A stretch of DNA of 64,000 nucleotides from Bugula neritina (Eukaryota; Animalia; Bryozoa), in the NCBI GenBank assembly GCA_964035545.1, contig OZ037766.1, forward strand, positions 3,162,001 to 3,226,000, written 5' to 3'. The position numbers were made by a program, and so were the translations under genes. Positions 1 through 64,000 of this stretch are shown here, one piece after another. Positions within the stretch are counted from its first letter, which is position 1; the number at the start of each line of letters is the position of its first letter. Under the pieces are notes generated by a model. It did not search any database. It saw only the letters and a program-made list of their open reading frames with translations, and was not told the DNA's origin.

Positions 1-312
1 AGAGTGTGAGCAAATCCACCCCCCCCCCAATTACCTACCATAAAAGCATTACAACACTCAAGTTGTATCTCTAACAAGTAAAAATATCTAATGAATGCAC
101 TACTCAAGTATAAATGATAACAAATATAATTATTGTTGCCACCTAACTTTGTAGAACTAATTTTCACTTTAAAGTTTTCTTTTAAAATCAACAAACTTTA
201 ATTGATACAAAACAATAACCCCAACCAAGACCTACCCAATCTGGCTGATACACTTGTTTCTATTCCAAGATAAAAACCAACCATACTACACCTAGACTTT
301 AGAGCAACCTAC

Positions 313-2343
313 CTGGGAGTCTGCTGGTGTATCGGTACCAGTATACTTGGGAGGGGAGGTGACCACCTCGTCCTGTGTTGGCACCAGGTCCTCGGGCTCC
401 TGCTCCATTATACTGTAGTAGAGGAACTTGGAGAACATGTTCTGGTGGAGCAGCTTCTTGTGGGTCTGCTGAGACCGGTGTGGTACTCTGCTAATCTGCA
501 GAATACACTTACTATTTAATGTGGTACTCTACTAATCTGCAGAATACACTTACTATTTAATGTGGTACTCTGCTAATCTGCAGAATACACTTTTTTTTTA
601 ATGTGGTACTCTGCTAATCCGCAGGATACACTTACTGATGTGTAACTAGAGACTGCAGAATACACTTACTAAAATACGACACAGACTACTTAGAACAGCA
701 CTAACAAAAGTTTACGTTAAAGCCGGTAAAGGCTTTGCACAGCAGGAGTGGATACAGAAAGAGGGGGTGCAATAGGGAGTGATCAGATGGAATGAGTACG
801 GGTAGGTACAGCAACACAGAACACCCCAAACCTCCAAACTCTAAACCTCCAAAGCAAGATTTTACCAGAACAAAGTAATACTATAAGCCTGAACTACTGG
901 CAGTCAACCTCTCACCTCTCCATTCAACACCATCTCTGTGTAAAACTTCTTCAGCCAACTCCAGTCATCCTTCTGCTTGCGAATCAGATGCTTGTGAATA
1001 TCAAACTCATCAATGAGGAGGGTCTTGCCCACTCGGTGAATCATTAAGCTGATTGGTTTGTCTTTAGCGAATGGTACCTCGAGTAAACTTTTTATATTCT
1101 GTAAGAAAACACAGCAGACGCTGTGAGATGCGACTGGAAAATTTTGTAATCAGTTTAGCAACAACTATTGCTTCTTTCAGCAAGGATATGCACACTTGCT
1201 TTAAATAAGATTCCAACCACTAAAGTGAAAGACTTTTGCACACTGCTCGTTTTACACCATCAATGAATGTAATATTTACTCGACATGATAATTTCATCTC
1301 ATGAAAATTGCTGCCTATGGCATAGGAAGAGCTGTTAATCTGTTGAGAATGCATAAATATTATTTCAAACTTTAGTAAAACCTGTTTACAAAAGCTTGAA
1401 TAACTCCATCACAAAACTGAAGTTGCAAAATTGAATGGGGTTTTTATGACATTAACCAGTTATACACCATTTCATGTTATTAACATCATTTCAAAATCAT
1501 CGTTACAGAAACTAACTATGGACAGCCTACCTTTGCATCAGAAATAACATCTATAGAGTCCACATCTTCCACCTTGGACTCGGCCATTGAGATGCTAGAC
1601 ATGTTGGATCTCTTGTTTTTGCCATACAGCGCCCTCTGTATGTACTTCTCTATTGGAGACTTTGTTCTCAACCAGTTGTGTGGTGGTATCTTCAAATCAA
1701 GGTCCGGCCCCAACCACTGAATGCTAGTGGGAATTTCTCTCAGAGGATAATCTGTTTGAGATATATTAAAATTGATTGATTGATTTATCTATTGCATATC
1801 ACAGACATGACAACACGTTGCGAAATTCAGTGTAAATACTGGCTATATTATAAATAGGCATGAACAAAAATGAAAGAAAAAATAATAATAAAAAATGCAG
1901 ATGATGCAATTATTAGAAATATTTATTAGAATTAGAAAAGAAACCAAGTTTTCACGCAGCAAAAAGATGTTACTCTAACTCTATATAAACCAAGCCTACT
2001 TGGTTTACTGTAAGGACAACAAACATGGCTGACCACTTAAGTGTGCTAGAATATAGTACTTTTTCATTTTTAAATATACTTTCGAGTACACAAAACTTGT
2101 TAATAAGTGACAATAAACCAGGGAATATTAATCTCAGTGAAAATGAGAGAAAATTGTGGTAAATAAAATTCAAGGATTTGCGAAATTCTCTTAAATCTAG
2201 CAAATTAAGAAATTTGTACCTTCATATAGTACAAGAGCTTTAGAAGAGGAGCTGTGGATTGCAGTTGGTGGGTTATCTGTAGAATGTCTGTCTGTGTTGA
2301 CTTCACATTTATCTCCATCAGGAAAGTTGTCGCAATGAGACAT
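313..2343 (-). CDS. EDRF1: Erythroid differentiation-related factor 1 homolog, 5' coding exons (gene continues beyond the left edge of the window)
   Basis: Exons 2343-2220, 1751-1531, 1098-916 and 495-313 join in frame with GT-AG ends. Translation: MSHCDNF...SKALVLYEDYPLREIPTSIQWLGPDLDLKIPPHNWLR...VDSIDVISDAK|NIKSLLEVPFAKDKPISLMIHRVGKTLLIDEFDI...DDWSWLKKFY...|...NMFSKFLYYSI. This matches the EDRF1 N-terminal motifs as I recall them (DLxLPPxNWLR, DVxSDxENIKxLL, HRIGxTLLxDE, SKFLYYSI). Confidence 0.88.
478..640. repeat. ~41-bp tandem repeat (about 4 units) duplicating an EDRF1 splice acceptor and exon start
   Basis: Unit tgtggtactctgctaatctgcagaatacacttactatttaa is repeated. The first unit overlaps the true acceptor at 496-498. 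Confidence 0.9.
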
Positions 2344-2459
2344 ACTAGCTGCCCTGTATATTTTCAGTCACAAGTCTGACCTTCAGATTTACAACACAAA
2401 TATAGTAAACATGATCCGGCATAATTACTATCATTGAAATATTTTTGATGATGACGCAA

Positions 2460-3400
2460 CACATTACCAAAAATACATTAATAATTTAGTAGTTTGAGTT
2501 TGAATTAAACCATAAACACTGAAATAAATTATCAGCAAAACTTGGCATTTGATTTTATCATTTATATTTATCTTTCATTTATATCCATCCATCCATCCAT
2601 TTATATTTTATCATCATCATTCATCATTAAAATGATGATAAAATAATTTCAATAACAACAATAATATTAATACCTATAGGCTATAGCAATAGAAACCTCA
2701 ATAGTCATTATGGTTATGTTTATTATCAATATCATTATCATTGATTATGACAACATTCTAATTCATTTAAACTTAAACTTAAACTTAAACTAAAACTTGA
2801 CTTCGATTGATATTATATATAAATTGAATCTAGCTCTTTTTGTGTTACTGTTGTGTATTTGTATTTTTTTGTCCTTTTGTTTTTTTTGATGGAGAAACAA
2901 ACAAACAAACAAACAAATAAAGTGATCAATTCTTATGTTGAATTCAAAATCAATTATTATACTTGTACTTATAGAAAACTGAATAATATAGTATAATTGA
3001 ATGATAAAATTAAAAATATCAATAATCATAATGATAATGGCAATGCAAATTGTGCTTAGCAGCAATGTAGCAATGCCAATATGTTACTATTAGTATTACT
3101 ATTAGTATTAGTATAAGTATGACATTACCATTATCAATTAATATTATGAAACAGAATATAATAATATTAAATTGAATATATTATATAATAAATTTATAAT
3201 ATAATTATAAAATTAAACATTAATATTATCAATTTAAATTATATCCATAAACTTAAAGTTAGAGATAATCATAATGATAATCATAATATTATAATTATAA
3301 TATAAAATAATAAATATAAAATTGTAATCGATTACTACATTGTAATTGTTACTAAGTACAATTGTCAATTTGAATTAGTACTTAATTGAAGCGGTTGCAG
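2460..3400. repeat. Degenerate 3/6-bp-periodic low-complexity tract upstream of the EDRF1 ATG
   Basis: For example aacttaaacttaaacttaaactaaaacttgacttcg and tactattagtattactattagtattagtataagtatgac. The hexamer register is kept while the unit drifts. Confidence 0.7.
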
Positions 3401-6400
3401 GGCATGTATAAATATAATGATTTCCCAGACATTAGTCTAATGATCAGATGCATTGATTTTGAACTGGAAAAGACCAAAAGACCAAATATTTTGAGTTCAG
3501 TGATCAGATGATCCTGGTTGATATTATTAGTCGCTAGAATCATTATTTCAATTTTTTCTCTTTTCCTGCGCTTTCTAGACCTAGCTTTTAAACGAAGATG
3601 ATTTTCGAAACGATTCGGCTCCTCTCCCACCATAAAAAGTTAAAATAGCAGAAATCAAGACTTTTTAGAACATGGCTAAAGTTCGCTTGAAGCAGCGCCT
3701 AGTCGGGGGTCACTTAGGGACAGTGGTTCGGGTGTTTCAGAGGTTGTATACTAAGAACAAAGGCTCATATTTGCCTATACAAATTTGCATTAGTCTTTTC
3801 CGATTCTGATGCTGCTTCTAGGGATTTCTAACGCAACAAACTTTGTAACGATAACTCCAAAACATATATAATAAAAGCCTTTTCTCGTCACAATCTATTA
3901 CATTATAATCAACATTATATTCATATAATATTATGGTTTATCATTTCACAGTACACTGTACACCCTGGTTAAATCGTCAAACAAGTAGTACATAAGAACC
4001 AGACAGAAGGCTTCAAATTGTTTTTATCTATTAAATATGATATATGTATACATCTTGGCTGGTTAATAATGTGTAACTTAGTTTTAATCACATAATATTA
4101 TGTTGAATTATTTGAAGTTCATGAACTAAATTTTCATTCAGGTGTATGCACTATTAGATGTAGTATTAAAATAAAATACAATAAAGCAACCAGTTCCAGT
4201 CACACTGTATGTCAACTATTGGGTTGCAATGGTTTTTTTTATTAAAAGCACTTTAAAAAATATAAACTGCTTGAATTTCACCAAAAAGCTGAAAAAAATA
4301 TATAAACATAGGGTGTAATATTGAAAAACTAGACTATACTAAAACAAAACCGTGATTTGTTAAATGATCTACTGTCATATTGCGGGCAAACATGGTGTAT
4401 GCATGCCACATTTTTATTTCAACGTTTTCACAGTTAGTTTAAGGTCATTACTTTCCAGATTCAAGCACTGCTTTATGTTATATATAAACGGTTTCCAGGG
4501 GATAGCTCGAACAGTTTTTGTCTCACATTAACAAATTTTACATGAAAAGATAGCTCTTGCATTCCTCTTTCATATACTTTTTTAATTTTTCAATAAAAAA
4601 TTTTCTGAGAAAGTTGTTGCATAATAAGTAAAATTTTACACCCTCCATGTTCCACTGCTGTAGCACAGGGGATTCATTTTATAAAGTCTAAAAGTTAAAC
4701 TTGACATTCCTTGATATGTTTTCTCTAATATACTTTCTTTGTTTTTTGAAATTCTGTTTATGCTCTTCACAATTTGGTAAAAACATACACCATTTTGCAA
4801 GTTTCACTGCAATTTTCTAAATTCTTCATATGGTGGTTCTAGCTACGCTCCTGTGACTAATTATAACATTTCTAGTACGTTTGCCGCTCTGCGCTATCAC
4901 AATAACATATAGTACCCTCTCGCACAAATTGGCAATCTATTGGATTTCTGCCAATATAATGTTCCCTGTTTTATATTAGCACTTAGCTGAATCATCTCAC
5001 TATGTTATAATAATATATTGAAAATGCCTCAGCACAACATAATTCTTTGTTTGCTTGGCAGAGTTAATTTCAGCTAAATCACTTCACTTTGCAGTCTTGT
5101 CAGTAAAGGTCTGTCTATAGCGCAGCAGGTGTACTTTCAGTTTCTCTAATTCACATATGATTATTTTAAGTACATTGTATTCTATAAGATCAATTTAAGG
5201 TTTAGTCCAGTGTTCAGTGTCTAATTATTATGCATGTATGTTGTTTTACTGTTGAACAAAAGTTAAAAAAAAACTTTACAATTATAACCATATTTATTAT
5301 GCATGCGTAGGATTTGCATAAGTTGACAAAAAAAATTGCAACAAAACAGGGATGAACCATGACCAACCAACTCCTCACTGACGCCTCTAACCTCTAGACC
5401 ACGCAGTCATCGTTAATCAACGCGCACTATATGAGTGACTATCATTACATAAATATTTCGGCGCAAATGGGTTATAATTATTAGGCTGTCAATTCATGTT
5501 GATAGCAGTCAACTGTTGCAATAGTCTCGGGTTACTAGCAAAGCTAATGGTTTTGAACAAATAACCCAAAAGTTTAAAAATAAGTAGCTTGCGTATTACT
5601 AGCTACAAAAACAGGTCTGAAATAGACTGGTAAAGCAAGCTCTTATTGTAGAGTTTGCAGATGTGCTCTAAAATAAAACTTAAACTGTATGCTATTACAT
5701 AAGTATTTGTAAGCGAGAGATAAATGGACATTACTGAGTTTCTGGAAAACAACATACTTGAAGTTAACTTTGACAATGGTGTGTTATTTTCATCATAGCT
5801 AGCCTATAGCATAAATCTCTTATCATATGAATCTTTATGAAGCCCACAGCTCATGTAAGGGTGGCAATGTAATTTGAAATGAACAATTATGTTGCTGCAT
5901 TGTGTCTAAGGTATATTAGAGAGCAGAATTTGGTTTTACTAGCCTACCCCAACGGCATTCTACAATGCAGCTTATATGCTGGCAGTTGTAATAAGTACTG
6001 CCAATAGCAAGGTTACTATCACTGCTAGCTCTGTGCAGTATGTAACCTCTTGAATAATTGCGCCAATTTTAAACTCTTGGAAGTTGGCCAAGTTATCATA
6101 TCGCAGCCAGCCACCGGAGACAAAGCATCAGAGCTATTCATATAATATTATACTGATGCACTTGGTAGCAGAGTGGCTAATCTAATATAGTTCATAGTTC
6201 AACACCCTTTACTTTGGGAATACGGCCTCTTTTTTTAGGTTTACCTTACAAAGCATGAAAATATCTAAACTGATATTCTGATAATTTAGAGGTACATTTT
6301 GAAAACTGGGTTAATTGCACTTGTTTGCACAACAACAATAATAAAATAGATATTATGCAGGATAATAAAAACACACATAATACTATATAATATATTATAA

Positions 6401-6998
6401 TGATAATAATATAATATTATAAGTACCATTACTGCATTTTATAAATTACATGGTTGCCAAAAAAATGTATCACAAATTTTGTAATTATACATCAAAAATA
6501 GAAATAGCTAGGCAGCAGGTTAGAATAGAGTAAATTTTTAAAACATGAAATCATGATTTGACTATTGTTTTATTTAGGCCAACCAACCTAGGAATACAAG
6601 ATTGGGTTTTAGCTGACAGTTTATAACATTTAGCTTTTGAGCCAGCAGCACTGGCACTTGTGAAGTATAGGCAAAGTTAGTGAAGCGAGACTAACAAGCA
6701 CTCAAATACAAGGCATATTGAGACACAATAACAAGTCAGGAGCGTATAAATTGAAAAGAATGTGGAAGGGGGACTATGTTTTTCAACAAGCTATAACTTA
6801 AACATGAATTGGCTTTTGAAAAAAATAAAAAAGTATATTGGAGAACATAAGTTTCTTTACCTTTTCATATTTTTTTTGTTCCTGTGACATTCAACCTGTT
6901 CGAGCTATCAGTGGAACATTGTTCATATAGAACATAAAGCACCTGGCAAAGAGCCAGAAAATGAAAAGTATGACCTTAAACCAACTGTGTTAACAGAG

Positions 6999-9900
6999 CT
7001 ATAATGCTGATTTTGGTCTCTTCTGTGATTGGCTGAGTCTTCTGTACATCTCATCTATGATTGGCCGATATTTCTCCTGACATTGGACCCTCTTCAACTT
7101 GAACGTAGGAGTTAATAGGTTGTTCTCTACACTGAAGCTGTCAGTGGTCAGATGGATGTCCTTGACCTGCAAGTCATGCCACGGAAGTGAAGAAGGGCTA
7201 AAGGTTAAAGCATTGCAAGTTCGTGTGTGCATGTGTGCGTGTGCGCATGCGTGTGTGGGCGCGTGTGTGCATGTTTATGTAATTTTTAGTAGCATGATTC
7301 TACATTTACAATTGTGCATATATAAATAACAATTTTCATTTCACATAACAGTTAAAACAAAATTTTTGCACTGGTTCAACTATCATATTATCTACTTTGA
7401 GAAACACCAGCCTATAGTAAGTCAATTGTACTATAAATTTGAATTCTATAAAGTCTCAACTAACCTGTTCGAACCCTTTCAACTCAAACAGTTTAGCCGA
7501 ATGAGCCATTGCTTTCATCACAGCTACCTTCACTTTTTCATTTTTACACAATTCTTCCATGTTTGATGTACTAAGCCCAAGTTCTGATTGAGCAAATACT
7601 GGAAGTGTCGCTGGGTCGGGTACCACAATACCGACCTAAAATCATCACTAGTACTTAAATCTTTACTGCCCGTTGCATATTGCATATTCACAGCACTCGA
7701 AAACATATTATAATTATTTTTGAAAGCAATAATTATCACTAACAAAATAAGAAAATAAATATTACTTAAAATATTGGCCATGTTGGCAAAATTTTGAAAA
7801 AAAAACAAACATAAAAAGCGAACTCATAATTGTAGACTGCAAACTGTCACCATAAACATAAAAAGTGGACTCACTAGTGCAGACTGTAGACTGTCACCGT
7901 GTACAAAGCACTGAGCAACCAAAGAACAACTCATATAAACATTTTCTATCTTCTCTGGTGCCACATATTCTCCCTGAGAAAGTTTGAAGATATTTTTCTT
8001 TCTGTCGACTATCTTCAGTGTACCTCTCTGCAGATATAATATCAAATATATTATATTGTATCGCTTTGTAATAATAGTATCAAATGTATTATATTGTATC
8101 TGTCTGTAATAATGTCAAATATATTATATTGTATCTCTCTGTAATAATATTATTACATATATTATATTGTACTTCTCTGTAATTATAATACAAATATATT
8201 ATATTGTATTTTTCTGTTATAATAACATAAAATACATTAAATTGTACATCTCTGCAATTGCAATATGGAATATAATATTATATATATTACCTCTCTCTAG
8301 CCATACTAAATTATTTGAAAAACGGTGCAATTAACTGTCCTGTGAAGTAATATAATATATTATACATATCATTCAAGTATTCTTGTCAAAACTCTATCTT
8401 ATAGAGCAAAGTAAAGCAATTTTCTTAGCATTATACCAAAATAATAATGACCATTGCACTACATTATAATATAATAGTCTCAATTAGAAAACAAAGAGAG
8501 AGAGTATTTTTAAGTAGCTTATGCAAGGATTATATGAGCAAACTGATGTATTCAAGACCTAGAAAGGTATACAACTCCCGTTTAATTTTTGCAGACACAG
8601 TTCCAATAAAAAACATATGTTTTTAAGTCAATTCAACTGCCTGTAACTTTCTTTTACTGTGCATTTAGAAAATATGTTTTAACTCTTTATTGTTGTTCAT
8701 TTGGAGTCGTGTAATTTTGCATTTTGTAGAGGTCAACAAAAAGCATTGGCTTAGTAAACATACAGCCAGTGGTTTGGTAGAGGTCATTGGTGGTGTTAGG
8801 AATTGTTCCTCAGCCACAACAGAAATTAAATAACTCCTTAGCCTGCTTGAAGAACCTACCCTACAGGGGTTATTACGAAGATGGTGACTTTAAAAACAGC
8901 TCTACTTTTCAAGTGCTAAGGAACATCTTGAATGTTTGAGGATTGAATATACCAATATTATTAAATTTTATGAATAATGCATCATATACAATACAATACT
9001 TATACAATTATAATATAAAAGAAGTGGGAGGGCTTATAATGTAAGCATGACTACACCATATTACTATGAAAGAATACAGAGAGTACAGTTCCTAATGATT
9101 AAGTAATCTATAGTTTATTGCAAAATATGTTGGACAGACAGACAGACAGACAAACAAACAGACTAATAGAAGTGTCGGACAAAACCCGCAGGCAAACAAT
9201 TACCAGATGAGTATTTGGAAAATATATTTCACCTTTTAGTACTGTGGCATGTATCAAACCTCTACAACAAAAACCACCTACCTCAGTCCATCTACCAATA
9301 TCTCCGGAATGTAACCATCCGTCATCATCAATGGTTTCTCTTGTCTTTTCTTCATCTTTAAAATAACCTTTGAACACATTGATTCCTTTACAGCACACTT
9401 CACCCACATTCTCAGCAGCAAAGTAGTTCATCTCAGAGACATCAACTAGTTTCATCATACAGCAACTAATGGGAGGTCCAACTTCACCTGAAAACATAAT
9501 CAACTGCAAATTATACACACGAGAATTACTAGCAACAGCAACACAATAACATGAATCGTCAAAAAGAAATCTGAACTCTTGAAGAGTATTTCTTACCTCC
9601 AATAGTTTCACCAACCAGAGTGAGGCTGGCACCAGCAGAGTTTTCTGTCTGCCCGTAACCTTCAAATACCTACCATATAAAAGCAAACACCTGGCTAGCA
9701 ATGTATACTCTACTGGAAGCTTAAACGCGAGTTTATACATTTACAATTTTTATTCAAAAATTCTATTTGGCCTAGTTGGAAATTTTACCAAGTCAAGGTA
9801 TAAACGCACTATAAGTGTTAAAGGCCATCCTAAAGTGTTTGATGATATATTATAAGTGTTTTAGGTTATCAAATTTTATAAAGTATATTTATGAATATGA

Positions 9901-12900
9901 TCTTTTATATATCAACTTGTATTGCATACTGGCAGGAACATAATTCAGCAACAAGGAACCAAATAATACGTCTGCTGTTTCTCAAAACTCTATAAGACGA
10001 AAGTCTGGTTGAATTTTTAAAATTTTTGAAAGTATCAAATAAAATTAGCTGTCAGCAAAATCTACACAGTTAAATTATTAGAAAACAAGTATTCATAATA
10101 TAATAAACAAAATGACAAACTAAAAATTGAAATTGTCTAATAAGGCTTTCTTGGGATATATATGCATTTTAGTTCCAACTTATCGTAAGTTATGGCAAGC
10201 AGAGAGTTAGACTCTCAACTGTCAACCACCATTTATATAAACTCTGAAGCATAGCAACTACTTACTAGAGCTCCGAACGCTAGCCTGTAAAATCTAAGAA
10301 TGGGAGGTGCAATCAGAGCTGACCCAGTGACTATGACCTTCATCTTGCCTCCTAGCATAGCTTGTATCTTACGGAACACCAACCTGTCCCAAAGTGTCGC
10401 CTTGGTGACTATTCCTCTACAAGTTATGAGCCATATGTAGTGTTGAGTTTACCCAGTGGCCTCCGTGGTGTAATGGTAGCACACTTGCTTGCAAGCTAGA
10501 AAACTCAGGTTCGATTCCCAGTGGTGGCAATTATTTTGCACCATATTTACCAAATGTTGCTTGAGTCAGCTGGTATTTTCATAAGCCAACAATTTCAATT
10601 TGACAGCAATGCAATGAGTGAAACTCAGATTCCAAGTTCAAATAGAAAGAGTTGCACCTGAACACAATCAAGAGATGTTTTGACTAACCGTTTGTAATAC
10701 TTCTCCTTCTCCTCTAAAGCTTTATCAAACAACCAGCGCTTTACTCGGCTTTGGTTTATTCCATTTATTATCTAGAAATATTAACAGATTGCTATAACTT
10801 TGTATCATAGTTTTTTATTTTGTAACACTTGACCTTCAAGTTATAAAACTCACACAAGTTTATAGTCACTATCCCTGTGAGAAACCCCTGGTAGAAAGGG
10901 CTTTTGTTAAAGCAGGCTTAGGACTTATTTAGATGGAGCACAGGAGCAATTATGACTGGATGCTCTTCCTAACATCACCAATGGCCTTTGTTATAATAGT
11001 CTAGTGAAGTTGGTTATAAAGAGTATATACCATATCATATATTCTGTTCAACAGTCTGGGAACAGAGGCAAAATGTGTCGGCTGCAGAAGGATGATGTCA
11101 TTGATTAGTTGCATCACATCTCCGCTGTAGAAACCCACAGTGGCTCCAGTCATCAACATCTGTGCCTAGAAACAGCATAACTCCAAAGTTGATACACCAG
11201 CAAAAAGTGCTTCAGACAAAAATTAATTTGCATAATAAACTTTTTTCCATTATCAAAAGACAAGCATTGTTTATTAGTGCAACTGAAATTATTTTAAATA
11301 TAAACAAAATCTGGATAATTGTGTTTTGAAATTTGCCATTACAAACTATAAAAATAATATTACAAGTAGTCAGACAGATAGTTTGGAATTGGAAATGCAA
11401 CAAAAATACAGGCGCATAAAATGAAGTTTCACAAGCATTTAATATTGACATACATGTCTATACTTTTTATCGATAATCAATCTTATGGCCTTCATATTGC
11501 AGTGAGTTAGAGGTGGTAACTACACAGATATTTGAAATTATACCATGAGAAGAAAATATGAACATGCTAACAACTCACCATTAAAAGCTGTTCATAAATA
11601 TGAGCCAGAGGTAGATAGGATAGAAATACTGCATCCTTAGAGAACTCTTCACCAAACAAATGAACCTGTGTAACCAAATGAAATAGAACTCAGTGAAACA
11701 CTTGGAAAATTGTAGGCTAACTTCTATCAGAATAGAATCCATGATGAAATACAAGATTTTGTATTTAAAGATAAAGATAGAGAGAGTACACAATAACAAA
11801 ATATCATAACATTGACAACTTGTAGGCTAACTTTTCTCCAGCAACACTTTTCCTAACAACTTGAATGCTAGTTAGATAAAACAACTTACCAAATCTATAG
11901 CATTAACCAACTGCATTAGTAATATTTTGACATTACTCATGCAAGACACAAGAAAAGTAAGAAAGTCATTGGGAAACAAGAGTAGAGTGTAAAAATATAA
12001 TACTGCAATATCCAAGTTACTTATCTGTTGCACTGATCGATGCTGCATTTTATTTGTTACTGACACTAATTCAAATCTTTAAAACATTTAAGTTAGACAG
12101 CATGATCTGTGAAAGTGTATAGATATCCCTCAACTATTCGGGTAAATATAACAAATCATCTTCCAGTTGTTGTGAGTACATACTAGAATTGCATAACAAA
12201 CATGCTAGGTATGTTGGGGCTTAGCTTAGCCTGAGATTTACCACTAACACAAAGTCAAGGTTATTGTGACATAGACAAATAACGGCAGCCACTAGAATAG
12301 ACATTGCATACTGACCACATTAGCCATACCAGCTTTAGCTGATCTGTACAGTCCATTGTGTTCTATCATTGCCCCTTTGGGTTTGCCAGTTGTTCCACTT
12401 GTATAGCATATCACACACAAGTCCGAGCCTTTACATGGCTGAAATAATGAAAAGAAATTCCTAATAACTCTACAAAAACATTTGCCATAACATACGGCTA
12501 GCTAGGTATGTAGAAACTATAATAGCTAGTAATTGCACAAAAATAAATCATAGCTCTGTTCTTACTAATTGTGTAGAAGTAAAATAAAATAGTATATTCC
12601 TTTCTAGTTGCATGGAAATAAGTTTTATAATAGATTCTCTACTAGATGCACGAGAAGTGTTACAATAGGAACAAATTTGAAACAGATAAAACATTATGAA
12701 GTAAAAATACTATTAGCTAAATAAAATAGACAAACAGTTCTTTAAAAAGCAGAGATCATAACATACTTACCACGAGTTCAACTGGGTTATTTTTACCTTC
12801 ATTCTAAAACAGGCAACTCACAGTTAAAGAACATGATTACCACAAAAACTGACAGAACTAGAAGGTAAAATTAAAAGACAGGTGACTAGCGAAAATAATG

Positions 12901-15900
12901 CAGTCCGTTATATTATATAATATTTTGTTGTTATTTAGAGAGCGTAATTCTCGAAATAATTTTAATGGTTTTATAAACTAAAAAGTTGAAACAGTGCATC
13001 ATTTTGAATTAAACTGATATTTGCTAAAAGTTGCAAATTTCAAACGAAAATTAAAAAAGAAGATTGTTGATGAAAATCATAGTTTACTCTTTAAAATAAT
13101 AAAAAATACAGAGCTTAGTTTTCTTGATTTACCAAAGAGTCAATACCTCTAGGGTTTCAAGGGAGAGGATAGTCCAACCCTGACTCTCTACTGCTGCCAC
13201 AGTGTCAGCGCTGACAGAATTCATGTGGACCAAAGTTTTAACACTCGGCAGCTGGTCATGTCCCCATTTTAGTAAATTCTTAATCTTGTCCTCGTCATCA
13301 CATATTATTACCTCCATTTTTGCTGTAAAGTATAAAGTATGCTATAAATTTCAAACACACACGTCTTCAGAAGACATGAAAGAAAAATATTCCTAAGTGG
13401 AGATAACTTACTCTGATTAATTATGTGTATAATTCCCTCCTCTTTTAAAGTACCTATCACACATTGGCAACACAAACATTGAGTGCTAATTTATGTGCAT
13501 GATGAATTTTAAACAAAGAGCATAAATATATCAGATATATGACATAAAGTAAAATTGTAACATAATATAATGGTAACCTACAACGTACACTTCATGCCTA
13601 TCATAAACATAAAAGCCAAAAACATGACAATTACTCTCTACAGTTTTCCAAATGGTCTTAAAATGGTTTATTCAGTTTCAAGCTATGGGAAGATAACTCA
13701 CTCTGATTAACTATGTGTATCAGAGCATCTTCTCCTAAAGTATCATACATTGGTACTATAACCATGGAGTGCTGGTAGCAGGCCAGTTGAGTTAACATCA
13801 TCTGAACAACAGGGAAACGACATGAGATATGATAACAAAACCTCACTGAAAAGTAAAATCTAACATACAATATTGCATCCCATATTAAACTAGGACACTT
13901 AGGTGCGTTGTGAGTTGTTTGACCCACAACATTTCCTCTCGGAATCTAAGTGGTAAGCAGAAAACAAACAGTATAGAATGTGTTACACAACATTTTAAAC
14001 AAATTTAGTAAACAGAGTATTGTACAAGCTTTATTTATACAATGTAGAATAACTTCCAATGTAACAGACAGACAGAGGTAAGAAAACAGGTGAGCTGGAG
14101 AACGAGGTAGGTGCAGCAATGGAGATATGAGCAGATTTTCGTCAAAATCTCCATTACTGCACCTAACTGGGCATGACAAGTTACCACTTTCAAAGTTAAG
14201 ACATGCATATTTATGGTAGACCCACTAAATTCTCTAATATCTGAAGAAGATGTTTAACTATTGGGAGAACTTACCTCAATTCTGTTTTTAGAAAACATTC
14301 CAACCAGTGTTTCATTGGACGGCTGCAGTCCAAGTTTTCTCAAACCATACCCTACATGGGTGACTCGTTCTAGCACCTACCATATGAGTCATAATATGTC
14401 ACAGCCTTTTTTATAAAATTATCATTAAAAGTTATAGTCAAGTGTGAGACTGTACAAGTTATAGTTATAGTTATAGTTAAATATTCCCTAAACACTATAA
14501 TACATAGTAAAACTAATAGTCATTCCACAATTACTATATGAACAATGCACTACCTGTTTGTAAGTAAACCACGTATCAAATCCTGTGCTTAGAGAACTTC
14601 TAAATCCAAAGCATTTCTTAGATGCTACAAAATATTGAGCAGATTTAGTATCAGATTTACATAGCTAAAAACATGTTATATATTAAGCGATTGCATACAT
14701 TAAACTGGTAACTTGTAAGTTCAATAAATGAAGCTAGTTGAATATATGATTGCTAAATATTCAAAACTTTTTAAATTGCTGGTATAAGAAGCATCATGGC
14801 ATCTAATTTACTATAGGAAGGTATATGCAGCTCCTTAATTGATAGTATATAGTCACATAGCAATGTCACACTGATCGTATGATTAATTAGTAGAATATAG
14901 GCTAGTAAACTAGTAGGATACTGTGTGTTCTAGTGTGTATGTAATAACATGTATGTGTATTAGTATGTATGTACTACTATGTAGTTGTATGTAGTATGTA
15001 CTAGTAGGACACATGTAGTAGCTACAAGTACACCTACATATACACATACATATACACTTACATATACACCTACATATACACCTACATATACACCTACATA
15101 TACACCTACATATACACCTACATATACACCTACAGGTATACCTACATATACACCTACATAATATACACCTAGATACACCTACATATACACATACATATAC
15201 ACCTACATATATACACCCACATATACACCTACATAATATACACCTAGATACACCTACATATACACCTACATATACACATAAATATACACATACATATACA
15301 CCTGCAGATACACCTACAGATACACCCACATATACACCTACATATACACCTACATATACACATACATATACACATACAGATATACCTACATATACACATA
15401 CAGATACACCTACATATACACCTACATAATATACACCTAGATACACCTACATATACACCTACATATACACCTACATATACACCTACATATACACATACCA
15501 TACTGTTCAACAGACTCCAGGAAAGTGTCATATAGAGTTGTCCTTGTATCACCAGAATAAAGGTCTGGAATTTTAGACATTCTACAAGCTGGAATTGTCT
15601 ACAACATAATATATCTGTTATACAGCAATGTAGAGCCATTGCTGATTGCAGTTTGCATAATGAAATCAAATAGAGCTTGTCTTTTCACTGAACTGTGGTG
15701 TTTATTACCATGCAGCATGCATAATATAGTCGGCCAGTAGTATATATCAAAATGAATTGTTTTGCTTTTTCGCCACAACGTATTAAATGAAATTATAGTC
15801 CAATCTATTTTACAAAAAGCTATTCAAACTTTCTGAAACGAGTTGGCTGTGAGATAAAACTTTAGCCAAATAAAGCTATATAGCCAGGTGTCTCAACCTA

Positions 15901-16309
15901 TACACTATAGGCTACAGTTGTAGTGTTTGGAAGAAGTATACTAGCTAATTATGATTGATATACTGGCAGGAAAGATATACTTATATGCCTGTTGGCCACT
16001 TTCTATCTACAACACGAAATGATAAAATAAAACCCACATTCTACTGTCTGCTTTGCTCTATGAGTTCTCACATAGGACACAGGTTTTTCTCAATTTTACC
16101 ATCACTGCCCCTAAAGGAAGGAAGGAATTGAGTTGTCAACCAGATATACTTCTGCAAACACTCACCGGGTGGGCATAGCTCTGGTTCTCCAAGCGTGATG
16201 GATCAAAGGTAAAGCCTTCAGGGTCTGTACGAGAATAGTAGAGCGCAGCAGCACTAAGCAGGCTAGTGGCAGTGACAGCACTAGCAGACTTTGGTGTCCA
16301 CTCGGGCAT
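6999..16309 (-). CDS. ACSL: Long-chain-fatty-acid--CoA ligase (ACSL1/5/6-like), ~17 coding exons
   Basis: First coding exon 16309-16166 ([25 protein letters not shown]..., a hydrophobic anchor). AMP-binding motif [13 protein letters not shown] at ~12316-12438, gate exon [10 protein letters not shown] at ~11580-11666, FEGYGQTE at 9597-9669, GWLHSGDIG at ~9282-9488, and [25 protein letters not shown] at ~7875-8027. Last exon [16 protein letters not shown]...KRPKSAL* ends at 6999. Confidence 0.95.
8020..8290. repeat. Degenerate ~35-bp tandem repeat starting at an ACSL splice acceptor
   Basis: Units such as caaatatattatattgtatctctctgtaataatat begin at the ctctctgcag junction. Confidence 0.75.
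10457..10530 (+). mobile_element. tRNA-like head (second tRNA-derived repeat family or tRNA pseudogene)
   Basis: ggcctccgtggtgtaatggtagcacac...aggttcgattcccagtggtggca carries Pol III A- and B-box-like motifs. A related diverged copy lies at ~49830-49915 (ttacccagtagcccctgtggtgtaatag...tcgattcaaattc). Stems pair poorly, so it is not called as a functional tRNA. Confidence 0.55.
10850..10992 (-). mobile_element. tRNA-derived SINE, 5'-truncated copy
   Basis: Reverse complement of the body and tail of the 22429 copy (caagtttatagtcactatccctgtgagaaacccc...tgactggatgctcttcctaacatcaccaatggcc). Confidence 0.85.
13400..13500 (-). pseudogene. Degenerate duplicate of the ACSL exon at ~13702-13802 (pseudo-exon)
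   Basis: The copy reads [10 protein letters not shown][+4 nt][13 protein letters not shown]|gtaagt, against the real exon [23 protein letters not shown]|gtgagt. It has a frameshifting insertion and an upstream TAG. Confidence 0.7.
15020..15497. repeat. 12-bp minisatellite (tacacctacata)n in an ACSL intron, abutting a donor site
   Basis: Directly visible. It explains the spurious VYVG/CICR ORFs. Confidence 0.95.
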
Positions 16310-17447
16310 CTTGTCCTCTTTGACTGAACTACTAAACTATTGCAATATAAACTGTACACCTCCCTTATCTACTTGTGTCCTCAGGTTGCAAGAGCATGAA
16401 GTAGCTATAGATACTGCCCTTATCAGAATACCAAGGTTAACTACTGGCATATTTCCAACCACGAAAGGACAAAATTTGACCTTTAACCTAGAAAGTAATC
16501 ACTAAACGGCTAAGATTTCCTCTCGGCTTACTGATGCGTGCAGTAGCTCAGTCATTGTATTTCTATAAACTTCTATCCTTCCTCTACTTATCCCAAAAAG
16601 AAGCAAAATATAATATTTCTTTGGCAATCACTAAGTTCCCATCGCTATCATAAGTTAATTCAAACCACAAATACTTGTATAGAAGAAGCATTCTACAATC
16701 TACTGCAAGCAATAGGACCTCAGTAAATTCCTCTTGAAACCATTAAACAATTTACACTGGAAAAATACATGCACACGTACAGTCCACGAGTGGCTGGTTA
16801 TCAGAAAAACAATTGTTATTTTCTATCTTGCAGAACACTACTGGCTGCTATGACCAACGTTAGTAATTGAGAGAAATCATTTTCACCACAAAATTGTTAT
16901 GCCATCACAAATTATTTTAAAGCGTATTATTTTAGACATACGTGTTGAATTCTAGTGTTTTAACAACTTGTTGCCTTGTCCTGGCTTTCAAGTATTGCTG
17001 TGAATTATTTCAAATAGAATTCAAAATTAGAAAAGTATAATTCTTTTATTCAAAAACTCATAAAAAAACCATACATATTTTGTGAAAAAAAACTAACAAT
17101 AATTGAAGATTGATGTTTTAATGCTATAGTTCAGCAGATAAAGATGTAAAAAACCTGAAGGGAATTTCAATTTAACAAACCTTATGAATATCATATGCTG
17201 CAAAATATGAAACACACATATACAAATGTTTTTGTTTAATACTAAGAGAATATTTCTGCCAATAGTAGAAAATGTTATTATATTACAATACATCACAACC
17301 AGTATTATTACTTGTCATGACCAATATAAGTTTATCACACGGATATTTTATGTTTTATAACATATATTTAATTATATTATTGTAAGTAAAACAACTTTAT
17401 TGCGCCATTACTTGGCAGCTGCGAGCATATTACATCATTGTTTCGTT

Positions 17448-20400
17448 TCAGAGTCTAGTCGGTTTATTACATACTGGGCAGGTAACAACACCTTTCTTCA
17501 TTCTTTCCTTTAAACACTGCAACGTTGAAAAAAGATTTGATTTAAAAAAAGAAAGATCTAATTTAAAAAAAGAATACCATTAGTAAAGCAAATATGTTAG
17601 AACACATTGCAATAACAGACTAGGAATAATTAATAAGTGGCCAAAAAAATTCAGAGAAGACAACTTTGAGTCGTTAAAACTATCAATATAATAATAATTA
17701 CTATTTGCATTATATATTGCTGAGAGAAGATAACTCATATAAACTTACAGATTCATGGAAATTATCATGTTTACAAGTTAACAATGACTTCTTATATGTC
17801 AAGGCTCTTCTACATACTATACATCTATCACCATCATCCTGTAATGAATAGCATATATTGTGTTATACAATAATAAAGTACATTACACGATTATATGCTA
17901 ACAACAAAAAACAATTTGTATAACAGGTATGGCTCTTTACACAATAGTTGACATTTATTATTTCAATGGCAAAATATAATACCGGCAATGAAAAACAATG
18001 AAAACCATTGAATTTTTCTTAAAATTTGCCTAATGTGTAATCGGTTTGAAAATCAATACTTGAAATAGAAAGATTCACTTTAGAAGGAGTAATTCATGTT
18101 AGCTTTAATAATTGCATGTATAACGATAGGTGGCTAGCTTAATCAGCCAATACAAAGTGTATAGACTAAGATCTTTACTTACAGACGGGGAGCTGGGCTT
18201 CTTCCTCAACTCATGCTCACCATGTGCGTACACACACTAAGAAAACAACAACACTATGCTACTATCATCAAGTAGATAAAACTGCTAGCTCATTGTAAGG
18301 CTTGCCAATGTTTTACATACTAAACTCTAAAGTCTAAACCATGACTGTTAGTTTCCATTAGAGTAAAAAAGAAGACAATTCTCAAATTGTAAAAAGAAGT
18401 AGTAATAATTCTAACTGAACCACCAAGTTGGAAATAAACCAAACCATCATAACAGTTATATAATCACATGACACAATTAAACTTAGGAATATCTTAAAAC
18501 AAAACTCGGTCGATGAATATGCGTTTTTTAAACAAAAAGAAACTGTGGAAAATAATCTACACACAAACAAGCAGACGTATCATACTGCACTCACTCTCTC
18601 TGGAGCATCATCATGCATACAGTGGCCCTTTTTATTGTCCAGACAGATTTCATTCTTAGGCATAGGCTTGAGCTCTGCCTCGCTGTGGGCAAACCAGCAA
18701 TTGGAGCCGTAACTGCATTGATTGAGAGGAAATCTGGGACACAAACTGGTCTTCTGCAGGAGGTACTTTATTCTACCAGTGCACTTCTGATCATTACACG
18801 GCTCTTCGTGTTGGTACTGCACGTAAAATAATTCATTTATCATAAATAATATGAATATAAAGGACGGCATGCATAAGACCAAGTAGGAGAAAAAACTACA
18901 TTTTTATTAAGTTACTCACACAAAAAATATGCAAAGTGAAATTAGGTTAAATGATGTACAAACACTACAATATAAAATACACATAGTCATTGATGAGAAT
19001 ATTCGAAAGAGGTTTGGCGAAATGCAGATCACAAAATATGATCACCGGAAAAATAAGCAGTAAAAACAAAATATTGAGTAATTTTCATTTATTTTTCAAT
19101 AACCTGCACCTTGTATAAATAAACACGAATAAAACTACAAGCTTACCGGATCTACTTTAACTACCAACTCCTCCTTGCCATGAGCATAATAACAACTGTC
19201 GCCATGTGGACATTTCTGATTGGCTGAATAATATTTACATAGACTAGTATACATTGGAGTTCTTGTAGAGACAGATGGAATCGTTGTGGTGGTGGTAGTA
19301 GGAGGTGTCTATATAACAGCAGAAGATGAATGTAGCTGAGGCTACAAACACAGCCACAGGTGTGGTTGTATTGGTAGCCTTACAAATGGTCTAATCTTTA
19401 AACAGTAAAGAAAAAGGCAACACCAACTAGGCAAGTGTGACACCTGCTAGTTGACAACACAGATCAGGTGCTCTCACGTTTTGGTAGACAAGGAGACAGA
19501 TGCTAATAAGTATTGAGATGAAATATGAATTCATACCGGATAGGTGATGGTTCGGAGTTCCGCCTCGCCGTGAGCGTAAGTGCACTTATCTCCGGCAAAA
19601 CAGTTTCCATATTTACTCCAGTGCATACACAGCACAGTCTTAGTCTTATCTATTCTCCCTGAAGAATGAAGAGGAGGTGTTGGGGCGGTGGGGGCCGCAG
19701 ACACCCGCTGTTCAGGCTTGAGAACCAAGGCTATCCTCCTTTCTGTCTCCTTATAAGCTCCATTCAAATCAGACAGCCCTATGTCCTGCGCAACCTTCTC
19801 AAACTTCTCTTTAATAGCTTTGCTACAACACATGTAAGTGACATAGACATTCGCACTAAACACTGCTTATAAATCTTGCATCTTCCAGTCAAGTATGTTA
19901 AATGCAGAGATTGGCAACTGGTGTATTGTTTGAATCACCAAAAAAGCCCCATGAACATATAGTAGCCATCTTTGTGAGAACTTCTGATAAACAGAGTTTT
20001 TATTAAAAGCGGACTAAGAACTTTTTCGCCATTATGACACAAAAGTAAGTATGACTGAATGCCTTCCTAAAATCATCAATAGTATTTAATTGAGATCAAA
20101 CCTAATTAAATGCCATTAATAATAAACCACCACTGATTGACTGGGACACAATAGTACAGAAAGTACAAGTCACACAGTTTAAAGTTCAAAGACGAACTCA
20201 CGGAGTCATCTGCTTATATTTCTTGGATAACCCGTTGAGTATAGCAATGAAGGATTCATTCGACCAGTCCACTTTTCCGAATGGTATTGCATTGCTCTTA
20301 GATTTAACTGCAGCAGCAGCAAGACCACTGTTTGCTGCCTTCACTGGGGATGTTGCTGCCGCAGTGGAGGGTTTAGTAGCGGCAGCAGTGGAGGGTTTAG

Positions 20401-23400
20401 TAGCGGCAGCGGTGGAGGGTTTTGTAGTTGGACTTGGAGTGGCCACTTCACCAGCCATAGATTTACTGGTAGAGACAACCGGTGCTGTTGAAGTTGATGG
20501 AATTACTGAACGATCTGTTAGACTGAGTTCTTTTATATTAAGATGGCCATTACTCTCGGAAGCTGCAATTAGATTGAAATTAAATTAGCCAATTAAAACT
20601 GTTCTAACAAACGTCATCAAATCAGCATTTACTTTATATTACACTCATATGTTATATAATTCGAATTGGCTATCAATCTACACATTTCTAACCACAACTA
20701 CACATCTTTAACCACAACTATACACCTTTAACCACAACTACATATCTTTAACCACAACTATACACCTCTAACCACAACTATACACCTCTAACCACAACTA
20801 CACATCTCTAACCACAACTACACATCTCTAACCATAACTATACACCTCTAACCACAACTACACATCTCTAACCACAACTACACATCTCTAACCACAACTA
20901 CACATCTCTAACCACAACCATACACCTCTAACCACAACTACACGTCTCCAACCACATCAAGCATTGTTACATCAAGCAAGTGCTAACAGAAGGCTGAGTG
21001 ACTCACTGTGATCTGGAGTTTGAGTTCTACTTGCTGCTGGAGATCCAAGGTCACCATAGAGAGTAGCCGGCAGCATACCAGGAGTGGCTGTACTATTTTG
21101 AAACACTGAAGGTGATTGTCTCCCCCATAAAGATGCTACTAAAACAAGAGAAATATCATTGAATAAATAATTTTGTAGGTCAAGAAGAGATTGCGTTGTT
21201 ACCACTTCAAACACGGAGGATGAAAGAAGATCTAGTTGGAAATTGCTTGAAAAAAGGACAAAGTTAATGGCAACTAAGTGCAGAGATTCGGAGGGGGGAG
21301 GAGTTCAGATACTAATGTGTATAAAAACACTGACTGCACTAATGACCCTCAATTTTTAGCTGCTTCTAGCGATTCTCGAACTGGTCAATTAAAACAGTTT
21401 GACTTGAGTATAATTAAAAAAATCAACAGTACTGGTCAGTAGAATGCATAAGGGAATGCAGGCTATGCTACCAAACGTGGAGCAACATTGAGGTGAAAGC
21501 AGTTTCCCCTTTAGAATAGGATTACATTACTCATGGGTTTTCCCATAGTGGAATTTCCCAACAACTAAAGATCAATTATGACTGGGGGAAGTTTGTGAAT
21601 ATGATTGCAGTTTGTGTTATAAGCACTAATTACTTCACACCTTAGAGGGTATTTTTGCACCCTCACATAAGTTGGGACTTACTGATGTCAAACACGAAGT
21701 TGTTTTGAACAGTGTATAAAAGAGGAGAGAGATAACTCCTAATATTCACAGGACTGAAAAACATTTCACTAGTAGATTAGCAAGTTTCCTATCAACTAAA
21801 TATTTTCAGAAATACCTGAAGAATCACCAAATGAAGAGTTTAACATCTCACCGTCTGTGAATAAACTTCTCTGCAAATAAACAGCATAAGTTATTAAAAT
21901 ATATACCTATCAGCACACTGAATGAGTACGTAATGATTTAGTATATAGTGACTGAGTATGTAGTGACTTAGTATATAGTGACTGAGTATATAGAGAAAAT
22001 AAATTATAAGCAATGATTAACAAGGCAGCGGCTAAGTGAGCAACTCATAAAGTGAAAGTATTAAAGGCACACTCAAAAGTATAACTATAAAAGCTCAAGT
22101 ATAAGCTGATGTGTAGGTATACCAAAAGAAAGCAAAAATAAGCGCAGTTTTAGCAACCAGAACAATATACACTTCACTCCTATTACATACCACGCTCTGT
22201 TCTGTGCTAGGCTGTGTGACAGACATTTGACAAGTTAGAAAAAATGATATTTACGAAGTCTCCAGCATAATTTTGTTACAACCTGAGCACACAGTTAGGC
22301 TATTGATACACACCACGGCATCTCTTACCTCTACACGAGTTACCTGCTCATCTCGCCAGTCTCTAACCTAACGTCACATACACTGATAGAGTATTTAATT
22401 TACACCAGACAGAATCAAACAACTCTAAGGGAGCAGCCGTGGTCTAGGGGTTAGAGCATTTGCCTAGTAAACACGAGGTCATGGGTTCGAGCTCCGACAA
22501 AGGCCATTGATGATGTTAGGAAGAGCATCCAGTTATAATTGCTCCTGTGTCTCATCTGAATAAGTCCTTAGCCCGATTTAACAAAAACCCCTTCCACCAG
22601 AGGCTTTCTCACAGAGATGGTGACTATAAACTTGGTTGATTGTGTGATAGAAATAACCAACAATTAAACATGTGATGGAAACTTGAAAACTAGCAACAGC
22701 CCATCATAAAAGCAATATTGAGCTAGCTAACTTTTGCAAACCCAAGTCTCTATACAAGTATGATTAGTCACATAATAAACTAAAAAATCCAACTTAGTAA
22801 TTTCCTGGCTTTAAACGCATACATCCATGTGGTGGGAAACCCATTTCCAAGACTGTAGCCTGCAGTTTTTTTTTAACTTACTTGTTGGTTAAAATAGAAT
22901 ACAAGCAGATTAAAATACAATAAATGCCGAATATACAACATCCAACAGCCTTTCCCAACCTTACCTCCACAAGGAGTAATACAACATTACCCCCATAGGA
23001 GTGGATACAAGTTTACCCCCACAAGGAGTGGCTACAACCTTACCTCCACAAGGAGTGGCTACAACATTACCCCCACAAGGAGTGGCTACAAGCTTACCCC
23101 CCAACAAAGAGTAAATACAAACCTCTGAAGTGCCGGAAATACCAGGTAGATATGAACTTTTTCCTCCTGCATAATCTGTGAAGGAGTCCATAGAATTCAC
23201 GCCACCACCAATTTCACCAAAGGTGGGTACACCGAGACCATTATTTAGCATGGTGTAATTACTTTCCAGCCCAGCTGGCTCATAGTTATACGCTGCAACA
23301 GAGTTGAATGACAAAATACTAAGAGATACACCAGATTTCTCTAATAGTGAAATTCAGAGAGGATCGGAGTAAAGAAAGGTCAAAATATTTTTACAATACA

Positions 23401-25297
23401 ACTCTGAAATTTAATATTGACAAAAATTTAAGGAAAGGAAACTGAAAATCATCCAAAATTCACCAGACAAATATTCTACGTGAGATGAGATACACACCAT
23501 ACTATTATCAGTATTATACCATATCATGCTACTTATACTAGATCTAGATGGGACAACAAATAATGGACATGAAAGTACCTTTTAGAGCCATCAATTTATC
23601 TGCTAATATCTTTTCCACATCTACTGAGCTCTCAGTGGTTAGGGGAAGGTCGTCCAGTGACAGACCCCAGTCTAACCCATCGATACACAACTTGTATACT
23701 TTCTACAGATTAGAGGGAAAGTGTTGCATAATCATATGTTGGCAAACCTGCATACACATACACATACAAACATATATTTAATACCGGAGTTTTTCTGCGC
23801 CATAACCTGAATATTCTGTAAAAAACTAAAAAAATAATCTCAGGAAAACTACTTGTCTCATGTTAGTAGATCGATCAATAGATCGAACAAGTTCCAATGT
23901 GGAAAATATGACCACTTATAAGAGCCAAGATGCTTGTACATATTATGATTATAGGAAGCTTCATATTTATGAAACTTTTTAGATTACATCTCTACTTGAA
24001 GAATAAATTAAATTTAAATTATCACAATATATACAGTGATGCTTCGAATGAATATTATTCATTCAATTTCTGAAGTCTAAAAGCTTCAAGCATATAAAAT
24101 ATAATATATATATATAAGAAAATATATATATGTAATATAATAAACAAGATAATATGTGTATAAAATTATTAAAAAATAAAACATATGTGTACATTATAAT
24201 GTATCCAACAGGTTTTTAGAGTTTTAAATGATCCTAAACGTTATCAAATGTATAATTCCAAAAATTAAATTCACTACAGAACAAATAGAGACATTTACTT
24301 ACTTCCACTTCATCAATACGCTTTAACAACAGCGTAGATTCATTCTTAAAGTCTTCATCTATTCTCTTGATGTGCCCAGGAACGGCACTGTATAGCGGCA
24401 GACTCAACTTACGTCTGTACTCATCCTCCGCTACAGTCAGGTCATTCTTCAACCGACCAAGACTCGTGTCTTTCCGTAAACTAAGATACGCTTTCTAAAA
24501 GCCAAAACTTTAATTAAAAACAATTCATGTTCCACTTCATGGTTTTTACTCCTTGTTTGAAACAAAAATATATAGCTTACAACCACAATCAAGATGTTGA
24601 GATAACATGTGCATTAAACAAAAATAAATTTTAATTTTATATAACAATCAAAGCTTCTCATTTAGACTCTGGTGACCTAGAAACAGTTTGGTGTTACATC
24701 GCTACATCCTATTTTCAGCAGACCAAGGCTAGAAATACATCTGTAGACATATCGCAGATTTAAGGTCCAACTACTTTGATTAACATAAGAAGATTATTAC
24801 AGTATATAGATTAGGGTCACTAAGCCTATGATTATTACAGAGTTTGCAAAACTAAAACAAGTTGAATTTTCTGAATAAGTTAACAATTTCTCAAGTCGAA
24901 TCAGAATTTAGAACACACTGTTTTATTTAAATTTTAAATGAATGGCACAATGTATTGCAACATTTTTGTCAACCACTGTTGGCATGTATTACGTCATGTA
25001 ATTTTCTTTTATTTTTAGTAAGGGTAATGGTTTAGTGCCCACTGTTTTGTTTGTCAAGCTGTGGTTTATCTACAGCAACATATCTGATATACACCTTTTA
25101 ACACTTTTAAACTTTCATAAAAAAGCGTAGCTCAGTTATTGAGTTTAAGGTAAAACACAAAAATCATCCTAGAAATCAGAAAGTGAAAGTAGCACTTTCA
25201 AATAAAGAAATCATAGTCAACTTACCTCAGCTTTTAAAGCTCGTTCCTTCATATAATTGTACTGTGATGCAGATATTACAGCCTCATTCTTAGCCAT
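17448..25297 (-). CDS. Multi-CCCH zinc finger protein (4 TIS11-like fingers) with C-terminal RING-H2; putative RNA-binding E3 ubiquitin ligase
   Basis: 13 phase-consistent exons: 25297-25226, ~24494-24304, ~23702-23579, ~23340-23123, ~21870-21852, ~21136-21007, ~20563-20201, ~19822-19536, ~19308-19147, ~18816-18595, 18236-18183, 17838-17749, 17516-17448. Fingers: KTVLCMHWSKYGNCFAGDKCTYAH, YTSLCKYYSANQKCPHGDSCYYAH, KTSLCPRFPLNQCSYGSNCWFAH, EICLDNKKGHCMHDDAPERCVYAH. RING-H2: CIVC..CKHDNFHESC..CPVC. An AATAAA lies on the minus strand at 17396-17401. Confidence 0.85.
20676..20960. repeat. 20-bp minisatellite (tacacatctctaaccacaac)n, ~14 units, intronic
   Basis: Directly visible tandem array. Confidence 0.95.
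22429..22640 (+). mobile_element. tRNA-derived SINE, full-length copy
   Basis: Head gggagcagccgtggtctaggggttagagc...cctagtaaa...gggttcgagctcc has A and B boxes and a Thr(AGT)-like anticodon loop. The body contains aggaagagcatccag and the tail is gtgactataaacttg. At least five other copies are present in the window. Confidence 0.88.
22960..23105. repeat. 30-bp tandem repeat (~4-5 units) immediately after a donor site of the CCCH-RING gene
   Basis: Unit ttacccccacaaggagtggctacaacc/ag. It gives the GGKxVATPC repeat seen in the read-through ORF. Confidence 0.85.
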
Positions 25298-25689
25298 TGT
25301 TGAGAATTAGAATTTCAGCAGCCGTAAGGAAACCTTGGACTAAAAACATTGATATGAAGAATACCTTTGGGTAATATAGAGTAACGTGCAAAGCAAATAA
25401 AACTGACTAATATAACGGAAGAGCTCAACATAATAGTAATAGTGAACCTAAACTATCACTATAGTCTACAAGTATAAAATCACACAACCACACACATGCA
25501 CGAACACATACACATATTGGTATTAATCTAAGTATATATACTGCTATATATATAGTTTTTACAATAATAATTTCAACTAAAGCTTATACTTATAGTTATA
25601 CATAAATTCCTGCAAAATTACAAAATTAATTCTTAAAGTTGAGAAGTAAACGAGGTAAAAGGTATATTATTAGCTGGTCATGGTTGAGT

Positions 25690-27190
25690 ACGCTGATTAT
25701 TATTATGATTATGACTTACTTTTAGTCCCAAAGATATACTAATACTTAGGAAATTACTTATAGTTATTGTTATAACTTAAAATATGACTATCACTATGAT
25801 TATTAGTAAGTAAGGTATGAGCATCACTACGAGTATGATCATGATATTCATTATCATGATCATGATTATTGAATGAATGAATAACAAATGATACTGATAG
25901 CATGATTATTAATTATAACCGATGAGTCATGAGCAGCAGCATCAGTATTACTATTACGATAACTATTACTAGTATTATTACCATTAGTATACTGTAAAGG
26001 TAGCACTGTTACTGTTAGTGTTACTGTAAGTGTATGTCAAAATGTAACACCAACTGTGAGCTACTGTTAGTGTGGAACTGCAAGTGTAGGACTATCATCT
26101 ATAAATATAACTATCAGATAAGTGTGAGTATCAGTATGAGCATGACTATGATTAAAATTGTCACAGACTCAGACTCACGTTCAATCGACATTCACTCGGA
26201 CAGTGACTCTGAGTATCACTATTAGTATAAGCATGGCTGAAAGTCACTCACAATGACAATGGATATCACTATGACATATGACTAATGAGTATCAGCATGA
26301 CAGTGATTGCGAGTGTGACTCTCACTGTGAGCCGCACTCAAAAGTAACCCACAGCCCACTAACGATAAGTATAACAGAAATGCTAACTGTAATTCAAACT
26401 GTAAGACTAAGTGAGTAACACTAACTGTAACTGTACGTGTAAGCCATTGTAAAAGTCAAAGTGAATGTGTATAATCAGCTATAATATTCAATAGTACAAA
26501 GCATGCTATAAATATAATATACAAATACAATTATGAATAAGTAGGAAAAATTTTGACTTGATGAAAATGGTTCTATATCGTTCATTCCTTATAGCTTTTT
26601 ATTATTGCAGCTTAAAACAGCTATCGTGAGAATAAATGGTACTTAAATTAAATAGCAGTTAATGTTATTATAGTTGACCAAAAACTTGCTAGTATAAAAG
26701 TATACTGATACTCATACTGTAGCTGTGTAACTGTGAGTCACTTAGTAACTGAAAGTGTATAGCTTCAGCTTGGCCTTAAAAACAATCACTCAATGACAAT
26801 CACAATGACTATGACTATCACTATGACTATGAGTAATACTAATACTAATAGTAACACTAAATCTAACAGTAATACTAATACTAATAGTAATACTAATAGT
26901 AATACTAATGTAATAGACAACAGTAACTGTAACTGTAAGTGTAAGACTAAGTGTAACACTAAGACTAAGACTAAGAGTAAGTGACTAACATTAACAGGAA
27001 CACTCTAACAGCAACAGTAACACTAACGGTAATTATTTAGTTATCCTATTAGTTTTAGTTTTGCAATTTCAATTTGATCAATAATTTTGATCATTATCAC
27101 TATCATCTATGACTATCATCATGATATTCATATTGATTTAAATTATCATTATCATTATGATAACGATAAAAAATTGACGTGATATACTTA
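25690..27190. repeat. Degenerate 6-bp-periodic tract (consensus ~ANTRTN) in the probable first intron of the CCCH-RING gene
   Basis: For example, from 26005 actgtt actgtt agtgtt actgta agtgta, and from 26793 atgaca atcaca atgact atgact atcact...aatact aatagt aacact. It produces the spurious T/S/N/I/M-alternating ORFs. Confidence 0.8.
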
Positions 27191-27191
27191 C

Positions 27192-27773
27192 TTATAAATT
27201 ACAACTATGCGAATGGGCATTAGCCATGAAATTCAACCACAAGACTAAGTATGACCATGCTATTTTTCTTGTACAGAAAAATGTCAAATAATGAAATATT
27301 AATAATAGTATGTGAACAGCATAGCGATAGCCATGGTGAAATAATCAAGTCTAAATGCGTTTTATTTCACAATGTTTACGCAATATTTTCTGTTAGTTGT
27401 CAGCACACCTGTATAGTGTACGAGAAGATAACCCTGTTATTACAACTGTGTTTCAACATCCGTTTTACAACGAACCAGGTTTTTTTCATGCTGAACATTT
27501 TCAGTCCGTAATTTTTTACAGAAGCTGCGTACACCAACATGTTGTTGAAGATCGATATAACTATAAATATAAACGTGGTTTTACAGCAGAAATAAAAATT
27601 AGGTGCGTTCTAGTAGTTCCAATAGTTGTTTATCACATTTTAAAGTAATATTAATAACAATATAATTGTAATACGTAGTGCCGTAGACGGTAGTGGAGTA
27701 TCAAATTATCATAATCAGTATCATAATTATTTGGATTTGTTATCAGTATCATCGTCAGCAAACTAAAGTCCAG
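27192..27773. promoter_or_regulatory. Putative bidirectional promoter and 5' UTR region shared by the CCCH-RING gene and HBS1L
   Basis: A non-periodic segment between divergent genes. A minus-strand donor (gtaagt, 27191-27186) could pair with the acceptor gtttttag (~25340) just upstream of the CCCH-RING ATG. The HBS1L ATG is at 27774. The TSS positions are inferred. Confidence 0.5.
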
Positions 27774-30700
27774 ATGTCCAGACATCGTCATTTTGTCGAA
27801 ATAAATCAAAAATACAAAGGTGAGTTTGACATCTGAGTTAATGTTATGCTATTGTTTATTAAATTATAATAATTATTAATATTATTCTTATTGTTATGAT
27901 ATCCAATCACTCGCATCATCATGATCACGGTCACCATCAAATTGAAATTCAATGAAAATATCAATATAAAATACATCGACATGTAATTTTCGTTTCTAAT
28001 TAAATTTACTTTTAGTAAATTACTAGGTAATACTAATATTGTAACTGCTACGCCTACGGTGATGAATAAGATTAATACTAATGCTAATACTAGTGATACT
28101 AATAGTAATACTAATAGTATTTTCTATGTAAAATTGTTTTTCGGTTTAGTGATACTCATAGTCATAGTCATATTAATATTTTACTAATAACACTAACTGA
28201 TTACAGATACCTAAGTGATGTTGCTATGCCTATTGTCATTATGATTATCAATATCGGCTATGTTTGTGCTATGTCATTATCTACTAACATAGCAGTTTAG
28301 TTCACTTTCAGATTTGCGAGAGTTTTCTTTGCCCGTGGCCACTGTCATAGATGACATTCATAATGATAATCATTATTATTAAAACCATTGCGTTTGACAA
28401 TCAAAATGAATATTTATATCAAGACATTCACATTGTCATTGTCAACTGGGTTTGGCATTTAATGTGGCAAATGTTTTCTATGCTAGTGTCTGGAGATAAT
28501 TGCACTGCACCTGCATAATTTTTTATAAGATACTTGAATGTATTATAAGATAAAATTGTGTAATATTATAATTGTCAAATGATTTCCCTGTAGAATATGA
28601 TGATGACTATGTTGATGACGAAGATGACTTTGGATCAAGTTCCTACACAGATCAGTACGGAGTTTCTCCGAGTACAGGTAAATTTTAAAGCTCGAGAGCC
28701 TTAAATCTACACAATAACTTATGCTAAAATATGCCATATTAAGTAAAGTAAGCCTGCTACCTCACTGAACAAGAATGTTTAATTTGGTTGAATACTTGTT
28801 GCTTTGTCACATGAACAATGTATAACCTCTGTTGATTTCTATTGATAGCCGCGGAGTTTACTTTTAACCGAGATAGTCGTGGTAACGCCTCTTTTGCCGA
28901 CTATCTCAACAAAGAAGAAGAAAGAGGAATTCCGGAAGAGATTATAGAGGATGTTCTAGATGACTCTGGAAGCCTCCAGACTCTGTTGCTTTCAAACGAA
29001 GATGAAGGTAAAGTTCAGTCGTTTATTCTGCAAATTGCTCATGCTATATGATTAATCGAATTATTGCTTGGTTATATTTATGTTAATGTTTGAGCAGCTG
29101 TTGACTCCAAGTGTTAGTAGCGGTTCGTTTGAAGATTTACTATGCATATTTTGTAGTCAAATTGAGATCCTGCTTGGACGAGGTGCAAAATATTATCGGG
29201 GACACAATTCCTGAATTGATAGTAAAACGAACCATCATAAACAATAAGTTTGATTTAGAAAGATCTCTGGATGCACTGCTTACTGAACAAAGTAGTCATT
29301 CATGTAAGTGAACGATTTTATTCAATCACTCATTCACTCACTCACTTACTCCATTACTCACTCACTCAATTACTCACTCACTCACTTACTCACTCACTCA
29401 ATTACACACTCACTCTTTCAATCAATGATTCACTCACTAACTCAATTACTCACTCGCTCTTTTAATAAATCACTCACTAGTCACTAATAGACTAACTCAA
29501 TTACTCCCTCAGTAATTTTTCAACATACAGTGACAGCTCATATTCAGCCTAAGAACATTTGGTTTCAAAGCAACATATATTCATTATTTTCTTTCACTCA
29601 CTTCGCTTGGAGACTGTCAAAGAAATTTTGGTAATTTAAATAAATTGCGTGAGTGTAACAGCAATGTGAATTTTTAGAACTTGACAGTGTAAAATTTTTT
29701 TGATCCTGTGAAATTTTACTGTGCTATTTTGTTTTCATATGTGATCTACATTGTTTGGTGTTGAAACAGCACAGTTCAGGGTAAAATAATGTTCACCTGT
29801 TTGTAGCCAAGTCAACAGGAGACTCAGCTCGCTCCAGTTCCTTGTCAGGTAATTACTTGGTTACAGTATTTCTGTCATTGTCTACATTATTGTGGTATAA
29901 TAATCAACTGCTTGCTGTATTTTCACCTCTAAAGTTACTCTTTAAATATAATTTAATGTACTTATGAGTTGTCTTTCCCTTTGTTACTTTTTGTATCCTA
30001 CTCGATAATGATACATTCCACACAGTAAGGGTGCATCCAGTCTGTTAAAGCAATGGCTGCTAACAACAGTCTGCTGGTCTGGATTTTCTCTGCTCTTCTG
30101 CTGGATGTTTCTCTCTTCTATCAGGTGAAGTTGTCTGCTCCCCGCACATCGCGTCAGCTGCATCCGGTGGTAGACTCGTTGCAGCCGGATCTCCTTTTTT
30201 AAAAAGTTCTCCACATTTCGCTGGTGTCTTATCGTCAAGTAATATAAGCAAACTATCTAACTCAAAGTTGAACTCTCTCAGTTTGAGTAAATTGAGTCAA
30301 TCATCTGGAATCAAAAGCAAGTCAACGGTTAAACTATCTCTGGGAAATTTGAACAAGTTAGACTTAAGTACATCAACAGGTCCGAGTGTGTCATTGAAAC
30401 AAATGGCTGAAGGACATTTGAAGGGCAAGCAGATGACTAATCCTGGTGATGCATCTAAAAAGCCTCTCTTGTCACTCAGCCTGTCAAATTTAAAGCCCAA
30501 GTTCGGCTTACCTGCTGCCTTGAAAGTAAGAGACGGTGGGTCTGACAGACTGTCAAATGCTGAACCTATGGAGGTTAGCTTATCTACTGCTGTCAAAGAA
30601 ATTAGGGCTGTTGAACCACAGAAAACTCTAGTTAGTATTATGACTCACAATGAAATTATTGCTGATAAACTTATACCTATGACCATATCATCCTTTGCTA

Positions 30701-33700
30701 GAATACTGTGTAGTATGGTTAGTAAACAGACCACCCCTTCTCATTCATCAGACTGGAGTTATAAGAATCAACTATGTGGTGCTCGCCGAGCCCGTCGCTC
30801 ATCTGCTGCACATTTCAAACCTTATTTTACTATCAAATCTTTTGAATTTGATACTCCATCTCCTGACGACGTTGTGCTTGCTAAACAGCGAAGAGCTTTC
30901 ACCAGAGATGGCCGAAGTAAGACATCGGCGCAGTAACAAATACAGCTAAATTTGTATCGTATAAACCACAAGAGACTGAAACATATAGTTTTAATTGCTG
31001 ACAGCGTATTTTAATTATTATTTTTATTTGGTGGGTATTAATTGTTAACAATGGTAAATAATTTAAATATGTTAAAACTTTCAAATTATCATGTATGCGT
31101 AACATATTTTACTACATTTAAGGATAAATTTTCAAGAAAATATACACAATTGCATATATAAATTTATTGTCCAATATCCTTTATGTAATATATATATATA
31201 TGTTCTACTTGAATTAAAAATCAAGAAGATTTCTCTGTTTTTATTCTATGCTGCCAGGGTGCTGCTCAATAATGGTGCTGCTACACAGAGCGAATTTCTG
31301 CATGGATCACTAGCAAAAATATGTGCAGGTTTCATGCTGTCAAGACGTCAGCACCTTTAGATAAACCAAGTCTAAAGCTGATTAACAAGTGTAGATTGTG
31401 GCGGCCAAAAGTTTTGTCTAATATCTAAGCACATTGAAATTTAATACTCTTGCAACGGGTTTACTAGAATCTCTAATTTTTTAGAGAAAGGAAATTGATT
31501 TATCATGTTATAACCCCACTCGGTAGCTTAAGCCTGATAGCTTGCAGTTAGTGACGTTTTTGTGCAGTATTTCCTCTAGAGTCTTAGATTTGAGTCTACA
31601 CCATGATAATGATACGTTTGATGCTTAGATTTGATAGTTAGAATTGATCATTGTTTTTAATTATTCGAGTCTCCCTCCACTTTCCCAAGGAACCTCTTAG
31701 CCATTGCTCTCTACCTCAAGCTAAATTGTGTATCGGTTTGATGTTACTCCCACCCTTCCTCTGATGGTGTTGACATATGTGCAGTTCTAAAGAATTCTCA
31801 CAGTTTGATGTCGTTATCTGTAGGCCTTTGTCATTATAATTAATTACCCAAAATGCAATAACCAAAGGCTGACTTGCGTGTATGAGCAAATTTATGCAAC
31901 TTTAATTTTTATGTTTATTATTTACGCAAAATATATACTATTGTTTATGTTATGTTTGCATGGATATCAATGTCTTAGTTCTACATCAATGCGTCTGTAT
32001 TTTATTAATTGAAGTCTCTTTTTCCTGACTTTCACTTAGATATAATATTATGACACATAACTTTAATCTAGAACATTGTTTCATAAAGTTAGCAATGCCA
32101 GAGTTAGTTTTTCACAGTAGCAATGTGGCTTTACATGCAGCAATATAGTTTTGCCAAATTAATTTTAATAGTGAAGTTAAAAGCCATGTGCTGAAATTGA
32201 CATTAAAGTGTTTCTACTATTCCGGATGCCCTATAATTGAGATTTTTTCTTTTTCTGTTATCTGAATTCTCTCAACTTGATTTGAGAGTTTCTTTGCTTT
32301 ATAAGGAGTTGTCCCCACTCTTTCTACCCCGTCTGACAAGCTAAAACAGCCCCCTGTGAAGTCCACTCCTGCCAAGCCTATCAAGTCAGCGGCCGTGTTT
32401 CACATTGGTGATGCTACTAAATCGGATGACGAAGCAGAAGGCAGACTGTCCACCCCGGCTTCTCAACTTAGCCTCAAGTCAAATACTAATGGTTAGTCAA
32501 CATAACCTTGGACCTAAGGCTAATTATAAACTAATGTCATTTAAAGTCAATCACACGATTGTGAATCAATCAATAGTAAGTAATCGGATTCTTATTTTCA
32601 ATATTTGAGGAGAAGATTCAATTTCAGTCATGATGGTGAATTTATCATCAACTATTGCAGGTGCTACAACTCAAAATAAAAAGGAGATGAAAACTCCGGT
32701 TAGTGCCCAACTAAAGGGTATTAAAAGTTTAATAGAGGAGGAGAGTGCAAGGAGTCCCTCGCTGAGTCGAAGCTCATCAAAGTACACAGGCTTTCAATAT
32801 TTAGATTCCCACCTAATATGATAAGTCACTTGCTTGTATTATAGATACAATATACAGTAGGTGATGTCATGTATTATAGATACAATATACAGTAGGTGAT
32901 GTCATGTATTATAAATACAATATGCAGTAGGTGATGTTATGTGTTATAGTTACAATACGAGTAATATTATGTGATGTTGCAGATCTAAACTCGAAAGACT
33001 CGATGCAGCCGTTGAGTATGAAAAGAGAACCTCTGAAGGAAAAGATCTCATTAATCTGGTAGTCATTGGTAAGTTATTGCTAATATTGACCAATCACTGT
33101 TAGCTAACCTTAAACATGAACCAATCACTGTTAGCCAACCTTAAACATTAACCAATCACTGTTAGCTAGCCTTAAAGTTGACCAATCACTGTTAGCTATA
33201 GATATTGGCTAATCATGTTATTTTAACCAATTTCATCGCAACTAATCTAGCCAATCACTGTAACCATTTACCACTAAGCGGTCAATATTTTATATGTACT
33301 TGTAGGATTTATTAATTTTAAAAATATTTTCAGAACTGCAGCTGCTGATTTTCTATAAATAACTATTCACCAAATGATTTGTTGTTATATCCCTCATGTT
33401 TACCAAATTTTGATATGATAGAAGCACATACCAACACACATTTACAGAAGACAATACAATCGTATGATAGTAAACCAAAGTGGTTTTCCAGTTACTTATC
33501 ATGAAAGGCAATTTATTGTTAATTCTTTGGTATGCAACTACCTCCTAGACATACCTCTGTAAAGCTATATAAAGCTAAAGACTGGTTTTTTCTACTAACT
33601 ACAGAATTCAGCCATGTTGCAATTCCCAACAATATTATACATTTAGATTACCTGCATTTTATTATCTGTGTTTTCCCTAAACCTACATGTATGTACAATG

Positions 33701-36700
33701 TGTTTCTGCCAACACCATAACTGACTGCCGTGCAGTGTTGACACAATGACTTCTTCAGTCACTGCTCATTCTTATGTATAAACAATTGATTGATCTGTCC
33801 TTCAGGTCATGTTGATGCCGGTAAAAGCACTCTCATGGGTCACGTTCTTTATCAACTAGGAGTTGTCTCTCAACGTCAAATGCACAGGTTTGCTATACTC
33901 CATATTGAATACAAGACCAAACATTCGATAAATATGATTCTCACAATAACTGTGTTATAAATGTTAACATGTTTGCAGAAATTTTATGAAAGCACAAAAT
34001 AAATTATTAGAAAATGTTTTGGGTACAACTAACCCATGTTACCCTATCCTATTTCTGTATCTAGCTCTTGTATAGGTATTGTATTTACACATACTTGTGT
34101 TTCCATATAGTTGTGTGAGTAACAATTAGTCATTTCATAGACTGAAAACCTTCCTATTTATTTCTCTGCAGATACGAGATGGACAGTAAGAAGCTGGGCA
34201 AAGCCTCGTTTATGTATGCCTGGGTTCTCGATGAAACTGAAGAAGAGCGAAGTCGGGGCGTCACCATGGACGTAGCCCAAACTAGATTTGAAACGGAAAA
34301 ACTTATAATTAACTTGTTGGATGCTCCTGGCCACAAGGACTTCATACCAAACATGATTACAGGTTAGTGCATGTGCACCTGGGCTATCTGTGACATTTTA
34401 TATATTATTTTCTATAATTTAAAAGCGTAATAAAATATCCATCAAAAAGCTAATTCTTTAGTCATAGCATAATATAGTATAATATAACATAACATAATAT
34501 AACATAACATAATATAGTATATAACATAACATAATATAGTATATAACATAATATAATATCTGACTCTATTTTCTTGTTTCATCTGATGTGCCCTAAAGAT
34601 GTTTGTTTAATTTTACGACCAACAGCTCGGTTTTGCTAAAAGCTTTGATATACTTGTTGCAATAATTATCATCTTAAAACTATGAGTTCAATTAAAGGCA
34701 TTAAACAATAAAGTGTGTTTATCCTGTTAACAAATTTACTCACAGGTGCTGCTCAAGCTGACTGCGCACTGCTGGTGGTGAATGCGACGAGTGGCGAGTT
34801 TGAGACTGGCTTTGACATGGGCGGTCAGACTAGGGAACACACTCTACTAATTAGGTCACTGGGTAAGTCTCACACCAGTCTATGAGTCATACATAGTCAG
34901 GTTATTTGTAATTCCATTAAAGCACATGGAAGTTTATAGTCATCATCCCCGTGAAAACCCCTGATAGAAAAAAATTGTTAAAGCAGGCTAAGGACTTATT
35001 TATGTGTGGCACAAGGACAATTATGACTGGATGCTTTTTCTGACATCACCAGTGGTCTTTACTGGGGATAGAAGCCATGACTTTGTGTTTACTAAGCCAG
35101 CGTCTAACCCCTAGACCACGGCTTCTCATTTTGAAATAGCCTTTTCTAAATATGTCTGCCACCAGGATTAAGAAAAACCAGAATGATTTGATTATCAGAT
35201 GGATGTGCTGTATTTAGTATTTGGAGTCGTTCCCTCACTGCTAGCGTCTATTTCTGTTCCAGGTGTATCACAGCTGGTGGTGGCTATAAATAAAATGGAT
35301 ACAGTTAACTGGAGTCAGCAGAGGTTCTTAGAGATAGCCAATAAGCTGTCTACATTCCTGCGTCAGGCCGGGTTCAAGGACGGGGATGTCAGCTTCATTC
35401 CTTGCAGTGGACTAAATGGCGTGAATCTCGTGAAGCCAGCCACCGACATCCCTGAGTTCAGCTGGTACACCAAGACCCCTCTCATCACTGAAATAGGTCA
35501 GTTCCATTCATGTCAAGGTCATCTTGTGCAAAGACCAAATTATTTTATTATTGTTCTTCTGTTTAGCTGTGGAATTAAGAAAAACCCACTGTCCTTACTT
35601 GTCACACTCACAGCTGTAATGCTAGAATTTACTATCAGTTATATAGTCATAGTCATAATTTTCAAGATTAATACTTGCATCTTACTTTGTGGGTGTGTAT
35701 CTACAGAAAACTTTCGCCCACCGGTGAGGCTGGTGCAGAAGCCCCTGCGTATGTGTGTGCAAGACATCTTCAAGGGTCAAGGCAGCTTCTCAGTGGCTGG
35801 TCGCATGGAGGCCGGAGACATACAGAACGGGGACAAGGTGCTGGTGATGCCGTGCGGAGAGTCAGCCGCTGTCAAAGGTAGTCACGTCAACCAATAGCAT
35901 CTTCTCAGTCATGTTTTCATGGCATCGCATTGTGTATTTCAGTTATAGATTTCACAGTCTTATATATAGAAATTTAGTATGGAAAGGAATTTCAAATTTT
36001 GCTTTTCATGATCTTTCCCCACATAAAAATTTTGTATATTAGTAAAAATCATGGAACTTCTTTTACTTTGTTTCAAAAACTCTATCCAAGACAAAATAAT
36101 AAATGCATTAGTAAAGGTTGAATGATAATTTTTAAGTATGTTATTTTCCTCTACCAAGTCCTTTGACATTAAATAATATTCAATTGAGCTGTTGAACACT
36201 TAGATGCGCATACAGTTCAACAGTTCAACAGTTGGGTTAAACTGTTGAACTGTTATGTGAATAATACATGGTTTTAGAATATACAAACGCTGTGCTTTTT
36301 CTAATCAGTAAGTTAGGGACTTCCCAGGAATGAAAAATGGTGTCAGCCTTCGAAAGAGAATCTGGCGAAATTTCTCTAATTGATTGGCTTTGACAAGTGC
36401 TCTTTTATATAACCCAGTTTTTATGGAAATAGTTATTTAGCTGTAGTCTCTATGGTAACGATTGTTTATATTTTCTCTAGGAATACTCATTGATGAGTTA
36501 CCTGCGAAGATTGGCTTTGCTGGTGATTATATAACCCTGCAGCTGATTGGTGTAGACATACAGAAAGTATATGTAGGTCAGTATTATGTAACCCTGCAGC
36601 TGATTGGTTTATACATACAGAAAGTGTCAGTAGTAGCACAAAACTGTATCTTCACAAAACTTTAAAATATCCCTCGGCAGTTTTTGAAAATGCAGTGCTT

Positions 36701-38984
36701 TGTTTTTTTTATCAGAAATGAATCTCTGAAATAAGTCAAGCTTGATAGTGCATATGTAAGTCAATTAATCTTGTCAAGTGTTTTTGAGTACTGATTTTTT
36801 AATCATGTTGTATCATCTGCATTATCTTTACATACACCGTGTTTCTAAGCTTCACGCAAATAGATTTCAGAAACATTTGTAATGAATGAAACTACAACCA
36901 TATGAGCATCTATTCCTATATAATACCAAGTAATGGAAAAACTGTGGAAGTCAGCATATTGCTGGCTCACTTTCTGTCAGGTTGTTAGATTTCAGCTGTA
37001 TTTAGTTCTTTACTGGAGAAATGGTTTTTACAGGGTGTGTGCTGTGTGACCCGTCCAATCCTATACCAGTGGTTAGTAGATTCCGGGCTAGGCTTGTCAT
37101 TTTCAACATAGAGCTGCCGCTAACCAAAGGCTCTCCGGTAAGCATCCCTCTCTCTCAGTCTACGTCTAAATATCTAATCTACCATCTTTTAGTCTATCCC
37201 TCAATGTCTAATCTTTTGAAACCCTTGTGACTGCAACAAATCAGCACAGTACCCTTTTGCTTCTTTTTGTAATCCCTCTTTTTCCTTAGCTTAAAATTTC
37301 TAATTTTGTTTTCTTTCTATATTTACTATTAGAAGCAATAAATTGAAAACAGCAGCAACAACAGGTAGTTGGTGTAATTATTTACATTAAATATATTGTT
37401 ACACTTCTTTTGGAGATTTTACTGTAAATTACCCTGATATTCACAAATCATGTTGAATTGACATTTGGAATCCAGTATAATTGTTGTTTGTTTCATGCTT
37501 TAAATTGTTTTCATAATCATTATTTTATACTGCATATTGAGCCAATATGATATTGTTTATCTACTTGTAGGTGATATACTCTCTGTTGATATGATATTGT
37601 TTATCTACTTGTAGGTGATATACTCTCTGTTAATATGATATGTTTATCAACTTGTAGGTGATATACTCTCTGTTAATATGATATGTTTATCAACTTGTAG
37701 GTGATATACTCTCTAATAATATGATATGTTTATCAACTTGTAGGTGATATACTCTCTAATAATATGATATGTTTATCAACTTGTAGGTGATATACTGTCT
37801 AATAATATATGTTTATCAACTTGTAGGTGATATACTGTCTAATAATATGATATTTTATCAACTTGCAGGTGATATATCACTCACAGTCCATGAATGAACC
37901 AGCTCACATTACTAAGCTAATATCTCAGTTACATAAGAACACTGGTGAGGTGCTGAAAAGTAAACCAAGGTTAGTTACTCTCTCCTTCTTATATGATTCA
38001 TACAGTTTATATAACATGCTAGGAGTACAACATGCTAGGAGTACAACATGCTAGGAGTATTACATGCTAGGAGTATAACATGCTAGGAGTATAACATGCT
38101 AGGAGTATTACATGCTAGGAGTATAACATGCTAGGAGTATTACATGCTAGGAGTAATACATGCTAGGAGTATAACATGCTAGGGGTATAACATGCTAGGA
38201 GTATAACATGCTAGGAGTATAACATGCTAGGAGTATAACATGCTAGGAATAAGAAACACAGAGCTCCGAGTGTCACATGTCACTCTTACCATTCAATGAG
38301 CCATGTCAACAAAGATAATCTGACACATGTTATGTTTATTACCTTCTGTTAAAAGAACAGAATGTTTCAGTATATTTGCAGCTTTAAAATCAAACCATGT
38401 GGTGATAAAACTTGGCAAACAACAGCAATATAATTCCTTCTTTCCATGTGTTGAACTTTGTGCAGCAAAATCCAATAAATTAACCTAAATGTTCACTTGT
38501 TTAAAATGTTTCTCGTTCATAGATGTCTAACCAAGAATAGCACGGCTGTAGTGGAAATAACTTTGGCTAGACCTCATTGCGTTGAACTGTATAAAGATTT
38601 CAAAGACCTCGGGAGATTCATGCTGAGGTCAGAAGGTCACACAATAGCTGCCGGTGTCGTTATAGAGGTGAGTGTTTTAGAGTTCAGCTGAGGGTCGGAC
38701 AGTCTCAACGCTGCTTATAGCTGTATGCATGGAAAACGTAGTCAACTGGCTGAACACTTTAATTTTTCGATATTTTTTAATTTATATTTTTTCAAAAGAC
38801 CTACTGCAATGTGCATCAAAGCTTACGGTGACCTGAAAATGCCAAGATTCACTTACTTGTGTATCATACTGTTATATACAAAACATGTATTATGTTGAAG
38901 CAGTCATATTTTACCATGGCTGTGCTAAACTCTCACTCTCAGCATGTCTGGCTATTTTTTCAGTTTTGTCAAGCTAAAATGTGA
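27774..38984 (+). CDS. HBS1L: HBS1-like translational GTPase (Pelota partner), long isoform
   Basis: Exon 1 [15 protein letters not shown], an acidic exon 2, and the HBS1 N-terminal domain ([14 protein letters not shown]...[11 protein letters not shown]). G-domain motifs: [65 protein letters not shown]. Domain III ends [20 protein letters not shown], and the last mini-exon 38964-38984 reads FCQAKM*. Confidence 0.95.
27830..28450. repeat. Degenerate 6-bp-periodic tract in HBS1L intron 1
   Basis: For example taatactaatgctaatactagtgatactaatagtaatactaatagta (~28072-28119) and catagtcatagtcatatt. Confidence 0.7.
29320..29510. repeat. (ACTC)n degenerate microsatellite just after an HBS1L donor site
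   Basis: Directly visible. Confidence 0.9.
30125..30936 (+). CDS. HBS1L: Alternative terminal exon of HBS1L encoding the SKI7-like short isoform (HBS1LV3-type exosome/SKI adaptor)
   Basis: A polypyrimidine acceptor ...tttctctcttctatcag|30125 is in phase 1 with the micro-exon at ~29807-29848. The frame is open to TAA at 30936 and encodes Ser/Leu/Lys-rich sequence, SSFARILC, and C-terminal [22 protein letters not shown] (PFDFxxPSPDD-type exosome-binding motif). Confidence 0.85.
34930..35127 (-). mobile_element. tRNA-derived SINE copy in an HBS1L intron
   Basis: Reverse complement of the 22429 family (agtttatagtc...ctaacccctagaccacggcttctc). Confidence 0.85.
37545..37880. repeat. ~43-bp tandem repeat: 7 decoy copies of an HBS1L splice acceptor plus the true one
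   Basis: Unit atatgtttatcaacttgtag|gtgatatactctc. The last unit (cttgcag|GTGATATATCAC) is the real acceptor at 37868. Confidence 0.92.
38013..38248. repeat. 16-bp minisatellite (taacatgctaggagta)n, ~14 units, intronic
   Basis: Directly visible. Confidence 0.95.
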
Positions 38985-40424
38985 GCTGAACTCAGTGAAT
39001 TAGTCATGTCACTAGGATAAGACGATTGTCTCCACGACCCACTCCATGGTATGTCTAATTAACACTCACCATGGAGTTTTGAAGGAAAGGGAGAGAACTC
39101 CTAAACTTTATTTTCTTGTCGGAGTCGCCTTCTAATCCTACGTGAACTACTTCATCATTCATTGTGTTCTCATACTTAGGATATTCAGTGTAAATGCAAG
39201 TCTTTGTTTTAATTCTTTTGATTTGAAATCCCAATTCAAGTGAGTTCTTCGGTGTCTTTGTATATCACTTGATTTGATACATTTACATTAATTTTTACTG
39301 GTCGTTATAGACCTGTTCTGGGTGCCTTCACAATTGGAATCTTTTCTACTATAAACTTGTGGATTGTGATTGCAAGGCTAAAGTAAATGTGCAATTTTTG
39401 TCCACTCGGTTAACCAATTCTTTGTTGCAACTGAAATATATTTCGAGAAATAAAAGGGAGAAAATTCAAACCAACAACCTGATTTTGCCCAATGTATAGT
39501 CAATTGCTTCCACCTTTTAGTTTATATAAATTCTCAAAAAGGATTGCACTGCTTTCGCAGGGGTGCAGTAGTAAAGTTTACTTGAGAGCTTGTAACTTAT
39601 TTCTGAAATTCTTTCTATTTCTCGTATAATATTTAGCATACTATTGTTTAGCTAATAAATCAAGATCCAATACAATTATATAACTAGCACTAATTATCTA
39701 AGTTGATGTACAAGACATATGCTTATGGCTTCTTGATTAACTTCTGGGGGAGCCGTTGAGTTTGAATTAAGTGCACTTCAAGACTCAAGTACATGGTGCT
39801 TGCCATTAAAATACAACAGATTCAAAATCATTTCACTAGCACTTAAACCTTGAATCGCCATAAGACTATCTTGCAATGGGGATTATAATTCAGGAATTTC
39901 TTTGGTAGCTCTCCTAGTAATGTTTACTGAATTTTATTCATAGAAAGTATGTATTTCAGTTGGCTGTGTACCACTCTACACACATCAGGTGCCCAATCAT
40001 TATAGCTCAGAGAGGGTTCAGACATCTCTAGGGGGAATTGGGTAATAAAAATGTGATAAAAGTTGACTAACGGTGTTTAACATCAAATGGCAAGGTTAAA
40101 TCCTCCATGGTGTGCGTACAGGCCTGTACCGGTAATCCCATTATTTTCCCATGATCACCCCTTGTAGTACATAATTATAATAATGGCATATAGGTTATGG
40201 AAATCTTTGAAAACTTTCAAATAACAATGAAATATAAAAACATGTTAATGCTATCTAGCCAAAGTATAAATGACTTGATTGATTGCATGGCAATTTTTAT
40301 ATTGAAAGATATAGTTTAACATATCATTTGACTGGCACCCCCCCCCCCTTTATCACAAAATCCCTTCTATCAATAAACTCATCATTTAGAATTCTTTAGA
40401 ATGTATTATATGTAGACACCCAAT

Positions 40425-43290
40425 AGAGGGGTTTCAGACATCCCTCTAGGGGAATTTGTATTTTAAAGTTGTCTCCCCCTACAGGGATTGGGGGCAGTCT
40501 CGATGATATATAGAAGGCCCATAAAATAAGTAGAAATGTAAGGTTTGAGTGAAGACTACTACTAGTATAAGTTTCATTTTTTCTGAGATTAATATTTTGG
40601 CATAAATACACATATGAGCAGTTTCAGAAATTTTTTAAAAAATTTTGTTAATGATGAATGGCACAAAAACAAGACTTCAAAGCATATTTGTGGTTTTGGT
40701 TATTGAGCAAATCTGAAGCTGGCAGCTGTCATTATTATTTGCTTTGCTGACTGTAACCAGTCTGTTTAGAGCTGCTAACCTTTCAACTCTTAGAACAATA
40801 ATAACATGCTCGTACACTATATAGCTGCACTAGTGGGCTCTGTCTTACTGAACTTCAAACGCTCCAAATTATGGGTTGGAACACATGCCTGTAGGTTTAT
40901 GAAGGCACTGGCTCATTTGTATTAACATGTTCACGTACTTACACACCTATACTATGAAAATAACTAAGCCACCCTACTATCTAATATTTCTATATATTAA
41001 AAAAATTATTATAAATATAAGGATATGTATTAAAATAAATAGATTAAATTTGTAATTTCAAGCAACATCTTATCTAAAAATGCCAAACACTGTATAGCTA
41101 TATATATGTTTTAAAAGCATTTGTTTACATGGCATGCCTGCAAGTCAATGAAAATATTTAGAGAACAGTAAAAAGAAGCATATAAATTTCAGAATAGTTT
41201 CTTCTTTTCTGAGATGAATATTTTGGAAATGTCCCACAATTCAACTTTTAAATTAAGTCTGTAAAATAATTTTTCACAGTGTATTCTCAATAAATAATTA
41301 TTCTTGCAAGCTGCTTGTATACCAACATTCCTAATACAGAAATGTTTTTGGAGCATTGTAAATTATATACTGCTGCATTGCAGAAAAAAATCATCAAAAA
41401 AAGCACTTTTCAGTCAAATCAATTTGGCTTGTTTCCAAAAAAGAGTTGAAATGTACATTTAGTACCAGCTGTAAAGTATAGAAAGAACGAACTATGTCAT
41501 AATGACTGCATTCTTATGACACTAATGAAATTAAGATTGGCTGTACTCCATACGATCTTGCTCAAAGGTGGAGTTTAAAATAATGCTACTAAGTTTCACT
41601 AAATTCCCAGATAATACTTTTTATATCAAATTATTTGGCTTTGCTGATTTAGCTATGTTATGTACATTTTGTACTTATTTATCTCTAGGTCAGTTTTCAG
41701 CCATATATTTGACCACATTGCTATACTTCCTTTGTGCCAGCATTCTCTCCTTTATATCTTTTCTGTGGTTTCTAATAATTTTCAGTGGTATGTCACTGTA
41801 TGTAAACTATGTGAACCATCAGGCTATCTCTTACACAATGCATGCTGCTATAAGAATAACAGCAGCTGTTATGTATTCAATCAACCTCATTGCAAGAATT
41901 GTGTTTGCTTGAAGCTCTCTGTTGAGTAGCTGTCTCTCGATATTACATAACTGCTTGTTTAAGAAAGTGCAAGATGAGAACTGTCCAACTTTAGCCGTCT
42001 AACTTAAATTACATTATATAGGATTACATCACTACATAATAAGCTGATTAAACAACACATATAAATCGGCCAAAAACACCACACACTTGACTAGCTCTAG
42101 TTTGACTCATTTATATTTCGAGTTTTTCACATTACTTGAACATGCTTTAGCTAATTTGTTGCATTATTTTTCATCCATACATGTAATACAAGAATTTAGT
42201 ATATTATTTTTTTAGGTTTGGATTGTCTACTAGGCAGCTATCGCAAATATTTAATCAGACTGTGAAGTTGCTTAGAGAAGCTCTAAATCCAATGATAGTA
42301 TTTTATCAACACGCTGAGGTTAATAAAACTATTCCACCTCAATGAACTTTGACCTAGTTAACTAGACCACTGTAAAATGGCATGCCAGAACAAACACAAA
42401 CCAGCTTGCAAGAATAATTATTCATTGAGAATACACTGTGAAAAATTATTTTACAGACTTAATTTAAAAGTTGAATTGTGGGACATTTCCAAAATATTCA
42501 TCTCAGAAAAGAAGAAACTATTCTGAAATTTATATGCTTCTTTTTACTGTTCTCTAAATATTTTCATTGACTTGCAGGCATGCCATGTAAACAAATGCTT
42601 TTAAAACATATATATAGCTATACAGTGTTTGGCATTTTTAGATAAGATGTTGCTTGAAATTACAAATTTAATCTATTTATTTTAATACATATCCTTATAT
42701 TTATAATAATTTTTTTAATATATAGAAATATTAGATAGTAGGGTGGCTTAGTTATTTTCATAGTATAGGTGTGTAAGTACGTGAACATGTTAATACAAAT
42801 GAGCCAGTGCCTTCATAAACCTACAGGCATGTGTTCCAACCCATAATTTGGAGCGTTTGAAGTTCAGTAAGACAGAGCCCACTAGTGCAGCTATATAGTG
42901 TACGAGCATGTTATTATTGTTCTAAGAGTTGAAAGGTTAGCAGCTCTAAACAGACTGGTTACAGTCAGCAAAGCAAATAATAATGACAGCTGCCAGCTTC
43001 AGATTTGCTCAATAACCAAAACCACAAATATGCTTTGAAGTCTTGTTTTTGTGCCATTCATCATTAACAAAAATTTTTAAAAAATTTCTGAAACTGCTCA
43101 TATGTGTATTTATGCCAAAATATTAATCTCAGAAAAAATGAAACTTATACTAGTAGTAGTCTTCACTCAAACCTTACATTTCTACTTATTTTATGGGCCT
43201 TCTATATATCATCGAGACTGCCCCCAATCCCTGTAGGGGGAGACAACTTTAAAATACAAATTCCCCTAGAGGGATGTCTGAAACCCCTCT
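40425..43290. mobile_element. Foldback DNA transposon derivative (ISL2EU-like termini) with ~890-bp near-identical inverted arms
   Basis: The left arm 40421-41313 is the reverse complement of the right arm 42402-43294, hence the duplicated MYLCQNINL... ORFs. Ends read caAT|AGAGGGG...CCCCTCT|ATtg, consistent with an AT target-site duplication. The ~1.1 kb spacer has no recognisable intact ORF. Confidence 0.85.
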
Positions 43291-43511
43291 ATTGTCTGAA
43301 TCAGAATAATGTTTTTATAGGTTTACAAGCTTATATTTGAGTTATACCAAGCAAATAAATATTATAAACAACTGGTTCTACAAGTAATGAAAGCTTAATA
43401 GGAAATGTTTTTATAAATGCAACAGTGAATTTTAGTTAAAAACCATATAGTAAGCCTATATAGCTTATGACAGGTTTGCATCTAAAACTATAATGTGCAT
43501 ATAATAATTAT

Positions 43512-43944
43512 TGGTCATTTTACTTAATTTAGTACACACTGGAAATCTCCAGTTTTTAGCTATTTTTTACAATTTAGCTAGCTAATGAACATATGGGTTT
43601 TGCCCAAAACTAGTAAAATATGAATGAATACACCTAAATAGTCATAGTTCTTTTTAATTTTGCTTGATTTTTCTTCTTTTTTTTCTTCTAATTATTCAAC
43701 TACTTTTGATTTCGGAAAGTTATGGATTTCTTCATAACGCTCTACAATCAAAAGTAGCTGAATAATTAGGAAAAAACATGGGAAATCAAGCAAAATTAAG
43801 AAGAACCTTGGTTATTTAGGTGTGTTAATTCATATTTTATTAGTTTTGAGCAAAAACCCATGTTCATTAGCAGCTAAATTGTAAAAATTACCGTAGCTAA
43901 AAACTGGAGATTTCCAGTGTGTACTAAATTAAGTAAAATGACCC
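43512..43944. mobile_element. ~430-bp palindromic MITE (Kolobok-like, TTAA-flanked)
   Basis: ggtcattttacttaatttagtacacactggaaatctccagtttttagc... pairs with ...gctaaaaactggagatttccagtgtgtactaaattaagtaaaatgacc. Pairing extends almost to the centre. The right end reads gaccc|ttaa and the left flank is degenerate (ttat|tggtc). Confidence 0.8.
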
Positions 43945-45087
43945 TTAAAATGTTAATAGTTTGAATAGGACTAATTTGTGTTAAGAGCAAAGTTTTCTAA
44001 TAAAATTATAGCTTTGTTAACTCAAATCAATTTGCATAAATACTTGGATATATGTCACATGAGAAGAATTATTCCAACCTTACGGCTAAATCTCCAGTGT
44101 TCTGTTATTTCAAAGACATATGTTGGGAGGAAGGATTAGGAGATGAGAGCCTTAAGTTAATCATCTACTAAGTATATGCTGTTGCATCACAGTTACTGAA
44201 CTCTAAAGTAACGGATTATCTCTATCATCATGTAATCCTGCACCGATAATCCCTTAATAAAGATAATGAACACATCAGATAGGGATTAACTTCGGTAGGT
44301 TATGAAACCAGTAAACTACATGAGACGGGAATGCTTGGTAATGTGGCACTGAGGCTATAAAATGAAAACTTGCTAAATCGCTGTGCTATTGTTTTATCAG
44401 TAGTATATATATGGTGATAGTCAGTAGATTCTACAGAAGTTGAGCTGTTTGTCTTACTGGTCAACAAGCAACTTACAGGTATAGTGTGCCATCTTTGTTA
44501 AAATCAGTTAAATAACTTCAAAAGTAAAAATTTTGAACAATTTTGTTTGTGGAGGGCTTAATAGTATTTTTTGTTGATTATAGAGAAATACTGTTGGCTA
44601 GTATTGCAGTAATAATACACTAGATTACAGCATACACAGAAACTCTGTGTATGACAGTAAATGTTTATTCCCAAATCTCCCTGTTAATGAATATTTTTAC
44701 AATAATAATATACTCATTTAACATTTAACAGCCTTTTAAATTTTGTGACTTAACATGATATATAAACATATATATTATGTAAACTGGATAAATAACTACT
44801 ATAAACTGTGCTGTGCTTAATTTACATATCTTGTTAATTTTTACTTTATAAGTGAAAAATTATTCTAACATCTCAAGTAAACTAAGCAACATAATTTTTT
44901 TTTCTAAATTTGTACTTCAATTATTAAAAAATTTTGCCATTTTGTAATTATTGACTATCTCTTGTTTTGTTAACTGAATGAGCCTTATTTGATAAGATTT
45001 TGTGGTTTTTATTTAGTTATTTCAGGTCATGAGTTAAACCTTATGTTAGTCTGATAAAACTTTATGTTACAGAATCAAGAACTGGCT

Positions 45088-47808
45088 ATGATGTGTCGGC
45101 TGTTATTCCTATGTCTTGTGGCAGTTAGTACTGTCAGATGTTTTCCTAGCGGAGCACCTGAGGGCGCCTGCCCGAACTTGACACCAGGCTCTTTCACCTC
45201 AGATTCTGGCATGCTCGTAGGCCATCTTAGTCCACCACGATCAACTGATTCATTTCCTTACAAAGTTTCGTGTGAACGCAAAGAAAAAAATAGAGTGCAA
45301 AGTAAGACAGCTTGCTAAAGGATTAGTATGCAAAACAGATTCAATTTTAAATTGAAATTTGTTTTACGTACTAGTTAGTAGTTAGACTATTTTGAAGTAT
45401 ATATATTAATCGTTTCTTTGTGATTTTAAAGATGTTTCCTTGCAGCTATCATTTAAACTTGTATAGCAATTTAAATTGTTATATATTGCATTATTTTTAT
45501 TGCATTTAACTCTATAAAACTCTTTTAGATACTAATTAAGTGTTGGTTTTATAATATTCTTGTATTCATTTCATGTATTTTGATCAAAATTTAGGCAGTA
45601 ATACATAAATGAGCATTTGTGGCTTTGTTATAGTTTGAGCGTTACACCTCGTATTTTTTAGTGATTGTTTATTTTTTCTAGCATGGATTTAGAAAATATT
45701 ATATAAATTGTTTGAAATTTTGTTCATGGCTTGAAACATATGCAAAGGCAAAAACAAGTAACTTTCCTTTCTTTTTCTGTTTAATTGTAGTAAAATTTAA
45801 ACAATTTTGCTTCAGCTGTTATATTTAAGTTAAAGCATATAGACCATAGCAAGATGCGCATTACATAACCTATACACTTGGTACCTTGCAGTGACCATTG
45901 AAGGAGCCGATTTCAAAGGAGTGATGGCGCAAGTCCAAGACCAAAGCAACAAACCCATTGGCAAGGTGGATCCAGTTTCTCTGCCTTCAGATTATAGGGC
46001 TCTATGTGATGAGAATACTATCACACACAAAATGGCAAATGTAAAGTCTAAAGGAGTTTTCAATTTCATGATACCACTTGAGTTTGTACATCAAAAGCTG
46101 AAGTGTGTGTGAGTACACTATGGTACAACCTAGATAAAATTATCATAGATCTAATCAGTAAAAACTGAGCAATTAAACTGGATTAAGCTAATTATTAATT
46201 TAAAGGCACTCTAGTATACGTTTTTATATCCAAATTAAGTTCCAATTTGTACTATGTTTTAATAGCTTTCAAGTTAGGATTTGGTTCGATTAATTTACGA
46301 TGATCAGTCTGCATAAAGGATTTAGTGGTTAAACTTTTAAAGTTTAAAGGCCCTGCAAGGTCAACCGGGACAGCGATGATTTAAATCTCGATCTGAATTA
46401 TAGATAAATTACTCACGCAAGTTTATAGTCACTATCCCTGTGAGAAACCCCTGATAAAAAGAGTTTTTTTTAAGCAGGCTAAGGACTTATTTAAATGAGG
46501 CACAGAAGCAATTATGACTGGATGCTCTTTTTAACATCACCAATGGCCATTGTCCGGGCTCGAGCCCACGACCTTCGTGTTTACCAGGCAAACGCTCTAG
46601 CCCCTAGACCACGGCTGCTCCCTAATCTGAATTATAGATATTGCCAGTAAACTATCTGATCATAAAATAACCCTTTCTACAGACTATTGAAATACCTCAA
46701 AGGAAAAGCCATGTTTTATCACTACTTATGCATGTATCGTGCCTTACTAAAACTTTTTGTATCTTCCTACAATATATTATTAAATCTCGAAATGAGCTAT
46801 ACTTTACATAGTAAGCCTTGAAAATTTGTAAAATCACTAGAGCAGCACACAGCTGGAGTTGAAGTAGTTATGTTTAATGAACAAGCTCTGCTTACTGCAC
46901 CCAATGACCCCAAGCTTTGTGCTACATCTAACAATTTTTAAAAATATTACGGACAGTTCATAGGTAATTATAATAGTCGTCTTGTATTGTAACCTTTGTC
47001 TGAGTAGTAAATATTCTCTTAGTCCTCAAAGTATAACCCGCTACTTCCTGTTACAGAGTGACGGTAGTGAAAACAAAGAATGAATATTGGGTCAGCCATG
47101 TTGCACCCATACAAGGTGAGTTCACCAGGGTGTCTGTTGGGGCTCTGCTAGTAAACTGCCATTACAATTCTACAATATTAAACAATTGCAAATTTGGTTT
47201 TGCTGCCTAAAAATTGCTTGATGCAGCATAAATTGTGTGGTCACGGAGTGCAGGTGTTGACTGTTGAAGAAGTATACAAATACTGCACTTAGTGACTCTG
47301 AACGTTGTGCTCCCTCTAGCTATCCCTTGCTGCGCAATGAGAAAATTTAACTCACGAATAGTCGGTTTTATTTTTTTATTCAAAATATAAATTTCAATAA
47401 TCATGTATATCGGCCTCAGTTGTATGAACAGTCGTTCAAAGAATTTTATGCGTTTTAGGTCTTTTAATTTTACTTGAGCAGTGTTTTCTCATTCTTTGCT
47501 GTTTTAAAACTGAGCTACTTATACTTCTTGTGTTTAATTCTATGTGTTAAACAGTTTTACTTTGTTTGTTTGTAACTCATCAACAAGTACTTAAAGTAAA
47601 ATTAGAGTATGTATTGAATAAAATAATCGCTTTAATATTATTTCTATTTTAGATGGAGGACAGATCAAAACAATGAGGATGGTAAATAATCATTTAGTTC
47701 ACAATATCACTAAGAGCTTTTAGTATGTTACTATTTTTAGTCAGTTTGACATTGGCTGACACCTACTGACTGAATGACTTAATTTTTCAGTACAAAACCA
47801 ACATCTAG
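45088..47808 (+). CDS. Secreted Reeler-domain protein (defence-protein-like), short isoform
   Basis: Signal peptide MMCRLLFLCLVAVSTVRC. Reeler hallmarks: FPSGAPEGACPNLTPG..H, FKGVMAQ, PIG, C...TITH, VTVVK..EYW. Exons 45088-45301, 45892-46108, 47057-47115, 47653-47681 and 47791-47808 (...RMYKTNI*). Confidence 0.82.
46407..46624 (-). mobile_element. Full-length tRNA-derived SINE with a 16-bp target-site duplication
   Basis: TSD atctgaattatagata at 46391-46406 and 46625-46640. The body is the reverse complement of the 22429 copy. Confidence 0.92.
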
Positions 47809-48353
47809 ACAGCTCACTCTCTCCAGCAAAAAATGTTTAAATTCAACAAAATATTGTATTAATATTTGCATGCAAAGTACCCTTTTCTACCATTTTCTGA
47901 ATATATTCTCTTTGAAAGCATTATAACTTGCGTCATGTCTATGTTACGACGTTGCGTTTTACACTGTTCCTAGCACATGTATTTATATTTTTCATCTCTA
48001 AAAACATGGTTTATTCAACAGAGCTTTAGTGTATTTTTATTAGTTTAAGGGATTTGTTTTCTGGGGGGGGGGGGGGGGGAAATGTAAGTAATATATTATC
48101 ATTTACTGTTATTTACACCTTGTCACTTACATTATGGTATAAGTGCTTGCAGCCAGATTGCAGCCAGGGTAAAACATTTTTACAAGAAAGCACTAGTACC
48201 AGATTTTGAAAGTCTTAAGTCAGATTGCCTCCATCCCCCTCTCAACAATGTTGTGAACATGCAACAAAATAAGCAGACGACTCTAAACGGAGAAATGGTT
48301 ATCATCAGGCTTTTTTGGACCATCAGTATTTTCTTTTCACTATGGTGTTTTAG

Positions 48354-48491
48354 CGTGGTCCAAAGCCGGGTAAAAAAGGAAAAAAGGGCAAAGGTGAAAG
48401 AAAAAGCAAAGGTGGCAAAAAGAATAAACCTAGTGGTAAGGGCAACAAAGGTGGCAAACCAAAAGGAAGGGGCAGGGGTAATCGCAACTAG
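48354..48491 (+). CDS. Putative alternative last exon of the Reeler gene encoding a Lys/Gly-rich cationic tail
   Basis: The acceptor ttcttttcactatggtgttttag is phase 0, matching the donor at 47681. It translates RGPKPGKKGKKGKGERKSKGGKKNKPSGKGNKGGKPKGRGRGNRN*, with an AATAAA at ~48651. Confidence 0.65.
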   Translation, partial: RGPKPGKKGKKGKGERKSKGGKKNKPSGKGNKGGKPKGRGRGNRN

Positions 48492-49315
48492 ATGAACACA
48501 GTCTGTGAAACTATTTGATTTTGACAAGCAATTCTTAAGTTACAATAATGCATGGAATACTGACCTAGATATATTCTTATTTATTGTGTACATTTATTCT
48601 TATTTTTATTTGAAACATTAAAATTTTAGGCATTCAAGTGAAAAGCTTGCAATAAAATGTTGAGCTTACATACTACAAAATATTTACAGCAACTGTATTG
48701 TATGTTTAGAAAAAAGAATGCAAGTTAAAATATAAAATAATTAGCTAAAGTAATTTCTGCTTGAGTTTTTTAATACATTTAATTATACCTTTGAAATACT
48801 ATACAAAATATGGGTTCGTGGGTGGCCATTGTTATCGAACTTACACAACATTAAAGATGGTCCATATATTTAAAGAAGTTTGCTGTGACCTATAGTGTAT
48901 ACTTATTTGTAGCTAATGTTACAAGTACAACTAATTTTTGTGTAGCCTAAATAAATAGCATAATGTAATATTTACTGCATTTGCCATTAATTATGTTCAA
49001 CATCCTTTTAATAGTCCTGCAGCAAGTCTTACATCCACCATACTTACATAACCTGCGTCCTCTCAGATTAGCAACTCTCACTGTAGCCATCTTCTCTTGT
49101 ATATTCAAGTGTTTTACAAGTTATTCTCCAAATTCTTACACTTGAAAATTACTTTAGGATTTTTATGCAATGCATGGCTACAAAACTCAAACTTTAATTC
49201 ATATTAAGACATAGCCATACTAAAACATCTAAGTATTATCTTGTCTGAATTATGCCTAAACGAAGCAACCAAAGTTTAGTCGTGGTTAGAGTCATTGAAC
49301 TATAGCTACAGTCTA

Positions 49316-49660
49316 AGCCTAGGGCCACACGGCGCGTATTTTCGCATGCGAAAATTGAAATCACCAGTAGCAAAGGTGTCTACTGTGCGCGTTGAGAAAA
49401 CATTTGCACTTGTCGCTCTGCATTTTCAACGCAAGTGCGAATCGTCTCTGTAGTCGTCACTTAATTGGCTGGTAGTCATTCAGCGAGCCCAATTTCTTTA
49501 TTTAGTGCTATATTCCAGTAAATTGCGTTTTATTGAAAGCGAGTGCGATTTAAAAATGAAAGCTTTATTTATCACGCATCACTGACGCTACAGTGGACAC
49601 CTTTGCTACTTGTGATTTTAATTTTCGCATGCGAAAATACGCACAGTGTGGCCCTAGGCT
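49316..49660. mobile_element. 345-bp MITE with ~40-bp TIRs and a probable TA TSD, inserted in a tRNA-derived SINE head
   Basis: TIR agcctagggccacacggcgcgtattttcgcatgcgaaaatt / aattttcgcatgcgaaaatacgcacagtgtggccctaggct. Removing it restores gtcTAgttcattggttagagcactgg...gggttcaaatc. Confidence 0.85.
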
Positions 49661-50697
49661 TAGTTCATTGGTTAGAGCACTGGTCTAATGTGTGCCAGGT
49701 CATGGGTTCAAATCTCCATCTGGAATTGGTGACATCAGTATCCAGTCACGATTGCTCCTTGGGTGACAGGATACTCAGTCTTTATAACCTACTTCCAAAT
49801 TTTTATTAGGGGTTCTGCAGCATAGAGATTACCCAGTAGCCCCTGTGGTGTAATAGTTTGAGCGCCAGCTTTGAATCTGAAGGTCCTCGATTCAAATTCT
49901 ATAATGGCGAAAATGTTTTACAGATTCTCTCAGGAGTTTCAGAGTTTCAAATCAACATGTGGGTGTTTTTCGTCTGTTGATGGTTCAACTCATGTAGAGA
50001 GGTCAAAATAAATCAATATGCTTAGAAATGCTTTACCATATGCTGCATTGCAGATACATACTAATGCTGGATGACACAGCAACAAGGCAGCTTCATTACA
50101 TCATATCCTGTTAAATTCAAGTCAATTTAATTAAAGCTTTTATATACCATGAGAAAATGAAACAAGAAATGGAATAGAAACGCATATATGTCAGTAGACT
50201 TTTTGACTGAATGCCCTTTCTAACATCACTAATAACTTAACTTGGATTCGAACCCCTAACCTTGTGTTTACTAAGTAAGTGTTATAGCCACTAGACTGGC
50301 TAAGCTGCAATTTAAATAACTTGTCTGAACCATGAATGAGAGGTAATCCTTGCTGTAGCCTGTATGTGTTGCAAAGGTTGTTGCCAGAAAATTACTCACT
50401 AACTTAGCATTTATTGTCACTAATTTTCAATACCTTTTGTCTAATTAAGGTTCAGTAAAGCCACCAATAATAACTACATGCTAACTTATTGCTTTGTGCA
50501 GAAATAAAAATTCCCCTACGCCACGCTATATTCAGCATATACAGTTAAGTTAATGTTTACATAAATAGAAGCAGTCTGTAAGATTTAGTCAAATGAGACA
50601 CATTTCTAATTTCTGACAAGCAAATTATTACTAATAACAAGCTTCCTGGTCTCTTTGCTTAGCTGAGCCTCACAACCTGTTATACAATAAACGTACA

Positions 50698-50895
50698 AAA
50701 GTTTATAGTCAGTATCCCTGTGAGAAACCTCTGATGGAAGGGTTTTTTCTCAAAGCAGGCTAAGGACTTTCTCAACTATATGGCTGAGGCAATTATGACT
50801 GAATGCTCCTCCCAACATTACCAATGCCCTTTACTGGGGCTTGAACCCATGACTTGGTTTTTACTAAGTCATGCGCTTTAACCCCTGTCGCACAA
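50698..50895 (-). mobile_element. tRNA-derived SINE copy (diverged); a further partial copy lies at ~50195-50305
   Basis: aagtttatagtcagtatccctgtgagaaacc...ttatgactgaatgctcctcccaacattaccaatg...ttgaacccatgac. Confidence 0.8.
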
Positions 50896-51811
50896 CTAAT
50901 GACTGGAGTCAAGGTGAATTTTATATTATTTATTCTGATGCCATAAACACTAGGCTTCAGCTTTAAGCTATAATTGAAAATATTTAAGGCAGAGTAAATA
51001 AACCAGGAATACAAAGTAATCAAATTACTCAACAGTTAGTTTTCTTATTCCTAATTCCTAAGAGATTAAATTCTAATTAATTTATTTGATTGCAAGCTAA
51101 GCTGGCTGTCACCAAGACACATTCTGTAACAATAAACAGTTTACAATGACAACACAGTTATATTGTGGAGCAACACGATGGCTTTAGCCAACCTCAATAG
51201 TATTACATTTACTTGTGAAAAGACAGCAGCTAAACTTTATACTTGAAGCTATATTTTCCAAGAGGTTGTTGGTTTATTGTAAAGATATTATTCAGTCTAC
51301 ATCAAGTTAGAAAGGTTAGTTGTGGTTAAATTCCTATAATATTTTAACTAAATTTTACTTGATGTTATTTGTTTTATTAGTAAATCTGATTATTGATATT
51401 GCAATTATATACTATTAAAGCTCTCATGTTTCGATTAAAATTATTTTAGACTGTTAGGTAAATGTAATACATTCTGTACTTTTTACTAGCAAAACATCAA
51501 AGATAATAAAATTTAAGATAATTTTTTTTGTACTTGGTAAATTTTTGAGCTACTTTACATAGATCTTAAGATGTGTAATTGGCAATTTGTTGAGATTTTT
51601 GTCTACTGTGGCAGAGCTGCAATAGAAAATTCATTCTTCAAGTCTAGGAGCTGCTAAATATAGGCTTTGAAATCTTGTGCTATATTGGCTAGCATATTTT
51701 TACACCAACTCCAACAGCTGTTAAACTTACCTAACTTTTAATAGATAATTTGAATATCAGTTCATGTCTTTGTAGATATATCAATTTATCTTGTAATGCC
51801 TTCTGTTATAG

Positions 51812-54800
51812 ATGGAACTGTTAGAAGTAATAAACGTAGTATATCTCATATTGGTAATCGGCCTCTCTTTGACAGTCAACATTGCTATAATCACAACTGT
51901 ATGCAAATCCTCTAGTCTGAGTGCGCAGGTAAACAAGTTTCTGGTTAGTCTGTGTGTTAATGGATTATTCCTAGTGCTGACTATCATCTCAGACATCATC
52001 ATTATTCTAGGCAGCTCTTATGATGACTGGATCTTGTTCATATTCCAGGTAATGTTTCTTCTATAAGTCAGCATTTTGATACTATAATAGCTACATGTTT
52101 TATAGACTTCAATTACCATGTTTTTTCAAAAAAAATTGTTTTAAGAAATTGCTTATACCATATTAGATTGCTTGCTATTTGTGATTATAACTTATGTTGG
52201 TGGAGAAAAAGATGTGTGGATGTGAAATATATGCAAAAATATTTATAAAATGTATATCATTACAAAATTAGTTAATGTGAATCTAGATAATATTGCAACC
52301 AATCATCAATTAAAACTTGCTGAAAAACTAAGCCACTAAAACTATTCTTAGAGGTTGTCAGCTACAGCATATGTGTATGCAGAGTTTGATTATATATAAT
52401 TTACAATTCGAAATAAATTTGTATAAAACAATTAAAGCATACATGTACATTAAGAAAGATTTCTAAAGAAAAAAAAAAATAATATTTAGATGCCACAACT
52501 ATAGCAATGATTTAAGCCATCAGTTGTTTTGAGTTACACATCATTAGCTGAGAATCACGGAGCCACTGAAATAATATGTTATTGTTAAGAATTGTGTCCT
52601 CCTGGGAATAAGAAACCCTCAGGCAAGATGGTGTTATCTGACATTATCAGGTTGTTGTATAACCAGTCTGCTAGTTATTGATTAATTAAATTGTTATATA
52701 ACATAAATATAAAACAAGCGTTGTGAGCATTAACCCTGTCAGTTAATTTGGATCTTTGACGCTGGAAACTTTCTTTAATGTGAAATAATTTATACTACAT
52801 AAAACATTATAGTTCGGAAATTATTCGTAAGATAACATAATTTTAAATAGTTTATTTTGTTCAAAATCTGAGTTTTAATTTACTTGATAGTTTTTAAACA
52901 CACTGATTAAAACTTAAGCCGAAAAAATTGTAATCATTTGTTTTGAAACAAGTAGGCTATAGAGTATAGGCCTGCAGATTAAAACCATACCTTCTATCCA
53001 GAATACTAAAATAATATGCAATTTTAAACTATTTTTGCATCCATTTAGATATTTGTAAAGCTTTAGCCATTAGAAAGCAGTAAACCATCTATAGAATAGT
53101 GTTAGGATTTCACCTGCACGCTGCACTAAATTCATAATTGGTTGCACAACTCCATGGAGTTCTGCTACATGCACTGCCCTTTGACGATATTTATTTAGTC
53201 AATACTAGTCATGATGTATTTTAAACATTTGAAACTGTGTAGGCAGTATATATGGCAAATAGTTTATTACAATAGTTGTAACTGTAGACAAACTAAGAAT
53301 ATAAGTTCTTTGCTTTTGTAGTTTACCTCTAAATTAGTTTACAATTAAAAACAACTAATATACATCATTATTCAAACTAGCAAACCTTACTACCCTATTT
53401 AATTGATAAGCTACATGAATGGCTGCACAAGTAGAGGTTGTTTATTGTAGAACTGTGGCATGTATTTCTGTATGATGAACTACTGGATTCTGCTCATGTT
53501 TATTGGGTTCTACAAGTGCACTGTTCTGGAAAGTCCATCCATGGATATTAAAGAAAAAAGCCGGCTGGTTACCAGGTGAGTGTAATCTTACTTCTGGTTG
53601 ATTCAATCAGATGAAGCATTTTAAAAGCTCAACTTGCCTAAAAATGTCAAACTTTATTACAACACGGAACATCTTACGATAAGAAGAATAATGAGCATGG
53701 TGGTTTTGGCATCCATGCTTCTGTGGTTATTTTAGATACCACATGATTTTATTTTGAAGTGGATTGTATTATCAAAATATATTCCAGCCTGGAAAGCTCA
53801 AACTACTTGTAGGAGTTGTCTTAACATAAGTAGTGTATGGTTAATGTTATATTTGGTACATTATTGGTTCATCGGTTGGTCAACTTTTGTTTGTTAGACA
53901 CAACATTAGGAAATACTGCCTATAGGTGTTTCAGCAGTAAATAGGAGGAAAAAAGAATGTAAGGATAGAAGCTGAGCAGTTTTGAGTGATAGTTAAACTA
54001 TGATTAGAACAGTTAGGATATGGAAGCTTTATCACGGGTCTCCTTAACAAGCACTGTGCTGTTTCAAGCAGTTAGATAAATTGTCCATAATTGATTTAAG
54101 CAATTAGCACTGTGCACTATCTTTAATATCTAGGAGTTACTAATATTTTCCCAAAAAACTTCTATTTTATAATATTTTAGGTTACTAACAACAAGCTGGG
54201 TTGTAGGAGCTTTACTCTCAGCTGCTTTCATAGCTACCTACACGTTTATTTTGTTACAACTCCATAAGAAAACAGAAAAACTCGAATTAGGACAATTTAT
54301 GTTGTTTAGAGCTTACACACAGGTAGAAAATACTGAAAGGTAAGCAAAGTAAGTATTCATGCAGTGCAGCAACATGCTTCATTGATAGGGGACTAAGGCT
54401 TTTGGGTTACGACTATATATCAAATTAGGACAAAGTTAAAAGTTATGCCTTTAACTTTAAATGTTAATTTTTTTATAAAATTGCAATAAAAAACGTAATC
54501 ATAATTTTCTTATTTCTGAAAATTCTTTGGATAAGAAAAATAATTAGTTTAAAACAAAGTTGCTGCGTATATTCTTTTATTCATTATATGACCTATACAA
54601 CAGTATAAACTTACTGGTCACATGACCTATACAGCAGTCTAAACTTACTGGTCAGATGACCTATACCATATGAGCTTACTAGTTACATGACCCATACACC
54701 AGTCTAAACTTAATGGTCACATGACCTACACAATAGTATGAGTTTACTTGCCAGATAAAGATGAACTTTACATTCAAAAGCACAGCTAATAGAAATTGAA

Positions 54801-55904
54801 CACCTGTCAATTATAATAGAACTTTCCATTGAAACCAAAATTTGAAATGTGTTGATAAATATGGGTAAAGTAGTTAAACTCACTATTGCTAATTTTGTCG
54901 AATTGCTTTTAGTTCAGTAGTTAGCTACTTCCTGGTACTCTATATAACGAGTATGATGGTCATAACCCTATCCTTTGGAGTAGTAGTAGCCACATTCTAC
55001 TGCGTCTCCAAATACCACAAAGTGCACTGCAGCTGCAAGAAAATCAAATCAAGTAAAATTCTGCCGCTCAAACAACGAGATAGTAAGTTCCAGGCGTTAC
55101 TTCATTCGAATATATTTTGTGGATCCAAATATCAAATCAAACTGACTTTAAATGAATTCACATTAAATAAATAAACAAAATAAACGAATAAATATATAAA
55201 GTGAATAAATAAATAAAATTAATAAACAAAATTATTGAATAAACAAATTTAGTTTAGTATAAGCCAATATTTATAACAATATATAATGAACTGATTGGTT
55301 TATGAAAGCTTTACAACGTATAAAACAATATTTTATAGTCACATGCTGGGATTCAAATCCTAATGTGCTGAGTATAAGCCGTGAAGGGTCAAAGATCACA
55401 GGAAATCAACATCACAACCCAGCGACCCCATGTAAGAGCCCGCAATGGCTTACTGTACCAAACAGTAGACCTGAAGCTAGCAACAGAAGACAGAGTGTCT
55501 ACAGTATAATATCAAACAGCTTTGACAACTCAGACTACATGCACAAGCATAGACCAAGTATACAGTCTGCAAGTAGCCTCACTGCAATCTCTTTTATCAG
55601 TACACATATACCTAGTGATAAATCTTGGGCTATTATTAAATCTGGTAAATTTGTTCCAACTAAACTAAACCATGCAACTAAAAGCACACTAGTTTTAATG
55701 TGCACTTTTATACTATGCTCTGTACCACTGTTACTGGCCATTGCTCCAAACAATAGTTTTGACTTATACGATTTGATTATAACCGTCAGTAAAAACTTGT
55801 TTTACACAAATAGCTTTACTTGTGCATTTTGGTATCTAATATTTCCAAGTAAGCTGAGAAAAGCTGTTTTTGGCTGCGTTAAACAGACATTTAAACAGCC
55901 TTAA
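51812..55904 (+). CDS. Divergent rhodopsin-like (class A) 7TM GPCR, orphan
   Basis: Exons 51812-52048, 53451-53575, 54181-54339, 54913-55082 and 55339-55904 join in frame and give seven hydrophobic segments. TM1 has N (LTVNIAI), TM4 has W (SWVVG), TM6 reads ATKSTLVLMCTFILCSVP, TM7 reads FYTNSFTCAFWY, and helix 8 reads KLRKAVFGC. Confidence 0.82.
54585..54750. repeat. Degenerate ~35-bp tandem repeat in a GPCR intron
   Basis: Unit atgacctatacaacagtataaacttactggtcac, about 4-5 copies. Confidence 0.8.
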
Positions 55905-58792
55905 AGATAAATTAACCTTGCTCTAGAAATAGAATTTTGCAATTTTAAAACACATGTTTTACTTTGAAAGTTATTCTGCTTGCACAATTCATACTTTAGC
56001 TGCTGTAGAAAACTTATAATGAAAAACTACTGCCTACATTTTATAAACTTTTGATTTTATTCTTATAGACAAAAATTTTGATTTTGTTTGATGCAAATAT
56101 AGTTTACCAGAACTTATTTATTGATGCAGTTCATCAAATGATTAAACCTTTATAGCACCTGTACCCTTCTTTCTAGCTATTTAGTTGTACATGTATTAAT
56201 GAGTAATTAAAAACTTTAATGGACACAGAAAGTTGACCTAATTTGTTTCAAAATTTATGATGTATCGAATGCAAAATTTGCTTATTCTGATGAACAGATA
56301 AATATTATGAATGACTGCTATTAGTAGGGTAAGCAATAGAAAAGTAATTTTAACTTTCTTAGCAGTAAAGCGTGGTAAAAAGAACATAGTTGTTGGCTAT
56401 ACAAACCAGCGTTAACATGTGTATGTAGCAGCACTGTTGTTCTGTAAAAGATATAACTTTTGCAGCTAAATGCTTTCAACTCAACAAGCAAATGGATTTA
56501 AAATATTCACCCTTTCTAATCCTCCGCCTTCAATTTTAAAGCTAGTAACTGAACAGGAACTCCTTATTCTTCTGGTGACTCTGAAAGAAGCCGGTTAGCG
56601 GACAAAGTTTAGAATGCAAGCGCAGCATCTCTGAAAACCTTGAAGATTTGAATCAGTTGTTTCAGTTTCCCTCCGGCTCTACCTGAGTTTGAGCTGCTCA
56701 CTTTGTTACTCTGCAATGCCCTGGTGGCACAACCATTTGTGCTGACTTCTTCATTTCCATCTGACTCAAAGGTGCTGCTGACGGTAGGGTCCTGTATTCT
56801 TCTGTGCTGAAACATGCTGCCATTTAGTTAAACTCTGCCTCAGTATGATCAAAGGACTTGTACTGATAGTCTATAATTTTGTAGTATTAAATAGATTAGC
56901 AAGTAGAACAATGTTGAAGCATTTGAAGCAATAATTATAGCTTAAAATTCTATGTGGTTAGCTGAACGGCTCTTGTTTAAATGGTGCTTATCAAAGTTAG
57001 TTGAAAGGAGGTGTGAATTATTAACAGAGGGCTCTGTTCACGTATGAAAGACTACAGTAACAATAAGTCAAATAAAGTTGTTCATATCTCAAAATTAAGC
57101 TCTTATATAATAGCTAGTATTTTAATAATGCTGATATTTCTTCTTATTTTACAATTCATTTCGTAACCTAAGGTAATAAGGTGACAAATAAGTTTATTCG
57201 GTCTGAAACTACCCCTCCAGTAACTCACAAAAGCTGTGTTTACTGAACTTGGTGTTACAACTATACATTTTGTAAAACAGCACGAATTTTTTGGCAATGT
57301 TAGTGGAAGCTTTTAATTTTAGAGAAACAAGAAAGTAGTTTAATTAGTTAGACTAGTTTGCTATATATTTGAATATATCAATTCAGCCACTGTGTTGAGT
57401 TTCTGTATATACATACAAACTTTCACTACATTTTAAGAATATTCACTGCTGTGCAATTTTAGATCCACCAAATAAAATAATTTAAATACTATTATAGCAA
57501 CTGCCTGCAGCAGCATAGAGAATCTTCACATAAAAAAAATAATTGCACCAGACATGCATGACTTGACTAAAATCTTGATAATTTGGAAGGGAAAGCAATT
57601 TCTAAATCTCAACTCATGATTACGATTTTATAAATTAATACTATAAGTTACATACCTTTTCCTATATTAAAATAACTCTACGCATACATTAAATATTGTA
57701 ATTATTACAACATATTTCATCAGCCTGTCCTGAAGTTAGCTTTAGGCAACTATAAACAAAGCTATTACAGCATATCTATAATTTATTAACTTTTAAAGTT
57801 ATTATAATTGCTATAGCTTAGCAATTATAGTTGTTGTAATAGAATTAATAAATTAAAAGTATTAACACTTTAGCAAAAAAATCAATCTGAAGTTGTCCAC
57901 TTTTTTTGTTACTTAATGGTTGTTTTTAATTGTATGCATATGCAGTAGACTGTAGAGAAATAAATAGAAGCTATAGTTATATCAAGTTATTTAAAAGATT
58001 CGTGATATTTATGGCTGCTGTAAAACTATTGTGCACTTGATGAGAAGCTTTATTGCATTTATCTATTCTTGATTAAATTGTATTGTTCCCTGTTAACACT
58101 ATCAAATTTTTTTATTCCTGTCAAAAATAAGTTCAAAAGATCAAGGCTTTAAAAATCAAAATTCGGTAGCAAAAGGCTACAGCTCTAGCTGCAAAACTTT
58201 TGAAACTACATTTTTAATAGAAAAGAGGTTTTAAAAGTCTTTCTTAGAGGAATATTTTCTAAAGGGAAGACTTATACTGTTTTATACCTAGCTTCATTTT
58301 GTTTCCAAGGAGTTATCCCATTATAAATTGTAATATAAACTATTGAAATTATAATTTATTTATATCAAACTAAATTTAAAAAAAAAGTTTTTAAATGTAT
58401 TTTTAGCCTGAGGTATACTTAAATTTTGATGAAATTATTTGCTGCACCAAGAGGGTGCATCTAAAAGTTCAAAGAAAAAGGTTTATTAAAACTCTTTCAG
58501 TTAATTCTCAGCAGCTATTCTAATGACCAGATAAATACAGGTTACCTAACTGTAAGCTGAACAATAGTATTATACAACTTACAAACAATTATCTGAGTTA
58601 AGCTGTGTGATAGCTGAGCTTGTTGAGACAACTATTTGACTTTAGGGTTACTCAAACCCCCTCCCTCAAATAACGTCTTTGTAATGATATCATAGTAATT
58701 GCAGTGTTGAGTTTACCCACCGCTCCCCCCTTACAAAAGGGAGAAAGCTTTACAATACTTAATACCATGTTTTTAAAAGGCTGGCAGTCAAT

Positions 58793-61700
58793 AGACCATG
58801 TAAAACTCAGCCAATCAGCGAAGTGTACCAGGTCAATGTCTTACCATTGTAACTGATATAAAATTCTGCAAGTTCAATTGCAAAATGCATGCTTCTAAAA
58901 GCTAGTTGTGCTACTTTTTTTTCATGCATTATTTAATTTCATATCTTAAATTGATGACTCTTGAAATGATTTTTAAAATGTCTAAATTAAGTGTTTATAA
59001 AACGCAATTAAAAATTGCATGTCTAGAAAAATGACCTGGTACACTTTTGCAACTTAAGGCCAATTATTACATAACTGCCAGCTTAGTAGTTATTTGTTGT
59101 TGCAGCTTGAATGGGTTATTGTTTAGCATTGGAAGCTTGCAGTAAACATCTGTGAATTTGGTACATGACTTTGATTGGCTGGTTTTTGAATGGCCCTTTA
59201 GTATATGCATCTGGATGGCTGGGTAGTGTAGACTCCGCCTACATCTAGCTAATGTACAGTAGCCAATCCACAGTAGTATTACAAAATTTCTGTTTAACAA
59301 ATGAAATATTCTGGTCATTTGTTTTGTACTTTACAATAGTAAATATTCTATTCAACTATAATTTTATTGTATGTAAGCCATGGGAACTACTAAGAGGTTA
59401 AATCAACCACCCATGCTGGTAATATTGTTGCTCACAGTAATAGCAAGTCCACACGTATAGATATACACATAAGCTATTATGTGCAGCTTATGAATGCTGA
59501 AATGACCCCATTTCTTACTTTCAATTTGAAAAAAATTGTATTACATATTCTGCCACTTCTGCACCAAGAATTTGTTTTCCTTTTAAATTTTGAAAATAGT
59601 AGTCAGTTTCTGCAGCAGTCAACTGCATCCACAATAAACAACGTAAGCTTTCAAATAAACTATAAATATATGAAATATTAGTGTGGAAACAATGTAATTT
59701 AGTTCTTGCTATGATGAAAAATTACAAGAATATTATATTATAGAAGCTAGATATAGATTTCTATAAAATGGTACAGGTAAAAATAACACATTTTTACTTC
59801 AAATTCTAAATTTCATCAGTCACCAATGGTGGCTGTAGATTACAGAGAGCATAGCAGACTATCATAATCATAAGGATGGTCAGCCCACTGAGCAAAATCC
59901 AACTCCAACCTTTCATTTGGGTTACCAACGCACTAAAGCATATAATGTAAGACGAACAAAAAACAGTGGTTTTAATGAAACATGTGAAGGAAGCGAACAG
60001 AAAACGTTATCAACAGAGTCAGCTGATATAGAGCAACAGAACTCATCTGACAGCCATCCTCATAGTCAGACTTCATCAGAAGTAACTGAGTTACCAGAAT
60101 CATCAACTACTCAGAAAAAAAGATCTGCACATTCTATTGATAGACGAAAATCAAAAGTTGGAAGAAAAGGCTCAAAAAGATCCAGGTTTAAACAAAAAGC
60201 AACTATTGAAAAAGTAAAAGTTTTTAAAACTTTCACCACTACAGATGAGCAAACTAAATTCTATACTGGAATACCTACACGTTCTCTATACTATTTTTTA
60301 GCAAGGTGAAAATTATGATTTTCTAATTGCAAAGATAGACTATGGTTTATTACAAATAAACAATGCAAGTCTCACTATGCTAAAATTTCTACATTGATTA
60401 AATTTGATGTGTAGTAAAACTGTCATTTTAATTAAATTTGTTGCAGTGTGAGTACATCATTCATACATTTTTTATTAAAGGTGTTGTTTTATGTAAGTTA
60501 TTCATAAATACCACAGTGGTCATCTGTATGCCTTGACTTATTTAGTTTAGGGTTTTATTTAAACAAGCAGCAGTATTTTATTTGTGGACAAATTGACTCA
60601 CTTTCTCTAGGAAAAGTAAATTGTTTTGACTTAAATTTTCCTTGGTTATTTTAAAGCTTATCAAAAGTGGCCTCCTAATCTAATTTTTAGCTGAAACTAA
60701 CTCAGTGTTTCACTTATTCACAAACATTATTAAATGCTATTCTAGAAATAATATGGGTTTGAATTAGTTATAGTATAATTATAAAATGAAGTAATAATTG
60801 TTTGTCCACAGTATTTGTTTAAACTCATAACTTCATTCAAAGCATGTATTCATACAACTAGCTTACCATGTACTGTTACAGTATTATGTAACATATGTTG
60901 ACACACATTACATTCTGTTTGGATGGTGATATATTGGGTCAAGCCTTCAGCTAGCAGTTCTTGAACTTCATAGTTGTTGCAAAATATAACTGAAGCTACT
61001 TACCAGAGGGTAAAAACTGCTGAATGAACACAAACTAAGCACAAAATTTATTTAGCACATACATTATAATTTGAATCATAATTTAATTTTCATTCTTAAT
61101 TTTCTATATTTAGATTTATATGTCCGAAGATGAAAGTTCTTATTCTCCAAAAAAGTTAACAGGACAAGATAAACTTTTATTGGCTTTGATGAAGTTGCGT
61201 CAAGGTTTACAGTTTCAAATACTTGCTGGCCTTTTTTATATCTCTAGATTGCTAGCAAGCAAAACCTTCCAAAACACATTAGATATTTTAGCAAGAGAAC
61301 TGAACAATCTAATAGTTTTTCCAACAAGAGAGAAGCTGAACATCCCTCTGAGCTTTCAAAGCCAATATGCTACCATATATTTATAGTTTATTTGAAAGCT
61401 TACGTTGTGGATGTTGACTGCTATAGAAACTGACTACTGTTTTCAAAATTTAAAAGGAAAACAAGTTCCTGGTGCAGAAGTGGCAGAATATGTAATACAA
61501 TTTTTTTCAAGTTGAAAGTAAGAAATGGGGTCATTTCAGCATTCATAAGCTGCACATACTAGCTTATGTGTATATTTATACGGTGTGGACTTGCTATTAC
61601 TGTGAGCAACAATATTACCAGCATGGGTGGTTGATTTAACCTCTTAGTAGTTCCCATGGCTTACATACAATAAAATTATAGTTGAATAGAATATTTACTA

Positions 61701-62245
61701 TTGTAAAGTACAAAACAAATGACCAGAATATTTCATTTGTTAAACAGAAATTTTGTAATACTACTGTGGATTGGCTACTGTACATTAGCTAGATGTAGGC
61801 GGAGTCCACACTACCCAGCCATCCAGATGCATATACTAAAGGGCCATTCAAAAACCAGCCAATCAAAGTCATGTACCAAATTCACAGATGTTTACTGCAA
61901 GCTTCCAATGCTAAACAATAACCCATTCAAGCTGCAACAACAAATAACTACTAAGCTGGCAGTTATGTAATAATTGGCCTTAAGTTGCAAAAGTGTACCA
62001 GGTCATTTTTCTAGACATGCAATTTTTAATTGCGTTTTATAAACACTTAATTTAGACATTTTAAAAAATCATTTCAAGAGTCATCAATTTAAGATATGAA
62101 ATTAAATAATGCATGAAAAAAAAGTTGCACAACTAGCTTTTAGAAGCATGCATTTTGCAATTGAACTTGCAGAATTTTATATCAGTTACAATGGTAAGAC
62201 ATTGACCTGGTACACTTCGCTGATTGGCTGAGTTTTACATGGTCT
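58793..62245 (+). mobile_element. ISL2EU/Harbinger-group DNA transposon foldback derivative with ~880-bp inverted arms and an internal truncated transposase
   Basis: The left arm 58790-59672 is the reverse complement of the right arm 61374-62248, hence the duplicated MTRIFHLL... ORFs. Ends read caAT|AGACC...GGTCT|ATta, consistent with an AT TSD. Transposase fragments lie between the arms. Confidence 0.88.
59875..61386 (+). pseudogene. Truncated THAP/HTH transposase lacking the DDE domain
   Basis: DGQPTEQNPTPTFHLGY resembles a THAP C-terminus, and DEQTKFYTGIP follows. After an intron (~60305-61113) comes KKLTGQDKLLLALMKLRQGLQFQILAGLFYISRLLASKTF...LIVFPTRE...PLSFQSQY (HTH_Tnp_4-like). The frame then runs into the right inverted arm and stops. 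In-frame stops lie upstream. Confidence 0.8.
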
Positions 62246-64000
62246 ATTAGAATATAAGTGTTGAAAAATTAATGATTTAATAAAATTATATTTTTTAAAA
62301 TGTTTATACACTGTATGTTATTTTTTCTCGATTTTGGCCAACAAGTAACAGCAACATTCTTCAAATTTCTATCTTAAAATATAATTGGTTTATCATGCGT
62401 GGTGATAATACGATGCATATATATGCCTATATAAAGTTTCCACTATAGCAATTTCATATCAACTGAGATAAAAATTCTGAAGTCGATGCAGAGTCACTTC
62501 TAGCAAAAAATAGTTTTTGATAAAACTAAACAAAAATATTAAACTTTTATCAGTCCTCCATTTCTTAAATGTTTTGAGGTTTTTAAAATCGCATTTTAGC
62601 AAAAATATTCTTAAGGTTGTACGCAGTAAAATTCAGTAATCTACAAAATCTGAAAATTTTTCTAAAGTTAGTACCGTATTGAGCTAGCACCAGACACGCG
62701 GTTTAGAAATTCTATCGCACTTCTACAGCTGGAATTCTAAAGTTATAACTACTGGAAACAATTTATTAACTTAGCATTTTTTTTGATATTATTTTCTAGC
62801 AGCCCAAATATTTAAAGTACCTAAACAACGATATATACTGATATAGCTGGTACAGGTGAGAAGTAATTACAGGTTATAATTCAAATGACAATAATAAAAG
62901 TTGTATTTATACCTTCAAATGCTTGTAGCTTACGCAAGATTTGAACATAAGTTAAACATTTGAAAAGATGATATACTTGTAGCCTGTAATTTACTCTATG
63001 CGTAAAGCGTTATAATAGTTTAATGATAGAATTAAATTTTCAGGTGTATAACAGTGGGGAACTAACGATAATTTACCCATTCAAGCTGTTAGAACTGTTG
63101 ACCACATACTAAGTTGTTGTAGAAATGTTTTACACTTGAGGTAGAAGCTTGTTACAAATTACGGACTCCTGAACAAATTTTACAAATAAATATATATGCT
63201 ATAACTTTAGCTGTAAGTACGAAAACTTTAGTTTAATTTCTTGTAAAACTACGCCCCTTTAATTGTGTAAGAGCTAAAAGTTGATGCTAAGCTAAATCGA
63301 TGCAAACCTTTAAAGTTTGGTTCTAAAATAACAAGCATTGTTTAAAATAGTTACTTGAAGTATCGGATTTTCTTTAGCTACAGATATTTGAACACTTATA
63401 ACTGCTTTTATGGTTTTATCAAAAGTTGTTTTTTAAAACTATTTTTAGTTGCAAGCAAAAACATAAACTCTCAGTGCATGAGTATTGATTTGGTGGCCTT
63501 GAAAAACTTTCTACATAGGTGCGGCAGAGCTTTTATATTACCTGTCTTAATTCCGTGATGGTATATAACCCTAATTTGCATAAAGTACTTTCTAAGCTGT
63601 AAAATTAAGCCGGTAACTTATAACTAGCATTTTCAGGATGCTGGGATATTTCCAAGATGGCATTTTTAGTTTTAAATATATTTAGGGGCTTCATCCCAGA
63701 TAGACACATCTCAGTTATAGAACCTATTTTCATTTTGATACAATATTATATAATGTAGTAATATATTTATATATAGCTATATGTATGAATATATAGCTAA
63801 TATAAATTATATCTGGAATAATATTTCAATTTTCACTGACATGCAGTTGTCTTTTTTAGATTATCATTAAATTTAAGCAAAAACATAAACTCTCAGTGGG
63901 TATCGATTTGGTGGCCCTGAAAAGGGCCGTTGTGGTTATAGTAGAAGTCAAGAGCTATCTTCACGGTATCTTTTCCTCAATGCCTGTTGGAGTCTCTGAG

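Follow-up and report, generated by a model that had tools for sequence, protein, structure and literature searches.

Tracts of degenerate six-base-periodic DNA beside CpG-rich promoter cores of Bugula neritina, a likely DNA-level signal

Introduction

Both sides of an inferred bidirectional promoter in the bryozoan Bugula neritina carry DNA in which a degenerate unit recurs every six bases. What such DNA is, and whether it does anything there, is the question raised by this locus. The window analyzed is the whole stretch of 64,000 nucleotides from contig OZ037766.1, to which all coordinates refer (Table 1). A literature search, mostly of main texts open without subscription, found no such tract described in bryozoans or other animals. 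Simple repeats, promoters and methylation are not mentioned in the main text of the Flustra genome paper (PMC13326412; term search), and the accessible part of a bryozoan study of simple sequence repeats covers units of 2-5 bases only (PMC11489315).

Results

Lag-6 identity was 0.500 in the left tract (25690-27190) and 0.488 in the right tract (27830-28450), against 0.290 and 0.301 expected from composition and 29-32% in nulls, and the signal recurred in both as harmonics at 12, 18, 24 and 30. At each of orders 1-3, 0/300 Markov nulls reached the observed values, with z scores of 14-18 (left), 8.8-9.6 (right) and 8.6-9.2 for a third tract near EDRF1 (2550-3400). These values (z 9-18) confirm the six-base-periodic DNA that the initial annotation had described around the promoter; its left limit, placed there at 25690, lies further out, the left tract fading near 25400. 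The core between the two tracts (27191-27829) was weakly periodic (z ~3). When the entire window was scanned at 300 bp, the left, right and EDRF1 tracts were found and no others. No tract was found 5' of ACSL (16330-17400), 5' of Reeler (43500-45600) or at 54000-57000 (lag-6 z -0.7 to 1.1). Both the EDRF1 tract and the absences at Reeler and ACSL, first judged by eye, were upheld. The tracts are 0.6-1.5 kb long, and each closely follows the start of one of three genes. Ordinary minisatellites, with 12-bp and 20/24-bp units, were also seen in the scan, near 15.0 and 20.4-21.0 kb.

Table 1. Coordinates of tracts, promoter cores and adjoining exons in the window.
Feature	Position	Strand	Evidence
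Inferred EDRF1 ATG exon, ATG at 2343	2220..2354	-	read from sequence
Third hexamer tract, more A/T-rich	2550..3400		lag-6 0.50, z ~9; 7 arrays vs 0.8
Inferred EDRF1 promoter, CpG-retaining core	3400..3900		CpG o/e 0.85, 3001-4000
ATG-bearing exon, gene with three CCCH zinc fingers, ATG at 25297	25226..25339	-	X6 joints
Left hexamer tract (strong 25690-27190; weak to ~25400)	25400..27190		lag-6 0.50
Longest unbroken 6-bp register	26725..26980		Viterbi phase segmentation
CpG-retaining core, inferred bidirectional promoter	27200..27773		CpG o/e 1.18, 27001-28000
HBS1L predicted first coding exon, ATG to strong GT donor	27774..27819	+	donor score, open frame
Right hexamer tract, in HBS1L intron 1	27830..28450		lag-6 0.49, z ~9
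HBS1L exon 2	28594..28677	+	X6 GT..AG joints

Viterbi phase segmentation divided the left tract into 21 phased blocks (median 36 bp, longest 256 bp). In all the register slips about 20 times, each stretch in phase spanning 10-256 bp, so that the tract is a mosaic of degenerate hexamer repeats. Within the longest block the unit changes gradually, from the ACTATG class to ACTAAT/AGTAAT and then ACTAAG. The earlier description of a register held while the unit drifts therefore stands for the drift and the period, but the register is kept only within blocks. The lag excess in the tracts fell from 0.25 at lag 6 to 0.18, 0.13 and 0.09 at lags 12, 18 and 24, decaying within ~30 bp. Tandem units above chance, distance decay and single-change neighbours, as in degenerate microsatellites, were all found. 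TRF (score 30) covered 33% of the left and 23% of the right tract. The DNA is thus microsatellite-derived in the wide sense, contrary to the statement that it is not a microsatellite; in the TRF-free remainder lag-6 identity was still 0.42-0.44.

Exact tandem arrays of unit length 6 numbered 27 in the three tracts, against 1.2 expected (left 18 vs 0.5; EDRF1 7 vs 0.8). Lengths 1-5 and 7 were not enriched (observed/expected 45/67, 3/11, 51/46, 9/14 and 5/4.6 for lengths 1 to 5, and 1/0.5 for length 7), and in the window outside the tracts lengths 1-8 were all mildly raised, 1.1-3.3 fold. Since unit length 6 alone was enriched, a generic slippage footprint, one origin offered initially, is disfavoured. 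The unit grammar is A-S-T-N-W-N in both orientations, with adjacent G/C, CpG and A-runs avoided. The ANTRTN-like unit first noticed by eye was fitted by 77% (left), 75% (right) and 59% (EDRF1) of duplicated units, against 20-24% in nulls. Units with adjacent G/C made up 5-9% in the tracts, against a reference of 31-38%; CC and GG steps were scarce in the left tract (o/e 0.39-0.44), and AA had an o/e of 0.47-0.88 in the tracts. Runs of A4/T4 occurred 12-19 times per kb in the window tracts and 0-2 times in two outside tracts, L002 and L003 (see below), the background being 21. In these five tracts spectral power peaked at 6, 3 and 2 bp and was 0.33-0.69 of the mean at 10-10.5 bp. The three window tracts have a common vocabulary (cosine 0.74, 0.52 and 0.58, reached by 0, 0 and 1 of 160 nulls), compared with 0.20-0.27 under a simple null in which slippage, free of context-dependent mutation, was simulated on real window DNA.

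CpG is depleted in the window (background o/e 0.40), and all three tracts adjoin its two most CpG-rich kilobases, 27001-28000 and 3001-4000, which rank first (1.18) and second (0.85) among the 64 kilobase bins. At the one-sided EDRF1 promoter the tract is confined to the transcribed side, and none was found on the far side of the core (4000-5600; lag-6 0.24-0.32). The tracts thin out ahead of the next exon and their edges are gradual. Other 400-bp windows with a CpG o/e of 1.0-1.24 lack a tract (24101-24500, 30801-31200, 49201-49600 and 62301-62700).

The right tract fills HBS1L intron 1 (27820-28593). The donor of exon 1 is the best-scoring one in 27600-28590, and exons 1-4 form a single open frame of 141 aa with an HBS1_N Pfam match in exon 4. 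A later exon had Hbs1l as its best PDB match (E 1.5e-27); exon 1 alone gave no match in the PDB, and a homologue search found none for the large HBS1L exon. Contigs of run X6, by our guess an RNA run, with which their canonical splice joints agree, have GT..AG joints at 28675-28847 and 29005-29155, and a spliced one begins at 28592. No RNA contig aligned to the first exon of either divergent gene, an absence that speaks neither way.

The left tract is flanked by the shared promoter core on one side and by the ATG exon of the CCCH zinc-finger gene on the other, and would be the first intron of that gene. An AG acceptor at 25340 bounds the ATG exon, high-depth contig cover ends before 25355, and X6 joints with CT..AC ends lie at 24494-25226, 23702-24303 and 23292-23579. 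Candidate donors for the predicted upstream exon are at 27408, 25719, 26178 and 27191. The gene has zf-CCCH domain matches, and searches gave no identity beyond its zinc fingers. The third tract, just 5' of the inferred EDRF1 ATG exon, is likewise a presumed first intron; this exon has a short likeness by eye to the N-terminus of protein P0001, which tblastn did not recover, and the exons downstream match EDRF1_N. The proposed first-intron position is therefore well supported for HBS1L and predicted for the other two tracts.

Neither a coding nor a hairpin reading was retained. Translated, the tracts give short, stop-interrupted frames of low-complexity dipeptide runs, and spliced contigs begin or end at the exon edges facing the tracts, which also argues against coding. 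Inverted matches are many but imperfect, and 25900-26890 folded no better than its shuffles (z 0.30; 12/20 as good), against a hairpin or cruciform.

Contigs of run X1 showed no difference from 22571-26834 and departed from 26885-28524 by 4 substitutions and 6 gap letters; X1, whose platform is not on record, is possibly the window's own source. The depth bin holding 26725-26980 reached ~4000x single-copy depth in X1, and words like those of the left tract therefore occur at very many loci. In X6, 3,373 contigs aligned to 25150-28760, and thousands share tract words. A second study provided X2, a lineage ~7.5% diverged, in which 28152-28440 is present at single-copy depth; over these 289 positions it differs by 6.2% substitutions and 24 gap letters. 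Among the pieces listed, no long one from this lineage spanned most of the left tract, a gap that proves nothing. Divergence between lineages was 6.2-9.9% for the right tract and 6.8-8.4% for introns; the tract is conserved at intron level and no higher.

Public data were also searched with a motif of 24 bases common to the left and right tracts. Three metagenome matches were obtained: L001, a short match in bacterial-looking DNA; L002, a eukaryote-like contig with an extended tract adjoining a CpG-rich block; and L003, also eukaryote-like, where the tract starts ~25 bases past the GT donor of exon 1 of the housekeeping gene MVD. Motif scans gave 0, 0, 7 and 6 matches in viral contigs and 2 in prokaryote genomes. 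Of 18 loci examined, four had a flank lag-6 z of at least 5 (L002, L003, L009 and L014), and all of these except L014 also avoided adjacent G/C (3/18). L009 is a viral contig with a similar hexamer array low in adjacent G/C, so such words arise elsewhere too; a protein scan of the viral contigs found no relative. L002 and L003 fit the unit grammar, and with the search motif removed they have little exact vocabulary in common with the window tracts (p <0.05 in 1/6 pairs).

The claim that the tracts mark housekeeping promoters gained support from the CpG cores, the transcribed-side placement and MVD, in a small sample (3/6 recognisable genes of one window; outside it, one clear and one ambiguous case).

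Discussion

Given their period, word grammar, block structure and position, the tracts are likely an undescribed DNA-level signal that would help keep such promoters active. The reading preferred here, at a probability of about 0.45, is of a slippage-fed, selected element acting at the DNA level in the manner of intron-mediated enhancement (IME). CpG depletion suggests that the genome is heavily methylated at CpG save at the tract-flanked cores. Six-base slippage would supply units, point mutation would make them drift, and a filter would retain those that fit the grammar. That filter would most likely be many low-affinity sites for a protein reading the six-base step, or else a uniform DNA lacking A-tracts, GC steps and CpG. 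As in plants, the effect would be dispersed, independent of orientation and exerted in about the first kilobase transcribed. With its help broadly expressed genes would stay transcribed and their promoters unmethylated, for which reason the tract would likely be kept by selection. Action as DNA is argued from the mixed orientation of the units.

In the accessible parts of the IME sources, words such as TTNGATYTG are dispersed within ~1 kb downstream of the TSS (PMC3355757, 10.1101/269852), are orientation-independent and are proposed to act at the DNA level. Tract words are dispersed and lie on both strands, independence of orientation being a functional property; measured from predicted starts, intron 1 of HBS1L and of MVD fit the ~1 kb distance, and the left tract reaches 1.5-1.8 kb. 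IME words are, however, scattered rather than tandem or phased, and are defined by a reporter effect; the tracts are a repeat-grown period-6 mosaic in an animal, known here from sequence alone.

It is possible, if rather doubtful, that the tracts are a functionless footprint, in which six-base units are duplicated by transcription- or recombination-linked repair at germline-active unmethylated promoters and their vocabulary is evened out by ectopic gene conversion between thousands of similar tracts. The intron-level divergence with its many gaps, the decay of lag excess within ~30 bp, as slippage predicts, and the one-sided placement that tracks transcription all fit this. So do Arabidopsis CTT repeats just downstream of TSSs, which coincide with crossover peaks (PMC5622345, accessible part), and, in the portion available of a preprint on C. 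elegans PATCs, a periodicity ascribed to transcription-coupled mutational bias, which by itself can lead separate loci to converge on a single period (10.64898/2026.08.08.743475). Were slippage raised in general, however, 1-4-base repeats should gain most, and they are at or below expectation; unit lengths 5 and 7 are not raised, and the units shun all adjacent G/C, beyond CpG. No mutational process acting on six-base units in particular is known to us.

It is improbable that the tracts derive from an old, Helitron-like mobile minisatellite that landed close to active promoters and was then remodelled past recognition, with or without co-option. Words common to thousands of loci favour this origin, as does the 30/32-base match of L002 to 28147-28178, a match selected by the search motif, and the portion seen of the same preprint provides a precedent in C. 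elegans and oyster (10.64898/2026.08.08.743475). Pairwise local alignments of the five tracts nonetheless scored at best 33-66 over ~30 bp, equalled in 9/10 pairs by nulls shuffled in 48-bp blocks; neither collinear homology nor common termini nor an element body was found among them, and the edges are gradual. Rfam gave no family over the tracts (sole window match tRNA-like, at 10459), and its 4 matches on L002 and L003 were all far under gathering scores.

Very improbable is an RNA-level signal, in which decoy U1 or branch-point words would shield the nascent transcript of an A/T-rich first intron from premature cleavage: some units are donor-like or branch-point-like, the right and EDRF1 tracts are enriched in branch-like words on their sense strand, and AATAAA is rare in the tracts, but GTRAG is absent from both strands of these two and mostly antisense in the left (9.3 vs 2.7 per kb), and units run in both orientations. 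Decayed telomere repeats added at promoter breaks are hardly credible: the period is six, the left and right tracts have an excess of TTAG cores and the commonest units are one or two substitutions from the animal telomere repeat, yet no TTAGGG occurs in the five tracts, CC/GG is depleted in the left and orientations are mixed. An assembly or sequencing artefact, to which the possible identity of X1 with the source would lend itself, is the least credible, as separately assembled contigs agree over 4.2 kb and 1.6 kb, part of the right tract recurs at single-copy depth in the diverged X2 lineage and the same grammar recurs in another organism (L002/L003).

The tracts are not PATCs. In the accessible parts of the sources, PATCs are also non-coding, intronic, periodic, repeat-derived and convergent across loci, and are proposed to protect active genes from silencing (PMC7725773; 10.64898/2026.08.08.743475), but they are 10-bp helical A/T runs from Helitron minisatellites; the tracts have period 6, fewer A/T runs than background and no recognisable parent element. 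The analogy drawn initially thus holds for position and repeat origin and fails for the 10-bp period and the A-runs. The main text of the preprint mentions neither bryozoans nor a 6-bp period. Promoter and first-intron microsatellites such as Arabidopsis CTT (PMC5622345, accessible part) are likewise slippage-made, TSS-proximal and drifting, but are short arrays of 1-5-base units, not kilobase mosaics of a single unit length and grammar. The tracts also differ from cryptic simplicity, that is, degenerate or compound microsatellites: 1-, 2- and 4-base repeats are not enriched, and the vocabulary is common across tracts rather than locally set. CpG-island shores are defined by methylation and are not known to have periodic sequence; like them, the tracts flank CpG-retaining cores, methylation being surmised here.

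Two questions still lack a simple handle in the sequence: what keeps unmethylated promoters apart in a methylated genome, and how a first intron raises expression. A one-period tract at housekeeping promoters would provide one, since it can be mapped from sequence and can be deleted, inverted or shuffled. If neutral, the tracts would point to mutation or recombination that duplicates units of six bases in particular, a process known to us from no animal. They would also serve as a promoter finder in poorly annotated bryozoan genomes. More speculatively, and on balance unlikely, a self-renewing period-6 DNA code may mark the first kilobase of housekeeping units in bryozoans, perhaps also in other heavily methylated invertebrates, read by a dedicated protein or through DNA mechanics and holding gene-body methylation off the promoter. 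Such a code would correspond, in sequence, to the boundary of a CpG island and would join PATCs as a second periodic licensing code.

Results

Spliced genes are present in the window and are listed below with the three hexamer-periodic tracts and the CpG-retaining inferred promoters (cores) beside them. The top match of an EDRF1 exon was from the bryozoan Watersipora subatra (66% identity), and the other six of the seven matches were from arthropods (54-59%); the source animal is thus likely a bryozoan. The N-terminal part of the CCCH gene had no match in Pfam families or Atlas clusters. An open HBS1L exon of 290 codons (30064-30936, plus strand), terminated by a stop, gave no match in a homologue search; its end resembles the motif through which the short, Ski7-like isoform of HBS1L binds the exosome.

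Tracts, promoter cores and genes (window positions)
Feature	Position	Strand	Remark
EDRF1	5' end near 2.3-3.9 kb	minus	
EDRF1 tract	2550-3400		
EDRF1 core	3400-3900		
AMP-binding ACSL-like gene		minus	
Gene with three CCCH zinc fingers	18580-25339	minus	spliced
CCCH gene ATG exon	25226-25339	minus	X6 spliced contigs, ending at AG acceptor
Left tract	25690-27190		
Shared core	27200-27773		CCCH gene and HBS1L
HBS1L		plus	
HBS1L exon 1	27774-27819	plus	best donor in region
Right tract	27830-28450		
Reeler-domain gene		plus	
GPCR-like last exon	near 55.7 kb		recognised by eye only; no Pfam match

Lag-6 identity (the match rate of bases six apart) was 0.500 in the left tract and 0.488 in the right, where composition predicts 0.29-0.30, and no value in 300 Markov simulations per order (orders 1-3) approached these (z 14-18 and about 9, respectively). 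Periodic DNA on both sides of the shared promoter, as described in the initial annotation, was thus confirmed, and so was its recurrence in EDRF1 alone: against Markov simulations the EDRF1 tract had a z of about 9, and the ACSL, Reeler and 54-57 kb regions only -0.7 to 1.1. A sliding scan of the whole window returned no further tract. Signals at 15 and 20-21 kb were rejected as ordinary minisatellites.

Support was also found in other sequence data. Contigs of the public sequencing run X1, which may be the window's own source, were identical to it over 22571-26834 and differed by four substitutions and six gap letters over 26885-28524; a lineage about 7.5% diverged, from a separate study, contains 28152-28440 at single-copy depth. 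The tract is real.

A strand-symmetric model trained on the three tracts gave the unit A(0.78) S(0.80) T(0.77) N W(0.93) N, with units in both orientations. The ANTRTN unit first proposed fitted 59-77% of duplicated units (nulls 20-24%), and ANTNWN fitted 83-89% (nulls 43-52%). Register is local, the left tract comprising 21 phased blocks with a median length of 36 bp and a maximum of 256 bp, and the lag excess, 0.25 at lag 6, has dropped to 0.08 by lag 30, which is the pattern expected from slippage with point mutation; this structure shows that slippage builds the blocks. Because the block structure matches that process, the earlier description 'not a microsatellite' is true only narrowly: TRF covered at most one third of the left and right tracts, with periodicity persisting in the rest.

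Plain slippage does not account for two features. Only unit length 6 was enriched in the tracts (27 exact arrays, 1.2 expected): lengths 3, 5 and 7 matched expectation and lengths 1, 2 and 4 fell short of it, whereas elsewhere in the window all lengths from 1 to 8 were mildly raised. The same words also occur in all three tracts (cosine 0.74, 0.52 and 0.58; of 160 simulations of slippage starting from real window DNA, 0, 0 and 1 attained these values). Adjacent G/C was found in 5-9% of tract units versus 31-38% in slippage simulations. Degenerate four-base arrays that avoid adjacent G/C were seen at 29322-29459, in a later HBS1L intron, and at 3180-3300 of the metagenome locus L002, immediately before its hexamer tract; L002 contains 10 four-base arrays (1.6 expected).

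CpG o/e was 0.40 in the window outside tracts and cores, in introns and intergenic DNA alike; low values (about 0.4) extend to the Reeler and GPCR-like region, and CpG is retained at the two cores. This CpG depletion suggests genome-wide methylation with island-like promoters; a literature search found no bryozoan methylome. The top two of 64 one-kb bins by CpG o/e, 27001-28000 (1.18) and 3001-4000 (0.85), are the cores adjoined by tracts, and at the 400-bp scale a few other sites likewise reach 1.0-1.24 without a tract. A CpG-rich block at 49100-49700 (o/e up to 1.23), containing two similar segments and without a tract, is likely a young repeat.

The right tract lies inside HBS1L intron 1, because exon 1 carries the best donor, exons 1-4 form a single open frame and a spliced X6 contig starts at 28592. 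For the CCCH gene the upstream first exon was unseen and there are several candidate donors (one at 25719), so we can only infer that its tract is in the first intron. EDRF1 has the same layout, read from sequence alone; its promoter has no recognisable divergent partner and its far side no tract. The first-intron placement in the initial annotation thus has good support for HBS1L and is provisional for the other two genes.

Other repeats were noted. A short intronic repeat at 22428-22586 reached about 4000 times single-copy depth in X1 and was very deep in all four runs compared, its flanks being A/T-rich loose ends. The same 40-codon stretch occurs at 59119-59238 and 61799-61918, in opposite orientation and 2.6 kb apart; the pair are likely inverted transposon ends. 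By eye, a MITE-like inverted repeat pair lies upstream of the Reeler gene (43510-43945). A weak tRNA-like match within an ACSL intron (10459-10529, plus strand) is possibly a SINE head or pseudogene.

A 24-base degenerate motif matched once in each of the left and right tracts (0 in 100 shuffles) and three times in a metagenome collection. L001 was a short match in bacterial-looking DNA. L002 and L003 came from a eukaryote more GC-rich than the window and CpG-depleted; in both, an extended tract reaches the contig end (flank z 5.0 and 5.3) and adjoins a CpG-richer block. With the search motif removed, they have few exact words in common with the window tracts yet fit the grammar. The CpG-richer block of L003 terminates in the first coding exon of diphosphomevalonate decarboxylase (MVD; E 0.01 over 22 residues, three of three matches); a GT donor lies next, at 3341, with the tract after it. 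Typical genome and gene numbers put the chance of this position for randomly placed tracts at an estimated few percent. L002 is ambiguous because no gene could be recognised in it and donor-like words lie on both strands. A GC-rich element of about 50 bases is common to L002 (2828-2884) and L003 (2907-3019), some 400-700 bases before the tract, and two inverted copies in L003 form a hairpin upstream of MVD; it had no Rfam family and may be a promoter motif of housekeeping genes or a small mobile element.

Viral and prokaryote matches (n=15) were mostly short; two (L009, on a viral contig, and L014) were longer hexamer arrays, and tract words are therefore not unique to the promoter-flanking setting. 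Tract words occur in thousands of contigs of the organism's own runs (3,373 contigs of X6, probably an RNA run, match 25150-28760), and 26676-27009 has about 4000-fold depth in X1; this shows abundance, not position.

Discussion

The pattern is clean; it comes from four or five loci, and one independent case supports it. No description of a period-6 tract was found in a literature search of mostly non-subscription papers, main texts only. The suggested likeness to the periodic An/Tn clusters of C. elegans did not extend to period or A-clusters: the tracts have no 10-bp period, and their A/T runs are rarer than background. They fall within degenerate simple sequence, without its usual spread of unit lengths.

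Some further factor would have to confine the slippage blocks to a single period, grammar and place. We favour, at a probability of roughly 45%, a selected DNA-level element acting in a manner like intron-mediated enhancement (IME). The next most probable reading is a neutral process linked to transcription or recombination, together with gene conversion; tract divergence at the intron level fits it, and one preprint reports that separate loci can be brought to a common period by mutational bias (10.64898/2026.08.08.743475). Descent from a remodelled mobile minisatellite is more doubtful still, since no collinear homology longer than about 30 bp links the five tracts; a very ancient origin would still agree with that comparison, and selection may have acted afterwards. 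The evidence speaks against an RNA-level signal, telomere repeats or an artefact.

IME works in either orientation, at up to about 1 kb from the TSS (10.1101/269852, PMC3355757). The tract may be likened to it as a candidate only, IME signal status being a matter of reporter effect. Under the selected-element reading, selection would act on a property of double-stranded DNA or on many weak protein sites, and the tract would sustain transcription and keep methylation off the core.
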